Source of the DNA: a virus
Virus record (IMG/VR): IMGVR_UViG_3300026532_000002
Location: 1-40,441 of that record
DNA: 40,441 nucleotides
Direction: 5' to 3' (one strand)
Part shown: one piece after another, positions 1 to 40,441 of the stretch
Layout of the letters: the number at the start of each line of letters is the position of its first letter
How positions within the stretch are numbered: the stretch's first letter is position 1
The notes under the pieces: model-generated
What the model saw: only the letters and a program-made list of their open reading frames with translations
Databases searched by the model: none
Told to the model about the DNA's origin: nothing
Translations under genes and position numbers: made by a program

Positions 1-127
1 AACGCAAAAGCCTCCATGCTCAACCGCGCCGAGAAGATTCGGGAGCTGGCCGTCGCATACGGCGAGGCCGTTCGCCACGTCCCGGCGCACAGCGTGACCT
101 GGTACGCGCTGCTTGATGCGGAATGGG
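1..127. repeat. Terminal direct repeat, copy 1 (identical to 40315..40441); circular-closure overlap
   Basis: Base-for-base identity of nt 1-127 with the last 127 nt of the window. Confidence 0.95.
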
Positions 128-195
128 CGATGGAGCGCCGCGCTATTGAGATTGAGCTCTCGCTCGACCAGAACGCCCAAGACGGTGCATCGTGA
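1..195 (+). CDS. 3' part of a junction-spanning hypothetical protein (5' part at 40225..40441)
   Basis: The frame from GTG 40225 stays open through the repeat and ends at TGA 193-195. That stop overlaps GTG 192 of the next gene (GTGA). Confidence 0.6.
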   Translation, partial: NAKASMLNRAEKIRELAVAYGEAVRHVPAHSVTWYALLDAEWAMERRAIEIELSLDQNAQDGAS

Positions 196-437
196 CTGCC
201 TCAACCGTCCCGCACCCGGCGTTACGCCGCGCAGCCACCGTCGCGTGGCAGATCCTCCTCGCGGCCGGCACGTTCCTGCGGCCCCTGACCTGGACCGTGG
301 TGCTCTGCGGGTGCCTCGTCGCTCTCATACGCGACACGACCATTGCTTCCGGCCGCAGTGTCGCTATCGGCCTGGTGATCCTCGGCGCCCTCGGCCTCAC
401 GGCGTGGGCGCACCGGATCGTCGGAGGTGACCGGTGA
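192..437 (+). CDS. Small membrane protein (about 2-3 hydrophobic helices)
   Basis: 81-aa ORF. GTGA overlap upstream and ATGA overlap with the gene starting at 434. Hydrophobic stretches LLAAGTFL, VVLCGCLVAL and IGLVILGALGL. Confidence 0.6.
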   Translation: MTASTVPHPALRRAATVAWQILLAAGTFLRPLTWTVVLCGCLVALIRDTTIASGRSVAIGLVILGALGLTAWAHRIVGGDR

Positions 438-1111
438 TGACGTGTCGGCCCCGGTTACTCGACCTGTATTGCTGCGCCGGGGGCGCCGGTATGGGCTACC
501 GCCAAGCTGGGCTCGACGTGGTGGGCGTGGACATCGAGCCCCAACCGCATTACCCGTTCGAGTTCCACCAGGGCGACGCCATCGAGTTTCTACTCGCCCA
601 CGGCCACGAGTTCGACGCCATCCATGCCTCGCCTCCGTGCCAGGCATGGAGCCCGCTCAACGCCTACAACCACAAGGTCTATCCGGAACTGATCGGCCCC
701 ACCAGAGAGGCGCTGAAGGTCGTCGATCGTCCGTATGTGATCGAAAACGTCGAAGCCGCGGCATCCGAACTCGTAACGCCGATCATGCTGTGCGGCCCGA
801 TGTATGGGTTACGGGTCTACCGACACCGGCTGTTCGAGACGTCATTCCTGATCGCCGCCCCAACGCACCGACCGCACGTGGCGGTGTGCTCCCGCAACGG
901 CTACTTGCCAACCGATGGGAAGCCGTTCATGACCATCACCGGCGGCAAGCACTCGAAGGCATGGAGAGAAAAGGCAGCCGAGGTCATGGGAGTGCCATGG
1001 GCCAGAACCATTCGTGAGGTCTGCGAGGCGGTCCCACCGGCATACACGGAATTCGTCGGCCAGCAACTGATGGCACGGGTCGTGTGCGGAATCAAGGCGG
1101 TGGCTTCCTGA
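434..1111 (+). CDS. DNA (cytosine-5)-methyltransferase, short orphan type
   Basis: Motif I DLYCCAGGAGMGY, motif IV ASPPCQAWS (catalytic PC), motif VI VIENVE. No adjacent restriction endonuclease gene. Confidence 0.85.
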   Translation: MMTCRPRLLDLYCCAGGAGMGYRQAGLDVVGVDIEPQPHYPFEFHQGDAIEFLLAHGHEFDAIHASPPCQAWSPLNAYNHKVYPELIGPTREALKVVDRPYVIENVEAAASELVTPIMLCGPMYGLRVYRHRLFETSFLIAAPTHRPHVAVCSRNGYLPTDGKPFMTITGGKHSKAWREKAAEVMGVPWARTIREVCEAVPPAYTEFVGQQLMARVVCGIKAVAS

Positions 1112-1287
1112 TGGCCCTCTTACTCGCCGCCATCGGCCTCGGCACCTGGGATCTGGGGATCGTCGGTCTCGCGCTGCTGCTCAGCCACCGGCCCCACTAC
1201 CACCCACGGCTACGGGACTGCACCTGCCTTCTGTCACCCGCTGGCCCGGTCACGTACCCGGGCTGCCCGATCCACGGGGGCTGGTGA
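1111..1287 (+). CDS. Small membrane protein
   Basis: ATG 1111 overlaps the methyltransferase stop (TGATG). N-terminal hydrophobic helix MALLLAAIGLGTWDLGIVGLALLL. Confidence 0.5.
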   Translation: MALLLAAIGLGTWDLGIVGLALLLSHRPHYHPRLRDCTCLLSPAGPVTYPGCPIHGGW

Positions 1288-1394
1288 TGGCACCTCTTAT
1301 ACCAGAGCAGCTGAAAAAGGCGGTCGAAGAGTATTTTGACCGCAACAAGGGCAATCTTGATGGGCGGAAGAAATCGTGGCCAGCAACGTTATGA
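1287..1394 (+). CDS. Hypothetical 35-aa protein in a lower-G+C patch
   Basis: ATG 1287 overlaps the previous stop (TGATG). Its TGA 1392-1394 overlaps ATG 1391 of the next gene (ATGA). Below the ORF-track length cutoff. Confidence 0.4.
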   Translation: MAPLIPEQLKKAVEEYFDRNKGNLDGRKKSWPATL

Positions 1395-1729
1395 GATCTC
1401 GTAAATTTGCGCGGTTCCCCGACATCTGCCGGGGGAACTGCGGCCGGACGCTCAAACGCAAAGGTGCCGGTCGGGAGGCTCCGGGCGTTATGCACTGGGC
1501 GCGTGGGCTGTGTTATTCCTGCTGGGCCACAGCCCAGCAGGCCGGCACGCTGTTGGATTACCCACAGCTAGAACGTCAGCGCGATGAGGTGCTCGGCGAT
1601 TATAACATTTTACGCGCTCGTGGTTACACCACTCTGCGAGAAATCGCCGCACAGATAGGCATGACGCACGCCGCGCTGGAACAGGCCCTTGTTCGGGCTC
1701 GTAAAGATGGGTGGGTGTCGCCAGTATGA
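1391..1729 (+). CDS. Zinc-ribbon plus helix-turn-helix DNA-binding protein
   Basis: CRGNCGR...GLCYSCW Cys cluster, then the HTH-like segment TLREIAAQIGMTHAALEQALVRARKDG. ATGA coupling at both ends. Confidence 0.6.
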   Translation: MRSRKFARFPDICRGNCGRTLKRKGAGREAPGVMHWARGLCYSCWATAQQAGTLLDYPQLERQRDEVLGDYNILRARGYTTLREIAAQIGMTHAALEQALVRARKDGWVSPV

Positions 1730-1989
1730 TCACATGCCGAAGGGTAAACCTGCACCCCGCCGGACCACGGAATCCGTCGGGGCCTATTGCCCCAGAAGTG
1801 CAAGCACACGGGCCGGGGTTCATCCCGGCTGTGGGCATCGAAGCGGATATCGAGCGCATTCTTGACGACACCCTCTGGGCCGAGTGTAAAAATCGGCGCT
1901 GTCAAGAGGGCATCGAGCTGATACACGGCGTCGAGCACGCCGTTCATCAGATTGTCGCGCTCATTCAGGCACAGAGGGGCGCCCAATGA
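1726..1989 (+). CDS. Hypothetical protein
   Basis: ATG 1726 overlaps stop 1727-1729. Its stop 1987-1989 overlaps ATG 1986. Preferred over the antisense ORF 1624..1998 because of this double coupling. Confidence 0.5.
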   Translation: MITCRRVNLHPAGPRNPSGPIAPEVQAHGPGFIPAVGIEADIERILDDTLWAECKNRRCQEGIELIHGVEHAVHQIVALIQAQRGAQ

Positions 1990-3749
1990 CCCTGACACCT
2001 GCCGCTTTCATGTCCGCCGCACCGGCGCCGCTCAACGGCTCCTCGCCCTGGGCAGCGCGCTACGCGAGCGAGCTCCGCCGCGTAGTCACCGAGCACGCCG
2101 CCCGGACGCCGCGGACCCTTCAGCGCCACCTCGGCCCGTCCGAACTCGGCGTGGAATGCGATCGGCAGGTGGTAGGCAAAATGGCTGGCCAGCCGACCAC
2201 GAATCACATCGCGGACCCGTGGCCGAGCGTTGTAGGAACCGCAGTGCACGCCTGGTTGGCAGACGCGTTCACCGCGGACAACACCCGGCACGGTGTGCTG
2301 CGGTGGGTGGCGGAGCAGCGCGTCACCCCGCACCCGAATCACCCCGGTACCGCCGACCTGTACGACGCCGCCGAGCAGGCGGTGGTGGACCACAAGGTGC
2401 TCGGCGAATCGAGCCTGACCAAGGTCCAATCACTGCGGGGACCGCCGCGTAAATACGTGGTGCAGTTGTTACTCTACGGACTCGGTTACCGCAACCTCGG
2501 TTTACCCGTGCGGCGGGTCGCGCTGGCCGCGTACCCCCGCACTCAAGCTTCCCTTGACGGTCTTTACGTCTGGGATCGCGAATATTCCCCAGCGGACGAC
2601 GAATTACTACGGGAAGTGTTTCACCAAACTGATTATCGCCAGCAATGGGCCAATCGGGTCATTTCCGGTCAACTTGATATCAAACAGATCCCCCGGACAC
2701 CCAGCCACGATGAGTGCTATTTCTGTTTAGCGGGGGAAACCGAGGTTGTGACGCGCGACGGCATCCGACCGATCCGCGAACTGGCCGGCACAACACACAA
2801 CCTATTGGTTCCGTCAGCACGGCCAAACGGGGCACGTGGTCAGTTCGTCTCGGTCCCTGTACGCGTATTCGGTGTACAACGCCTATCCGCCGTTCACCTA
2901 CGGCGGTACCGGGCGACGAAGACGATCTACGCCACACCGGAACATCGGTGGATTACAGCCGACGGAGCGGTGGTGACTACGGCCGAATTGCAGACTGGTG
3001 TCCAACTCGCCTCGGTTCGGGCTGAACCCACTCGCGGGGCCCGTCCGATCAGCGCTGCCATCGCTCAGGGATTCACCTACGGCGACGGCGCACGGGGTAT
3101 CAATCGTCGGCCAGCCACACTTGCGATCTACAGACGTAGTCACAAGCGCGCGTTACTGCCTCACTTCGGCCCGATCGAGGTGCGGGAGTACGCCACACCA
3201 GACGGCGACACCGTAGACCATATCTACGGCCTGCCGCGTTTCTGGAAAGCACTACCGCCGCTCGACGAATCACGCTCGTTTCTGCTTAGTTGGCTAATCG
3301 GTTACTTTGCCGCTGATGGGTCCGTTACTGAAGCCGGACAATGTGAACTCAGTAGCGCCAACAGGGAATCGTTGCTGTTTGTGCGTGATCTCGCCGCAGC
3401 GTGTGGGATCGGTTACGGCAGTATCGCAACCAGATCGCGTTTCGGTAAAAACACTAAACCAACTGATCTGTACACAATTGGGCTGAACGCCCGCGATTTG
3501 CCTGATTGGTTCTGGATTCTGCCGCACCACAGACAACGCGTCGCTGAACGCGTAGAAAAAGCGGAAAGAATAACCCACTGGTCCGTCGTCGACATTAAAC
3601 CAACTAATCGAATTGAGGAGGTCTACTGCGCGACCGTCCCTGGTATAGGAGCGTTCGCACTCGTTGATGGACTCACCACCGGTAACTGCCCATTTTATCG
3701 GCCAGATGCGCACGACGGTGGACCGGGGTGCCCAGGAACAACCACATGA
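1986..3749 (+). CDS. Cas4/RecB-family PD-(D/E)XK exonuclease precursor, interrupted by an intein
   Basis: Nuclease motifs GTAVHAWL, ADLYD, VVDHK and QLLLYG (QxxxY). N-terminal Cys (VECDR) plus C-terminal ECYFC / CPFYR...GCPG cysteines. A 321-aa in-frame insert carries intein blocks. Confidence 0.8.
   Translation: MTLTPAAFMSAAPAPLNGSSPWAARYASELRRVVTEHAARTPRTLQRHLGPSELGVECDRQVVGKMAGQPTTNHIADPWPSVVGTAVHAWLADAFTADNTRHGVLRWVAEQRVTPHPNHPGTADLYDAAEQAVVDHKVLGESSLTKVQSLRGPPRKYVVQLLLYGLGYRNLGLPVRRVALAAYPRTQASLDGLYVWDREYSPADDELLREVFHQTDYRQQWANRVISGQLDIKQIPRTPSHDECYFCLAGETEVVTRDGIRPIRELAGTTHNLLVPSARPNGARGQFVSVPVRVFGVQRLSAVHLRRYRATKTIYATPEHRWITADGAVVTTAELQTGVQLASVRAEPTRGARPISAAIAQGFTYGDGARGINRRPATLAIYRRSHKRALLPHFGPIEVREYATPDGDTVDHIYGLPRFWKALPPLDESRSFLLSWLIGYFAADGSVTEAGQCELSSANRESLLFVRDLAAACGIGYGSIATRSRFGKNTKPTDLYTIGLNARDLPDWFWILPHHRQRVAERVEKAERITHWSVVDIKPTNRIEEVYCATVPGIGAFALVDGLTTGNCPFYRPDAHDGGPGCPGTTT
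2724..3686 (+). mobile_element. Intein (321 aa) with a double-motif LAGLIDADG homing-endonuclease domain
   Basis: Begins CLAGETEVVTRDG (block A) and has TPEHRW (block B). Two LAGLIDADG-like motifs: IAQGFTYGDGA and LIGYFAADGSV. Ends VYCATV...LVDGLTTGN followed by +1 Cys (CPFY). G+C is visibly lower in the endonuclease part. Confidence 0.85.
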
Positions 3750-3764
3750 AAGTGACTATTCATC

Positions 3765-4583
3765 GTGACATATCCACAGATGCCTCAAGCGCCACAGAGT
3801 TACCAGCAATTTCCTCAGGGTTATCCGACTACACCACCTCAGAATTACCCGCAGCAATTCCCTCAGCAATTCCCTCAGGATTACACACAGGCGCCCGCGC
3901 AGCCGCTACCTCAAGGAAACCTGTCGGACTTTTTCGGCCAGCCTTCAGTCAGTGGCGGTCCCTCGTGGTCCTTCAAAGACAAGCCGGTTGGACAGTCTTA
4001 CGCGGGAATCGTTGAGCGTGCGCTCACCAACGCTGACATTGAACCGCAGACTATCCCCGGCACCAACCGGCCAGCGACGTACCGCGACGGCCGCCAGAAG
4101 TGGGTGATGAAGGTCCCCATGTTGGTGCAAGCTGATACTGATCACCCCGACGGTAAAGCCACCTGGTATGTCAGCGGGCAATCTCGGGACGAGCTCGTGC
4201 GTGCAATGGCCGAAGCTGGCGCACCCGAAGGGGCTCCGGAGCCCGGCGCGTTTATTGGCGTCCAGCTAGTTGGGCGCAAGCCCAGCAAAACGCCGGGGTT
4301 CAGCCCCAGCAATCAGGTTCGTGTCGTCTACCGACGGCCGGAGGGTGCCGCAGCACCCACAGCTACGCCCGTCGCTGAGCAACCTGCACAGCCTGCCCCG
4401 CCGGCGCAGCAACCGTCGGCGTTCACCGAATTAGCCCAACAGCAAAGCATCGTCCCCGCACAGGTGTCACCGGAACCCGCGCAGCACCCTCCGGCCGCTC
4501 CGGCGCCTCAACCGCCAGCCGGGCTCTCCGCTGAGCAGCAGGCCCTGTTGGCCCGAATGACCGGGACGGCCCCCACGAGCTGA
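3765..4583 (+). CDS. Hypothetical protein with a Pro/Gln-rich N-terminus and Pro/Ala-rich C-terminus; possible DNA-binding role from its position
   Basis: 272-aa ORF with GTG 3765 or ATG 3780. Repeats QQFPQGYP, QQFPQQFPQDY. Sits between the exonuclease and helicase genes. No catalytic motif recognised. Confidence 0.5.
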   Translation: MTYPQMPQAPQSYQQFPQGYPTTPPQNYPQQFPQQFPQDYTQAPAQPLPQGNLSDFFGQPSVSGGPSWSFKDKPVGQSYAGIVERALTNADIEPQTIPGTNRPATYRDGRQKWVMKVPMLVQADTDHPDGKATWYVSGQSRDELVRAMAEAGAPEGAPEPGAFIGVQLVGRKPSKTPGFSPSNQVRVVYRRPEGAAAPTATPVAEQPAQPAPPAQQPSAFTELAQQQSIVPAQVSPEPAQHPPAAPAPQPPAGLSAEQQALLARMTGTAPTS

Positions 4584-4588
4584 ATCCT

Positions 4589-4627
4589 GCCCGCGGACCC
4601 GTCCGGCACATGGACGGGTCCGCGGGC
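4589..4627 (+). terminator. 16-bp perfect stem-loop between 3765..4583 and the helicase gene (terminator or attenuator candidate)
   Basis: gcccgcggacccgtcc / 7-nt loop / ggacgggtccgcgggc, followed only by tt. Confidence 0.35.
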
Positions 4628-4647
4628 TTACCGGAAGGGGCCCGCCG

Positions 4648-6414
4648 GTGGAGCCCACCATCGTTGGCGAACTGACCGCGGACGGCAGCCACATCGTGCT
4701 CATCGCTGCGGGTGACGATGCCGTGGCGATCGCGGGCGTGGCGCAACAGCTGCAATTCCTTACCCCGTTGGTCCAATCCAGCACCCCGCCCGGCGCGGTG
4801 GTGCTAGCGACAAGTTGGCCAGCGGTGGCACAACTAGCGCACACCTACGGCGCGGCGTGGCGCCCACAGCCACGGTTGCACGCCTGGATTAAGCGGGAGA
4901 CGCTGCGGCGCACACAGTTACCCGCGGAACTCACCGCGCCGGTTCCCGAGGGGCTCACCCCGCGGCCCTATCAGGTGCGGGGCGCGCTGATGATCGCCTC
5001 TGTCGGGTCAGCGCTCATTACGGACGAACCCGGTACCGGTAAATCGGTCACCACGATCCTCGGGCTCAAAGAGATCGGATTGTCCGGCCCCGTTGTCGTG
5101 GTCGCCCCGGCCAGCGTGGTGGACCCGTGGGTTGAGCACTTCCGTACATGGGCACCGGAATGGCGCGCGGTCGCCTGGCGGGGCGCGCCGCAGCGGCGGT
5201 GCGCGCTTGCCGGTACCGCGGATGTTTACGTGGTCAGTTACGACACCGCCCGTATGGACGCGCAGGCCGACAGGGGTCCTCACGGTGGGCGGCGCGCGCT
5301 GCTCGACTTGTGCCCGGCCGCGGTGGTCGTGGACGAACACCATTTGATCAAGAGCCCCCACGCGGCCCGTTCCCACGCCGTGCGCCGATTGGCCAAGCAC
5401 GCCGGCACCGTCATTGCGCTCTCTGGGACGCCGATCACCCATCACCCGGCCGACCTGTGGTCCACCCTCGTCGCGCTGAATCACGACGCGTGGCCGTCCC
5501 GGGAGCGGTGGGTGCGGCGGTATTGCCTGACGGCGCTGAGTGACTACGGCGAACAGATCCTGGGGCTGAACCCTCACTACGAACCCGAGTTTCGTACCGC
5601 GCTGCTCGGCCAGCATCGCCGCGTCGCCAAGGCGGATGTGCTTGATCAGTTGCCGCCCAAGGTCTACAGCGTTCGAACGGTCGAAATGCCGGCGGCGTAT
5701 CGCAAGGCGTACGACCAGATGGAAACCGACATGCTCGCCGAACTGCCGGACGGCACCGAGCTATCGGTGATGTCGGTGTTAGCGCAACTGACCCGACTCT
5801 CACAACTGGCCTCGGCAGCGGCCGACGTTGAGGTGACGCACGAGCTCGGGGCGGACGGTGAGGAGCGGACGCACTACCACGTGACCCTCAAGGCGCCCAG
5901 CTGGAAAGTTGGCGCGCTGCTGGAGGTGCTCGACGAGCGGCCCGGTGAACCGGTGGTGGCGTTCGCGCCGTCCCGTCAGCTCATGCGACTGGCGGGCGCG
6001 CTCGCGGAAAAGGCCGGCTACCACGTCGGCTACATCGTCGGCGGGCAAACGATGGCCGAACGCACCGCCACGATCGCGGCATTCCAGGCAGGCAAACTAG
6101 ACCTGATCTGCGCGACCACGGGTGCTGGCGGGGTGGGAATCACGCTCACCGCGGCGCGCACGGTGGTGTTCCTCCAGCGTCCGTGGTCGTTGGTCGAGGC
6201 GCTCCAGGCTGAAGATCGACTTCATCGAATCGGCGCGGAAAAGCACGATTCGATCGAAGTGATCGACATTGTTGCCGCTAACACCATCGACACCAGAGTG
6301 CGGGCCGTACTCCGCGAAAAGGCCGGGCAACTGGCCGACCTCGTCCAAGACAAACGGATCGTTGCCGAGCTGCTCGGCGGAGCGTCGGTCAAGAAGCTAA
6401 GGAAGGCGTCATAA
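4648..6414 (+). CDS. SNF2/Rad54-family (SF2) helicase
   Basis: Motif I DEPGTGKS, motif II VVDEHH, motif III LSGTP, motif VI QAEDRLHRIG. RBS ggaagggg 7 nt before GTG 4648. Confidence 0.85.
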   Translation: MEPTIVGELTADGSHIVLIAAGDDAVAIAGVAQQLQFLTPLVQSSTPPGAVVLATSWPAVAQLAHTYGAAWRPQPRLHAWIKRETLRRTQLPAELTAPVPEGLTPRPYQVRGALMIASVGSALITDEPGTGKSVTTILGLKEIGLSGPVVVVAPASVVDPWVEHFRTWAPEWRAVAWRGAPQRRCALAGTADVYVVSYDTARMDAQADRGPHGGRRALLDLCPAAVVVDEHHLIKSPHAARSHAVRRLAKHAGTVIALSGTPITHHPADLWSTLVALNHDAWPSRERWVRRYCLTALSDYGEQILGLNPHYEPEFRTALLGQHRRVAKADVLDQLPPKVYSVRTVEMPAAYRKAYDQMETDMLAELPDGTELSVMSVLAQLTRLSQLASAAADVEVTHELGADGEERTHYHVTLKAPSWKVGALLEVLDERPGEPVVAFAPSRQLMRLAGALAEKAGYHVGYIVGGQTMAERTATIAAFQAGKLDLICATTGAGGVGITLTAARTVVFLQRPWSLVEALQAEDRLHRIGAEKHDSIEVIDIVAANTIDTRVRAVLREKAGQLADLVQDKRIVAELLGGASVKKLRKAS

Positions 6415-6896
6415 TGAGTAAATGCCACACGCTCGTTATCGGTGTTGATCCCGGGGGCACGACCGGAATAGGCGTCTTAAACTATATCCACCGGTGTGAC
6501 ACTCCAGAGATAGTGGACATAGCCCAGTGTAGCCCGGGAATTACTTTGCAATTAGTGGCCGCTCTGATGGCGTGGAACGTACCCACCGTACTTGCGGTGG
6601 AATCGTTCGTTGTTGGACCGCGCGCATATCGCTCAGCCACACCACAAGCAGGGCAGACGGCACGAGAAATCATTCACGCGTTGTCTATGCAAGCGGAAGA
6701 ACTATCTTATGTGCGCTTTATTCAGCGCCCCGCTGGCACAGTCAAGCCCTGGGCGACAGATAAGCGCCTGGATGCCGCCGGACTGCTCGATCGCACCAAA
6801 GGCATGCCTCACGCCCGGGACGCCTTGCGCCATGCCTTGTTCGCCGCGGTGCGGGATTGCGGCGTAACCGACCCACTGAGCCGAGAGGCGTCATGA
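6414..6896 (+). CDS. RuvC-like Holliday-junction resolvase
   Basis: RNase-H-fold start VIGVDPGGTTGIGVL, later acidic VESF, C-terminal HARDAL. ATG 6414 overlaps the helicase stop. Confidence 0.7.
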   Translation: MSKCHTLVIGVDPGGTTGIGVLNYIHRCDTPEIVDIAQCSPGITLQLVAALMAWNVPTVLAVESFVVGPRAYRSATPQAGQTAREIIHALSMQAEELSYVRFIQRPAGTVKPWATDKRLDAAGLLDRTKGMPHARDALRHALFAAVRDCGVTDPLSREAS

Positions 6897-9800
6897 CCGC
6901 TGCCGAGGCCGGCATGGGCTCTCTGTCCGAGCACCACCGGCACATGCTATGTGTGGAATCGGGACTGTCCGCGCAAACAGTAACCCAACGCGGATACCGC
7001 ACCGTGCGGGGCACTGACGGCTCAGCCGAACTCGCCACGCTGGGTTTCAATCTTGCGCAGGCGCGCACGGCTGAGCGGGGTGACGCGTTGCTGGTGCCGC
7101 TGTACGACACCACCGGCGCCGTCGTCAGCCACCAAATCCGCCCGGACGTGCCCCGGCTATCTCAGGGCAACCCGATCAAGTACGAGACACCGGCGCACGT
7201 GGGCAATCGCGTGGACGTGCCGCCGGCGGGGCGTGACGTGGTCATGGACGGCACGTCCCCGCTGTGGGTGACGGAGGGGGCTAAGACCGCCGACGCACTC
7301 GCCCAGGCCGGCGCCGGCGTGCTCATGCTGTGCGGGGTCTGGGGGTTCATGGGCCGGAGTGCGCAAGGGATCGGGACGGCGGTGGTCGCCGATCTCGCCT
7401 ACGTGCCCATGGCCGGACGCACGGTGTACCTGGCCTATGACAGCGACGTTGTCACCAAAGAGAGCGTGCAGGCCGCTGAGCGGCGGTTGGCGGAGACTCT
7501 CAGCGGCCGCGGCGCCGCGGTGTTCACCGTACGGATCCCCAGCGGGTCAGGCGGTATCAAGCAGGGCGCCGATGACTTCCTAGCCGCTGGCGGCACGCTG
7601 GACGCGCTAGTGGCCACGGCCGCTGCGCCGACGGCGACCGACCCGCTCGGCGGCAAGTCACCCCAGCGCTACGCTTACGACCTTGTCGCGGACGGGCACG
7701 AGCTCGCGGTGGACACCACCGGCGCGTTCCTGTTGCGTCCTGTGGACGCGGCTGGATTGCCAGCCGGCCCGGCACGGCGGTACTCCCGCCTGGATCTACA
7801 GGACCGCACACTGAGCCTGGCCGGCGCACGGGGAGCGGTGACCCTGCCCCAATCCGCTGTGACGCACGCGGTATCCCGCCACAACGGTGACCACATTGAC
7901 CAGCGCGTGGGCTTGCCCCCATCGCACATCACCCGCGTACACGGTGTCACCTGGCTGGACATGGGCACTGGGGTCGGGCACGACGTGGTGCGCCTGAGCG
8001 CTGATGGTTGGGGGTACGCGTCGTGGTCCGACGTACCACTGTGGCTGGTGCGTGGTGACACCACGGTGGAACTCACGCCCCCGGCGTCTATTGAACAGCG
8101 CAGTTGGGAACCGCTACGCCGTTTGCTCGCGCTGGACGATGAGTCGTTCGCGGTGATCCGGGTCTGGCTGGTGGCGCTGCTGGTCACCGACCGCGTGCCG
8201 CTGTTGTGGTGGCGGGGTGCTGCTGGTGCTGGCAAGTCCACTCGGGCCGACCTCGTTAGCGCCGTATTGGGGTTGCCAGGATTGTCTGCCGCGCCGCTGA
8301 ACATGCAAGACGCTTACAGCAAACTACAGGAGTCTCCGTGGATGCAAATAGAGAACCTCGGAGCGCTGGACCCGGCGATGTCGGACCTGTGGTGCACAGC
8401 TATCGCAGACGGTGTGGTGTCCACCCGAATCCTGCACACCTCTCGCCAGGTTCGTGTCACTGGTAGGTGGACGGGTCAGGTCACGTCTGTCCGAGACGTT
8501 CCTGGTGCGCTGGACGACCTGATGTCCCGGGCGCTCACGGTGGACGTGCCGGTAGACACCACCCGCCGGCTGGCCGCGGACCTGCACGCGGAAATGCGCG
8601 AGCACGCTCCCCTCGTGCGCGGTGCGCTGCTTGACGACGCGGTGGCGGTACTACGGCGGTTCGCCGCTGGCGACCTGCGGACCGGTAGTTACCGGTTTCC
8701 CGCACTGACCGCGATCGCGCACGCGCTCGACGTGTGCGACGGGGTAGCGGGTATCCACGCCCATGCCCTAGGGGACGCGGCCAGCGAAACCACCGCGGAA
8801 CGCTCGGAAAACGACCCATGGGTTCGGTGGCTCGCCGATGAGACACGACGGTGCGGTGGCTGCTGGACCGCAACGGCAGCGGAGATCTTCGACGCCCAAC
8901 GTGCGCATCGGCGCTCGGTGACCGTTGCCCTTGCGGACGAGGTCGACCAGTGGCCGACCAGTGCCAAGCAGGTGGGCTGGTGGCTGCCGACGCGCGAAGG
9001 GCGTCTCCGTGCGTTGGGTGTCGAGTGGCGCAAGGGACGGCGTACGGCTGAGCGTCGTCCGCACGTGCTGCGTGTGCTCGGCGGAAACTCTGTCGTTCCT
9101 CCCAAGATCGAAGAAGAAACGACAGCCACTACGTCAGAACAAAACCCCAGGTCAACTAGGGTCTCTGACAACACTGACATTTCTGTCTTTAATCTTCAAA
9201 AAAGTTATAGAGATAAGAGTGAAGTGCAACCGTTAGATACACTAACGGTTGCACTTGGAGATAAGCAGGGGGGTATATACGGTGACGCCGATTTGGCGTC
9301 AGAAACGCCGGGAACGACAGAGACCCTAGTTGACCTGGGAGTTTGCGCTGACAAACCACAAACGGGCATTGTCATCCGCCCCGAGGGGAACGTCAGTGCC
9401 CATCGGTGCTCTCGCTTGGAGCGCCGGGGCGACCCCACCCCATGTTCTCTAAACGATACACGGGAAGGTCTTGTGGCTGTCGTGCGCGCCGAGGGTGCGC
9501 TCACGGTGGACGTGGAGACCACGGGCTACCCCGTCGGTCATGCCGACTATGCCCTGCGCACGGTACAGCTGGGGGGCGCTACGTGCGCGTGGGTGTTTGA
9601 CGTGCGTGACGGGGAGGGAGCCCACGAGGTGCGCGCGTTGGTGCGTGACTTCCTCGCGGTCGTCCCCAAGCTGCACGCTCACTCGGCTACCGCCGATCTC
9701 GTGCCGCTAGCGCACGCGGGGCTGATAGACCACGAGTCCGGCTGGCAACGGATGTTCGACACCGTCATCCCCGCCAAGCTTGCCGATCCGCAGAGCACGG

Positions 9801-11221
9801 GCTCAGGCCCTGGGCTTAAGGCCCTCGCGGGCGCCGTGCTGGGGGAGCAGGCTACGGCCCCGGCGGCTGATGAGGCGCGTGCCGCGCTGTTCAAGCGCAA
9901 CAAGTGGGTGACCAACACTAAGGTCACGACAGCGGTGGAGCGCTCTGGTTGGGCGCAGGTCGATCCCGCAGATTCGGTCATGTTGCGCTACGCCGCGTCT
10001 GACGTGCTGGACACTGCGGTGCTCGCTCAGCGCTTGCCGTGGCCGGACGCTGCGCTGCTGGAGCGCGAGCGGGTTACCCAGCGGATGACTGCCCGGGTGG
10101 CGTACCGCGGGTTGCGGGTGGACGCCGACCACGTGGCCGCTAAGCGCACCGAGCACACCGACGCGCAAGCTGTGGCCGCCGAGCGCGTGCGGGCGGCTGG
10201 TGTGGCCGATCCCGGCAGCAACAAACAGGTCGGTGAGAAGTTGGCTCAGCTGGGCGCCAGCCTGCCTCGTACCGCCAGGGGTGCACCGTCAGTCGCGGAA
10301 GGTGCGATAGAGCCGCTACGGGCCGATCAGGGCGCGGTCGGCGAGCTGGTGCGCGCGGTGCTCGACTACCGTCACCACACCAAGGCTCTCTCGGCATTCT
10401 TGGAGCCCTACGCGCAGTTGTGTGCGCGCGGGGACGGCCGAGTACGCCCGACCATTTACACTCTTGCCGCGGACACCGGCAGAATGTCCTGTGTCCGTCT
10501 CAACCTCCAACAGGTCCCGCGAGAGGGTGGTTTCCGGGCGTGCATTACCGCGGATCCTGGGCATGTGCTGATCAGCGCTGACTTTTCCGGCGTGGAGATC
10601 CGGGGCGCTGCGGCGTTGTCTCAAGACGCCACGCTGATCAAGCTGATTGCAGAGGAAGACGCCGGCCGTAGTGATGGGCTGCACTGGCTCATTGCTCGTC
10701 AGGTGTTCGGTCCGGACGCTACTAAGGCGGATCGGTACACCGCGAAGCGGGTCGTGTTCGGCCGGCTCTACGGCGGAGCCATCGCCACGCTAGCCAAACA
10801 GGCTGGCACGTCCGAGTTGGTGGTGGCGTCCGCTATTGACGTTCTGGACGCGACCACGCCGCAACTCACCCAGTGGTCCCACGCTATCCGCAACGCCGTG
10901 AAGGCTGGTAGTACCCAGTTCCCCACCTATTCGGGCCGGACCATCCACCTGCCGCGGGAATACCCGCACAAGGGCCCGAACTACTGCATTCAGGGCACCT
11001 GCCGAGAGCTGCTCGTGGACGCGCTGACCCGCTGGCGTGACACCAAGTGGGGAGATTGCACGATCCTGCCAGTGCACGACGAGATCGTGGCCATGGTGCC
11101 CGAGGCGGACGCCGACGAGGCAACTGCCGAGCTCGTGGCGTGTATGCGGGGCAATTTGCATGGCGTGCCAATTATGGCGGAGGCCAGTGCGCCGTCATTC
11201 GCGTGGGCCGATTCGGTGTAG
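6893..11221 (+). CDS. Fusion protein: Toprim (DUF3854-like) primase, P-loop NTPase, 3'-5' exonuclease and family-A DNA polymerase
   Basis: Toprim VTEGAKTADAL and YLAYDSDVV. Walker A GAAGAGKST. Exo motifs LTVDVETTG, HSATADL, YAASD. Pol motif A DFSGVEIRGAA, motif B RYTAKRVVFGRLYGG, motif C PVHDEIV. One uninterrupted frame; ATG 6893 overlaps the RuvC stop (ATGA). Confidence 0.85.
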   Translation: MTAAEAGMGSLSEHHRHMLCVESGLSAQTVTQRGYRTVRGTDGSAELATLGFNLAQARTAERGDALLVPLYDTTGAVVSHQIRPDVPRLSQGNPIKYETPAHVGNRVDVPPAGRDVVMDGTSPLWVTEGAKTADALAQAGAGVLMLCGVWGFMGRSAQGIGTAVVADLAYVPMAGRTVYLAYDSDVVTKESVQAAERRLAETLSGRGAAVFTVRIPSGSGGIKQGADDFLAAGGTLDALVATAAAPTATDPLGGKSPQRYAYDLVADGHELAVDTTGAFLLRPVDAAGLPAGPARRYSRLDLQDRTLSLAGARGAVTLPQSAVTHAVSRHNGDHIDQRVGLPPSHITRVHGVTWLDMGTGVGHDVVRLSADGWGYASWSDVPLWLVRGDTTVELTPPASIEQRSWEPLRRLLALDDESFAVIRVWLVALLVTDRVPLLWWRGAAGAGKSTRADLVSAVLGLPGLSAAPLNMQDAYSKLQESPWMQIENLGALDPAMSDLWCTAIADGVVSTRILHTSRQVRVTGRWTGQVTSVRDVPGALDDLMSRALTVDVPVDTTRRLAADLHAEMREHAPLVRGALLDDAVAVLRRFAAGDLRTGSYRFPALTAIAHALDVCDGVAGIHAHALGDAASETTAERSENDPWVRWLADETRRCGGCWTATAAEIFDAQRAHRRSVTVALADEVDQWPTSAKQVGWWLPTREGRLRALGVEWRKGRRTAERRPHVLRVLGGNSVVPPKIEEETTATTSEQNPRSTRVSDNTDISVFNLQKSYRDKSEVQPLDTLTVALGDKQGGIYGDADLASETPGTTETLVDLGVCADKPQTGIVIRPEGNVSAHRCSRLERRGDPTPCSLNDTREGLVAVVRAEGALTVDVETTGYPVGHADYALRTVQLGGATCAWVFDVRDGEGAHEVRALVRDFLAVVPKLHAHSATADLVPLAHAGLIDHESGWQRMFDTVIPAKLADPQSTGSGPGLKALAGAVLGEQATAPAADEARAALFKRNKWVTNTKVTTAVERSGWAQVDPADSVMLRYAASDVLDTAVLAQRLPWPDAALLERERVTQRMTARVAYRGLRVDADHVAAKRTEHTDAQAVAAERVRAAGVADPGSNKQVGEKLAQLGASLPRTARGAPSVAEGAIEPLRADQGAVGELVRAVLDYRHHTKALSAFLEPYAQLCARGDGRVRPTIYTLAADTGRMSCVRLNLQQVPREGGFRACITADPGHVLISADFSGVEIRGAAALSQDATLIKLIAEEDAGRSDGLHWLIARQVFGPDATKADRYTAKRVVFGRLYGGAIATLAKQAGTSELVVASAIDVLDATTPQLTQWSHAIRNAVKAGSTQFPTYSGRTIHLPREYPHKGPNYCIQGTCRELLVDALTRWRDTKWGDCTILPVHDEIVAMVPEADADEATAELVACMRGNLHGVPIMAEASAPSFAWADSV
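9146..9339. other. Low-G+C structured element inside the polymerase-fusion linker (candidate intragenic origin or cis-acting RNA/DNA structure)
   Basis: 22-bp perfect inverted repeat 9146-9167 / 9318-9339. It encloses an A/T-rich tract, a 15-bp hairpin (9222-9256) flanked by direct GAGATAAG 8-mers (9210-9217, 9258-9265), and a 7-bp hairpin (9283-9301). Confidence 0.6.
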
Positions 11222-11232
11222 GAGGGATCCCA

Positions 11233-11880
11233 ATGGCTGTCTGTCTCATTTGCGAAGACCAAGATGCCATGCACCGGTACGTGTGCTATGGCTGCACCAA
11301 CCGAATGCGCCGCCAGCTGCGCGAACTGGAGACCTATGCCGCGATTCTCGCCGTGACCGTCGCGCCGTTGCACGGCGGATCAGGCCGGCGCGCACCTGGT
11401 TACGATAGTCGTAGCCCCGCTAGGGACGACGTGATCGTGATGCTCGATTGGCGAACCCGAACCGACTCCTGCGGTGACGATGACGATGACAGCCCCATCT
11501 GGTCTCTCCTCGGCACTCTCCACGGGTTATCCATCTACATCGCCGGTCAGCTTGGTCACACCGAACCGATGCGCATCACGATGACCGTCGTGACGGCGTA
11601 TCTCTTGGCGGTGGTGGACCGCTGCGCGTTAGAGAAGTGGGTTGTGGACGTTGCCGCCGACATCCACGACTTACACACCCAAGCTCGCGCATTGGCGCAC
11701 GATTGCCCACCTCGCCCACTTGGTGCGTGCCTCGGGGTGGGTTGTGGTGGAGCTGTTTATCCCGCCATTTTGCGAGATCAGCGTGGCGAGCACGAGGGAG
11801 CACGGTGCAGCAGGTGTTTGCGTGCGTACGACGGTCTCGATCTTGCTAGGCTCGGGGCGCAGGAGGTGACGGCACGGTGA
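11233..11880 (+). CDS. Hypothetical Cys-rich (zinc-ribbon-like) protein
   Basis: RBS ggaggg 6 nt before ATG 11233. N-terminal CLICEDQ...CYGC and C-terminal CLGVGCGG...CSRC cysteine pairs. Confidence 0.55.
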   Translation: MAVCLICEDQDAMHRYVCYGCTNRMRRQLRELETYAAILAVTVAPLHGGSGRRAPGYDSRSPARDDVIVMLDWRTRTDSCGDDDDDSPIWSLLGTLHGLSIYIAGQLGHTEPMRITMTVVTAYLLAVVDRCALEKWVVDVAADIHDLHTQARALAHDCPPRPLGACLGVGCGGAVYPAILRDQRGEHEGARCSRCLRAYDGLDLARLGAQEVTAR

Positions 11881-12071
11881 AGCGTGTACCTGCTTGGGTA
11901 GTACTGGAGATCCTGCGGCAGGAAGCCGATAAGACGGGGGACAACCGATATCGTGTCACCGGTGGTGCCCTTCGGAATTGGGTGTGGCGTGGGCACGTCA
12001 CCCGCGGCTCAGGTGGGTACGACCTCACGGAGATACTTGCCTATCTTCAGAGCCGCAGTGTGGCGGCTTGA
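11877..12071 (+). CDS. Small helix-turn-helix DNA-binding protein
   Basis: GTG 11877 overlaps the preceding TGA (GTGA). 64 aa with winged-HTH-like LRNWVWRGHV. Last gene of the early operon. Confidence 0.5.
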   Translation: MKRVPAWVVLEILRQEADKTGDNRYRVTGGALRNWVWRGHVTRGSGGYDLTEILAYLQSRSVAA

Positions 12072-12124
12072 CACAGATCAAGTCCTGTGTGACGCTCGGG
12101 GAGAGCGGAGCCCTGTCCGCACCG

Positions 12125-12162
12125 AAGCCCCCGTCGAGAATTCTCTCCCCCTCCGGGGGCTT
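12125..12162 (+). terminator. Stem-loop after the early operon (terminator candidate)
   Basis: aagcccccg / 20-nt loop containing the palindrome gagaattctc / cgggggctt, followed by tg. Confidence 0.35.
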
Positions 12163-12204
12163 TGTCGCGCTCAAAGACCGTCCGGCCAGTGGTGGAGGTG
12201 TCTG

Positions 12205-12360
12205 GTGAACTCTGCCCTACTAACCGCGCTCCTCGTCCCTGTCAGCGGGCTCTTGCTCGCTCTCGCTTTCCTTTTCGGCGGCCGGGTGGCGCACCTCTTG
12301 GCAGTTCTGTCCGCTGGACTGTTCGCTGCGGCCGTCGTTCTTATTCTCGCTCACGGCTGA
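12205..12360 (+). CDS. Small membrane protein (51 aa)
   Basis: RBS ggagg, then GTG 12205. Almost entirely hydrophobic: LLTALLVPVSGLLLALAFLF...LFAAAVVLILA. Confidence 0.45.
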   Translation: MNSALLTALLVPVSGLLLALAFLFGGRVAHLLAVLSAGLFAAAVVLILAHG

Positions 12361-12371
12361 TTGCGCGAGCC

Positions 12372-12710
12372 ATGCCGAAACGGCCCTGCCTCGGCTGCAA
12401 GCGGCTGATCCCCACTGCCGACGGCAATCGCTGTCAGACTTGCCGCTCGGTACGGGACCGGCAGCGCGACGCGCGCCGTGGTGGGACCACACAGCGTGGC
12501 TATGGCCGGGTCTATCAGCGCGAGCGGGAGCGTGTACTACCCCGTGCTACGCACTGCTGCGTGTGCGGTGTCAGCTTTGCCGAGCTCGGTGTGCAGCCCA
12601 CCGCTGAGCATCTCGTGTCCCGTCGGCACGGTGGCCGAGCGGTGGGCAACCTGGGTGCGGCGTGCGCACGGTGCAATTATGGTTGGGCACGACATGGCAA
12701 CAGTAAGTAG
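12372..12710 (+). CDS. HNH endonuclease (terminase-associated type)
   Basis: CLGCKR...CQTC zinc knuckle, then EHLVSRRHGG...NLGAACARCN (H-N-H core). Located immediately upstream of the terminase genes. Confidence 0.8.
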   Translation: MPKRPCLGCKRLIPTADGNRCQTCRSVRDRQRDARRGGTTQRGYGRVYQRERERVLPRATHCCVCGVSFAELGVQPTAEHLVSRRHGGRAVGNLGAACARCNYGWARHGNSK

Positions 12711-12933
12711 TATATGCAGGTCAGAATCTTATTGATGCTCCACATAGGAGCATTCCACAGAGGACTGATTTCAAGCCTCTGACCTGCGGTTATGCCACCG
12801 GGGTCAAGATTCATTCGACCTGGGCTTTTCTGACCCGCCCCACACCCCATCTTTTCACGTGGTACCACTGGCGGAAATTGTCCGAAATAGTCGTTTTTTC
12901 GTGAAGAATTGTCCGATTTCGGGGGTGATCGTG
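12711..12933. promoter_or_regulatory. Non-coding, lower-G+C, repeat-rich region between HNH and TerS: probable cos/pac and late-promoter region
   Basis: 10-bp inverted repeat 12716-12725 / 12778-12787 encloses an 8-bp hairpin (12734-12754). Direct repeats AATTGTCCGA at 12876-12885 and 12907-12916. No convincing ORF. Confidence 0.5.
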
Positions 12934-13455
12934 ATGCCCCGGAGCAAAAAACCGCCCGGACATGCGGTAGACAAACGCAACGGGCAGCGCGCCACCTTGA
13001 GTGTGATCAGTGGCGAGAAACCGAAGCGCCCACCGGCGCCGGGATCGTTGCGCGCGGATGCTCGCAAGCTGTGGGTGGCGTATTGGGATGACGTACTTGC
13101 CGGCATCGTTCAGCCCGCTGAGATCTACCTCGTGCGGCGCTGGGTGGCGAACGTCAACCGGTATCTGACGTTGATGGCCACCGCGGACGCGGAACCGATT
13201 GTGGAGGGCTCGCAGGGGCAGACCCGGGCGCACCCGGCTTACACGCTGGCACTGAAGCTTGAGGACTCGATTCGTGCCGACGAGGCCCAGCTGGGCTACG
13301 GCCCGAAGAACCGGGCGGCGCTCGGTATCGCGGTGGTGGAACAGAAGCGCAGCCTGGCTGATCTGAACACGAGGTACGGAGGCGCAGATGGCCGAGTCAT
13401 CACCGCCACCGACGACCACGCGGACGAACGGGACCCGCGCACGCAAACCGGCTGA
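12934..13455 (+). CDS. Terminase small subunit (P27-like)
   Basis: MPRSKKPPGHA... basic N-terminus followed by LRADARKLWVAYW. Position directly before the large subunit. Confidence 0.7.
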   Translation: MPRSKKPPGHAVDKRNGQRATLSVISGEKPKRPPAPGSLRADARKLWVAYWDDVLAGIVQPAEIYLVRRWVANVNRYLTLMATADAEPIVEGSQGQTRAHPAYTLALKLEDSIRADEAQLGYGPKNRAALGIAVVEQKRSLADLNTRYGGADGRVITATDDHADERDPRTQTG

Positions 13456-15064
13456 GCTCGGTTGTACCGCATGCGATTGGGTGCCCGAGCCTGACCAGTT
13501 GTGGCCTACCCAGGGTCCGGTGGCGGTGCCCTGGATCGAGGACAACCTCATCTTCGCCGAGGGCGACTGGTACGAGCAGCCATTCCGGTTGCGGCCGGAC
13601 CAGAAGCTGTTTCTGTACCGCTGGTACGAACACTGCCCAGACTGTGGCCAGTGGCGCTACAACGACGGGTTGCGGGGCGCGGCCACCGGTGACGGCAAGA
13701 CCGCGTTCGTGGCCGCGATTGTGGCTCTGGAGTTCGCCGGACCGCCGCAGATCGCGCCGGTCAGTCCGAACATCCCGATCGCCGCGGCGAGCTTCGAGCA
13801 GGCTGACCTGTTGTTTTCCGCCCTGGCCACGATGCTCGGCGGCCGGGACAACAAGGTGACCGAGGCCCCGCTGTGTGGGTTCTTTGAGATCTATGACACC
13901 GAGATCAAGTTTGCGGACGGACGGCCGGGGAAGGTGTTCCGGGTCGCGGCGGTCGCCGGCACGAACGAGGGCGGCCTGCCGCACCTATTCGTGCGAGATG
14001 AACTTCACGAGTGGGGCGATGTCGGCGACCGTAAAGCCCGGGTGGCTACCGTTATTGGCAAGTCCACCAAGAAACGCCGCACTCCTCGCGGCTGCGGTCG
14101 GATTCTGAGCCTGTCTACCGCCGGTTTTGACGTCGACCACAGCTTGCTCGGCAGCATGTACAAACTCGGCAAACGGACGCTGCGCGATCCCAGCGTGGCG
14201 CCGCGGTTTCTGATGGATTGGCAGGAAGCACCGGAGGGGTTGGATTACCGGAAGCGGGCCGATCGGGAGCGCGCGGTACGTGCCGCGTCGGCCGCGGCCG
14301 ACCGGCAGTGGTCCGTGGCCGATCGGGTAGCGGAGTGGGGTAAGCCCGAGATGCCGTCGCACGAGTGGATCAGGTATTACGCCAACCGCTGGGTCGACGT
14401 GGCCGAGGAATCCTGGCTGAAGGACCACCCGGGAGCGTGGGCGAACTGTCAGGGTGAGTGGGAGACAAGCGATGCCAACCCGTGGGTTGAGACCATCGAT
14501 ATGGCGCTCAAACAGGACAGTGTCGCGGTCAACCGGGTTGAGCAGTTGCCCGACGGGCGGATTGCGGTCACGGCACGGATCTGGACGGCCGATCAGTTCC
14601 CGGACGGCCGGATCCACCACGGCGTGGTCTGGGACTACATCGTTGAGCACGCGCAAGGCCCCGGTTTCCGGGGTGTGGTGTATGACCCCCGGTTCTTCGA
14701 GGTGCCCGCCCGGTTGTTGGAAGACCGGGGCATCCCAACGATTCAGTTTGATCAGTCTCCGGCACGGATGACCCCAGCCTGTGGGCTGACTTTTCAGCTG
14801 ATTCTGGACGCCATGATCGTGCACGACGGGGACCCGGACCTCGCGGCGCACGTCAACGCCTCGGTGAAGCGACAGCAGGAACGCGGTTTCACGCTCTCCA
14901 AGGGTCGCAGCAAGCGGCACATCGACGCCGCGGTGGCCATGTGCATGGGCGTGTGGGTGCTCCACGAGGTCCCCGAGGAGACCACGCCGCCACCGGCGAC
15001 GGTGAGCGCGGCGATCGTAGACGATCACGATTTGTGGCGGCCGACGTCCCGCCTGCAACTCTGA
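13388..15064 (+). CDS. Terminase large subunit
   Basis: Walker A-like GAATGDGKT, Walker B LFVRDELHEW. 558 aa. GGAGG RBS before ATG 13388. An alternative in-frame GTG at 13481 would remove the 68-nt overlap with TerS. Confidence 0.85.
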   Translation: MAESSPPPTTTRTNGTRARKPAELGCTACDWVPEPDQLWPTQGPVAVPWIEDNLIFAEGDWYEQPFRLRPDQKLFLYRWYEHCPDCGQWRYNDGLRGAATGDGKTAFVAAIVALEFAGPPQIAPVSPNIPIAAASFEQADLLFSALATMLGGRDNKVTEAPLCGFFEIYDTEIKFADGRPGKVFRVAAVAGTNEGGLPHLFVRDELHEWGDVGDRKARVATVIGKSTKKRRTPRGCGRILSLSTAGFDVDHSLLGSMYKLGKRTLRDPSVAPRFLMDWQEAPEGLDYRKRADRERAVRAASAAADRQWSVADRVAEWGKPEMPSHEWIRYYANRWVDVAEESWLKDHPGAWANCQGEWETSDANPWVETIDMALKQDSVAVNRVEQLPDGRIAVTARIWTADQFPDGRIHHGVVWDYIVEHAQGPGFRGVVYDPRFFEVPARLLEDRGIPTIQFDQSPARMTPACGLTFQLILDAMIVHDGDPDLAAHVNASVKRQQERGFTLSKGRSKRHIDAAVAMCMGVWVLHEVPEETTPPPATVSAAIVDDHDLWRPTSRLQL

Positions 15065-15079
15065 CCAGGGAGGTCTCGC

Positions 15080-15325
15080 GTGCTGACTATTCGTGTGCCC
15101 GCGCCACCGGCGGGGCTGGTTGCCAACCTGTTCGGTCTGCTTGGGCTGATCGGGTTGGCCATTGCCGCTGGGGGCCTGACGGGTAACTGGTGGTGGACGC
15201 TGGCCGTGGGTAGCGCCATGGCCGTCGGCCTGTCCTATGTCGCCCACGCCCACGCGGCCGCCGTTGCCGCTCCGGCGGATGGCGCGGCCGCCACGGCGCG
15301 GCCTGACCTTCGGGCCGCGGCATGA
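15080..15325 (+). CDS. Small membrane protein
   Basis: RBS gggagg before GTG 15080. Two hydrophobic helices. Stop overlaps portal ATG 15322. Confidence 0.5.
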   Translation: MLTIRVPAPPAGLVANLFGLLGLIGLAIAAGGLTGNWWWTLAVGSAMAVGLSYVAHAHAAAVAAPADGAAATARPDLRAAA

Positions 15326-16749
15326 GGTCGTGGTTGTTCCCGCCCCAGCTGATTGGCCGGGCCACGGAGGCCACCCCGGACCAAGTGGTGGCCACCGGCG
15401 CGGCCGGCGGGTCGTGGGGCACGGACCCGGTTGACAATGACGCCGGCTGGCGACCGGCGGGCAGTGCGGGCCGCGAGATCCCCCCGTGGACCAACGAAAA
15501 GGCCAGGATCTACAGCGTTGCGGCTTATCGGTCCAACCCGATGGCCCGCGCGATCATTGATACCTACACGAGCTTCTGCGTCGGCGATTCGGGCGTGACC
15601 TACCAGGTCACTAATCCGCAGGTCCGGGCAGTGGTTGAGGAGTTTTGGGAGGACCCCCGCAACCAGATCGGCCAGTCTCAGGAGTTGGGGTTGCGGTCAA
15701 ATCTGCTGCTGGGTGAGACGATTCGAGAGCTTATGGTGGGCCCCACGTCGGGCGTGGTGCGTTATAGCCCGATCGAACCGGCCACCGTTGCCGAGATCAC
15801 CCTGACGGCGGGTAACCCGCTGTGGCCGGATCGGGTGTGGTTCCGCTCCGGATCCGACCTGCGGTCACTGAAGGTTGCCGCGGTGGACGACGCCACGGGG
15901 CTCCGCGACGGTGAGGCGTTGTTTTGGGCGCCGTTTAGGTCCTTGGAAACCGACGTGCGGTCGGCACCGTTCCTCATGCCGATTCTGGACTGGTTGGACA
16001 GTTACGACACGGTGCTGTCCAACCTGATCGACCGTACGGCGCTGGCCCGGTACCTCGTGTGGGACGTCACCGTTGAGGGCGGCCAGGAAGAGGTGGACAA
16101 CTTCGTCCGGACCCGCGGCGGCACCCACGTGCCCCGGTCCGGCACCGTGGAGGTGCACAACCAGGCGGTGACGTGGGAGCCCAAAACGGCGCCCACCGGC
16201 GCCGAGGAGGACTCGGTGGCTGCCCGTTCCGTGCTCACCCTCGCGGCCGCCGGGTCTGGGCTGGCGAAAACATGGCTCGCGGAGCCCGAGGGCGCCAACC
16301 GGGCAACCAGCCACACCATGGCTGAGCCGGTGCGGCGTCGGGTAGCCGGCGTGCAAAAGACCTGGCTGGGGTATCAGACCGAGCTCGTCCGGTTCGCGGT
16401 GGACCGGGCGGTGGCGGCACGCCGGTTGCCGGCGACAGTGGAGGCGGTGGACCCGAAAACCGGCCAGTCTTACCAGTTGCCCGCGTCGCGGACGGTGATG
16501 GTTACCGGCCCCGAGATCGCCGCGGCGGACGCCGAAATCACCGCCCAGGTGCTGCTCAACCTCTCCACTGGGCTGGAAAAGCTTCGGGGAATCGGTGCGC
16601 TGACCGAGGAAGCCACCGCGGTTGCTGCCCGGAAAGCGTGGGAGGACTTCGTGGGCGTCCCCTACACCGCGTCTCTGGATAGCTCTAACGCGAACCCTGG
16701 CGACCTGGCCACCCATGTTGACGCGAACGCGCGGCTGAAGGCCGTGTGA
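15322..16749 (+). CDS. Portal protein
   Basis: 475 aa directly after the terminase genes. Segment YRSNPMARAIIDTYTSFCVG is typical of portal proteins. Call rests on size, position and general resemblance only. Confidence 0.7.
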   Translation: MRSWLFPPQLIGRATEATPDQVVATGAAGGSWGTDPVDNDAGWRPAGSAGREIPPWTNEKARIYSVAAYRSNPMARAIIDTYTSFCVGDSGVTYQVTNPQVRAVVEEFWEDPRNQIGQSQELGLRSNLLLGETIRELMVGPTSGVVRYSPIEPATVAEITLTAGNPLWPDRVWFRSGSDLRSLKVAAVDDATGLRDGEALFWAPFRSLETDVRSAPFLMPILDWLDSYDTVLSNLIDRTALARYLVWDVTVEGGQEEVDNFVRTRGGTHVPRSGTVEVHNQAVTWEPKTAPTGAEEDSVAARSVLTLAAAGSGLAKTWLAEPEGANRATSHTMAEPVRRRVAGVQKTWLGYQTELVRFAVDRAVAARRLPATVEAVDPKTGQSYQLPASRTVMVTGPEIAAADAEITAQVLLNLSTGLEKLRGIGALTEEATAVAARKAWEDFVGVPYTASLDSSNANPGDLATHVDANARLKAV

Positions 16750-17084
16750 GAGACCCGGAAAGGGCGCTTGTGATGTCCCTGTCCCGTGAAGAGGCCGCGC
16801 GCCGCCTCGGCATGAAGGTTGCCGAGGTGGTCAAAGTGGAAGAGGGTCCGGCCGGCACGTGGGCCACCACCCATGACGGCGTGCGCACCCTACTCGCTAC
16901 TGTCGAGCCGGCCGCCGAGCTCGAGCCGGCTGACGAGGTGCCGGACGGTGCTGTTGGCGAGGTGCTCACCTGGGTTGGCGACGACTCAGCGCGTGCACGT
17001 GCCGCGCTGAAGGTGGAACAGGCCAAGCCCAAGCCCCGGACCGGGCTGGTTTTTGACCTGCGGAAACTGGCAGGTTCGGCATGA
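16746..17084 (+). CDS. Hypothetical head-module protein
   Basis: GTGA overlap with the portal gene and ATGA overlap with the capsid fusion gene. Confidence 0.5.
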   Translation: MRDPERALVMSLSREEAARRLGMKVAEVVKVEEGPAGTWATTHDGVRTLLATVEPAAELEPADEVPDGAVGEVLTWVGDDSARARAALKVEQAKPKPRTGLVFDLRKLAGSA

Positions 17085-19486
17085 CGGCCCCAGCGGCTGT
17101 GGTGTGCCCGGCCTGCGGTCACCAGTTCATCCCGGATGCCGGGGCGACACGGGCCACCGAGGCTGTCGAGGCTGACAACCCGAAAAAGCCCTACGGCGAC
17201 GTCAACTATGCGGACCCGGGATACCAGAAGGACGGCAAGGCCCGGTATCCGCTGGACACTGAGCAGCACGTTCGGGCCGCGTGGTCCTATATCAACCAGT
17301 CCGACAATGCCGCCCAGTACACCTCGGACCAGCTCAAGAACATCAAGGGGCGGATCCGGGCGGCAGCCAAGCGGTTCGGCATCGCTATCGCTGATCAGGC
17401 CACCGAAGCGGGTACGGTGACCGATTCTGACCGGCTGGCCGGTCGGGTCATTGAAGCCAAAGGCACTGGTAGCGATGGTGGGCGGATCTTCCGGGTGCGG
17501 GTCATCGCTTACGGTGACAGTAAGAACGCCAGACGCTATCCCGAAGCGGTGATGCGCGCCGCGGCGCCGCTGTATGAGGGCGTCAAGGCATATGACCACC
17601 ACCGCGCCGAGGGCGAATTGCGGTCTTCCACGATCAGCGGCCTCGTGGGCTACTACCGCAATGCCGAGGCCACCGGCGACGGGATCGAGGCCGACTTGCA
17701 TCTGCTCCCATCGGCCACCCGTGCCGCCGAGGCACTAGATACGAGCCTGACTATTCAGGGCGAGGGCTTGTCTCCGCTGGTGGGGATCAGTCACGACGTG
17801 ATGGCGATGTACCGGCCGATCGTGGCTGGCGGGCAACGGCTGCAAGAGGCCACCGCCATCGTGAAAGTTAATTCCGCCGACATCGTTGCCGATCCGGCCG
17901 CTGGTGGTCAGGCCACCCGCATGGTTGCCGGTGGCACGGAGATTACTGAGACCGACCCGGCGAGTGTCCGGGACGAGAGCACAAAGGAGTCCGACGTGAC
18001 TATCACGACCGCGGACGTGCTCGCCGCGTTCAAGGATGCCGACGATGACGCGCTCGCCGCGGTCGGCCTGCGCAAGGTGAGTGAGTCCACCACAACGACT
18101 GAGCCGTCCGCCGCTTCCGCAGTGGACTCAGCGCCTGTTGGGGGTGAGCCGAGCACCGAGAGCACTGGGACAGCGAAGGCATCGTTTATGGGCAAGTTCA
18201 TGATCCGCCAGATGGTTGCCGACGCCGGGTTGCCCGAGTCCGCCGTTGAGGCGGTGACCGCGCTGCTGCCGGAACAGGTCACCGAGGCTGATCTGTCCAC
18301 GCAGATCGCCGCGCTGAAGACAAGCCTGGGCTTGGTCGAGCGCACCGGGTTGACCCCTACGAACACTGCGGCGGTCACCCGAGAGGCGGTGGATAAGAAA
18401 CGCGATGCGCTAGATGCGTTCTTTGCGGGTGACTACGTTAACGGTTACCGGTCGTTCCGGGAGGCGTTTGCCGACTTCACCGGCCGTCGGCCGAAGTCCT
18501 TTGACGAGGACTACAACCGCGTCATCCTGCGCGAGTCACTCGGCGAGTACGATTCGGGCGTTACCCGGTCCACGGAAAGTATGGACTCTACTACCTGGAA
18601 CCTTGTACTCGGGGACAGTATTACTCGGCGCATGGTGGCCGAGTACGTTCAACCGTCTTTGCAGACGTGGCGGCAGGTCGTGAGCTCTACCCCGCCGGTC
18701 AATGACTTCCGTATTCAGCGGATTGAGCGCGTCGGCGGTTACGGCGTGCTGCCCGCAGTTAACCAGGGGGCGCCGTATCAGCCGCTCACGTCACCGACCA
18801 ACGAGGAAGTCACCTACACGGTCACCAAACGCGGTGGGACGGAAGACATCACACTGGAGATGATCGCCAACGATGACATCCGGGCTATCCAGCGCATTCC
18901 CGGCAAGCTCGGTCTAGCCGCGGCGCAGACTCTCTACCGGTTCGTCTGGGACATCCTGCCCACCAACGCAGCCACGTCTTACGACGCAACCGCGCTGTTC
19001 GCAGTTGGCCACGCCAACACGGACAACCCGGCCGTGCTCGGCCAGTCGACGCTGTCGGTTGGGCGGCGCAAGATGCGCAAGCAGACAGCCTACGGCGATT
19101 CAAGCGACGTGCTGTCGTTTACACCGCGCGTTCTCGTGGTGCCCCCCGACCTGGAGGAAATCGCGTTTCAGCTGGCGACATCGGCTGTGGCGATTCCGTC
19201 CACGCCGGCCGGTCCGACCGATACGCCGAACATCCACCAAGGTCTTCAGGTCATCGTCGTGGACTACTACTCGGATACGAATGATTGGTATCTGGTGTGT
19301 GACCCGGCGATGTGCCCAACGATCGAGGTCGGTTTCTATCAGGGCCGCCAAGATCCGGAACTGTTCACCCAATCTGACCCGAGCGTGGGTAGCGTGTTCA
19401 ACGCCGATAAAGTTACATATAAGATTCGGCATATTTACAGCGGAACCGTGTTGGATCACCGGGGTTTCTACCGTGGCTCCAACTGA
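17081..19486 (+). CDS. Scaffold/protease-like domain fused to an HK97-fold major capsid protein
   Basis: 801 aa. N-terminal CPACG ribbon and the YADPGYQKDGKARYPLDT..HVRAAWSYI motif. Acidic Ala/Thr-rich middle. C-terminal ~300 aa resemble a major capsid protein (NQGAPYQPLTS...TYTVTKRGG...LVVPPDLE...). No separate protease, scaffold or capsid ORF exists. Confidence 0.7.
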   Translation: MTAPAAVVCPACGHQFIPDAGATRATEAVEADNPKKPYGDVNYADPGYQKDGKARYPLDTEQHVRAAWSYINQSDNAAQYTSDQLKNIKGRIRAAAKRFGIAIADQATEAGTVTDSDRLAGRVIEAKGTGSDGGRIFRVRVIAYGDSKNARRYPEAVMRAAAPLYEGVKAYDHHRAEGELRSSTISGLVGYYRNAEATGDGIEADLHLLPSATRAAEALDTSLTIQGEGLSPLVGISHDVMAMYRPIVAGGQRLQEATAIVKVNSADIVADPAAGGQATRMVAGGTEITETDPASVRDESTKESDVTITTADVLAAFKDADDDALAAVGLRKVSESTTTTEPSAASAVDSAPVGGEPSTESTGTAKASFMGKFMIRQMVADAGLPESAVEAVTALLPEQVTEADLSTQIAALKTSLGLVERTGLTPTNTAAVTREAVDKKRDALDAFFAGDYVNGYRSFREAFADFTGRRPKSFDEDYNRVILRESLGEYDSGVTRSTESMDSTTWNLVLGDSITRRMVAEYVQPSLQTWRQVVSSTPPVNDFRIQRIERVGGYGVLPAVNQGAPYQPLTSPTNEEVTYTVTKRGGTEDITLEMIANDDIRAIQRIPGKLGLAAAQTLYRFVWDILPTNAATSYDATALFAVGHANTDNPAVLGQSTLSVGRRKMRKQTAYGDSSDVLSFTPRVLVVPPDLEEIAFQLATSAVAIPSTPAGPTDTPNIHQGLQVIVVDYYSDTNDWYLVCDPAMCPTIEVGFYQGRQDPELFTQSDPSVGSVFNADKVTYKIRHIYSGTVLDHRGFYRGSN

Positions 19487-19612
19487 TATCCACTGACCAC
19501 GTGCCTCGTGTCTGTTACCCGTACAGCGGGCACGGGGCACGTTTCCATCCGCTGTTGACCAGTTGAGGCGGCCGCTCGGCGGGTTCCGCGATCCCCAGAT
19601 CAAGGAGAGACC

Positions 19613-20020
19613 ATGCAGGTCAAAGAACTAAGTAGTAATTTCTCCGTGGACATTTATGTGGCTGGGCAGGCTACGGCAGGTACCCCGGATGAATTTACCG
19701 GATTCGTTGCCCCGTTCAACATGAAGATTGTCGCGGCGACGTGGACTCCCAAGTCGTCCATTACCGCCAACGGCACGAATTACTTCACTCTGACCGTCCG
19801 CAACCGCAAAGGCGACGCGTCGGGCACCGCCCAGTCGGCCACCCGGTCCTACGCGGCTACGAACTCCACGGCGCTAGTGCCGGAGTCCATGACGCTGTCC
19901 TCCACCGCATCGGACCTCAATCTGGTTACCGGAGACCACCTCACCATAGAAAAGCTGGTCACCGGTACCGGGTTGGCGATGCCGGCCGGCACCGTCCGCG
20001 TGTCTATACAGGGCCGCTGA
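19613..20020 (+). CDS. Hypothetical head/neck protein
   Basis: Strong RBS aaggagag before ATG 19613. 135 aa. Head-to-tail module position. Confidence 0.55.
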   Translation: MQVKELSSNFSVDIYVAGQATAGTPDEFTGFVAPFNMKIVAATWTPKSSITANGTNYFTLTVRNRKGDASGTAQSATRSYAATNSTALVPESMTLSSTASDLNLVTGDHLTIEKLVTGTGLAMPAGTVRVSIQGR

Positions 20021-20301
20021 TGAACCGGCCAGCGGCCAACCCGGTTGGCGTGACCGTTTCGGCGGTGGTGTTCACCGGGCCGTGCACCTACAAGGGCGTC
20101 TCGGTGCGGGAAACCGCCGGAGCCGCGGCTGTGGTGCGCGTTTACGACAACACCGCCGCTTCCGGCACGCTATTGGCCACGATCAGCCTGGCGCCCAACG
20201 GCCCTTTTGCCGAGAACCCGCCGGACGGGGTACGCGCGGCCAACGGCATCTACTGGTCGGTGGTGTCGGGCACCGTTGAGGGTTCGGTACGGGTGGGATG
20301 A
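20020..20301 (+). CDS. Hypothetical head-tail connector protein
   Basis: ATG 20020 overlaps stop 20018-20020 (TGATG). 93 aa. Confidence 0.5.
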   Translation: MNRPAANPVGVTVSAVVFTGPCTYKGVSVRETAGAAAVVRVYDNTAASGTLLATISLAPNGPFAENPPDGVRAANGIYWSVVSGTVEGSVRVG

Positions 20302-20305
20302 GCCG

Positions 20306-21289
20306 ATGCTGACTCGGGTTGCCCGTACCGCTACGGCCGTTCTCTCCCACACGTTCGTGGTCGGGGAGGTCGCAACAGACTCCACGACCACGGTCACCGT
20401 CACCATCGAAAGGTTGGATGGGACCACGGTGGCCAGTGGCAACGCCACCAGTGCCGGCGTGGGCACCGGTACCTACACCTTCACCCTGCCCTCACAGGCT
20501 CAACTGGACGCGTTGACCGTGGATTGGGCGGCCACCATCGTCGGTGCTGCCGTGACCGAGCGGGACCACGTAGAGATCTGCGGCGGGTTTCTCTTCACCC
20601 TGGCGGAAGCTCGCGCCAGTGACCCAAGCTTGGCGGACACGAGCAAATACACCGCCGCTGACCTGCGGGCCAAACGCCAGGAGGTAGAGGAGGAGTGCGA
20701 GCGGATCTGCGATCGGGCGTTCGTACCGCGTTATCAGCGCGCCGTGCTGGACGGCACGGGCACCACGGATATCTTACTGGCGGACGTCGACGCTCCCGGG
20801 TCTGGCGCGGATATCCGCACAATCCGCTCAGTATCCGTCGCACCCCGCGCCAATCAAACCTTTGTCGCGCTCACAGCCGGCGAACTGGCCGCCCTGGTCG
20901 TCACTCGCGATCGGGCACTACGCCGCGTCGACAGCGCAACGTGGACCGAAGGCGTGGCGAACATCGTGGTCGAGTACGAATTCGGGCTCGACGCACCGCC
21001 TGCCGAGCTCGAACGAGCGGCGCTGACCCGGCTGAGGACCCGGCTCAACATCGCTCGGTCAGCCATTCCCGACCGTGCCAGTTCATTCACTGCGGCCGAG
21101 GGCGGCACGTACCGGCTGGACATGCCCGGCGCCTGGAAAACAGGGCTGCCGGAGGTGGATGCCGTCTATGCCCGGTATTCCCTGCGCTCCGGTGCCGGTA
21201 CTGGTGCTGATGGCCGGGCTGTCCCGGCGTCCCGGCAGCTCAACTATGACCCGCAACACTGGGCGCTGTACCACGGCGGGGTGCGCTGA
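20306..21289 (+). CDS. Head-tail connector/adaptor-like structural protein
   Basis: ATG 20306 lies just after the previous stop. 327 aa. Stop overlaps ATG 21289. Confidence 0.5.
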   Translation: MLTRVARTATAVLSHTFVVGEVATDSTTTVTVTIERLDGTTVASGNATSAGVGTGTYTFTLPSQAQLDALTVDWAATIVGAAVTERDHVEICGGFLFTLAEARASDPSLADTSKYTAADLRAKRQEVEEECERICDRAFVPRYQRAVLDGTGTTDILLADVDAPGSGADIRTIRSVSVAPRANQTFVALTAGELAALVVTRDRALRRVDSATWTEGVANIVVEYEFGLDAPPAELERAALTRLRTRLNIARSAIPDRASSFTAAEGGTYRLDMPGAWKTGLPEVDAVYARYSLRSGAGTGADGRAVPASRQLNYDPQHWALYHGGVR

Positions 21290-21744
21290 TGGCCGGCACT
21301 AACGTTGTGGCGACGAAAAAGGCCCTAATAGCCAAGCTGGCGGCCGCGCCCAGCCTGGTCGGCGTGCAGGTGGACTACGCGTATAACGGGCGTAGCGTGG
21401 GCGCAGCGCGTGAATACCTCTTCGGTGGCTCGGCGCGCAGTGAGCACAGCCTCGCTACGTTCAAGACGGCCACGACCCGGATGACGCGGGACGAACAGGT
21501 CACCCTGCAAGTGCACATCATGGTGCGTGATATCACCAGTGACGCTATCGCGGCCGATGAACGCGCCCAGGCAATCGGGACGGTACTCGAAGAGCTCTTA
21601 GCCGGTGATCCAACGCTGGACGATTTGCCCGATCTGTTGTTTGCCGGGGTGACCGGCATTGAGCTCGGCGAGCCAGCCTATGACGATGACGGTGTCAGCT
21701 CATCCCTGAGCTATGAAGTCGGTTTCCGCTCCTATTTGAGCTGA
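21289..21744 (+). CDS. Neck / tail-terminator-like protein
   Basis: 151 aa, immediately upstream of the tail-tube genes. TGATG coupling. Confidence 0.45.
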   Translation: MAGTNVVATKKALIAKLAAAPSLVGVQVDYAYNGRSVGAAREYLFGGSARSEHSLATFKTATTRMTRDEQVTLQVHIMVRDITSDAIAADERAQAIGTVLEELLAGDPTLDDLPDLLFAGVTGIELGEPAYDDDGVSSSLSYEVGFRSYLS

Positions 21745-21751
21745 GGGTGTC

Positions 21752-22492
21752 ATGTCAAAGCTCGTTTTGCTGAATACGCGCCTGTTTGTGTCCGGCGCGG
21801 ACTTCACATCCAATTCCAATAAAGTGGAATTGGAAATGGAAGCGGACGACGTTGACGCCACGAACTTTGGGTCTGGCGGTTGGAAAGAGACCTTGCAGGG
21901 GTTGATTTCCACGAAGATAACAGGCGAGGGGCAGTGGGAGGCAGGCGACGCGGGCAAGGTCGACAACGCACTCTGGGCGGAGCTGAGTGCCGGTAGCCAG
22001 TCGCCGTGGACTGTGTGCCCGGTTGACGCCGCTGATGGTGCTTTGGCGTATTTCACCAAGGCTGTGGACACGAAATACGCTCTTTTGGGCGCGGTCGGTG
22101 ACGTTGCGCCGTGGTCCGCGGAGGGCATGGGGTCGTGGCCGGTAGCGCGCGGCGTGGTGGCGCATCCGCCGGGTACGGCCCGTACGGCTAACGGCACCGG
22201 TACGGGCGTTCAACTTGGTGCTGTAGCCGTAGGTCAGTACCTGTATGCGTCTTTGCACGTGTTGTCGGTGGCGGGCACGTCTACGCCGACGCTTACGGTG
22301 GTCATCGAGTCCGACGCCGATAATTCGTTCGCGTCGCCGATCACGCAGATCACGTTCGCTGCCGCTACCGCGCGTGGTGGCCAGATTGCGCGTACTGCCG
22401 GCGCGATCGCCGACACCTGGTATCGCGCGAAATGGACTATCACCGGGTCAAGCCCGTCGTTTCTTTTCCTCGTCGCTTTCGATGTGAGGTAA
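21752..22492 (+). CDS. Major tail (tube) protein with a C-terminal extension
   Basis: Segment KVELEMEADDVDATNFGSGGWKETLQGL is typical of siphovirus tube proteins. Position before the chaperones and tape measure. Confidence 0.65.
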   Translation: MSKLVLLNTRLFVSGADFTSNSNKVELEMEADDVDATNFGSGGWKETLQGLISTKITGEGQWEAGDAGKVDNALWAELSAGSQSPWTVCPVDAADGALAYFTKAVDTKYALLGAVGDVAPWSAEGMGSWPVARGVVAHPPGTARTANGTGTGVQLGAVAVGQYLYASLHVLSVAGTSTPTLTVVIESDADNSFASPITQITFAAATARGGQIARTAGAIADTWYRAKWTITGSSPSFLFLVAFDVR

Positions 22493-22495
22493 CCC

Positions 22496-22909
22496 ATGGC
22501 CAAGATGGTTCTCAAGGACTGTTATATCTCCATCAACAGTCAGAATTATTCGGCAAACGTCTCCAAAGTCGAGCTCGAGATGGAAGGCGACGACCAGGAC
22601 GTGACCACGTTTGGTTCCGGTGGTTGGAAAGAAATCCTTCAGGGGCTAAAGTCCGGTTCGTTGTCAGTGACATTCAAAGATGACTTCGCTGACAGTGCTG
22701 TCGATGATCTGTTGTGGGCCGTATTCAACGCGGGTAGCAACGTCGCGTTCGAACTACGCCCAACACAGTCCGCGGTGAGTGTGAACAACCCGAAGTATAC
22801 GGGGAACCTCACCCCGACCGGTCATAAAGTGGGTGGCGGCGTCGGTGACGTCGCTGAGAACGAAGTTAAGTTTCCGACCTCTGGCGTTGTTACCCGGGCG
22901 GAGTCGTGA
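22496..22909 (+). CDS. Tail-tube paralog (short form)
   Basis: Segment KVELEMEGDDQDVTTFGSGGWKEILQGL is clearly paralogous to the N-terminus of 21752..22492. Confidence 0.6.
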   Translation: MAKMVLKDCYISINSQNYSANVSKVELEMEGDDQDVTTFGSGGWKEILQGLKSGSLSVTFKDDFADSAVDDLLWAVFNAGSNVAFELRPTQSAVSVNNPKYTGNLTPTGHKVGGGVGDVAENEVKFPTSGVVTRAES

Positions 22910-23172
22910 TACCCGCCAACGCAAGGGTAGATCTTCAATCAAACGGCACGGGGCGAGTCGAGGTCGACGGTGTAGACGTTTCAAAACAGGTTAAGGCACT
23001 CACCTTGTCGGCGTCCGCAGGCCAACAATCGGAGCTCGTATTGCACTTCGTTTTGGGTGGTGTCGCTGTTTCCGGCGAGATCGATGTCGTTGTGGACGAC
23101 GAAACTCGTTGGGCACTTGTCGTGTTGGGTTGGATGCCGCCAGAAAAGCCGGACCATGGCGAAACTGGTTGA
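22906..23172 (+). CDS. Hypothetical tail-module protein
   Basis: GTGA overlap at 22906. 88 aa. Confidence 0.45.
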   Translation: MIPANARVDLQSNGTGRVEVDGVDVSKQVKALTLSASAGQQSELVLHFVLGGVAVSGEIDVVVDDETRWALVVLGWMPPEKPDHGETG

Positions 23173-23659
23173 TCTCGACCTGTCGCAGCCGGAGCGGAAA
23201 TTGCGGGATCTCGCGCGTGCGCTTCGGGCGGCAGAAGAGGGCAAGACTCTGCGCCGGGAACTGGTGAAAGGGCTCCGTTCAGCGGCTCAGCCAGCTCGGC
23301 AGGATGCACGTTCTGCGATAATGTCTATGCCGTCCACGACGAAACGCAAGGGTCCCGGGTTACGCGCGGCTATCGCAAAGAAGATCACGGTGGCTGCCAG
23401 GTCCTCTGGCCGCGCCGTTGGTGTGAAGATCGTCGCGAAGAAAACACCTAATCTTCGTGGTTTCACTAACGCGCCACGGCGCACAAACAGCCCGAAGGGT
23501 TGGCGCCACCCGGTGTACGGCCACCGCACCCGCTGGACGGCTCAGATCGGCAAACCAGGTTGGTTTGACGATGCGATAAAGAAACGTAAAAACGAATACC
23601 GCGAGGCGGTTGTTGACGCCATGGACAAGGTAGCCGACAAGGTCGCCGGGAAGGTTTAG
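23156..23659 (+). CDS. HK97 gp10-like neck/tail-completion protein
   Basis: Starts MAKLVDLDLSQPERKL and contains GWRHPVYGHRTRWTAQIGKPGWFDDA, resembling the gp10 family. Confidence 0.5.
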   Translation: MAKLVDLDLSQPERKLRDLARALRAAEEGKTLRRELVKGLRSAAQPARQDARSAIMSMPSTTKRKGPGLRAAIAKKITVAARSSGRAVGVKIVAKKTPNLRGFTNAPRRTNSPKGWRHPVYGHRTRWTAQIGKPGWFDDAIKKRKNEYREAVVDAMDKVADKVAGKV

Positions 23660-23661
23660 CG

Positions 23662-24057
23662 GTGATCGTTACGTACGCCCCGGACGGGCAGGAGCCTCAA
23701 CGGTGGGATTGGGACCCTACTAAGGTCCGTGCGGTTGAGGCTGAGCTGATCGAGAAGCGTTTTAACGGCACGTGGGATTCCTTCCGTATGGCTGTGCTGG
23801 AGGGGTCTGTGCGCGCTCGGCGCGTGCTTTTGTGGCATCTTCTGAAGCGTCAGCACCCGATACTGCGGCTGGGCGATGTGGATTATGGTTTGGGTGAGTT
23901 GACTGTTGAGATGACCCGGGCGGAACTTATGGAATTCCGTGGCGCTGTCGTCAAGGCGAAAGGAATTACTGACGAGGAGCGCGAGAAGGCGTTGCGCGCG
24001 CTGGACGCTGAGATCGAATCGGCTCCCGAGGTCGTCGACGTGGGAAAAGTCAGTTAG
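23662..24057 (+). CDS. Tail assembly chaperone (G-like)
   Basis: 131 aa directly upstream of the tape measure. Contains the slippery site near its 3' end. Confidence 0.7.
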   Translation: MIVTYAPDGQEPQRWDWDPTKVRAVEAELIEKRFNGTWDSFRMAVLEGSVRARRVLLWHLLKRQHPILRLGDVDYGLGELTVEMTRAELMEFRGAVVKAKGITDEEREKALRALDAEIESAPEVVDVGKVS

Positions 24058-24200
24058 AACAACAGCGACTCAAGTACTGCATGGCCGTCAGTGAGGTTCT
24101 CAATATTAGGCCGTGGGAGCAGCGCGAACTTCTCACGGTTGAGGAATTGCAAGCCGCTTTCGACTACGTCGACAGGCTTAATGAGAAGATGAAGCAGTGA
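23662..24200 (+). CDS. Tail assembly chaperone, -1 frameshift product (GT-like)
   Basis: After a -1 slip at G GGA AAA (24042-24048), the -1 frame is open to TGA 24198-24200. It encodes a protein-like tail: SQLEQQRLKYCMAVSEVLNIRPWEQRELLTVEELQAAFDYVDRLNEKMKQ. Confidence 0.65.
24042..24048 (+). promoter_or_regulatory. Programmed -1 ribosomal frameshift heptamer GGGAAAA
   Basis: X XXY YYZ pattern in the zero frame (G GGA AAA), 7 nt before the G stop codon. Confidence 0.65.
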
Positions 24201-24218
24201 GAGTGAGGATCGATTGCC

Positions 24219-25882
24219 GTGAGTGACGCCTCGCTCATATTCAATATTCTTGGCCGTGACGGTGTCAGCAGTGTATTCGATAAGATTCAGCGCAAGGCCC
24301 TGGAGACTGCTGTTACCTTTGTTGGGGCTGACGCGGTATCGAAGCGGTCTGGTAGTGATACGTCCCGAATCATTCGTACGGCGTTCTCGGAAATGGGGGC
24401 GGGTATTTCTTCGGTCGCAAAAGCGGCCGGACAGGCGCTTGTCGGCAATTTTTCTCAGGCTGCGGAAACGATAGGTAGCACACTGAGCAAGAGTGGTCCT
24501 GCCGCTATTGGTGCGCTGGTCTTGGTAGGCGGCGCAGCAGCGGCGGCGGCAGGACCCATCGGTGTAGCCATCGGCGGCGCGCTTATTTCAGGCATGGGCG
24601 CGGGGATTGCGCTTGTGCCTATCCTGTTCGCGGCAAAAAACGATCAGGTGAAAAAATCTTGGTTGGACACGATAAATCACATGAAGACGGTTACTTCTCA
24701 ATTGTCGCAACCGTTCGTGCCAGTGCTTCAGCACATCTCGGGTTCTGTCCGCTCCGCGTTCGACCGGTTGTCGCCTATTTTTGGTCAAGCGTTTGCGCAG
24801 ATGGCCCCACACGTCCAAGGGTTCGCGGACAACCTGATCAGCGCGTTCACAAGACTTGGACCGTCAATTGGACCGATAACCAAGTCTTTTAGCGATATTC
24901 TAGACCGACTCGGGCCGATGCTGCCTGGCATCTTCCAGTCGCTCGCCGATGCTATCGGGCATTTAGCCGAGGTTATCGGTCAGCATTCAGGAGAGTTCGC
25001 GAAGATTGTCAAATTTATTTTAGACATCGTGCCCGCGGCCATTGAACTAATTGCCTGGATGGTTCGTGTAGGTGATGTTGTCGGACAAGTGGTGTCGGCT
25101 GTGTCCTCGTGGTTTTTCCATCTCGGTGAAAACATCGGTTTCGCGGTTGGCGGCATTCGTGGTTTTGTCGTACAAGCGTGGGCAGAAATCACCGCTTGGG
25201 TTACCAGTAAGGCCGGCGAGATTGTGAACACGGTTACCGGCGCTTGGGGCGCCGTCGTTGCTTGGACGTTCACCACCTGGAACACCGTTGTCAGCGCCGT
25301 CGTCGGCGCCGCTTCCCGCCTGTGGGGCGCGGTCACCTTGACATTGAACAGTGTCGTTGGTTTTGTTGCGTCAATCCCCGGGCGCATCCTCGGCGCTCTC
25401 GGCAACCTTGGCGGGCTATTGTACGGCGCGGGTAGAGACGTCATTCAGGGGCTCATTAACGGGTTTAACGCAAAGGTTGGTGAACTTCTCGGCCGTGCCG
25501 CGTCCATCGTCAACAGCATTAAAAACACCATTGCAGGCGCGCTGCATATCGGGTCGCCGTCGAAGATCACCACACAGTACGGTGTGTGGATCGGTGAAGG
25601 ATTAGCCCTTGGTATGGCCAAGTCTGCCGGCATGGTGTCCAGCGCGGCCGGCGCACTGTCCGATTCTGTAACCGCCGGTCTCGCCGTACCGGCTACCCAG
25701 GTGGGCACGGCGAGACCGGCACAGGCCAATTCAACGCTAATGCTGCCGCTTCCGGCGGCACGGTCACCCTTGAAATCAATTCCGGTGGGTCAAAGCTGGA
25801 CGACCTCTTGGTGGAGCTATTGCGCAAAGCCGTCCGCGTTCGCGGCGGTGACGTGCAGATCGTGTTGGGCGGTGCTGGATGA
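24219..25882 (+). CDS. Tape measure protein (short), with a -1 frame discontinuity near 25715-25745
   Basis: GTG 24219 after RBS gagtgagga. Gly/Ala-rich hydrophobic TMP-like sequence. The C-terminus GGTVTLEINSGGSKLDDLLVELLRKAVRVRGGDVQIVLGGAG lies in the -1 frame. That frame's TGA 25880-25882 overlaps ATG 25879 of the next gene. Confidence 0.7.
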
Positions 25883-28557
25883 CGGTGCAACGCGACATCG
25901 TCACGGAACTGTATGTTGGTGGCGGTTGGACGAACGTCACCAATGACGTGAAAACCGGCGACCCGATTCACATCGCCCGCGGCCGGCGGAACGAGAGCGG
26001 CGACGCGGACCCCTCCACGTGTGGACTGACCATTAACAACCGTTCCGGTAACTATTCACCGCGCAACCCGGTCGGGGCGTATTACGGCTCTATCGGCCGC
26101 AACACGCCCATCCGACTGGCTCTGCGCACAGCAAAGGACAGCTACGCCAGGACAGTCAGTAATGGTTGGGGCACCGCCGACGTTGGCGGCGCCTGGACCA
26201 CCAGCGGCGGTTCAGCGTCTGATTACAACGTGGGCAGCGGGGTTGGCAAGCTCAAGCTGACCACGACCAATGTGGCGCGCACGGCACTTCTCGGCCCGAC
26301 CGTGATGGACCGCGAAGTTCTGGTCAAAATTAATGTCCCGGCCGTAGCTACTGGTGCGAGCCTCATTGCGGGTGTTCTGCTTCGGTACGCCTCCGGTAGC
26401 GACCACTACCGGATGCAGCTGGAATTCCCGACCGCCGGCAACGTCAAGATCGCCGTGTACAACGTGACAACGCTGCTCGGCACTGTGGTCACGACTAGTC
26501 TTAACTATGCGGCGAACAGCCAGTTCTGGCTACGCGCACATGCGGAGGCTAACCAGCTGCGCGGCAGGGTGTGGGCGGACGGTACGCCCGAGCCAAATAC
26601 GTGGAACATTGACCAGTTCGACCTGCATTACCAAGTGGGTCCGGTCGGTCTTTTCGCGCTTGCCTTGACCGGAAATACGAACAGCAACCCCGAGTTCTCC
26701 TTTGCCTCATTCGAGGTTCGGTCGAATCGGTTTCACGGCGAGGTGTCATCGTGGCCTGCCCGCTGGAGTATCAACGGGACGGACGTTTATGTGCCGGTCG
26801 AGGCTGCTGGTCTGTTGCGGAGACTCGGCCAAGGCGCTAGCCCGTTGCATTCCGCGCTGCGGCGCAGCGTCCCTAATTTGGGCGCTCAGCTGGTCGCCTA
26901 CTGGCCGTGCGAGGATGGCAAGAAAGCCACCGAGGTGGCCTCCGGCCTCGGCGGACCGTCCGGGTTGTTCTACTTTTCCGGTCCGGCTGACTTCGCGTCG
27001 TTCAGCGATTTCGACTGCTCGGACCCACTGCCGATAATGCACAACACCCGGTGGGACGGTAACGTCCCGTTTTATGTCTCGACCGGGCAAATACAGGTCA
27101 GGTTTCTGCTGCACATCCCAGACAACGGCACCGGGGACGCGACGGTACTCGCGCACGTCTGGACGAATGGCACCGCTGCGCTGTGGGAGATTTCCTACTT
27201 CTCCGGCGGCGGACTCGCCATCAAGGTGTACGACGGTTCCAGTTCCACAGCTATCTACACGTCAGGCATCGGTACATTCAACGCGAACGGGAAATTGCTT
27301 CGCGTTTCTCTGGAGATGACCGAAAGCGGGGGCAATGTCAACTGGACGTTGGCCACTCTGGAGGTTGGTCAAACAATTGGCGGAACGATCAGTGGCACGG
27401 TAACTGGCCGTACGGTGAGTAGTGCGCGTCAGGTAATCATCTGTCCACACCTGAATCAAGACCAGGTCGCTATCGGCCATGTCACCGTTGAATCGGCGGT
27501 GACAAGCCTGTTTGACTTGTTTTTGCAGCTCAACGCCTATTCTGGCGAGACTGCGATTATCAGGATGCAGCGGTTGTGCGTGGAGGAAGGTGTCCCGCTT
27601 GGCCTGCACGAGTTGGACAGTACGATCACTAGTCCGGCGATGGGTGCTCAAAAGCCTGATACTTTGGTCAATTTGCTTCGTGAATGCGAAGCGGTCGACA
27701 TGTGCACACTTTACGAATCACGTAATACGTTGTCTTTGATGTACCGGCGACGGTCCAGTTTGTACAATCAGCCTGCTCGGGTCGCGTTGACGTATGGACA
27801 GTTGTCTCCGCCGTTCGAGCCAACCGACGACGACCAGCAAACCCGCAATGACGTGACGGTCAAGCGAGTTGACGGCGTCGACGCGAACGCGGTGCTGGCG
27901 TCTGGTCCCCTCTCTGTTCAGTTGCCCCCGAACGGGGTAGGTAAGTACGACACGTCAGTCACGCTCAACGTGGCATCGGACAGTCAAGTGCCGGACTCCG
28001 CCGCTTGGTTGCTGCATCTCGGTACTGTAAACGAACCGCGGTACCCGACGGCGACGGTGAACCTGCTGGCCACGACTGTCACCGCGGATCCAGCGGCCGC
28101 GCCGGGGATACTGGACCTGAGCGTTGATGATCGACTAACGGTGTCGGGTTTGCCGGTGTGGCTGCCCCCCGGGACGGTGTCCCTATTGGCACGTGGCCAC
28201 GCAGAAACCCTCGGACAGTTCGAGCACACCATCACGCCGAACTGTGCGCCGGAGTCCCCGTATCAGGTCGTCAAGCTGGACACATCTCTGTTGGACGCGG
28301 ACATCTCAACGCTGGCCAGTGGAGTGACGAGCAGCGGTACAAGCCTGTCCGTGGCCACGCCGAGCGGGACGCTGTGGCAAACCGGCAGCGTGTCTATCCC
28401 TATCACGATTGGTGGCGAGGACGTGACGGTCACCAACATCAGTGGCAGTAGCAGTCCCCAGACGTTCACCGTGACCCGCTCCGTGAACGGGATCGTGAAG
28501 GCACATTCGTCCGGCGAGTCAGTGGCCCTTACTCACCCGGCTGTGCTGGCCCTGTAG
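25879..28557 (+). CDS. Minor tail protein (distal tail / tip, 892 aa)
   Basis: The N-terminus ELYVGGGWTNVTNDV...CGLTINNRSGNYSPRNP is typical of siphovirus distal tail proteins. Follows the tape measure. Confidence 0.7.
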   Translation: MTVQRDIVTELYVGGGWTNVTNDVKTGDPIHIARGRRNESGDADPSTCGLTINNRSGNYSPRNPVGAYYGSIGRNTPIRLALRTAKDSYARTVSNGWGTADVGGAWTTSGGSASDYNVGSGVGKLKLTTTNVARTALLGPTVMDREVLVKINVPAVATGASLIAGVLLRYASGSDHYRMQLEFPTAGNVKIAVYNVTTLLGTVVTTSLNYAANSQFWLRAHAEANQLRGRVWADGTPEPNTWNIDQFDLHYQVGPVGLFALALTGNTNSNPEFSFASFEVRSNRFHGEVSSWPARWSINGTDVYVPVEAAGLLRRLGQGASPLHSALRRSVPNLGAQLVAYWPCEDGKKATEVASGLGGPSGLFYFSGPADFASFSDFDCSDPLPIMHNTRWDGNVPFYVSTGQIQVRFLLHIPDNGTGDATVLAHVWTNGTAALWEISYFSGGGLAIKVYDGSSSTAIYTSGIGTFNANGKLLRVSLEMTESGGNVNWTLATLEVGQTIGGTISGTVTGRTVSSARQVIICPHLNQDQVAIGHVTVESAVTSLFDLFLQLNAYSGETAIIRMQRLCVEEGVPLGLHELDSTITSPAMGAQKPDTLVNLLRECEAVDMCTLYESRNTLSLMYRRRSSLYNQPARVALTYGQLSPPFEPTDDDQQTRNDVTVKRVDGVDANAVLASGPLSVQLPPNGVGKYDTSVTLNVASDSQVPDSAAWLLHLGTVNEPRYPTATVNLLATTVTADPAAAPGILDLSVDDRLTVSGLPVWLPPGTVSLLARGHAETLGQFEHTITPNCAPESPYQVVKLDTSLLDADISTLASGVTSSGTSLSVATPSGTLWQTGSVSIPITIGGEDVTVTNISGSSSPQTFTVTRSVNGIVKAHSSGESVALTHPAVLAL

Positions 28558-28567
28558 GAGGAGAAAC

Positions 28568-29074
28568 ATGCCATATCCATGGGCTGCCGGCAACCAACTC
28601 ACCGCCACGGATCTCAACGCAGCGATTGACCGGGTGCGCTGTAAAAGGCAAACCGCGTCGCAAACGGTGAACAACTCCATCACGCTGGTGAACAGCAATG
28701 ACCTGATTTTCGCGGTCAAGGCGAACACGAAGTACATGATGGACTCGTTGATTATTTACGATTCCAACATCACCGCCGATTTCAAAATCAAGTTCTCGGT
28801 TCCCAGTGGCACGTCAGTGCGCGTTTCTCCGTGGTGCAACAACACGGGGACGGACACCATCACTGGCGCCCTTTCGCACGACGCCATTGACGCCGACAAC
28901 TTTGCCGCTGGTGGCGTCGGAGCGGGCACGATGATAACCATGAGGCCGTCGGCACGCATCACCGTCGGGTCAACCGCTGGCAACATGGTGGTGCAGTTCG
29001 CGCAGAACACGGCGAACGTCAGCGACACGAAGCTCGTTGAGGGCTCGTGGATCGTGCTCTTTGAGGTGGCCTAG
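28568..29074 (+). CDS. Minor tail / candidate receptor-binding protein
   Basis: RBS aggagg before ATG 28568. Contains WAAGNQLTATDLNAAID. Lower G+C than its neighbours. Last gene of the tail module. Confidence 0.55.
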   Translation: MPYPWAAGNQLTATDLNAAIDRVRCKRQTASQTVNNSITLVNSNDLIFAVKANTKYMMDSLIIYDSNITADFKIKFSVPSGTSVRVSPWCNNTGTDTITGALSHDAIDADNFAAGGVGAGTMITMRPSARITVGSTAGNMVVQFAQNTANVSDTKLVEGSWIVLFEVA

Positions 29075-29247
29075 TCCGCTGCCCTCGCCGAACCGCCCTA
29101 ACGTACGAAACGGTTCCGCTGCAGGTCCAACCCGTATCACCAACCCAGACGGCTCTCAATCGGATGGCGTGGCTTGCGCACGCACCGGCTCCCGACCACC
29201 ACCGCAACCCCAATCCCGCAGCGCGCTGCCAACCCCGTGAGGTGACC

Positions 29248-30234
29248 ATGCCAGGTCTGGATTACTCCGCCGGACGACCCACCGGGGCTCAGATCCGCGG
29301 TGCCGGATACGAGTTCGTTGTGCGCTACTGCGGCACGCCAGGCCGCACCAAGAACATCACCGCCACGGAGTACCGGGACCTCGTCAGCGCGGGTGTCGCC
29401 GTGGCGCTGGTCTACGAGAACACCGCCGGTGACGCCCGCGGCGGGTACGACGCCGGGGTGACGGGAGCACGCCTCGCCCGAGCGGACGCGGACGCCATCG
29501 GCTTCCCTCGCAACAGGCCGATCTATATGGCCATCGACGACGTCAACGCCAGCGACTACCTACCCGCCTGCATGGCCTACCTGGACGGCGCCGCATCCGT
29601 GTTGGGCCGGGACTGTACCGGCGTGTACGGCTTCCGGGCGGTGGTCGCTGAAGCCCTGCGGCAGGGCAAAGCCCGGTGGGCTTGGCAATGCGGTTCGTGG
29701 TCCGCGCTGGTGGCCGGCGTGCACCTGTATCAGCGCAACAACGACACCACCACCGTCGGGGGTATCGCTTGCGATATCAACGACGCCATAGCACCTGATT
29801 TTGGTCAATATCCCCAGGAGGATGACTTGCTACAGGATGAGAGAAACGCGCTATTTGACGTCCGGGAGCAACTGTGCGGTAGCCGCGTACCTGGTCAGTA
29901 CCCCGGGTGGCCCGTGCTGGACGGCAGCAACCGGAGCTTGACCGTGGTGGACACGGTTCGGGAGACCCACCGGGAGCTCAACCAGCAGCTACCCAACCGG
30001 GTCAACGGTCTGACCAAGGAAACCATCGCCGGCAACGCGGCCAACGCGGACGCCTACGGCTTCCGGATGCAACAGATGCTAGCCGGATTGCAGGCCGCCG
30101 TTGCCACACTTGCGGCCGCGGTAGCGGGGGATGCGTTGACCGCTGAGCAACTCACGGCCGCTGTTGCCGCCGCCATCAGAGACAACGTCGTCACCGTGGA
30201 TGTGTCTGTGCATGGCCAGCCGACCGTGCCCTAG
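29248..30234 (+). CDS. Endolysin (glycoside-hydrolase-like, Rv2525c/DUF1906-type N-domain)
   Basis: Starts MPGLDYSAGRP, with IRGAGYEFVVRY and PIYMAIDD segments. Position immediately before the holin. Confidence 0.6.
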   Translation: MPGLDYSAGRPTGAQIRGAGYEFVVRYCGTPGRTKNITATEYRDLVSAGVAVALVYENTAGDARGGYDAGVTGARLARADADAIGFPRNRPIYMAIDDVNASDYLPACMAYLDGAASVLGRDCTGVYGFRAVVAEALRQGKARWAWQCGSWSALVAGVHLYQRNNDTTTVGGIACDINDAIAPDFGQYPQEDDLLQDERNALFDVREQLCGSRVPGQYPGWPVLDGSNRSLTVVDTVRETHRELNQQLPNRVNGLTKETIAGNAANADAYGFRMQQMLAGLQAAVATLAAAVAGDALTAEQLTAAVAAAIRDNVVTVDVSVHGQPTVP

Positions 30235-30251
30235 CAAGGAGGTACCACCTG

Positions 30252-30503
30252 ATGTTCACCGCTGTCTACTGGAAGGACTTGGCCGAGCGGGTGGTGTCCA
30301 GCGCCGCCGGTGGCGCTCTCACCGCCCTCGGTGCGGACGCGGTCAACGCCTTACACCTGGATTGGCCGGCCGTGCTGGGCATTGCCGCAGGCACCGGTTT
30401 GGTGTCCCTGCTCAAGGGCCTAGCGGCCGCGGTGTTGCCGGTCGGACAGCCCGGGTCGCCTTCCCTCGTCACCACGGTCCCGCGCCCGCCGGCCGGGAGC
30501 TGA
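30252..30503 (+). CDS. Holin
   Basis: RBS aaggagg. 83 aa with two hydrophobic segments (AAGGALTALGA, VLGIAAGTGLVSLL). Lies after the lysin. Confidence 0.65.
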   Translation: MFTAVYWKDLAERVVSSAAGGALTALGADAVNALHLDWPAVLGIAAGTGLVSLLKGLAAAVLPVGQPGSPSLVTTVPRPPAGS

Positions 30504-30684
30504 CTTCGGGTCGTTGTACGACCCCGACGTGGTCCGCCGCGTCGCCGTCGAGGACTGGGAGTCCGCATCTGCTGCAATTGGCGGCGCTTGTAGCACCCGG
30601 GAAATTTCGGGCGGATATCGCCGACTGGAAAAGTCTCGGTGTTCACGCCGGGGATAATCGATCTGTTAATCTTGGCTAGTCGCC

Positions 30685-30766
30685 ACACGCCCGGCGGTAC
30701 AGAAACGCTTCCGCACTTTCCGGTTATCTGGAAGGTGCGGAAGCGTTTCTGTACCGCCGGGCGTGT
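30685..30766. terminator. 32-bp perfect inverted repeat (extendable to about 37 bp with one G-U pair) between convergent operons; bidirectional terminator candidate
   Basis: 30685-30716 is the exact reverse complement of 30735-30766. Followed on + by tgggtttcttct. The stop of the minus-strand gene (30724-30726) sits in the loop. Confidence 0.6.
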
Positions 30767-31563
30767 TGGGTTTCTTCTCCGGTGTGGGCGAGTAGGTGAG
30801 CGAGTGCGGCGCCCATGCCGAGCACGGCCACCGGCACGCACGCCACCACGGTGGTGATCTGCCACGGCGCGGCGTGCATGCCGGCCGCGACCATGAGGTG
30901 GTAGGCGACCTGCCCGAGCGCGCCCAAGCCCAGCGAACCCAGGGCGGAGACCCGGGCGTAGACCCGGGTCCGGGTGGACTCGACCCGGCCCGAGAGCCAC
31001 ACCCACAGGGCGTACGCGGCGTAGGTCTCCATACCGATCGGCAGCGTGATAGCCGTGTTGATCACGACGTTTCCCGCGATCCCGGGGAGCGGGTGGACCG
31101 GGCCGAACCCGGCAAGCTCACCGAGTCCGACCCACCCGGACCAGATGGCCACGAAGGCAGGTAACGCCAGCAACATCAGCGGCCAGCGGGGCACGTGACG
31201 GTGGGGGTTCGGACCCGGACTCGGACCCGGACTCAGACCCGGGTTATGGGATCCCGTAACCGGTGTGACCTGCGGTCCCGCCTTGGCCGGCACGGTCGGT
31301 TCCGGGGCGTGCAGGCCCACCTCTGAGCTCGGGTCTGAGTCCGGGTCCGGGGTGGGCTTGGGGGTGGGTCCGGAGATCAACGCCAGCGCGTCAGACGCCT
31401 TGTCCGCGCCGACCCGAAAGCGCTTCATGATCTTGTTCCGGGACGGCAGCGAACCCTCTTCTTCAGCCCAGGTCCGGACCCGGTCCGCCAGATCCGAGAC
31501 CGGGATCGGATGCGCGGACCCGGGTTCGAACCCGGGCTTGACGCCGTTGCTCGCCGGGTTCAC
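30724..31563 (-). CDS. Polytopic membrane protein with a soluble N-terminal domain and Pro-rich linker (DUF2637-like?)
   Basis: GTG 31563 overlaps the upstream stop (GTGA). Pro-rich linker (PTPKPTPDPDSDP, PGLSPGPSPGPNP), then 4-5 hydrophobic helices. Confidence 0.6.
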   Translation of the reverse strand: MNPASNGVKPGFEPGSAHPIPVSDLADRVRTWAEEEGSLPSRNKIMKRFRVGADKASDALALISGPTPKPTPDPDSDPSSEVGLHAPEPTVPAKAGPQVTPVTGSHNPGLSPGPSPGPNPHRHVPRWPLMLLALPAFVAIWSGWVGLGELAGFGPVHPLPGIAGNVVINTAITLPIGMETYAAYALWVWLSGRVESTRTRVYARVSALGSLGLGALGQVAYHLMVAAGMHAAPWQITTVVACVPVAVLGMGAALAHLLAHTGEETQHARRYRNASAPSR

Positions 31564-31823
31564 GGCCGGACCTCCGGCGACTCTGCGACACGGCTCGGAC
31601 GGATGGATAGGAATTTGCTTTGTAGCACGGTGCCGATCTCCATCACGTCGATCACACGCGCCGAACGCGGCACTCCGGAGTGCGTGTGCACGGTGATGGT
31701 GTCCCCGAGCGCTTTCTGTACCGCCGCCTCGGCAACACGGTACGCGTCTTGCTCGTCGACACCTTCCGCATGCACAAACACGGTCACAACGACCGGGTAG
31801 CGGTGGGATTCATGGCTCATCAC
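31560..31823 (-). CDS. Hypothetical small protein (87 aa)
   Basis: GTGA coupling to the downstream membrane-protein gene. Alpha/beta-like alternation in YPVVVTVFVHAEGVDEQDAYRVAEAAVQKAL. Confidence 0.5.
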   Translation of the reverse strand: MMSHESHRYPVVVTVFVHAEGVDEQDAYRVAEAAVQKALGDTITVHTHSGVPRSARVIDVMEIGTVLQSKFLSIRPSRVAESPEVRP

Positions 31824-31875
31824 GTTTCAGCTTCCGGTTCGATTTCCGGCGTAGGCGCGGGGGCGTTTCGTCATG

Positions 31876-32781
31876 TCAGTGGTGCTTGGCGACTACCGGC
31901 GCCGCAGCATCGATTATGGGCTGGACGTGTTCCCGGAGCACGCCCGCGAGATCCGTGTACTCCGGCTCATCCTCGGCACGGCCGATCACCGACGCCGCCA
32001 TGTGCACCTGCGCGACGTGACCTGCCCGGGTTTCCAGGATGTCGGCGAACACCTCGTGCACCTTGCTCGCCATCTCAGGGACCAAGAGACTGAAGCAATA
32101 CAGGCTCGCCGCGTCCATCCCGGCCGTCCCATGGCCCCAGAACTCCCAGTCCAGCAGCCCGAAGTTCGGGCTGATCAGGTTGGACCAGTGCAGGTCACCG
32201 TGAGCCGTCTCAAACTGGTCGACCCGCAGCGCGTCGGCGAACTGCTCGCCGTACACGCGGCGGACGTGCCAACCCTCCTTACCGCGCTGGTCGAACCGGG
32301 TCGTGGGCACCGTGCGCACCACGTCAAGGCTGCGGCGCAGCTCGGACCACCATGCGTCCGGAAGATCGAGCGGGGCACGGAGCACGTCGGTGGCCGAGCA
32401 TGGGCGACCAGACAGCAGAGTCATCACATCCGCGTGGACACGGACTTCCAGGTCAGGTTCGTTCCATTCGGTTGTTCTCAGCACGTACGGCTTGTTCACG
32501 CCCACGATGGCGTTGGCGTCGACGTTGCCGGTCCAGTAATCGTCCGGCAACCACCGATGCTGCTCGACTACCACGCGCAACCAACACGGTCCTTCAGGCC
32601 CCACCGTGGCGGCGCTGATGGAACGTAGGCGGTACCCGAACGTCGCCTGGCCAGTGAGTGTGAGTCCGAAGTGCGCAGCGGCCTGCATGAGGTTGCCGCG
32701 CATCCACCGACGAAACCGTTGCTGATCCTCATCGGTGGCGGTGCCTGCCACGATGTCCCCCAAAGCTGCCTTGAGTTCCAT
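31876..32781 (-). CDS. APH-fold (aminoglycoside-phosphotransferase-like) kinase
   Basis: Catalytic-loop signature HGDLHWSNL, then LLDWEFWGHG and MDAASLY. RBS gagg 5 nt before ATG 32781, 7 nt after the radical-SAM stop. Confidence 0.7.
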   Translation of the reverse strand: MELKAALGDIVAGTATDEDQQRFRRWMRGNLMQAAAHFGLTLTGQATFGYRLRSISAATVGPEGPCWLRVVVEQHRWLPDDYWTGNVDANAIVGVNKPYVLRTTEWNEPDLEVRVHADVMTLLSGRPCSATDVLRAPLDLPDAWWSELRRSLDVVRTVPTTRFDQRGKEGWHVRRVYGEQFADALRVDQFETAHGDLHWSNLISPNFGLLDWEFWGHGTAGMDAASLYCFSLLVPEMASKVHEVFADILETRAGHVAQVHMAASVIGRAEDEPEYTDLAGVLREHVQPIIDAAAPVVAKHH

Positions 32782-32788
32782 AGCGGCC

Positions 32789-33703
32789 TCACCTGTGGGG
32801 AGTGCAGTTGTACGGCCAGCATTCCCCGCCCTTAGGGATGCACGGATCGGCTACCTCGACGGGCCGCGCTCTGGTCAACCAGCGTGGCCAGCACCCGCCT
32901 TCAGGGATGCACGGATCGGATTCCCGGACGACCATGCCCTGTTTGACCAGTGTGGTGCGGGCGGCCGGCAGACTCGACATGATCTCCCGCAGTGGCTGGT
33001 TGCGTACGTCGCCGATCGGCATCCACTGGCTGAACACGCACGGCCACACCGCGCCATCCGGGGAGACCGCAGCGGCCCCGTCTGCGCACCGACCGCACAA
33101 CTGGGTGGCACCGGGCTGGGCGTCCCGGACTCCTCGGCCGATTTGCCGCAGACGGTCATAACCAACCTTCTCCACGCCGAGCGCCGTCAGTTCGTCGGTG
33201 GCCTGCTGGGCACGTTGCCCGTCGCCAAGATCAACCACCCCGGCCCGCAGCGGGATACCACGGCGCACCGCTTCGACAATGTTGGCCTTCGTGCGGGGAT
33301 AGCTGGGTCGACCGGTGATAGCGGCATGCTGCCCTGGGTCGTCGCTGTAATAGCTAGTGGCCAGCGACACGCCGGGTTGTGCGAATGTGTCCCACAGTTG
33401 TGGGGTGACGTGCACGAGGTTGGTAAACACTTCCACGCCCAGCGCGCGGAACAGGGCGTGGTTGATCAGTTCGGGCAGATCTGGGTGTAGGGTGGGTTCG
33501 CCGCCGATGAATTGCACGGTCTGCACGCCCAGGTCGGAGGCTTCATCAATGACCCGTTTCCAGTCGTCGGTAGTCATTGACCCGTGGCCGCCGGCCGGTG
33601 AGCTGTCCGCATAGCAATGTACGCAATTTAGAGTGCATTTGCCAGTGAGTTCCAGCCACAGAAATGTCAACGGGGTTGTTGTCATCAGGTCGGATTCTGA
33701 CAT
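32789..33703 (-). CDS. Radical SAM enzyme with a SPASM/twitch-type C-terminal domain
   Basis: LELTGKCTLNCVHCY (CX3CX2C), then CADGAAAVSPDGAVWPC (CX10GX4C), and a Cys-rich tail DPCIPEGGCWP...DPCIPKGGECWPYNC. RBS ggaaggga before ATG 33703. The ORF-track start at 33811 is probably too long. Confidence 0.8.
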   Translation of the reverse strand: MSESDLMTTTPLTFLWLELTGKCTLNCVHCYADSSPAGGHGSMTTDDWKRVIDEASDLGVQTVQFIGGEPTLHPDLPELINHALFRALGVEVFTNLVHVTPQLWDTFAQPGVSLATSYYSDDPGQHAAITGRPSYPRTKANIVEAVRRGIPLRAGVVDLGDGQRAQQATDELTALGVEKVGYDRLRQIGRGVRDAQPGATQLCGRCADGAAAVSPDGAVWPCVFSQWMPIGDVRNQPLREIMSSLPAARTTLVKQGMVVRESDPCIPEGGCWPRWLTRARPVEVADPCIPKGGECWPYNCTPHR

Positions 33704-33728
33704 GGGATATTCCCTTCCTGATCTTCCA

Positions 33729-33749
33729 GCCTGGTCCCGGTGACCAGGC
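33729..33749 (-). terminator. 8-bp stem-loop between the small ORFs and the radical-SAM gene (attenuator candidate)
   Basis: gcctggtc / ccggt / gaccaggc, in the 85-nt gap. Confidence 0.25.
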
Positions 33750-33788
33750 GGTCTGGATATACGGTAAAGATCAGTAGGCCAGGTCGTC

Positions 33789-33998
33789 TCAGTCTCCCGC
33801 CGGTAGTTCACCCTCGGCGGGCACCACGTTGTGGAGGCGGATCGCGTGGGCGAGCTGGTCGAGCACAGCGGCCAGGTCCTCTAGCTCCCCGGCCGGGAAT
33901 GTGCCCGCTGGGAGCCTGTGCGCCGCGTCGTCGGCTAGCCACTGCAGTTCACGCAGCAACACCGCCAGGATGCGCGCGTTGGGAACCCGCCTGGTCAT
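33789..33998 (-). CDS. Hypothetical 69-aa acidic helical protein
   Basis: ATG 33998 is preceded by gaaagg and overlaps the stop of ORF 33995..34243 (ATGA). The alternative 110-aa reading from GTG 34121 cannot be excluded. Confidence 0.45.
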   Translation of the reverse strand: MTRRVPNARILAVLLRELQWLADDAAHRLPAGTFPAGELEDLAAVLDQLAHAIRLHNVVPAEGELPAGD

Positions 33999-34243
33999 GG
34001 CGCGGCCTTTCGGGTTGTGCGCGCTTGGCGTTCTGGTCGTGGACTGGTCGTACAGGAGCGGCAGTGCGGCAGGCTCGCCCAGGGGTGATGCGGATAGCAG
34101 GTGATACAGCGCGCACCGCACACCGCGACGTAGGCGACACCAGCCTCATAGGCAACGGTGTCCGCACCAGATAGCACCAGGTGCGTGTACATCGGATCGC
34201 ATGCTGCGGGTAGCCACCCCGTGGTGGGCATTCCGGCGGTCAC
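33995..34243 (-). CDS. Hypothetical 82-aa Cys-rich small protein
   Basis: GTG 34243 overlaps the stop of the upstream gene (GTGA), and its TGA overlaps ATG 33998 (ATGA). Contains CGARCITCYPHHPWASLPHCRSC. Third-position G+C counted by hand is similar to the competing frame, so codon bias does not decide. Confidence 0.4.
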   Translation of the reverse strand: MTAGMPTTGWLPAACDPMYTHLVLSGADTVAYEAGVAYVAVCGARCITCYPHHPWASLPHCRSCTTSPRPERQARTTRKAAP

Positions 34244-34689
34244 CGCTGCCTTCCCAGCCTGACGTAGGGGCGCACCATCAGGCCGGTGGGGTCGGTGTAC
34301 TCCTCTGGCCTGGTGGATGGCGCGTGGTGACCGGCGGACGCGGGGCGCGCGGGTTCACCCGCGCCCACCGGGGTCTGGGACCGGCCGCCCCCGGTCGAGG
34401 GGGCAGGAGCGGCCGGAGACTGGGGTGCGCGCGGGAACAGCTCGGGATCGCCAGTGGCGAACTGGCCACCGGCCGACTTTTTGCGAGACCCCGCAAGCGG
34501 TGCCACCTGCACAAACTCGCGGGCAACGTCCATGCGTGCATTGCTCGCAGTCTGGTCGGCACGGTGACGCTCGCGCCTGGCGTCAAACAGCAGCCATACG
34601 AGGGCGCCGATCAGGACGACTAACGCGAGGAAGATCGGGATACCGGCGATGAGCACGGTGTCGACGCCTGCGCTGCGCTGATCAATCAC
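34240..34689 (-). CDS. Single-pass membrane protein with a disordered Pro/Ala/Gly-rich tail
   Basis: GGAGG 6 nt before GTG 34689. TM segment VLIAGIPIFLALVVLIGALVWLL. First gene of the leftward operon. Confidence 0.55.
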   Translation of the reverse strand: MIDQRSAGVDTVLIAGIPIFLALVVLIGALVWLLFDARRERHRADQTASNARMDVAREFVQVAPLAGSRKKSAGGQFATGDPELFPRAPQSPAAPAPSTGGGRSQTPVGAGEPARPASAGHHAPSTRPEEYTDPTGLMVRPYVRLGRQR

Positions 34690-34753
34690 GGGTCGCCTCC
34701 ATGGCATCGCTGCGGGGACCCTTTGCTAGCGTGGCGGTCGCCCCAATACGTCT

Positions 34754-34784
34754 GGTCGCCGACCAGAATCGACGGTCGCCGACC
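34754..34784. promoter_or_regulatory. Two copies of the 11-bp palindrome GGTCGCCGACC (operator candidates) in the divergent promoter region
   Basis: Copies at 34754-34764 and 34774-34784, 20 bp centre to centre. Half-copies GGTCGCC at 34691 and 34736. Confidence 0.45.
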
Positions 34785-34840
34785 GGTGGGGCAATAGGCC
34801 GATCGGGGGATATCCGCACGACCGAGGTAAGGTGTGGTGC

Positions 34841-35695
34841 ATGCCTGCGACCACTGGAACGCCGCGCGCTCGGGCGCTGGCTGCGGCTCTACGCCAAGCG
34901 CGCGCAGCTGCGGGCATTGGTGTGCGAGAGCTTGCGCGCAGGCTGGACATCACGCACTCAACGATCAGCTACTGGGAGACTGGTCGACGCGTCCCGCGTG
35001 TCGAAGACGTAGCCGGAGTGCTCGCAGCGATCCACGTATCCGGCGACGAGCGCGAACGCATTCTCGATCTCGCTCGGGGCGCCGGAGAATCCGACTGGCT
35101 CACCGTCGGCATGCCAGGTGTGTCACAGAAACTCGCGGGTGTCCTGGAATGTGAGCGTACTGCAATCCGGATCACAGAATGGCTACCGTGGAGTATCCCT
35201 GGCCTACTTCAAACCTCCGATTATGCGCGCGTGATCATTGGGCCAGATGAGGCAAAGCTCACTCTGCGGCTTGCGCGTCGAGACATCTTGACTCGCCGTG
35301 AACCGGTGGAGTTCCGCGCGTTGATCGGCGAACCGGCGTTACGGCAGGTCATTGGTGGTTGTGACATCATGGTGCACCAACTGCGAAGTCTTCTTGAGAC
35401 CCCCAGGAACGCCACTGTTCAAGTAGTGCAGATCGGCCGGGGTTGGCACCCGGGGCTCGCGGGTCCATTCATTCTTTATGAATTCGCCGAGGCGCCGGCG
35501 ATTGTGCACTTGGAGCCCTACCGATCAAGCGCATTTGTCTATAACGAACGCGACGTCGAGGACTACAAGAGAGCTGCAGATACCCTCCGCAAGGAAGTGG
35601 CGATGAGCCCGCAGGAGACGACGGGACTCATCGCCGATGTCATCAAGGAACTGGAGACGACGAGTGACCGTACCCGTACATCGCGTGCCCGATAA
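34841..35695 (+). CDS. XRE-family HTH regulator, WhiJ-like (HTH plus DUF5753-type C-domain)
   Basis: HTH segment GIGVRELARRLDITHSTISYWETGRR, with a long C-terminal domain. Followed by and overlapping a DUF397 gene, the typical actinomycete pairing. Confidence 0.75.
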   Translation: MPATTGTPRARALAAALRQARAAAGIGVRELARRLDITHSTISYWETGRRVPRVEDVAGVLAAIHVSGDERERILDLARGAGESDWLTVGMPGVSQKLAGVLECERTAIRITEWLPWSIPGLLQTSDYARVIIGPDEAKLTLRLARRDILTRREPVEFRALIGEPALRQVIGGCDIMVHQLRSLLETPRNATVQVVQIGRGWHPGLAGPFILYEFAEAPAIVHLEPYRSSAFVYNERDVEDYKRAADTLRKEVAMSPQETTGLIADVIKELETTSDRTRTSRAR

Positions 35696-35855
35696 CTGGC
35701 GCAAGTCTAGCTACAGCCAGCAGGAGACCGCATGCGTTGAGGTCGCCAACACCCTCGATTGGGTTCGCGATAGCAAAAACCCGGTTGGGCCGACACTGCG
35801 TGTAGACGTTCAGGCGTTTCTGGACGCAGTGAAGGCTGGCCAGTTCGACCGCTGA
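35664..35855 (+). CDS. DUF397 (BldB-family) small protein
   Basis: Signature WRKSSYSQQETACVEVA...VRDSKNPVGPTLRV...FLDAVKAGQFD. Confidence 0.8.
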   Translation: MTVPVHRVPDNWRKSSYSQQETACVEVANTLDWVRDSKNPVGPTLRVDVQAFLDAVKAGQFDR

Positions 35856-35870
35856 CTTACCTGGCGTCAC

Positions 35871-35907
35871 ACGAGAGGGCCGGTTTCCCGAGAGCCGGCC
35901 CTCTCGT
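35871..35907 (+). terminator. 13-bp stem-loop after the DUF397 gene (copy A)
   Basis: acgagagggccgg / tttcccgagag / ccggccctctcgt, 16 nt after the stop. Confidence 0.5.
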
Positions 35908-35923
35908 CGTACGTAGATGTAGG

Positions 35924-36262
35924 TCAGGCGTCCACAGACTCAGCTGGTTGCACACGGACGTTGTAGGTGTCGTCTACCGGCAGGCCGCCGCCCGCACGAT
36001 CAGTCCAGCCGCCAGTGAACCCACCGGCCTTGTGGATCGCCGAGCGGGCGATGACCAGCGCCTTCCCGAAGGCAGACTCGTCATCGGCGGCGTCGACGTA
36101 CATGCTGATCGCGACCTTGCCTGTGGCGAGGGTGGCGCACACATCGGCGTCGATCGCTCCGGGCTCCTCCACCAGCGCGTCCATCAGGTCGTCGGTGTGC
36201 TGGTCGAGCGCATCCGGGGAACCGGTGAGCACTGTGAACGCCAGTTCGATGTAGTACCTCAC
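35924..36262 (-). CDS. Hypothetical protein (112 aa)
   Basis: RBS ggaaggagg 5 nt before GTG 36262. Begins VRYYIELAFTVLTG. Lies between the two copies of the duplicated DUF397-3'/terminator segment. Confidence 0.55.
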   Translation of the reverse strand: MRYYIELAFTVLTGSPDALDQHTDDLMDALVEEPGAIDADVCATLATGKVAISMYVDAADDESAFGKALVIARSAIHKAGGFTGGWTDRAGGGLPVDDTYNVRVQPAESVDA

Positions 36263-36330
36263 TGGTCCTCCTTCCAGCACGTTCGCCGTTTCAACTCGTT
36301 CCGCACGTCCCGGTTATACGCCCGATTGGG

Positions 36331-36353
36331 GGTTAGGTGGAAGGTTAGGTGGA
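36331..36353. repeat. Tandem direct repeat GGTTAGGTGGA x2, followed by an 8-bp hairpin (36351-36373)
   Basis: ggttaggtgga a ggttaggtgga, then ggatcgtc ttcttat gacgatcc. Confidence 0.7.
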
Positions 36354-36416
36354 TCGTCTTCTTATGACGATCCTGGCACGGGCAGTACGCCTTGTAGTAC
36401 TTCCGTGCCTTCTCCA

Positions 36417-36500
36417 AGCAAAAATCCGGCTGGGCCGACGCTGCGTGTGGATGTGCAGGGCCTGCTAGCAGCGGTGAAGGCGGGCCAGTTCGACCGCTGA
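36417..36500 (+). pseudogene. 5'-truncated DUF397 gene remnant (last ~27 codons)
   Basis: Translates to SKNPAGPTLRVDVQGLLAAVKAGQFDR*, paralogous to the end of 35664..35855. The upstream in-frame sequence has no DUF397 signature. Confidence 0.7.
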
Positions 36501-36512
36501 CAGCACAGACGG

Positions 36513-36547
36513 ACGAGAGGGCCGGTTTCCCGAGAGCCGGCCCTCTC
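36513..36547 (+). terminator. Copy B of the DUF397 terminator hairpin
   Basis: 35 nt identical to 35871-35905, followed by the shared ggtcaggcgtc. Confidence 0.5.
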
Positions 36548-36579
36548 ATTGCGTCTGGTCAGGCGTCTGCCTGCACTAC

Positions 36580-36599
36580 TGCCCCATGTTTGCCCCATG
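36580..36599. repeat. Direct repeat TGCCCCATG x2 with 11-bp period, next to the integrase 3' end
   Basis: Copies at 36580-36588 and 36591-36599. Confidence 0.6.
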
Positions 36600-36730
36600 A
36601 TCACGGCGTTTTGGCAGGTGATCGCGCTGTGGTTGTAATCTCGATGATGTTGATGCAACCGCGCTACCAGCGTTTTTGTGTTTTCCGGCGAATCCCGGTG
36701 CCATCCGGCGGATCACTGTATCCGTGCTGG

Positions 36731-37972
36731 TCAGCCCGCGGTTTCCGCGTCCCTGCTACCGGCAGATCCCGGCGCCTTTCCGGACGGGTCTGCCCCACGG
36801 TCTGCCCCAGGCTGCCCCGCGGGCCCATCCACCGCCCGCAGCGGCGGGCGCTCGCCCAGCGCTGCCAGCGCCACCGCCCGCGCATCCTCACCCATCTGCA
36901 CATATCCCCGAGTCTCACGCACGTCCGCGTGGCCCATGATGTCCGCCAACAGAAACGCGTCCATCCCGCCGCGTGCGGCCCGCGTGCCGAAGCCCCGGCG
37001 GATGGAATACGCGGTGCGGCGCGGCACGCCGGCTCGATCAGCCGCGTACCTCAGCCGCCGGGCCAGCTCCTCCGGCCGCATCACCCTCCCCCGTTCGGTG
37101 CGAAACACCACATCGCCCGTGCACGCAGTACCGTCTGTGTGGGAAAGCCCACACCCCTGGGTAAGGTCCCGGCCTGCCAGGCGCCGCCGGACGATCTCAA
37201 TAGCTTTCGCGGATAACGGAACCGCGCGCGTATCAGCATCCTTAGGGTGTGGCCGAATGACCATCCGGCGCGCCACCAGCACCTCAACGACATGCAACCA
37301 TCCTGTTATCAGGTCTACCCGATGCACGTGTAACCCACACAACTCACCCGGCCGTAATCCAGTTTCTAAACCAAAATCCACCGCGTCTTGGTAATCGCCC
37401 CTAAGCTCGATATCTTCGGCGTATTCCTGTGTCATAAATTGTTTAGGCTTTTTTCGCACCCTCGGTAATTTAATCCCCACGCACGGGGACGCGTGCAATG
37501 GGCTTGGCACAGCACGATTCATACTGGCCGCAAATACCGCATAAATTCGGTGCACATACGACGCCTCAGGAAGTCGATCGCGCTCCCAACCGACTGCCTG
37601 ACCGGCGGTGAGATCGTTGGCCCAACGCTGCACATCAGGCTGCCTAATCTTATTGAGCGCTACCTCTCCCCACTGCGGTAAAAGGTAGCGCTCAATAACG
37701 TTGCGCTCAATAGCAGCCGTATCGGACTCGGTGAGCGTCCGAGTGGCAGCTAATTGCTCCCACCATTGTCCCCACGTGATGCTGGCTGAGAGGGTGCCGG
37801 CTGTTATGGCTGCCTCGCGGCGCGCTTTCACCGCGGCTTCCTCTGCGGCCTCGATCGCGTCCCGCTTGCGACGGAACAGGGAACCGTCGGCCTGGGTGAC
37901 CTTGCGTTTCGTGCCGGCCTGATCCCGGTAGCGACCGCGCCAGCCGGTGGCTAACTTCTCAGCCCACGCCAT
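36731..37972 (-). CDS. int: Tyrosine integrase
   Basis: TGLRPGELCGL (box I Arg) and IRRGFGT...MGHADVRETRGYV (His/Tyr box). RBS aaggagg before ATG 37972. Confidence 0.85.
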   Translation of the reverse strand: MAWAEKLATGWRGRYRDQAGTKRKVTQADGSLFRRKRDAIEAAEEAAVKARREAAITAGTLSASITWGQWWEQLAATRTLTESDTAAIERNVIERYLLPQWGEVALNKIRQPDVQRWANDLTAGQAVGWERDRLPEASYVHRIYAVFAASMNRAVPSPLHASPCVGIKLPRVRKKPKQFMTQEYAEDIELRGDYQDAVDFGLETGLRPGELCGLHVHRVDLITGWLHVVEVLVARRMVIRPHPKDADTRAVPLSAKAIEIVRRRLAGRDLTQGCGLSHTDGTACTGDVVFRTERGRVMRPEELARRLRYAADRAGVPRRTAYSIRRGFGTRAARGGMDAFLLADIMGHADVRETRGYVQMGEDARAVALAALGERPPLRAVDGPAGQPGADRGADPSGKAPGSAGSRDAETAG

Positions 37973-37991
37973 GAGAGCCTCCTTAAGCCTG

Positions 37992-38291
37992 TCATTCGTG
38001 CGGATCCTCTAATTGATTGACGATCGATTGGAATTTAAGCTGAGCGGAGATCTGCCCAAGAACCTCATTGCTTTTTTGCAACTCGCGTTCCAGGCTTTCG
38101 TTGCTATTTAAGATGTCATCCCGGCAACTCAGTGCGATACGTGTAACCCACAACACGCCCGTCGCGCACGCCAAAATAGGAAAGACGTATGGGGTGAGTG
38201 GTGGTAACGTCCGCGTGGTTACCTGCACGGCGACACTTATTGTAAGAACACTCAGCGTTATCGCCAGAATTAACACAAACATTTTGACCAT
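37992..38291 (-). CDS. Low-G+C membrane protein (2 TM helices plus a coiled-coil-like tail); candidate lysogen-expressed exclusion/defence gene
   Basis: 99 aa: MFVLILAITLSVLTISVAV and VFPILACATGVLWV, then LERELQKSNEVLGQISAQLKF. Markedly A/T-richer than its flanks. Lies between the repressor and integrase on the same strand. Confidence 0.6.
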   Translation of the reverse strand: MVKMFVLILAITLSVLTISVAVQVTTRTLPPLTPYVFPILACATGVLWVTRIALSCRDDILNSNESLERELQKSNEVLGQISAQLKFQSIVNQLEDPHE

Positions 38292-38518
38292 GACTGCTCC
38301 GTCCTGACTCTACGTACATGCGCCTACGCGGTCAGTGGAAACTCTACGCCCGACTGGACGCGACCTCAACGGAGGGTAAAGGGCTATCATTAAGCAACTG
38401 TATGTAGTCCAGAAATGTGGCGTGTAACTCAATCGGCCTAAACGCATATTTGGTGGTAAGACGTACCAGAAACGCGCGGCGCAACGAATGTGCGACGCAC
38501 GTACTACATAACGCGGAG

Positions 38519-38914
38519 TCAATATTGCGTGCGGTCCCTCTCCCGTTCGCGCAACTGCTTGACTTTATGCAACGCGTCCTCGAAGACCTCCTCCCCAAGC
38601 GCTTTCCTGATCGACATGAGCATCTCGGCTACGGCCTCGACTGGGGCGGTAGCCGGATCAACGGCTGGTGTCATGGGCGACATCGGCGCTACGGCAGTAG
38701 CTAGGAACCGCTGGATACTGCCGGGTGGCCACTCAAGGACGTTCTCCACACCCGTGTATGTGGTCTCTCGTACGGGCAGACCGTCCTCCACCCTCTTCCA
38801 ACTAATGGAGGACATGGGCACGCGCCGTGCCGCCTCTTCTTTGGTCAAGCGCAGCTCGCGGCGCCGCTGGGCGACCAGATCGCCGAGCGTGTGCCGGGGG
38901 TCAGCCTTAGCCAT
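38519..38914 (-). CDS. CI-like immunity repressor (XRE-family HTH)
   Basis: LGDLVAQRRRELRLTKEEAARRVPMSSISWKRVEDG. Divergent from a Cro-like gene. ATG 38914 preferred; GTG 38944 is possible. Confidence 0.75.
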   Translation of the reverse strand: MAKADPRHTLGDLVAQRRRELRLTKEEAARRVPMSSISWKRVEDGLPVRETTYTGVENVLEWPPGSIQRFLATAVAPMSPMTPAVDPATAPVEAVAEMLMSIRKALGEEVFEDALHKVKQLRERERDRTQY

Positions 38915-38958
38915 GGACCCAGCATGACAGGAACAGCCAGTCACGTCTACGGCTAGGT

Positions 38959-38968
38959 ATCTATAGAT
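38959..38968. promoter_or_regulatory. 10-bp perfect palindrome ATCTATAGAT in the switch region (operator candidate)
   Basis: Flanked by tagg...ccta. Inverted GGCTAGG (38951) / CCTAGCC (39053) and direct GTCTAC (38945, 39061) also occur in this intergenic region. Confidence 0.4.
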
Positions 38969-39066
38969 CCCCCTAAGACGTTACAGGCGTTTTGCCAGCA
39001 CAAATGATCATCGGTGGTGAGTGCTCCACGTTGCCTAACTGTGACTACGTTCCTAGCCATGTCTAC

Positions 39067-39095
39067 TTGCATACGTGCCTATAAGTGACTAGCTT
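39067..39095 (+). promoter_or_regulatory. Candidate sigma-70-type promoter giving a leaderless Cro-like transcript
   Basis: TTGCAT, 17 nt spacer, TAGCTT (TAnnnT). ATG 39103 lies 8 nt after the -10 element. Confidence 0.3.
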
Positions 39096-39384
39096 TGACG
39101 GCATGGCTTTACCCCTGCCTAGCAACGCTGCTCCTGCGGCAGTCGAGATCAACGGATTCGCGTTACGAGAGATTCGCGTTCGCTCCGGTGTCGAGACCCT
39201 CTCGCTTGCCGAGCAGATCGGCGTCTCGCGGAGCTACATAACCCGCCTTGAGCTGGGACAACGTGAGCGCGTCTCACCGCGGATCTATCAGGCACTGCTG
39301 AGTGCGCTGTTCATCCGTGATCGGCGCACGCTCCTCGCCAACCCCCACGGCGCGGTCGCCGGCGATGAGCAGGTGCCGGCATGA
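39085..39384 (+). CDS. Cro-like XRE-family HTH regulator
   Basis: LSLAEQIGVSRSYITRLELGQR. Start is GTG 39085 or, more likely, ATG 39103. Confidence 0.7.
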   Translation: MTSFDGMALPLPSNAAPAAVEINGFALREIRVRSGVETLSLAEQIGVSRSYITRLELGQRERVSPRIYQALLSALFIRDRRTLLANPHGAVAGDEQVPA

Positions 39385-39596
39385 GCGAACTGACCTCGCC
39401 CTGGCTGACCACCCGCCAGGTAGCCGCATACAGCCAGCACCACGAAGACACCGTGCTACTCGCGCTCCGACGTGGCGAGCTCAAGGGTGTCCAGCGCGCC
39501 GCGCACTGCACCTGGCGGATCCACCGGGAAGACGTAGACCGCTGGCTCGCAGGTGAGCGTCCATCGCGCGGCACCCGCCGACTGCGCGCCTCTTAA
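39381..39596 (+). CDS. Excisionase-family (MerR-like) HTH protein
   Basis: WLTTRQVAAYSQHHEDTVLLALRRGELKGV...WRIHREDVDRWL. ATGA overlap at 39381. Confidence 0.65.
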   Translation: MSELTSPWLTTRQVAAYSQHHEDTVLLALRRGELKGVQRAAHCTWRIHREDVDRWLAGERPSRGTRRLRAS

Positions 39597-39612
39597 CCCC
39601 ACCCAAATGAGT

Positions 39613-39660
39613 GCGGGTCGCCCGCGCGCCGGTGCTAGCGGCGCGAACGGAACGACCCGC
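39613..39660 (+). terminator. Two-tier stem-loop after the Xis-like gene (terminator or regulatory)
   Basis: Outer stem gcgggtcg / cgacccgc. Inner stem cgcgccg / cggcgcg with a 7-nt loop. Confidence 0.3.
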
Positions 39661-39685
39661 CAGAGACAGAGAGGACACAGCTCTC

Positions 39686-40228
39686 ATGCCCGACCAAGAG
39701 ACTACCGAACCGCGCGACCCCCTAGCTCACGTCAAGGTCGGGGATCCAAACCCACCGCAACCGGACGAGCCACGGTGTACCGCGTACACGCCGGATTGCG
39801 AGTGCACCCGCGATAAAGGGCACCCCGGACAGCACATCGCCGCTGGCATCGCGACTGTGCTCGCGGTGTGGCCCGACAACGAGGGTACCGGCCCCGCCGC
39901 GGCGCCTGAGCGTGTGCCCGCGGGTAGGCGCCGCCGCGGCAGGACGCCCGCCACCGCAGCCGAACAGATACAAGACGCCTGGGACGGGCTGACCCACGGC
40001 ACCAAGGTCGCCCAGGTGATCGCACAGGAACGCTGGCTGGTCGTGGCCTGGCTGCTCAAGGCCGGCGCCGTGGAGTCCTGGGCGCAGGTCGGCGAAGCGG
40101 TCGGCCTCACGGAGACCCAGGCGCATGACGGGTTCTGCCAGTGGCTCGACCACCGGCGGGTCGGCGACGAATTATTCGCGGCGGATCTAGAGCGGCTGCT
40201 GAACCTGGCCGAGGAGGTGGGACTGTGA
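39686..40228 (+). CDS. Hypothetical early protein
   Basis: RBS gagagga before ATG 39686. 180 aa. Stop overlaps GTG 40225. Confidence 0.55.
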   Translation: MPDQETTEPRDPLAHVKVGDPNPPQPDEPRCTAYTPDCECTRDKGHPGQHIAAGIATVLAVWPDNEGTGPAAAPERVPAGRRRRGRTPATAAEQIQDAWDGLTHGTKVAQVIAQERWLVVAWLLKAGAVESWAQVGEAVGLTETQAHDGFCQWLDHRRVGDELFAADLERLLNLAEEVGL

Positions 40229-40441
40229 AGATCACCGTTGAGATCCCCGACGACGTCGCCGAACGGGTCAAGACCGCCCGGGCTGCGTTGCACCAGGCTG
40301 GCGCCCAGCCAAACAACGCAAAAGCCTCCATGCTCAACCGCGCCGAGAAGATTCGGGAGCTGGCCGTCGCATACGGCGAGGCCGTTCGCCACGTCCCGGC
40401 GCACAGCGTGACCTGGTACGCGCTGCTTGATGCGGAATGGG
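40225..40441 (+). CDS. 5' part of the junction-spanning hypothetical protein (continues at 128..195 of the circle)
   Basis: GTGA overlap with 39686..40228. Open to the window end and in frame with nt 1..195. Confidence 0.6.
   Translation, partial: MKITVEIPDDVAERVKTARAALHQAGAQPNNAKASMLNRAEKIRELAVAYGEAVRHVPAHSVTWYALLDAEW
40315..40441. repeat. Terminal direct repeat, copy 2 (identical to 1..127)
   Basis: Exact identity with the window start. Confidence 0.95.

Follow-up and report, generated by a model that had tools for sequence, protein, structure and literature searches.

A phage gene joining primase, SF3 helicase and family-A polymerase modules in one polypeptide, with a candidate replication origin in its linker codons

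The window, meaning the whole 40,441-nucleotide stretch of DNA analyzed here, derives from a temperate soil phage that is probably an actinophage. Examination of its + strand revealed a frame that is open without interruption from 6857 (TTG) or 6893 (ATG) to 11221, and that encodes 1442 residues when counted from the ATG (Table 1). The TGA stop of the upstream ORF overlaps the ATG at 6893 (ATGA), and this position was therefore favored as the start. The exact 1442-residue protein is found on nine ~40.4-kb contigs, which come from JGI and ENA samples, and the 4329-nt gene showed 0 mismatches across the three contigs fetched, which are independent assemblies from different samples. Logan was also listed as a source in the cluster look-up of the exact protein. 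The single frame is kept in homologs with 59-62% identity (P0001-3), which lie in phage surroundings with terminase, portal, capsid and integrase genes, and also in P0296, P0155, P0063, P0007, Pas55 of Actinoplanes phage phiAsp2, and about 60 clusters of fusions with an AEP-type primase. An intein sits in frame inside the polymerase of P0300, which speaks for translation of the long frame.

An assembly error, or a lost stop joining two genes in a pseudogene-like accident, might be suspected from the linker in the middle of the frame, whose composition looks non-coding, and from L002, a near-identical relative with a TAA stop in the linker and an intact polymerase frame downstream. However, the L002 stop differs from its fused twin P0296 by one GAA-to-TAA change, and the window's linker stays open for ~130 codons although its AT-richness favors stop codons. 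Together with the agreement of the assemblies and the retention of the frame across relatives, this leaves the suspicion largely refuted and hardly credible. The ORF is confirmed as a genuine gene, not an assembly accident, and its product is very probably a functional fused replicase; the enzymatic activities of its modules are predicted.

The N-terminal module resembled the catalytic core of DnaG-like primases. Pfam DUF3854 matched aa 117-234 (E = 1.4e-14), with VTEGAK at aa 126-131 and YLAYDSD at aa 179-185, and the acidic residues E128, D183/D185 and D227/D228 were invariant across 21-24 homologs. The core was modeled with a pLDDT of about 95, and Foldseek matched it to DnaG RNA-polymerase domains (E = 5e-7 to 1e-5, TM 0.45-0.49). 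Pfam returned no hit to the zf-CHC2 zinc-binding domain, the translation of aa 1-117 holds no Cys/His cluster, and H15 is the sole conserved His. Because the zinc-binding domain was not found, primase activity is uncertain.

Downstream of the primase, the D5_N and DUF5906/Pox_D5 signatures were absent from the central NTPase in Pfam searches, even at E <= 10. The model of the N-terminal half was nonetheless matched by Foldseek to SF3 replicative helicases, namely SCCmec Cch (5dgk, E = 4e-7), ASFV PrimPol, MPXV E5, VACV D5 and NrS-1, and the 50 top-ranking PDB matches listed for it included no DnaB, T7 gp4 or Twinkle structure. HHalign of the helicase profile against the D5_N/DUF5906 helicase module gave 93% probability with E = 3.4e-7, and a bridging relative, P0063, combines DUF3854, D5_N, DUF5906 and PolA. 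Residues G442, G445, K448, N488, D498, D542 and R546 were invariant in homologs. Fold search and profile-profile comparison agree in identifying the central NTPase as an SF3 helicase of the D5/P4 type, and not as a loader.

A sequence-only reading of this DNA had suggested that the NTPase might serve as an initiator or a loader and not as the replicative helicase. The initiator part of that proposal may still hold, since helicases of the SF3 class typically combine both roles; the loader part does not. If the module were only an initiator or loader, fork unwinding would fall to the separate SNF2 helicase (4648-6414), whose gene lies just upstream in the window and in all relatives, and the silence of Pfam on the central module would fit. 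However, SNF2 proteins are dsDNA translocases that remodel or anneal and do not unwind forks as replicative helicases, the fold and profile evidence places the central module with enzymes that do, and its Walker A, Walker-B-like motif and conserved Arg are invariant. Fusion of primase to SF3 helicase is moreover the standard viral replicative helicase (PMC4889955). We consider a division of labor with SNF2 very improbable.

The helicase module ends in a domain (aa ~596-730) over which the HHalign match to D5-type modules extends. An AF2 model of aa 596-736 had a pLDDT of 81 and the topology H-E-H-H-H-H-E-E. Foldseek matches to this model were not significant (best E = 0.32) and were mostly wHTH proteins, including origin-DNA-bound Orc1/Cdc6; the domain may be a candidate for origin binding.

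The C-terminal part is a polymerase with a proofreading domain and with no 5'-3' exonuclease domain. Exo I (TVDVETTG, aa 871-878), Exo II (HSATADL, aa 930-936) and Exo III (YAASDVLD, aa 1033-1040) are followed by Pol A (SADFSGVEIR, aa 1228-1237), Pol B (RYTAKRVVFGRLYGG, aa 1281-1295) and Pol C (PVHDEIV, aa 1393-1399). DNA_pol_A matched aa 1090-1431 (E = 6e-43) and PHROG 17 'DNA polymerase' aa 866-1441 (E = 1e-88), and DNA_pol_A_exo1 matched aa 858-1048 slightly under its 23.6-bit gathering cut-off (21.4 bits, E = 2.4e-4). PDB matches of the polymerase were Klenow (3e-19), Taq and the apicoplast polymerase (2e-18). Exonuclease identity was 59-77% to closer relatives and 42-77% over all long relatives. 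Among the matches listed, the nearest cultured-phage polymerases were of D29 type or from Microbacterium phage Zeta1847 (29-31% identity; D29 itself 29%, E = 4e-43). The module falls in a large metagenome-only clade in which about 60 clusters are fusions of 1300-2150 aa with another primase-helicase module (AEP + D5_N/DUF5906).

The four modules that the sequence-only reading had described in one uninterrupted frame are thus all real, as seen from the ORF and from Pfam, PHROG, fold and profile matches; every motif that it quoted was located, and all catalytic motifs are intact. Of the Pfam families that it had named for a check, DUF3854 and DNA_pol_A were found, DNA_pol_A_exo1 only just below its cut-off, and D5_N was not detected. 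On its question of split versus fused relatives, fused versions recur, L002 has its linker stop, and standalone PolAs exist within the window polymerase's clade.

Table 1. Features of the fused replicase gene (positions in the window; aa, residues of the 1442-residue product)
Feature	Position	Strand	Residues or basis
Fused replicase ORF, complete	6893..11221	+	1442 aa + TAG stop
DnaG-like primase catalytic core (N-terminal subdomain + Toprim; Pfam DUF3854), predicted	6893..7627	+	aa 1-245
Low-confidence segment joining primase to helicase, probably flexible	7634..7915	+	aa 248-341; pLDDT below 50
SF3 (D5/P4-type) helicase core, predicted	7925..8692	+	aa ~345-600; Foldseek and HHalign
Walker A GAAGAGKST	8216-8242	+	aa 442-450
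Walker-B-like IEN	8339-8362	+	within SF3 helicase core
Conserved D542/R546	8510-8536	+	within SF3 helicase core
Helical and winged-helix-like C-terminal domain of helicase module	8678..9082	+	aa ~596-730; conserved W687-P688
Hypervariable linker between modules	9083..9487	+	aa ~731-865; variable sequence; pLDDT about 30
AT-rich nested palindrome and short-repeat element in linker codons, candidate origin	9081..9352	.	GC, fold, repeats
Perfect 22-bp inverted repeat	9146-9167 / 9318-9339		in linker element
Perfect 15-bp hairpin	9222-9236 / 9242-9256		in linker element
Perfect 12-nt pair	9088-9099 / 9311-9322		in linker element
CTGNCGTT copies	9090(+), 9118(-), 9313(-), and 9389(-) just outside element		motif enrichment
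Conserved unique motif AACCCCAGGTCA	9143		partner TGACCTGG at 9331
In-frame GTG, GGGAAGG four nt upstream	9473..9475	+	aa 861; sequence inspection
3'-5' proofreading exonuclease domain	9488..10072	+	aa ~866-1060; Exo I D873/E875, Exo II D935, Exo III Y1033/D1037
Family-A DNA polymerase domain	10073..11218	+	aa ~1061-1442; motif A D1230, motif B R1281/K1285/F1289/Y1293, motif C H1395-D1396-E1397

This type of fusion is already known from one cultured phage. Pas55 of phage phiAsp2 has been described as a fusion of SF3 helicase, DnaG primase and PolA (Kazlauskas, Krupovic & Venclovas 2016, PMC4889955). We found DUF3854 and PolA in the 1415-residue Pas55 (NC_005885, 43304-47551), which shares with the window protein the order DUF3854/Toprim, P-loop helicase, linker, exonuclease and PolA in one polypeptide of ~1400 aa. 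phiAsp2 is an actinobacterial phage, as the window phage probably is too; in both genomes a helicase gene precedes the fused gene by a few genes and the module includes a RuvC-like gene, and Pas55 was matched by the N-half model in BFVD (E = 6e-23). The two are nevertheless far apart in BLASTP, with 30% identity over 197 aa in the primase (E = 1e-5) and 32% over 268 aa in the polymerase (E = 1e-25), and BLAST detected nothing between the helicase module and Pas55. The window protein adds a new and very remote representative to this type. Its polymerase is much closer to those fused with AEP modules than to that of Pas55, so the fusion may have been re-assembled by module swapping. AEP, D5_N/DUF5906, exonuclease and PolA fusions of 1300-2150 aa include P0035, P0036, P0038 and P0040. 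In the closest clusters of such fusions, the exonuclease-polymerase part is 58-69% identical, as near as the window's own family, and the loci likewise run from an SNF2 helicase through small genes to the giant gene with its AT-rich linker. They differ in an unrelated AEP-type primase, a helicase module related only remotely (by the HHalign match given above), inteins in many members, and their restriction to metagenomes.

The sequence-only reading had compared the gene with apicoplast PREX and expected the arrangement to be unusual in a small temperate phage. The PREX analogy is fair, but it missed the much closer precedent of Pas55. The helicase of PREX is Twinkle/DnaB-like (SF4), in contrast to the SF3 module here. 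PREX of Apicomplexa likewise unites Toprim primase, helicase, 3'-5' exonuclease and PolA in one polyprotein (PMC10201439), but it is an organellar protein of eukaryotes that presumably undergoes processing, and its polymerase belongs to the Aquificae-like 'Hot Spring 1' subfamily whereas the window polymerase is nearest, among the matches listed, to D29-type actinophage enzymes; this subfamily comparison is one of pairwise scores, in which the apicoplast polymerase did no better than Klenow. The D29-like subfamily (cluster 9) has a conserved exonuclease DxE and 'no known partners' (Czernecki et al. 2023); by pairwise similarity the window polymerase resembles it and shares the DxE, but is fused. 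As to rarity, none of 50,697 phage records matched 80% or more of the protein at a single place, and only 6 matched the N-terminal half, in keeping with the expectation for cultured phages; within the uncultured lineage of the phage itself, fusion is the rule.

Proteins built like the N-terminal half also exist on their own. In phage P4 the ori and crr are located outside the alpha gene. P4 gp-alpha combines an N-terminal DnaG/Toprim-type domain, a helicase and a C-terminal winged-helix origin-binding domain (PMC4889955), and CyRepA1/2 of cyanobacterial plasmids, with DUF3854 and a helicase, are proven plasmid replication initiators whose primase activity is only putative (PMC10079941). Unlike the window protein, neither has a fused polymerase. 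Soil bacteria widely encode standalone DUF3854 proteins of about 750-950 aa, and a fused PolA was found at none of the 63 genome loci of such proteins examined.

The linker between helicase and exonuclease shows no BLAST similarity even to homologs that are 60% identical overall. Its DNA, by contrast with its protein sequence, is conspicuous. Positions 9081-9310 form the GC minimum of the whole 40.4-kb window (0.39; 39-41%), the next lowest segment, coding or non-coding, being at 0.44. Codon bias is lost, with a GC3 of 0.30 in the linker versus about 0.8 in the rest of the gene. The DNA of the element folds at -64.9 kcal/mol (z = -9.55), and 0 of 200 shuffles were equally stable. Iterons are weak in the window itself, with 3-5 copies of CTGNCGTT and no 8-mer reaching 4 copies. 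The sequence-only reading had passed over this anomalous DNA at 9081-9352.

Relatives carry comparable elements at the same place. The linker was the gene's GC minimum in 9 of the 10 fused genes examined. AACCNCAGGTCA occurs once per locus, always within the linker. The window and L002 translate it in phase 0 (QNPRS), and L003 and L005 in phase 2 (EETPGQ or KETAGH); since it is shared across reading frames, the constraint lies on DNA or RNA and not on protein. The linker element is thus conserved at the nucleic-acid level. In L002 the equivalent element has a fold z of -4.6 and the same outer arms. L003 has CGGACGTT iterons with 9 of 9 copies in the linker and L005 has 8 of 11 there, and in both every iteron stays in register. 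The unrelated fusions have separate sets of their own at this place: GTGGAGGG in the AEP-type L070 (10/10 copies in the linker, 11-bp spacing, inverted arrays), TGCCGAGG in the AEP-type L080 (7/7, 10-11-bp spacing) and GACGCTAA in L006 (5/5). In L070 and L080 the 7-10 identical 8-mers are arranged as two blocks of opposite orientation on either side of an AT-rich core, and L072 shows an AT-rich dip alone, without iterons. A 200-nt hairpin z-score scan, noisy at 12 shuffles, put the linker at the top of the ranking in the window and L070 alone, and not in L002-L006 or L072. The linker of Pas55, taken as a negative control, is rich in P, E and D, has a GC3 near 1.0 and lacks both an AT-rich island and repeats; disorder in a linker is thus not enough to give the signal. 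This case also means that the architecture exists without an origin-like linker element, which counts against an origin.

Beyond the known fusion design, it was unexpected that linker-coding DNA should resemble the phage's replication origin. That the element at 9081-9352 is that origin we put at an even chance or marginally better, and the complete proposal of a single-polypeptide replicase with a linker-embedded origin we regard as reasonably likely. The modules would run from a zinc-finger-less DnaG-like Toprim core through a D5/P4-type SF3 helicase with a winged-helix-like end and a disordered linker of ~130 residues to a Klenow-like exonuclease and family-A polymerase. The SF3 module would bind and melt the origin and form a ring helicase, presumably as a hexamer, the Toprim module would prime the single strands thus exposed, and the tethered PolA would extend and proofread. 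Such a scheme would resemble T7 gp4 plus gp5 with the parts covalently joined, and a clamp would not be needed. The origin would be the linker-coding DNA itself, AT-rich with nested inverted repeats and short reiterated motifs; we infer that the helicase module reads these repeats. Relatives have two inverted arrays of 7-10 iterons flanking the AT-rich center at this position, a layout that would suit SF3 hexamers loaded head to head. Against an origin here, cumulative GC skew reaches its minimum near 4-5 kb, away from 9.2 kb; GC skew in the window probably tracks transcription.

The nucleic-acid constraint could instead act on RNA or expression and allow the ORF to yield the exonuclease-polymerase half as a product of its own, by an internal promoter and the GTG at 9473, by RNase III-type cleavage of the hairpin, or by ribosome pausing between modules; the cell would then hold a primase-helicase, a polymerase and perhaps the fusion too. 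In principle the long hairpin could fold as RNA just as well, the GTG with its SD-like GGGAAGG is speculatively an internal start for an exonuclease-polymerase product, L002 suggests that the halves can work apart, and the clade has standalone PolAs. But L002 has no convincing SD ahead of its polymerase start, the element matched no Rfam family, and a sigma-70 consensus scan found no + strand promoter within 6000-12000, the candidate TTGCAC-19 nt-TATATA at 9249-9279 having a 19-nt spacer. Arrays of 8-mers spaced as in L070 and L080 typify protein sites on duplex DNA, not RNA processing signals, and we judge an expression-level role unlikely. Quite improbable, in our view, is a linker that is functionless filler, whether a former intergenic spacer or an in-frame selfish palindrome (RPE/MITE-like), translated after fusion and tolerated as flexible. 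Its unconstrained protein sequence and lost codon bias would be expected of filler, and Rickettsia palindromic elements are a precedent for palindromes residing in frame within genes. Against this, the palindrome arm has no second copy anywhere in the window, unlike a multi-copy element, and the GC content of the linker element is well under that of all other genome segments. Lineages at ~60% protein identity share its position, its high AT content and, in either of two reading frames, a unique 12-nt motif, and neither the register of the iterons in L003 and L005 nor the independent sets in L070, L080 and L006 is what filler would leave.

A replication origin inside a replicase gene would have parallels in position among other phages: gene A of P2 contains the ori of that phage, and gene 38 of SPP1 contains oriL. 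The lambdoid ori, with iterons and an AT-rich region, is mid gene O and translated (PMC7466680), so that there, too, an AT-rich region lies inside the coding sequence of a replication protein. Lambda O differs in being an unrelated initiator that recruits the host helicase, whereas the window's candidate element lies between helicase and polymerase modules of the same polypeptide.

The frame encoding the fused replicase was open on the + strand from 6857 (TTG) or 6893 (ATG) to 11221, giving 1442 residues from the ATG. We consider 6893 a credible start because the ATG shares bases with the upstream ORF's stop (ATGA) and is preceded by GAGAGG. The primase, NTPase, exonuclease, and PolA motifs that the sequence-only reading had placed in this single frame were all found where it had located them. 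HMM searches supported three of the four modules (see the table), but the central helicase core was invisible to Pfam, with no match even at E <= 10. The exact protein was present on nine ~40.4-kb contigs in samples from JGI and ENA, with Logan also among its sources in a cluster look-up, and the 4329-nt gene in three fetched contigs was in each case identical to that of the window. The offset and orientation of the gene varied among the nine contigs, which indicates a complete genome, circularly permuted or circular. The ORF is a real single frame, and an artefactual long ORF is essentially excluded. The ~40.4-kb genome, including L073-L075, was assembled independently in at least nine samples and belongs to a recurrent soil phage. 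JGI 3300026529, ENA ERZ27286380, and ENA ERZ27315242 are among its source samples. The GenBank phage collection lacks it; neither the gene nor window positions 1-25000 found a match by megablast in 50,697 phage records, and IMG/VR scans with the protein and the family alignment, using patterns taken from the primase domain alone, found nothing.

A survey of split and fused versions showed the close relatives to be fused, and the relative that appeared split, L002, to be a fused gene with one in-frame stop. At this locus (JGI 3300060916), an 854-aa and a 578-aa gene lie in the same frame with a single TAA between them (8563-8565) in the linker, the region joining the helicase and exonuclease modules. 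P0296, a homolog of 1452 aa from the same 90%-identity cluster, has GAA (Glu) at that codon, and an evolved two-gene form was rejected on these grounds. The TAA may be a nonsense polymorphism of natural origin, or else an error; since it misleads gene callers, "split" calls in the replicase family need checking at the DNA level. Another member of the cluster shared by L002, P0296, and P0001, the homolog P0300, carries a classic 262-aa intein (Cys ... His-Asn/Cys) in the Pol palm at the slash in the conserved PNY/CIQGT motif, equivalent to window aa 1364/1365 (nt ~10985). The in-frame retention of this intein speaks for translation of the long ORF. The window holds one translated frame in which the primase-like, SF3 helicase, exonuclease, and PolA modules are intact, and the gene very probably specifies a functional fused replicase of ~157 kDa. 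P0048, P0054, P0072, P0102, and P0105 were also affected, and gaps of ~450 aa, probably inteins, separate the exo and Pol matches in several fusions with AEP-type primases. LAGLIDADG or Hint domains were likewise seen within the SNF2 genes of L070 and L080 and the ThyX gene of L072, which are loci of AEP-type fusions. In the window, a 587-aa ORF at 1986-3749 (+) joins a PHROG 1674 exonuclease (aa 19-249) to LAGLIDADG_3 (aa 432-482). It represents either a fusion with a homing endonuclease or the remnant of an intein.

AlphaFold modeled aa 1-760 from 21 homologs at pLDDT 76, with confident regions at aa 1-245 and aa 345-730. In a structure search of the PDB, the modeled primase resembled the DnaG RNA-polymerase domains of M. 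tuberculosis, Aquifex, E. coli, S. aureus, and B. subtilis (E = 5e-7 to 1e-5, TM 0.45-0.49). The Toprim acidic residues E128, D183/D185, and D227/D228 were invariant across 21-24 homologs, and the module has no zinc-binding domain. The same model matched the SF3 helicases SCCmec Cch, ASFV PrimPol, monkeypox E5, vaccinia D5, and NrS-1. The family profile also aligned, over 250 columns and with 93% probability (E = 3.4e-7), to the D5_N/DUF5906 helicase modules found in related fusions, including the C-terminal region with a conserved W-P motif, and the relative P0063 has the architecture DUF3854, D5_N, DUF5906, exo, and PolA. Searching PDB sequences with an N-half profile was uninformative, as it gave only P-loop matches to ABC transporters. 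On the basis of the fold matches, the profile alignment, and the P0063 architecture, the central NTPase is predicted to be a D5/P4-type SF3 helicase, and this module is the sole plausible replicative helicase in the genome. The sequence-only reading had suggested that the NTPase may be an initiator or loader rather than the replicative helicase, citing among others the separately encoded SNF2 protein, which lies upstream at 4648-6414. The SF3 fold and profile evidence contradicts a loader in place of a helicase, and SNF2 proteins are a family of duplex translocases. SF3 helicases often double as initiators. The segment at aa 596-736 was modeled as helical and winged-helix-like (pLDDT 81); its Foldseek matches, not significant (best E = 0.32), came largely from winged-helix DNA binders, among them Orc1/Cdc6 on origin DNA, and the segment is a possible candidate for an origin-binding domain. 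The polymerase matched Klenow, Taq, Bst, and the apicoplast polymerase among PDB sequences. The exonuclease catalytic residues (D873/E875, D935, Y1033/D1037) and the polymerase residues (D1230; R1281/K1285/F1289/Y1293; H1395-D-E) were all present, and the protein has no 5'-3' exonuclease domain.

Domains of the fused replicase and of Pas55, and repeat elements in linker DNA of the window and related loci
Feature	Location	Detail
DUF3854, window protein	aa 117-234	Pfam E = 1.4e-14
DNA_pol_A_exo1, window protein	aa 858-1048	Pfam E = 2.4e-4; 21.4 bits, slightly below the 23.6-bit cut-off
PHROG 17 "DNA polymerase", window protein	aa 866-1441	E = 1e-88
DNA_pol_A, window protein	aa 1090-1431	Pfam E = 6e-43
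DUF3854, Pas55	aa 108-210	
DNA_pol_A, Pas55	aa 1109-1410	
Perfect 15-bp hairpin, window	9222-9256	nested about one centre with other inverted repeats
Perfect 22-bp inverted-repeat pair, window	9146-9167 / 9318-9339	same centre
Perfect 12-nt pair, window	9088-9099 / 9311-9322	same centre
Repeat motifs, window	linker	CTGNCGTT copies and AACCCCAGGTCA, in addition to the 22-bp and 15-bp inverted repeats
L003 motif CGGACGTT	linker	9/9 locus copies in linker
L005 motif	linker	8/11 locus copies in linker
L070 motif GTGGAGGG	linker	10/10 locus copies in linker
L080 motif TGCCGAGG	linker	7/7 copies; L070-like layout, 10-11-bp spacing
L006 motif GACGCTAA	linker	5/5 copies
L006 motif AGACGCAA	linker	4/4 copies

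In none of the 50,697 phage records did a match at a single place cover 80% or more of the window protein, and only six matched its N-half. In Zeta1847, a true split but only ~30% identical, two small genes lie between the genes for the two halves, and the primase and Pol I genes of the Streptomyces phages TG1, Rowa, and AbbeyMikolon are adjacent yet separate. A structure search of viral proteins recovered Pas55 (1415 aa), the fused replicase of Actinoplanes phage phiAsp2, which was reported in 2016 as an SF3 helicase fused to a DnaG primase and PolA (PMC4889955). The window protein has the architectural features of this type but is distant from Pas55, at 30% identity over 197 aa in the primase and 32% over 268 aa in Pol, with the helicase similarity escaping BLAST. 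The DnaG-primase/SF3-helicase/PolA fusion is therefore already known, and the window protein is a very divergent new case. The comparison with PREX made in the sequence-only reading holds as an analogy but not as membership, as the helicase class differs and the Pol lineage probably does as well. A 2023 reclassification of PolA gave the D29-like actinophage enzymes "no known partners" and placed Toprim/AEP fusions only in the Aquificae-like subfamily and PREX (PMC10201439). The N-half is also similar to P4 alpha and to CyRepA1/2, plasmid Rep proteins with DUF3854 (PMC10079941), but the Pfam-level helicase signatures of those proteins are missing from it.

Three fused homologs of 59-62% identity lay in phage contexts (integrase, SNF2, terminase, portal, capsid, Lsr2). 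In an exhaustive search covering 1.84 billion representatives, the exo-Pol half had dozens of relatives (45-69% identity) forming the C-terminal part of proteins of 1300-2150 aa, whose N-terminal parts had no match to that of the window and consisted of AEP Prim-Pol and/or D5_N with DUF5906. These AEP/D5 fusions, all metagenome-only and unnamed, share synteny with the window (SNF2, small genes, giant gene). Their closest Pol modules were 58-69% identical to that of the window, and those of its own family 61-77%; since the former are as close as the latter, we infer that the primase-helicase half was exchanged while the fused state was kept. The all-in-one design prevails in a large metagenome-only PolA clade of ~60 clusters at 50% identity, and is thus widespread beyond the single Pas55 precedent. 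Such swapping between unrelated primase types with the polymerase retained is a natural example of modular replisome evolution. P0155, an older relative of the same type as the window protein, and P0007, in which DUF3854 is fused to a PolA unlinked by BLAST to that of the window, suggest further, possibly independent, fusions. P0007 (1407 aa; L006, ENA ERZ27257321, 3587-7810) adjoins genes for a tyrosine integrase and HTH_17, and may have arisen as a separate fusion within a small integrative element. Standalone members of the window's Pol clade also exist. One such PolA, 62% identical to the window's Pol half, is encoded at 7001-8890 of L077, from a Pseudonocardiaceae MAG (GCA_050699715.1), in a non-phage integrative element with the order TrwC relaxase, YAcAr, PolA, HTH_17, and tyrosine integrase, a context indicating that the clade moves between phages and conjugative/mobilisable elements. 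The context of the "standalone Pol" of L078 was left out, as it looks like a fragmented long-read assembly. The DUF3854 primase-like domain was common in soil-bacterial MAGs within standalone proteins of ~750-950 aa, and was fused to PolA at none of the 63 such loci examined.

The linker protein (~130 residues, aa ~731-865) could not be aligned even between homologs of 60% identity. GC3 drops from ~0.8 to 0.30 at aa 761-800, and 9081-9310 is the AT-richest stretch of the 40.4-kb window (GC 0.39; next lowest 0.44; genome mean 0.63). Folded as single-stranded DNA, the linker reached -64.9 kcal/mol (z = -9.55), and 0 of 200 shuffles were equally stable. No Rfam family matched in 8900-9600. No further copy of the palindrome arm occurs in the window, and a MITE/RPE reading was rejected for that reason. 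The window iterons are modest, with 4 of 16 genomic copies of CTGNCGTT within 370 nt versus 0.15 expected, and no 8-mer is present four or more times. Clusters of repeated 8-mers were also seen in the structural-gene region, at 28067-28352 (CGTGGCCA) and 30949-31516 (CGGACCCG / CCGGGTCC), and are probably tail-gene coding repeats. Cumulative GC skew did not point to 9.2 kb, but with almost every gene in the same orientation it was taken as uninformative.

The GC minimum of the gene lay within the helicase-exo linker in nine of ten fused genes (window, L002, L003, L004, L005, L006, and the AEP-type L070, L072, and L080). The exception was phiAsp2, whose linker is P/E/D-rich with GC3 near 1.0; as a control, it shows that disorder by itself is not enough to give the signal. 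At L070, the left block of repeats is mostly on one strand with 11-bp spacing and the right block is on the other, with the AT-rich minimum between them. The iteron spacings are not multiples of three, and the motifs are therefore not peptide repeats; every iteron is kept in register between L003 and L005. The linker of L002 (fold z = -4.6) has outer arms as in the window and inner arms that differ but remain complementary. In a tiled scan of hairpin z-scores over eight fused genes, the linker ranked first only in the window and L070, and we do not claim a universal linker hairpin. The 12-nt motif AACCNCAGGTCA occurs once per locus, every time in the linker, in phase 0 (Q-N-P-R-S) in the window and L002 and in phase 2 (E-E-T-P-G-Q / K-E-T-A-G-H) in L003 and L005. 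Its conservation in two reading frames indicates a constraint on nucleic acid rather than protein. As judged by these sequence comparisons, the linker codons hold an AT-rich repeat/palindrome element conserved at the nucleic-acid level.

We lean slightly toward this element being a replication origin. The SF3 module, perhaps via its C-terminal winged-helix-like domain, would recognise the repeats, melt the AT-rich centre, and assemble as ring helicases; at inverted repeat blocks these would stand head to head. Priming would fall to the Toprim module, the tethered PolA would extend and proofread, and primers would be removed by host functions or a phage exonuclease. The origin would then sit inside the replicase gene. 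The P2 ori in gene A and the SPP1 oriL in gene 38 are origins inside replication genes. The lambdoid ori in gene O, where iterons and an AT-rich region are translated (PMC7466680), is an initiator-gene-internal origin of the kind proposed here. The wider proposal, that the ~270-bp linker DNA is an origin recognised by its own encoded protein and that this arrangement is general in a large uncultured group of phages and integrative elements of Actinobacteria whose all-in-one replicases use Toprim/DUF3854 and AEP/D5 primase-helicase modules interchangeably, seems to us evenly balanced.

A rival explanation is that the element is an RNA-level or internal-expression signal yielding a separate Pol product; a GTG with GGGAAGG at 9473 would place the start of a Pol-only product near aa 861, but a consensus scan found no promoter. 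That the linker is functionless ex-intergenic or selfish filler, as its unalignable protein might suggest, is contradicted by the conservation of AACCNCAGGTCA across reading frames and by the independent iteron sets of relatives. A fusion through read-through of an intergenic origin was unsupported: the TG1 primase-Pol spacer is a plain terminator hairpin in which no AT-rich or iteron spacer was found, and Zeta1847 shows no GC dip across gp37-gp40.

The scale of the uncultured fused clade, the primase-helicase swapping, and the linker-embedded origin-like element are the new aspects and are worth testing. If the linker is the origin, then initiator, helicase, primase, polymerase, and origin would reside in one gene, an unusually compact and portable replicon. 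A minimal self-contained replicon could then be defined as one gene with an internal origin, which would appeal to those engineering minimal replicons for high-GC Actinobacteria and would provide testable predictions on origin finding by SF3-type phage helicases.

Several other window genes were annotated. The ORF at 6414-6896 (+), called RuvC in the sequence-only reading, has an N-terminus (VIGVDPG...) that is RuvC-like by eye but was not confirmed by Pfam, and it matched only PHROG 1981 (unknown function, E = 3.5e-17). An 801-aa ORF at 17081-19486 (+) joins DUF6582 to a Phage_capsid_4 major capsid domain. A tyrosine integrase (Phage_integrase with a SAM-like N-terminal domain) is encoded at 36731-37972 (-), which supports a temperate lifestyle.

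Follow-up and report, generated by a model that had tools for sequence, protein, structure and literature searches.

The segment at about 9090-9400 of a 40,441-nt viral DNA is probably (roughly 0.6) a phage replication origin of the Rep/Cch self-loading-helicase type that has been absorbed into a reading frame as a linker, a reading suggested by its sequence organisation. An origin absorbed in this way would have two codes to satisfy, keeping the frame free of stop codons and preserving the DNA motifs. The sequence is IMG/VR record IMGVR_UViG_3300026532_000002, analysed over its full length (positions 1 to 40,441; hereafter the window). The host of the segment is a high-G+C temperate phage of actinobacterial type.

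The frame at 6857-11221 (+ strand) runs uninterrupted across the low-G+C segment in the open-reading-frame translation, and its product combines a primase (DUF3854/Toprim), a P-loop helicase and a polymerase of family A (Pfam, Foldseek). Its upstream half consists of a DnaG-like Toprim/DUF3854 domain, a P-loop ATPase related to the Rep/Cch family (DUF927, MCM-like AAA+) and a C-terminal helical domain (Table 1). The downstream half begins with an in-frame GTG at 9473, with GGGAAGG just upstream, from which a polymerase-only product could be translated.

Pfam matched DUF3854 in the window protein, whose Foldseek matches were with the RNA-polymerase domain of DnaG (E 1e-6) and with PriRep1 (7pds, E 6e-4); DUF3854-helicase proteins act as plasmid Rep initiators in cyanobacteria (PMC10079941). 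The DUF927 model (PF06048) matched 11 of the 15 family members, the window protein alone falling below this model in Pfam. Searched against the PDB, the family profile retrieved 8tch (pathogenicity island protein; 2.3e-17) and 5dgk (Cch; 2.4e-15), and the profile of the five-member clade alone gave no match. An hhalign comparison of the window's clade with the distant members reached 92.9% probability (E 3.6e-7, 115 columns; the target set was A4, as the A2 set contained the query). Judging by profile comparison, the window's helicase has as relatives the initiators Rep of SaPI (Staphylococcus aureus pathogenicity islands) and Cch of SCCmec. In a structural model of residues 562-749, pLDDT is 88-95 over the last 90 residues and the chain ends in helices and a beta-hairpin, which makes a winged helix possible for the C-terminal helical domain; a Foldseek search with the model of this domain listed mostly winged-helix proteins (Orc1/Cdc6, PadR, MarR), the best hit being non-significant (E 0.46). 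The element starts about 40 nt past the last conserved residues of this domain, and does so at the same position in five relatives (L001-L004 and L031).

A sharp drop in G+C had been pointed out in the preliminary description of this DNA, and it was borne out: G+C is 0.39-0.47 in the segment vs ~0.69 around it, and the A/T-rich tract at 9170-9229, bracketed by an inverted repeat as described, has the lowest value (30%) of any 60-bp stretch across the 40-kb window. The assertion that an open frame here is improbable by chance was also upheld, as the frame stayed open in just 17 out of 5000 shuffles that preserved the dinucleotides of 9101-9478; the other five frames of 9086-9400 contain 2-11 stops. 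No GC-skew turn was seen at the site, no DnaA boxes were found near it, and the tRNA/tmRNA scan yielded none. Between 8800 and 9800 there was one terminator-like match, not above chance, and a sigma-70-type promoter scan of the same region returned no site on either strand.

The perfect 22-bp inverted repeat reported earlier is present and extends imperfectly to 53 nt at 77% complementarity (9133-9185 / 9300-9352); its arm 22-mer occurs at two sites only in the window (0 of 100 shuffles). The 15-bp and 7-bp hairpins also lie where they had been placed (Table 1), as do all other features of the preliminary description, and these features exceed what chance would give. The former, found in the window only and not in relatives, is flanked by GAGATAAG at 9210 and 9258, and the 8-mer CGTCAGAA occurs at 9132 and 9297. 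That the linker contains iterons was correct, but the units are not these GAGATAAG/CGTCAGAA 8-mers: they are about 12 units of 9 bp with the consensus CTGWCGTTY, arranged as a core triplet on each side of the A/T-rich centre, in opposed orientation, plus outliers. Four of the seven exact CTGWCGTTY copies in the 40-kb window lie at the element, and P-values for the repeat word are inflated because the consensus was set after inspection of the sequence. The whole array is bracketed by a conserved inverted box pair, AAACCCCAGGTCA / TGACCTGGG.

Table 1. Features of the fusion gene and of the segment between its two halves (window coordinates).
Feature	Position	Strand	Remarks
Primase-helicase half of fusion gene	6893..9085	+	ORF open from 6857; likely ATG 6893
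Outer left units	9090..9137		CTGTCGTTC 9090-9098 (+); CTGTCGTTT 9117-9125 (-); CTGACGTAG 9129-9137 (-)
Left conserved box AAAACCCCAGGTCA	9141..9154		in 6/6 clade members
Perfect 22-bp inverted repeat, left arm	9146..9167		repeat search
Three tandem 9-bp units CTGACAACA, CTGACATTT, CTGTCTTTA	9165..9191	+	homologous triplets in L001, L003, L004, L002, L031
A/T-rich centre, candidate DNA-unwinding element	9170..9229		30% G+C; contains TATAGAGA
Central perfect 15-bp hairpin	9222..9256 (arms 9222-9236 / 9242-9256)		two abutting iteron-like CTAACGGTT units
7-bp hairpin TGACGCC/GGCGTCA	9283..9301		overlaps first inverted unit
Three tandem inverted 9-bp units	9294..9320	-	+ strand reads TGGCGTCAG, AAACGCCGG, GAACGACAG
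Perfect 22-bp inverted repeat, right arm	9318..9339		repeat search
Right conserved box TGACCTGGGAGTTT	9331..9344		inverted copy of left box
Outer right units	9348..9396		CTGACAAAC 9348-9356 (+); CTGACGTTC 9388-9396 (-)
3'-5' exonuclease + family-A DNA polymerase half	9473..11221	+	sequence, Pfam
Further outlying unit CTGTCGTGC	9477-9485	+	

The window forms a six-member clade with L001, L002, L003, L004 and L031, relatives at about 60% protein identity, among which L001 and L003 are mutually close. All five show a G+C dip at the equivalent site, which is also the locus-wide G+C minimum in L002, L004 and L031, and third-codon-position G+C falls from 0.78-0.95 to 0.39-0.60 at the element. In every one of the six members the element sits within the open frame, and no frame but the coding one lacks stops. 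The shared architecture comprises the box AAACC(C/G)CAGGTCA, three tandem 9-bp units, the A/T-rich centre, three inverted units and the box TGACC(T/A)GG, with the order and orientation of the units, (-)(+++) centre (---)(+)(-), and their 9-bp spacing kept. The repeat word itself is lineage-specific (CTGWCGTT, CGGACGTT, CTGCCGTT, CTGTAG) and concentrated at the element, which holds all nine copies of CGGACGTT in 24 kb of L001, 8 of 11 in L003, all nine copies of CTGACGTT in L031 and six of the seven copies of CTGTAS in L004; unit counts are 12 for L001, 10 for L003 and 9 exact copies for L031. Relatives also encode Lsr2-like proteins.

The preliminary description had proposed selection at the DNA level on an in-frame, origin-like element in the linker. 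This agrees with the relatives, which lose the amino-acid sequence, the linker peptide being unalignable among them, and keep the inverted-repeat architecture with both arms changed: they have large inverted repeats whose sequences differ. This is the opposite of the outcome (amino acids kept, inverted repeats lost) that the description had set as its refutation. The left box is translated in L001 and L003 in a frame that differs from the window's; the constraint therefore acts on the nucleotides, not on the peptide. TATAGAGA recurs in relatives as well, again translated in another frame. When the arms were compared in the symmetric register, 62.5% of cells were paired vs 31-46% when slid, and 15 pairs had changed on both sides vs 4-9 when slid; between the window and L004 there are four compensated changes.

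Such compensated arm changes, together with strongly negative fold z-scores (RNA of 9085-9400, z = -9.6 for the + strand and -10.6 for the - strand; single-strand DNA, z = -10.1), would also suit a structured RNA, be it a long hairpin in the mRNA at which translation is paused or regulated on the way from one half to the other, or a transcript acting as antisense or decoy. However, the two strands fold equally well, sense-strand G·U makes up only 5 of the 60 non-Watson-Crick arm positions, and Rfam gave no match, whether over the entire window (gathering score) or over 8900-13000 (E <= 1), which makes a sense-strand RNA unlikely. The excess of A·C (20 vs 5 G·T) would favour an antisense transcript, but promoter-like sites are absent on both strands; moreover, L002 barely folds (z = -2.2 / -1.0) and has little dyad symmetry, although its G+C dip and repeats are retained, and identical 9-mers with lineage-specific words typify binding sites rather than helices. 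We thus consider a structured RNA, one of the alternatives raised initially, very unlikely. A known Rfam structured RNA was rejected as a candidate, there being no covariance-model match, no strand specificity and the G·T to A·C ratio of 5 vs 20.

The least probable account is one without function, in which a low-complexity linker is prone to slippage and template switching or an inverted-repeat mobile element has decayed since the common ancestor. Slippage and template switching can generate tandem 9-bp units and palindromes, and linkers accept nearly any sequence. Against this, position and unit order are shared by six lineages in which synonymous sites elsewhere are G+C-saturated, the boxes are conserved across frames, and no further copies occur in the window, IMG/VR or phage records. 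The arm 22-mer had 0 exact matches in IMG/VR and no blastn match in 50,697 phage records, and this lack of other copies also disfavours the domesticated inverted-repeat insertion put forward initially. A MITE or similar inverted-repeat mobile element was rejected, as the arm is unique in the window, has no exact IMG/VR match and occupies the same site in all relatives.

Distant relatives, too, are arranged in parallel with unrelated repeat words, which speaks against an element without function. At the distant DUF3854-helicase loci L005, L009, L010/L011 and L013, opposed repeat clusters lie within the gene's 3' end or shortly beyond it; in L010/L011 all seven copies of the repeat belong to the cluster. 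Phage phiC31 (gp9a/gp11) and Microbacterium phage Zeta1847 (gp37-40), both of which have DUF3854 primases, show neither a G+C dip nor an iteron cluster at the corresponding place. This counts against the origin reading, as do the low dyad symmetry of L002 and the missing GC-skew turn. At the P0027 locus the polymerase is separate and the neighbourhood different. Protein searches found no close relatives in IMG/VR, and metagenome contigs and GTDB genomes gave only distant DUF3854 proteins. Used together as a DNA pattern, the two boxes had four matches in IMG/VR, about the chance expectation. One of these (L027) falls in the N-terminus of a serine recombinase, as does the box at L020, a locus from the genome search and outside those four; the box alone is therefore not diagnostic. 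In another (L029) the match is at the 3' end of a gene for an AAA_25 helicase, where GTGGGACG repeats occur.

The repeats and their symmetry are organised like binding sites and do not indicate the binder, and hence they might form a protein-binding array with no role as an origin, serving autoregulation of the primase-helicase, nucleation of Lsr2-like or other A/T-binding proteins, packaging or partition. The Lsr2-like proteins of the relatives would fit this, and so would a second low-G+C site at 12716-12789, intergenic and adjoining HNH and terminase genes, which carries a related inverted repeat (CAGGTCA/TGACCTG) and could instead be the origin or a cos site. We nevertheless rate such an array as unlikely: a place immediately following a Rep/Cch-type helicase domain, iterons in opposed sets and an A/T-rich middle together define the layout of origins in this family (PMC9371898), the position is the same in distant relatives, there are no promoter-like sites, and packaging sites usually lie at terminase genes.

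If the segment is an origin of the Rep/Cch type, we infer that iteron binding, melting and initiation take place at 9090-9400. The iterons would be bound by the C-terminal domain of the primase-helicase half, for which the coding sequence directly precedes them, and two helicase rings would assemble on opposite sides and in opposite orientation. The A/T-rich centre would then melt, possibly aided by extrusion of the palindrome, the Toprim domain would prime, and the fused family-A polymerase would extend. A wider proposal, which we advance tentatively and at slightly less than even odds, is that a single polypeptide of 1454 residues combines primase, initiator helicase and polymerase and has its own origin in the translated linker of its gene, a one-gene replicon cassette with dual coding; that DUF3854-helicase initiators in the phages and mobile elements of actinobacteria generally have origins in or abutting the 3' end; and that the AAACC(C/G)CAGGTCA box is a new origin signature, e.g., a priming start or helicase entry site.

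To our knowledge, and as far as our literature searches found, high-G+C actinobacteriophages have poorly mapped replication origins. The analysis provides a precise candidate origin for a whole clade and a rule to search for relatives, namely opposed lineage-specific 9-mers with an A/T-rich core at the 3' end of a DUF3854-helicase gene. It also offers a clean case of overlapping codes, in which third-position G+C collapses and the peptide drifts while motifs and frame are kept, and which lends itself to the study of how cis-acting sites turn into parts of genes. If the origin reading is true, the gene would constitute a compact primase-helicase-origin-polymerase replicon module for actinobacterial vectors, and the Rep/Cch self-loading-helicase model would reach beyond staphylococcal islands, to phages of a different phylum.

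The model initially suggested for the segment was lambda ori (lambda replication papers: PMC3985674, PMC3017604), which lies inside gene O and consists of four direct 19-bp iterons with an A/T-rich region to one side, the O protein being neither helicase nor primase. Common to both are a location within the gene of the initiator itself, at a stretch that codes for an interdomain linker, the combination of iterons with an A/T-rich tract and the overlapping codes. Here, however, the units are 9 bp long and form opposed sets around an A/T-rich centre, and the protein lacks an O-like domain and is non-homologous to O. In SV40 and papillomaviruses, inverted sites for the initiator helicases large T and E1 lie beside an A/T-rich element and load two hexamers. 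Inverted repeat sites next to an A/T-rich element are shared with the segment described here, whereas theirs are eukaryotic viruses with SF3 helicases, an N-terminal origin-binding domain and a non-coding origin. These viral core origins are also mentioned in work on SCCmec (PMC7581432).

The closest model is instead the pri-rep-ori module of SaPI and SCCmec, in which the origin directly follows a Rep/Cch-type helicase (for the SaPI replicon, PMC9371898; Ubeda et al. 2007 cited in PMC9371898). SaPI Rep and SCCmec Cch origins directly follow the helicase gene, and origins of this type have 6-12 iterons and an A/T-rich centre, with at least two opposed iterons on each side (PMC9371898, PMC7581432). 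The fusion gene resembles SaPI in its Rep-related helicase (by profile), in a fusion of primase and helicase like that of PriRep5, in the candidate origin directly after the helicase-coding sequence, and in short opposed iterons that flank an A/T-rich centre and whose word varies by lineage. It differs in that the SaPI origin is non-coding, whereas the candidate origin here is coding DNA, read in frame to give the linker that leads to a fused family-A polymerase; SaPI units are 5-6 bp, here they are 9 bp with extra conserved flanking boxes; and here the primase is of the DnaG/Toprim (DUF3854) kind, the setting is a high-G+C actinobacterial-type temperate phage, and binding and melting are putative. 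With SCCmec Cch/Cch2 it shares a DUF927-type self-loading helicase, a C-terminal DNA-binding domain (here putative), repeats immediately downstream and a polymerase/primase encoded alongside (PMC7581432). In contrast, the putative SCCmec origin lies downstream of the operon, its repeats are direct and intergenic, with inverted repeats dispensable for binding, and its polymerase is separate and of another family (PMC7581432). The arrangement is already known, and the element is of no new kind; the new part is its translated, in-frame position.

The ends of the window (1-127 and 40315-40441) are identical over 127 bp, so the assembly is complete and closes into a circle of 40,314 bp. The genome is temperate and siphovirus-like, with genes for a SNF2 helicase, a terminase, a capsid and a tyrosine integrase. 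A 587-aa ORF on the + strand (1986-3749) combines a match to an exonuclease family (phrog_1674, aa 19-249) with a LAGLIDADG_3 domain (aa 432-482), and may have gained a homing endonuclease by fusion or harbour an intein. The fusion protein carries a DUF3854 domain (Pfam match), the model of which resembles the DnaG RNA-polymerase/Toprim domain (Foldseek, E about 1e-6). Its primase-helicase half also contains a P-loop ATPase and ends in a helical C-terminal domain. A linker segment (aa about 748-875) then leads to the polymerase half, in which a 3'-5' exonuclease is joined to a family-A polymerase. Where the conserved sequence of this half begins, the Shine-Dalgarno-like GGGAAGG is followed after 4 nt by an in-frame GTG (9462-9475), from which the polymerase might also be translated on its own.

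We consider the palindromic element within this linker to be the origin of replication, with a probability of about 0.6. This supports the main reading of the preliminary description, an origin embedded in the linker of the fusion protein: the inverted repeat, the hairpins, the 8-mer pairs and the drop in G+C were each found as claimed, and the element is constrained at the nucleotide level. G+C falls from about 0.69 to 0.39-0.47, and positions 9170-9229 (30% G+C) are the poorest 60 bp in G+C across the whole 40-kb window. The 22-mer of the inverted repeat has no further copy in the window, and 0 of 100 shuffles contain one. An open frame through such A/T-rich sequence had been called improbable by chance; it survives in just 17 of 5000 dinucleotide shuffles, and each of the remaining five frames has 2-11 stops.

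Features of the window and of related loci; copy denominators are all copies in the sequence examined per locus
Locus	Feature	Position	Remarks
Window (40 kb)	fusion ORF	6857-11221	probable ATG 6893
Window	perfect 22-bp inverted repeat	9146-9167 / 9318-9339	extends to 53 nt, 77% complementarity
Window	CGTCAGAA pair	9132, 9297	
Window	GAGATAAG pair	9210, 9258	
Window	15-bp hairpin	9222-9256	
Window	7-bp hairpin	9283-9301	
Window	unit CTGWCGTTY	inside element	4/7 exact copies
L031 (6.3 kb)	unit CTGACGTT	inside element	9/9 copies
L001 (24 kb)	unit CGGACGTT	inside element	9/9 copies
L003 (9 kb)	unit CGGACGTT	inside element	8/11 copies
L002	unit CTGCCGTT	inside element	3/3 copies
L004	unit CTGTAG/C	inside element	6/7 copies
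Window	second inverted repeat GCAGGTCAGA, 55 nt, TCTGACCTGC	12716-12789	inner hairpin ATGCTCC/GGAGCAT
L010/L011	TCCGCTCC	last 240 nt of ORF; L010 4379-4527	7/7 copies
L005	CACACCCC	last 210 nt, around AAAACCGCAGGTCAGAGG; 3631-3723	5/7 copies
L009	CCGTCCCA	last 150 nt; 6456-6525	3/3 copies
L013	TGTCCC	13-100 nt past stop; 4325-4411	2 direct + 2 inverted, 9-bp spacing

GenBank collections held no close phage relative; public assemblies yielded five relatives with about 60% protein identity (L001-L004 and L031). The reading frame is unbroken across the linker in L001, L002 and L003, and the linker of L031 likewise runs in frame into the polymerase. In L031 (GCA_040961635.1), a frameshift at about 3790-4096 interrupts the helicase part and splits the gene call in two, reflecting either an assembly error or a pseudogene. 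L004 is the only "unfused" relative: a single TAA (8996-8998) separates the two parts, both in the same frame, which is more in keeping with a nonsense mutation or a read-through site than with a gene boundary inherited from the ancestor. The proteins align very well on either side of the linker but not within it, and the G+C dip lies in the same place in every relative. There, third-codon-position G+C drops from 0.78-0.95 to 0.39-0.60, and in the five loci tested (window, L001-L004) the coding frame alone is free of stops; the low G+C is thus not a by-product of amino-acid composition.

Comparing the six linkers side by side revealed a common plan. Its A/T-rich centre, about 85-115 bp long, is flanked on the left by three 9-bp units in tandem and on the right by three more that face the other way. 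Outside the left triplet lies a conserved box, (A)AACC(C/G)CAGGTCA, and outside the right triplet its inverted counterpart, TGACC(T/A)GG. Beyond the boxes come outlying repeat units, 1-3 on the left and further ones on the right. The unit word is lineage-specific, and the order of orientations, (-)(+++) centre (---)(+)(-), is kept across the clade; L001 has 12 units, six per side. Poisson values for unit clustering are overstated because the motifs were defined after inspection, a choice of which the exact-8-mer counts are independent. The left box is translated as QNPRS in the window, L002, L004 and L031, and as ETPGQ or ETAGH in L001 and L003, where the frame is shifted by one; the central TATAGAGA word likewise occurs in differing frames. 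Judged from these sequences, selection at the element acts on nucleotides.

Several positions distinguish the inner arms of the window from those of L004; at four of them both arms have changed with complementarity preserved. When the window's 53-pair register, a structure derived from one of the sequences compared, was applied to a five-sequence alignment, 62.5% of the cells were paired vs 31-46% with the partner slid by 1-3 columns, and 15 pairs had changed on both sides vs 4-9 when slid. Shuffles matched the observed pairing in 8 of 500 cases and the covariation in 20 of 500. The covariation check proposed earlier thus lends the symmetric register moderate support. Symmetry and strong folding of 9085-9400 (single-strand DNA, z = -10.1; RNA, z = -9.6 on the + and -10.6 on the - strand) would also be compatible with a structured RNA, the alternative raised in the preliminary description. 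We regard this as improbable, as folding is equally strong for the two strands at all loci, and L002 keeps both the repeats and the G+C dip with hardly any folding (z = -2.2 / -1.0). Of 60 non-Watson-Crick arm positions (window 9133-9352 and the arms of L001-L004), 20 are A·C and just 5 G·T when read on the sense strand, making the bottom strand the better G·T-tolerant hairpin; the A·C excess may mean that T is avoided in the sense strand because of stop codons, or that the bottom strand serves as a hairpin. The suggested Rfam scan gave no match in the window or in 8900-13000, the latter to E <= 1, and no promoter-like site was found at the element.

More distant loci encoding DUF3854 helicases share only about 35-42% identity in the Toprim domain. 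They carry unrelated, lineage-specific 6-8-mers in opposed orientation, in or just after the 3' end of the gene and often 9 or 18 bp apart. These parallels, together with the conserved unit order, conservation across frames and the lack of other copies in the window, IMG/VR or phage records, leave a neutral slippage product or a decayed mobile element with slightly less credit still than an RNA; the lack of copies also speaks against the domesticated inverted-repeat insertion considered earlier. The box AACC(C/G)CAGG recurs near the distant clusters. As AAACCGCAGGTCA, it also encodes KPQV at the extreme N-terminus of two large serine recombinases (L020 3590, L027 6086) and is therefore not diagnostic alone; in phiC31 and Zeta1847 nothing comparable was seen. 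In another virus (L029, IMG/VR 3300018053_000002), GTGGGACG repeats, an A/T-richer core and a AAACCGCAGGTCA box (7395-7655) span the 3' end of a gene (5608-7479) whose product is an AAA_25 helicase ending in an HTH; this looks like the same origin logic beside a different helicase family.

The box core CAGGTCA/TGACCTG is shared by the second inverted repeat of the window, in low-G+C intergenic DNA between an HNH gene (12162-12710) and the terminase gene. No tRNA or Rfam family was found there. This region may contain a cos site or a terminator, or offer the same factor another binding place; it is the main alternative location for an origin or a cos site. That the linker element is instead a binding array with another role, such as autoregulation, Lsr2-type silencing or packaging, appears unlikely, though less so than the RNA. 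Lsr2-like proteins favour A/T-rich DNA in actinobacteria, and Lsr2-like DNA-binding proteins are encoded in L001 (21829-22179) and L002 (15208-15618).

Among solved structures, the profile of the primase-helicase family matches the self-loading initiator helicases 8tch, from a pathogenicity island (2.3e-17), and 5dgk, the Cch of SCCmec (2.4e-15); PriRep1 (7pds) was also among the Foldseek matches. Pfam DUF927 is matched by 11 of the 15 family members and the Cch HTH domain by one; starting at the Walker A motif, the window clade alone aligned with the distant members at 92.9% probability. For the 90 or so residues that precede the linker, the model (pLDDT 88-95) shows helices and a beta-hairpin, and Foldseek listed mostly winged-helix proteins, none significant.

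SaPI origins lie directly downstream of rep and consist of 6-12 iterons around an A/T-rich centre, with at least two per side and the two sides oppositely directed; the C-terminal domain of Rep recognises the iterons through its winged helix, loading is believed to involve two Rep hexamers, and in SaPI5 primase and Rep are fused (PMC9371898). SCCmec Cch2 follows the same logic (PMC7581432), and cyanobacterial DUF3854-helicase proteins are plasmid Rep initiators (PMC10079941). Beyond the anatomy, conservation and helicase homology, which are established here, we infer that the C-terminal domain of the primase-helicase would bind the 9-bp units, two rings would assemble on the two iteron sets in opposite orientation, the A/T-rich centre would melt, and the Toprim domain would prime for the covalently attached polymerase to extend. 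A Rep-type origin would have been absorbed into the reading frame as a tether to the polymerase, placing two constraints on its evolution, freedom from stops and retention of motifs. We speculate that translation beside the site could favour action in cis and that a hexamer, with its six DNA-binding domains, would fit the six units on either side in L001. As the closest model, the SaPI/SCCmec pri-rep-ori module replaces the lambda origin in gene O, to which the element had been likened. Like the origin of this module, the element lies in the position usual for a Rep-type origin; it differs, and is new with respect to the Rep-type origins already known, in that the candidate origin is translated as the interdomain linker of a primase-helicase-polymerase fusion.

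Follow-up and report, generated by a model that had tools for sequence, protein, structure and literature searches.

The SPASM/twitch peptide modifiers (SkfB, SuiB, EpeE/YydG, PqqE, and MftC) share with the phage enzyme described here a radical-SAM (rSAM) core and, after it, a CX9-15GX4C auxiliary-cluster hairpin, and in fold they matched the enzyme best (Foldseek E 1e-13 to 1e-10). PqqE and MftC gave the best partial NCBIfam matches, with all family scores far below the cut-offs, and EpeE is of similar size and also without an RRE. Unlike these peptide modifiers, the phage rSAM has neither an RRE nor a neighboring precursor, and C-x-P repeats take the place of the CX2CX5CX3C half. Enzymes of the anSME (AtsB/AslB) type are rSAM/SPASM proteins without an RRE that act on the Cys of C-x-P-x-R in a folded protein. 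AnSMEcpe matched the phage rSAM by fold (TM 0.54-0.64), and JGI names some members of the phage enzyme's family "AslB"; unlike anSME, the phage rSAM has no sulfatase gene nearby and no family-level sequence match, and its C-x-P motifs lie within the rSAM itself, with the Arg at +4 unconserved.

For the kinase, the bilobal APH fold, the HxDxxxxN loop, and the metal-binding Asp are common to APH(4)-Ia, FN3K, and the RiPP kinases of class V lanthipeptides and thioamitides (LxmK and TvaC/TvaE), at 10-17% identity to the phage protein, which belongs to a discrete small family. The phage kinase further differs in its N-terminal helical extension (in the AlphaFold model) and in having no HopA1-type lyase partner. 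Kinase partners are known for some prokaryotic viperins, and viperin-kinase pairing is a PADLOC category; pVip with kinases likewise combines an rSAM and a kinase on mobile or defense-like loci. However, the PADLOC pVip models matched the phage rSAM weakly and over the generic N-terminal core only, viperins are without a twitch/SPASM domain, and their associated kinases are nucleotide kinases rather than APH-fold proteins. The AAA_21 ATPases of MADS3, AriA, GajA, PtuA, and OLD were the best PADLOC matches (mad3 at 2.6e-14) of the ATPase that usually accompanies the rSAM and kinase genes elsewhere, but this ATPase stands alone, without a nuclease/Toprim or any partner gene of those defense systems, and it resembles transporter NBDs with comparable strength. 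Finally, WhiJ-type XRE/DUF397 pairs have the architecture seen here, an HTH_31 + DUF5753 protein whose gene overlaps that of DUF397. Such XRE genes were near the rSAM gene in 17 of 66 genome loci, and this recurrent place is new for them.

Phage and leftward unit

The window, that is, the whole 40,441-nt stretch analyzed, represents a complete temperate siphophage of ~40.4 kb from soil with a Pseudonocardiaceae-like host. PHROGs matches included exonuclease, helicase, polymerase, terminase, portal, capsid-protease, tape measure, and endolysin, and a holin and an integrase were likewise annotated. These assignments agree with the first-pass annotation: the leftward unit, whose strand is opposite to that of the late genes, lies between lysis genes and integrase. 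All 7 of its minus-strand ORFs were recovered at the same coordinates (Table 1), and callers working independently of the ORF list on identical metagenome contigs returned 149, 82, 69, 304, 301, 86, and 279 aa. The tight packing was also borne out, with 4-nt overlaps at 3 junctions (34240-34243, 33995-33998, and 31560-31563) and gaps of 85, 7, and 52 nt, the 7-nt gap lying between rSAM and kinase. Contigs from different samples, 7 in all, carried the cassette at 100% identity, which reflects recent spread, not selection.

Table 1. Positions of the leftward unit, its motifs, and adjoining regulatory features in the window.
Feature	Position	Strand	Basis
82-nt imperfect palindrome at 3' end of unit, between convergent lysis genes and cassette	30685..30766	.	
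279-aa membrane protein: N-terminal soluble part, Pro-rich linker, hydrophobic C-terminal half	30724..31563	-	hydropathy
87-aa ORF, not conserved with the rSAM-kinase pair	31560..31823	-	profile and homology searches
APH-fold kinase, 301 aa, obligate partner of rSAM	31876..32781	-	AlphaFold fold match, motif, linkage
Catalytic HGDLHWSN...DWE of kinase	32143-32202	-	
rSAM enzyme, 304 aa, core gene of conserved module	32789..33703	-	Pfam, NCBIfam, translation, AlphaFold model, PDB matches, family alignment A1
C-terminal Cys-x-Pro repeat tail of rSAM, SDPCIPEGGCWPRWLTRARPVEVADPCIPKGGECWPYNCTPHR; five CxP units, internal duplication	32789..32920	-	translation
Twitch/first-half SPASM motif CX2CX10GX4C of rSAM	33038-33097	-	
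CX3CX2C of rSAM	33614-33637	-	
Nested hairpin in 85-nt spacer, just upstream of rSAM ribosome-binding site	33718..33774	-	
69-aa acidic helical ORF, good coding signature	33789..33998	-	GC1/2/3
82-aa Cys-rich ORF, coding status doubtful	33995..34243	-	GC1/2/3, gene finders
149-aa protein, single TM segment, first gene of unit, specific to this phage	34240..34689	-	hydropathy
Palindrome TCTGGTCG-c-CGACCAGA, divergent intergenic region, candidate operator	34751..34767	.	
WhiJ-type XRE regulator, HTH_31 + DUF5753, Sco1979-like, divergent from cassette	34841..35695	+	profile searches
DUF397 protein, XRE partner	35664..35855	+	profile search

Profile searches agreed with the divergent XRE/DUF397 pair proposed earlier, and the best XRE match among all loci (L040, 54% identity) is likewise directly upstream of an rSAM gene. 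The stem-loop and operator-like palindrome of the first-pass annotation both exist, but the spacer hairpin was no stronger than shuffled sequence (z = -1.36). The palindrome closing the unit is probably a bidirectional terminator, and the spurious miRNA-type Rfam matches it gave reflect its long hairpin. A sigma-70-like promoter was looked for and none was found.

The idea that the 7 genes form one functional cassette did not hold, as only rSAM and kinase are conserved. At ~190 related loci, no homologues were found of the TM protein, the 82-aa ORF, the 87-aa ORF, or the membrane protein. The 69-aa ORF (GC1/2/3 of 0.81/0.46/0.81) gave no Pfam match and weak tblastn matches at 2 loci only (L015 and L035), just 1 of which adjoins an rSAM gene. 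The 82-aa ORF, with GC1/2/3 of 0.63/0.67/0.67, has no GC3 coding signature, although gene finders do call it. The membrane protein, which gave no DUF2637 match at E <= 0.1, has 3683 homologues and belongs to a large mobile-element family of actinobacteria, whose members in Kribbella and other genomes are found within AICE-like elements, next to a ~735-aa gene, Prim-Pol, DUF3631, Xis, and Int. The membrane protein is unrelated to the rSAM pair, and the 5 other ORFs are phage or mobile-element passengers, not partners of the 2 enzymes.

rSAM enzyme and kinase

The rSAM gene starts at the ATG at 33703, preceded by the ribosome-binding site GGAAGGGA. Its translation contains CX3CX2C (as KCTLNCVHC), a GGE motif, and CX2CX10GX4C, consistent with the motifs first noticed. 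In Pfam, Radical_SAM matched at 2.1e-17 and SPASM at 2.8e-07, the latter covering only model positions 1-50 of 67; the enzyme has the first half of the SPASM domain only, and the second half is replaced by a (Cys-x-Pro-x)n repeat tail. The AlphaFold model, in which the core begins at residue ~14, matched SkfB, SuiB, EpeE, BlsE, PqqE, and BtrN in the PDB, with the peptide modifiers SkfB, SuiB, EpeE, and PqqE ranked above the small-molecule enzymes, of which BlsE, DesII, and BtrN were good matches as well. A profile search found no RRE or PqqD-like domain in the rSAM or any ORF of the unit, and no conserved precursor peptide or small ORF accompanying the family was found at related loci. Lacking these and the second SPASM half, the enzyme does not fit the classical peptide maturase that had been proposed.

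The repeat tail is a hallmark of the entire rSAM family and was missed in the first-pass annotation. Across the family, 1376 of 1407 tail Cys (98%) are in C-x-P, with a dominant spacing of 3 and 0-14 units per protein; therefore, the repeat number is not fixed. In the phage enzyme the tail is predicted to be disordered (pLDDT < 50), and since the rSAM of an M. abscessus prophage has no tail at all, the fold does not need it.

In the kinase, the HGDLHWSN...DWE motif was confirmed in the translation and the APH fold by structure matching. Its AlphaFold model (pLDDT 91.6) matched APH(4)-Ia, TvaE, and FN3K at TM 0.55-0.6, and the hygromycin kinase APH(4)-Ia was the best structural match. The Pfam APH score was below threshold (17.6 vs 23.2 bits), and identity to any APH was only 10-14%. 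The kinase family is compact, forming 931 clusters at 50% identity, and includes 1 homologue fused to a GT2 glycosyltransferase. Judged from their sequences, rSAM and kinase both look active, with all catalytic motifs intact.

A mobile actinobacterial module

The conserved unit within the 7-ORF cassette consists of 2 genes only, rSAM and the APH-fold kinase, and this pair represents a widespread, undescribed module of actinobacteria (rSAM, ABC-type AAA_21 ATPase, and kinase) in its version without the ATPase. The third gene, encoding ~250 aa and missing from the phage, had been overlooked as the usual partner. Among the best 80 rSAM genome loci, 63 had kinase and ATPase and 5 had the kinase only, and the kinase was present in 52 of the 58 rSAM loci flanked on each side by 3 kb or more. 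Reciprocally, 22 of 26 evaluable kinase-anchored metagenome loci had the rSAM. The identity matrices of the 2 proteins correlate (Mantel r = 0.68, p = 0.001), and these linkage statistics are inflated by the common ancestry of the loci. The gene set persists while order and orientation vary, with the ATPase-to-kinase junction conserved; further, 2 other divergent APH-like kinases directly follow rSAMs of the family (L089 and L095). The 2-gene form is stable and also chromosomal (L002, L005, L014, and L022), L002 being the closest relative of the window (69% and 60% identity). Because the ATPase of most copies is missing, the phage version may work differently or only partly. An alternative or additional partner of the rSAM is a PIMT-like O-methyltransferase with a full-length match (7.5e-79) to TIGR04188, the "ATP-grasp peptide maturase system methyltransferase."

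At least 570 occurrences of the module were identified in actinobacterial genomes, and it is present on chromosomes, Streptomyces plasmids, ICE-like elements, and a few prophages; 28 plasmid records carry it. Among viral contigs, the rSAM was present in 11 and the kinase in 6, and in the M. abscessus prophage prophi68-1 the rSAM occupies the same lysis-to-integrase slot. Neighbors included resolvase, integrase, TrwB, and relaxase genes. The module is horizontally mobile, and since rSAM and kinase are linked and mobile, they are not unlinked host metabolic genes; the co-occurrence elsewhere on which the first-pass annotation depended was thus found. Chromosomal copies are mostly surrounded by ordinary genes, not defense islands, and at 1 locus genes for an APH_6_hur kinase and an MFS transporter are adjacent. 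PADLOC gave nothing specific to any defense system, and together with NCBIfam it upheld the view that the cassette matches no named defense system or RiPP class.

Possible functions

Our leading, still tentative, reading is that this mobile module acts by modifying a protein or peptide and has a conflict or fitness role. Both enzymes would act on one shared substrate, combining ATP-dependent phosphorylation with 5'-deoxyadenosyl-radical chemistry. This substrate would be a protein or peptide with no dedicated precursor encoded alongside, and candidates are proteins of the host or of an invading phage and the rSAM's own tail. The cassette would be on in the lysogen, probably controlled by the divergent XRE/DUF397 pair, and the outcome would be a conflict or fitness phenotype (exclusion, defense, or stress tolerance), not a secreted RiPP. 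A protein or peptide substrate is suggested because peptide modifiers head the structural matches of the rSAM, the methyltransferase partner matches TIGR04188, and the top kinase matches include TvaE and FN3K, which bind peptides and proteins or act on them. Counting against this reading are the rSAM matches to BlsE, DesII, and BtrN, the top rank of APH(4)-Ia, the mostly ordinary gene surroundings, the unspecific PADLOC result, the missing ATPase, and the lack of a sigma-70-like promoter. Several of these points agree with small-molecule tailoring, a less probable possibility in which the kinase would phosphorylate a hydroxyl group on a sugar, aminocyclitol, or nucleoside and the rSAM would oxidize or dehydrate it with phosphate leaving, resulting in antibiotic inactivation (lysogenic conversion to resistance) or a viperin-like antiviral nucleotide analogue. 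Pairs of rSAM and APH-like enzymes are known from aminoglycoside pathways (BtrN, AprD4/AprU, and GenP). Here, the kinase fold is closest to the aminoglycoside kinases APH(4)-Ia, APH(9), APH(3'), and APH(2''); BlsE, DesII, and BtrN match the rSAM by fold and profile, with the twitch region aligning to BtrN; and the absence of RRE and precursor, the single GT2 fusion, and the locus with APH_6_hur and MFS genes are in line with it. However, the kinase is remote from every APH and sub-threshold in Pfam, peptide-modifying rSAMs outrank the small-molecule ones structurally, the recurrent PIMT-like partner belongs to peptide-modifying clades, the NCBIfam viperin model scored 36.6 bits against a cut-off of 180, and biosynthetic genes are absent nearby, with transporter genes inconsistent.

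The tail itself could be the substrate, modified in cis by its own rSAM (for example, by anSME-like oxidation of Cys to formylglycine or by thioether cross-links) and tailored by the kinase or methyltransferase, but we consider this unlikely. C-x-P-x-R is the motif oxidized by rSAM/SPASM sulfatase maturases, and the almost invariable C-x-P context and the dominant spacing of the tail Cys, the variable unit number, the predicted disorder, and the tailless M. abscessus enzyme are all compatible with a substrate. D[GS]x0-2D, a PIMT-type site, occurs in the tails of 5 of 7 methyltransferase-linked rSAMs vs 1 of 79 others, a pattern noticed post hoc among related sequences. By contrast, the spacing of the 7-Cys version is maintained between families in the family alignment, as that of a metal or Fe-S site would be, and in the window's clade 3 twitch and 4-5 tail Cys add up to as many Cys as a normal SPASM domain has; kinase-linked and other rSAMs do not differ in tail composition, and there is no conserved protease to free a product. 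That the pair is incidental cargo, a truncated remnant of the host 3-gene module functionless for the phage, is quite improbable: the ATPase of 63 of 80 genome loci is missing and only a handful of phages carry rSAM or kinase, but both ORFs are intact, chromosomes hold the same 2-gene form, and the genes are tightly packed in a unit closed by a strong hairpin. The classical RiPP cassette, the leading idea of the first-pass annotation, is already weakened and the least probable of all. It would have the 82-aa or 69-aa ORF as a precursor, with rSAM and kinase maturing it and the membrane proteins exporting or anchoring it, and the idea draws on the small ORFs directly upstream within the unit, on RiPP maturases as the closest structures to the rSAM, and on APH-like kinases in class V lanthipeptide and thioamitide pathways, with TvaE a top kinase match. 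Against it stand the absence of any RRE/PqqD-like domain in a protein whose core begins near its N-terminus, small ORFs that are unconserved at other loci and in the 82-aa case without a coding signature, a membrane protein from a conjugative-element family, and the lack of lyase, cyclase, protease, and transporter.

The tentatively favored protein- or peptide-modifying role would apply to a widespread and mobile 3-gene module of actinobacteria, previously undescribed, 2 parts of which are carried by a soil phage.

Phage genome and layout of the leftward unit

The window is, judged by sequence, a temperate siphophage, with PHROGs matches, all on the + strand, to an exonuclease, helicase, DNA polymerase, terminase, portal, capsid-protease fusion, head-tail adaptor, tape measure, tail protein, and endolysin. 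The same phage genome was recovered in no fewer than 14 contigs from soil metagenomes, 10 of them in the 20-50 kb class; four of the displayed contigs of this class are about 40.4 kb long with differing end points, which indicates a complete, circularly permuted genome. No near relative of the phage was found among GenBank phages, and scans of IMG/VR viruses retrieved no close copy of its radical-SAM enzyme (rSAM) or its kinase. The cassette carrying these genes was 100% identical across seven compared contigs (5.8 kb compared; L097-L103). Elsewhere in the genome, the exonuclease family match of an exonuclease-like gene is limited to residues 19-249 and precomputed annotation adds a weak LAGLIDADG_3 match; this gene may hold a homing-endonuclease or intein insertion. 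Another ORF matches both the head maturation protease and the major head protein families, suggesting a fused capsid-protease gene.

Seven leftward ORFs lie between the holin gene (end 30503) and a divergent XRE regulator gene (start 34841). With a holin and a tyrosine integrase on its two sides, the cassette sits in the lysis-to-integrase slot, as the first-pass annotation had placed it, and the coordinates, 4-nt overlaps, and gaps given there were reproduced, the same seven genes being returned by independent gene callers. GC3 favors coding in six of the seven ORFs. The exception is the 82-aa Cys-rich ORF, which was called by gene finders and overlaps both neighbors by 4 nt; because it lacks the GC3 bias of all other genes in the region, it may not be translated. 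An 82-nt palindrome at the end of the unit is probably a bidirectional terminator. Rfam gave only miRNA-type matches to it, which are spurious hairpin artifacts, and the search revealed neither a riboswitch nor any other RNA family. The search for a sigma-70-like promoter found none, and the spacer hairpin was not stronger than shuffled sequence.

Features of the window and of related loci, with their positions
Feature	Record	Coordinates	Size	Remark
Exonuclease-like gene	window	1986-3749	587 aa	
ORF with two head-protein family matches	window	17081-19486	801 aa	
Imperfect palindrome	window	30685-30766	82 nt	between convergent lysis genes and cassette; 3' limit of leftward unit
Membrane protein	window	30724-31563	279 aa	
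APH-fold kinase	window	31876-32781 (-)	301 aa	HGDLHWSN...DWE
rSAM	window	32789-33703 (-)	304 aa	CX3CX2C, GGE, and CX2CX10GX4C hairpin in translation
(Cys-x-Pro-x)n tail of rSAM	window	32789-32920		replaces second half of SPASM; family-wide in L004-L094 and P0001-P0120
Cys-rich ORF	window	33995-34243	82 aa	
PIMT-like O-methyltransferase	L096	5895-7025		directly after rSAM in L071, L079, L087, L090, L092, and L094; directly before it in L065
NsdA-family TPR-like regulator	L002	4841-6142		
Cytochrome P450, rSAM, divergent phosphotransferase	L095 (pAmyja1)	3693-9096		
APH_6_hur-type kinase and MFS transporter	L193	8182-9186		

The radical-SAM enzyme and the kinase

Both enzymes were identified from their sequences, with catalytic motifs intact. 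The assignment of the rSAM to the radical SAM superfamily was confirmed by its cluster motif (KCTLNCVHC), its GGE SAM-binding motif (FIGGEPT), and a PF04055 score of 64.3 bits against a cut-off of 29.5. The SPASM/twitch signature that had been read from its sequence stands for the first half, CX9-15GX4C, which is present (C-ADGAAAVSPD-G-AVWP-C) and passes PF13186 with 31.1 bits against 21.5 over model positions 1-50 of 67 only. The second half, CX2CX5CX3C plus a final Cys, which ligates two auxiliary clusters, is absent, with C-x-P repeats in its place. The core of the AlphaFold model is confident, residues 264-305 have a pLDDT below 50, and the best PDB matches are SkfB, SuiB, EpeE, BlsE, PqqE, DesII, BtrN, and anSME. 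NCBIfam matches (PqqE, MftC, AhbC, MoaA, StsB, and others) are all to the generic N-terminal core, with scores well short of the respective cut-offs. The rSAM differs from prokaryotic viperin (pVip) in scoring 36.6 bits on NF038283 against 180, short of a family-level match, and the PADLOC pVip matches span its first ~115 residues only. It also differs from anaerobic sulfatase maturases: no anSME model was among its 25 best NCBIfam matches, its anSME fold match is no better than those to other SPASM enzymes, and no sulfatase gene was present in the neighborhoods inspected. Its relative in Mycobacterium abscessus prophages is annotated as "oxidoreductase".

An APH fold had been proposed for the kinase, and sequence and predicted structure agree with an APH/ePK-like kinase in the HxDxxxxN catalytic loop, the metal-binding Asp, and the bilobal fold. 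The AlphaFold model (pLDDT 91.6) matched APH(4)-Ia in Foldseek with probability 1.0 and a TM score of 0.55-0.60, and APH(4)-Ia, TvaE, FN3K, and other APH-fold enzymes as a group at TM 0.55-0.6 and 10-17% identity. The protein falls below the gathering threshold of Pfam APH (PF01636; 17.6 bits vs 23.2), which many of its homologues pass. A profile search of 1.84 billion representatives returned 931 clusters, of which 305 reached E <= 1e-30, and by sequence the family forms a clade within the APH fold that is small and discrete; the viral structure library yielded generic protein kinases only. Class V lanthipeptide and thioamitide pathways differ in having a HopA1-type lyase together with a cyclase or partner protein, domains absent from the window ORFs and from the called genes of the related loci inspected. 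Rare kinase fusions to a GT2 glycosyltransferase (P0431, 584 aa) and to TPR repeats (P0469, 446 aa) could be Rosetta-stone fusions or gene-calling artifacts.

Linkage of the two genes and the three-gene module

Many homologues of both proteins were found in Pseudonocardiaceae and other actinomycetes, in many cases on contigs of equal length. A scan with an rSAM alignment over one genome per species gave at least 570 confirmed relatives, and the best 80 of these loci were searched by tblastn with the window proteins and the ATPase (Pfam AAA_21) whose gene separates those of rSAM and kinase in Streptomyces malaysiensis. A gene counted as a partner if it lay no more than 3.5 kb from the rSAM, and 58 loci with at least 3 kb on both sides formed a well-flanked subset.

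Partner genes near the rSAM
Partners	80 best loci	58 well-flanked loci
Kinase and ATPase	63	48
Kinase only	5	4
ATPase only	2	2
Neither	10	4

The pairing of rSAM and kinase suggested from the window alone thus recurs elsewhere, with the kinase at 52 of the 58 well-flanked loci and, reciprocally, an rSAM in 22 of 26 well-flanked metagenome loci retrieved by the kinase alignment. The three genes of the module occur in at least six orders or orientations, the kinase always being directly preceded by the ATPase, and a persistent gene set in varied order is what one would expect from a functional unit, not from inherited synteny. Pairwise identities of the two enzymes are correlated over 68 loci (Mantel r = 0.68, p = 0.001), a figure to which shared organismal phylogeny contributes. 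The linkage is tight, and the usual third gene, the ATPase, is missing from the window copy. The same two-gene form was found in the window's nearest relative, L002 (69% and 60% identity), in a chromosomal-looking setting, and at L005, L014, and L022. Two more, unrelated APH-like kinases directly follow family rSAMs in viral contig L089 and in the Amycolatopsis japonica plasmid pAmyja1. The P450, rSAM, and phosphotransferase genes of that plasmid adjoin an integrase, and at L193 the APH_6_hur-type kinase and the transporter flank a three-gene module.

The five other ORFs

The proposal of a seven-gene functional unit did not survive comparison with ~190 related loci. By tblastn, the TM protein, the 82-aa and 87-aa ORFs, and the 279-aa membrane protein had a homologue at none of them, and the 69-aa ORF had two weak matches, one beside an rSAM. 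Since these five ORFs are not conserved at related loci, the functional unit that is conserved comprises just two of the window's genes, rSAM and kinase. The 279-aa protein belongs to a large actinobacterial family (3683 matches) that occurs in Kribbella and other genera within AICE-like integrative elements (L195, L197), where it immediately precedes a ~735-aa gene, Prim-Pol, DUF3631, Xis, and Int, and is probably, on this sequence context, a transfer or exclusion membrane protein. DUF2637, one of the profiles proposed earlier for a search of the cassette, gave no Pfam match to this protein at E <= 0.1, and its homologues carry no precomputed Pfam domain. NCBI frequently labels the family "ABC transporter permease", a label that looks wrong.

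Mobility and regulatory neighbors

The rSAM/kinase module is mobile. We identified the rSAM on 28 plasmid records, mostly from Streptomyces, and in 11 IMG/VR viral contigs, and at some loci it adjoins resolvase, integrase, TrwB-like, or relaxase genes. Six viral contigs contain the kinase, and in two of them the three-gene set is complete. Among GenBank phages, the kinase was absent and the rSAM was confined to M. abscessus prophages, where prophi68-1 and prophiGD04-1 carry it in the same lysis-to-integrase slot. The remaining neighbors of rSAM loci are ordinary chromosomal genes, not defense islands.

The divergent regulators of the window form a WhiJ-type XRE/DUF397 pair, as first described: an HTH_31 (6.3e-15) and DUF5753 (4.4e-41) protein with an adjacent DUF397 gene (1.1e-14; all Pfam), the XRE protein also matching the Sco1979 family at 1.5e-36, below its cut-off. 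Of 66 genome loci, 17 have an XRE(DUF5753) gene within a few kb of the rSAM, and at 8 of these 17 it lies upstream and divergent, as in the window. For both regulators the top match (54% each) is at L040, where it too immediately precedes an rSAM. The layout of a DUF397-XRE pair diverging from 2-4 small ORFs and an rSAM recurs at several loci with small ORFs that are non-homologous between loci; comparison of these revealed nothing conserved, and those of the window are unique to it. An NsdA-family regulator, also divergent, stands in place of the XRE/DUF397 pair beside the rSAM of L002, and seven further loci have a homologue of it no more than a few kb from the rSAM.

The Cys-x-Pro tail and the methyltransferase partner

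Across 207 family members, Pro follows at +2 for 1376 of the 1407 Cys (98%) downstream of the twitch motif, most commonly with a Cys-to-Cys spacing of three residues. The number of C-x-P units per protein ranges from 0 to 14 (modes 3-4 and 7-8), and the tail ends in a conserved CWPxN/CxPxY motif. The window rSAM has five units within a duplicated DPCIPxGGxCWP unit.

On a plasmid of Streptomyces canus and at six loci, of which four are viral contigs, the rSAM is immediately followed by the gene for a ~380-aa PIMT-like O-methyltransferase. The whole length of this protein aligns with TIGR04188, "ATP-grasp peptide maturase system methyltransferase" (7.5e-79, below cut-off). At L065 the gene immediately precedes an rSAM accompanied by ATPase and kinase as well, and at L043 and L068 all four genes fall within ~3.5 kb. 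Chiefly in viral contigs and plasmids, the methyltransferase takes the place of the other partners of the rSAM or joins them. PIMT-like methyltransferases of the TIGR04188 kind act on Asp in peptides, and a D[GS]x0-2D pattern occurs in 5 of 7 tails of methyltransferase-linked rSAMs vs 1 of 79 (Fisher 3.5e-6), an enrichment that, seen post hoc among related sequences, is a hint only.

We favor reading the tail as a derived cluster-binding segment, in keeping with the constant spacing of the 7-Cys form across families and with the count in the window clade, where 3 twitch Cys and 4 or 5 tail Cys would make up the normal SPASM number. Ranked below cluster binding is the possibility that the tail is a tethered substrate or pseudo-substrate. 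The variable number of units, the predicted disorder of the segment, and the M. abscessus enzyme, which has no tail, speak for this, as does the fact that C-x-P-x-R is the motif oxidized by rSAM/SPASM sulfatase maturases; when tails were compared by partner type, those of kinase-linked rSAMs were not enriched in Ser/Thr. In its fullest form, which we consider improbable, the rSAM would modify its own C-x-P tail to formylglycine or a thioether and interchangeable partners would tailor the same tail, making a mobile "enzyme plus built-in core peptide". These partners would be either the PIMT-like methyltransferase or the APH-fold kinase, the latter alone or together with the ABC ATPase, and the product could be an exclusion or defense effector usable by phages and plasmids.

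Possible function and significance

The earlier statement that the gene combination was not recognized as any named defense system or RiPP class agrees with the database models, since searches of PADLOC, NCBIfam, and PHROGs produced no match at the level of a system or family. In PADLOC-DB v2, nothing matched the kinase or the small ORFs, the rSAM gave generic matches only, and the XRE protein generic HTH matches only. Neither enzyme family is named by a curated model in NCBIfam, Pfam, PADLOC, or PHROGs, and full-text searches of the literature turned up no account of the module. Its component folds are familiar ones, and uncharacterized radical-SAM neighborhoods are common.

The rSAM and kinase may share one substrate, which the structural neighbors and the peptide-type methyltransferase partner suggest would be proteinaceous. 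Small-molecule tailoring, such as antibiotic inactivation or formation of a nucleotide analogue, is the main rival; it draws on the APH and BtrN/DesII/BlsE similarities and on the failure to find a precursor, and the evidence for a proteinaceous substrate weighs on the other side. A classical RiPP cassette with the small ORFs as precursors is unlikely. The first-pass annotation had leaned toward a peptide maturase, and we found neither an RRE nor a conserved adjoining precursor gene: no RRE (PqqD-like) domain was detected by Pfam at E <= 0.1 in any of the seven ORFs, the rSAM model leaves no space for one because the barrel begins at about residue 14, and clustering of ORFs upstream of the rSAM yielded no small-ORF family common to ~90 loci. 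Phage DNA hypermodification, with an rSAM and kinase acting on 5-hmdU, was rejected, the module being mainly chromosomal, the slot on the lysogeny side, and the other pathway genes absent. From its slot, strand, and divergent regulator, the cassette would be expressed in the lysogen, where it may serve a conflict or fitness role.

The module is noteworthy for its breadth and mobility, its unusual tail, and the minimal phage copy. It is a large mobile actinobacterial module, found 570 times or more in genomes representing single species and also on Streptomyces plasmids and in prophages, the prophage hosts being Pseudonocardiaceae-like and Mycobacterium abscessus. The phage copy, as a minimal two-gene version, is handy for experiments. 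If the tail is truly a substrate, it would represent a new way to encode a modified peptide, and a true conflict role for the module would bring a radical-SAM/kinase mechanism into actinobacterial immunity.
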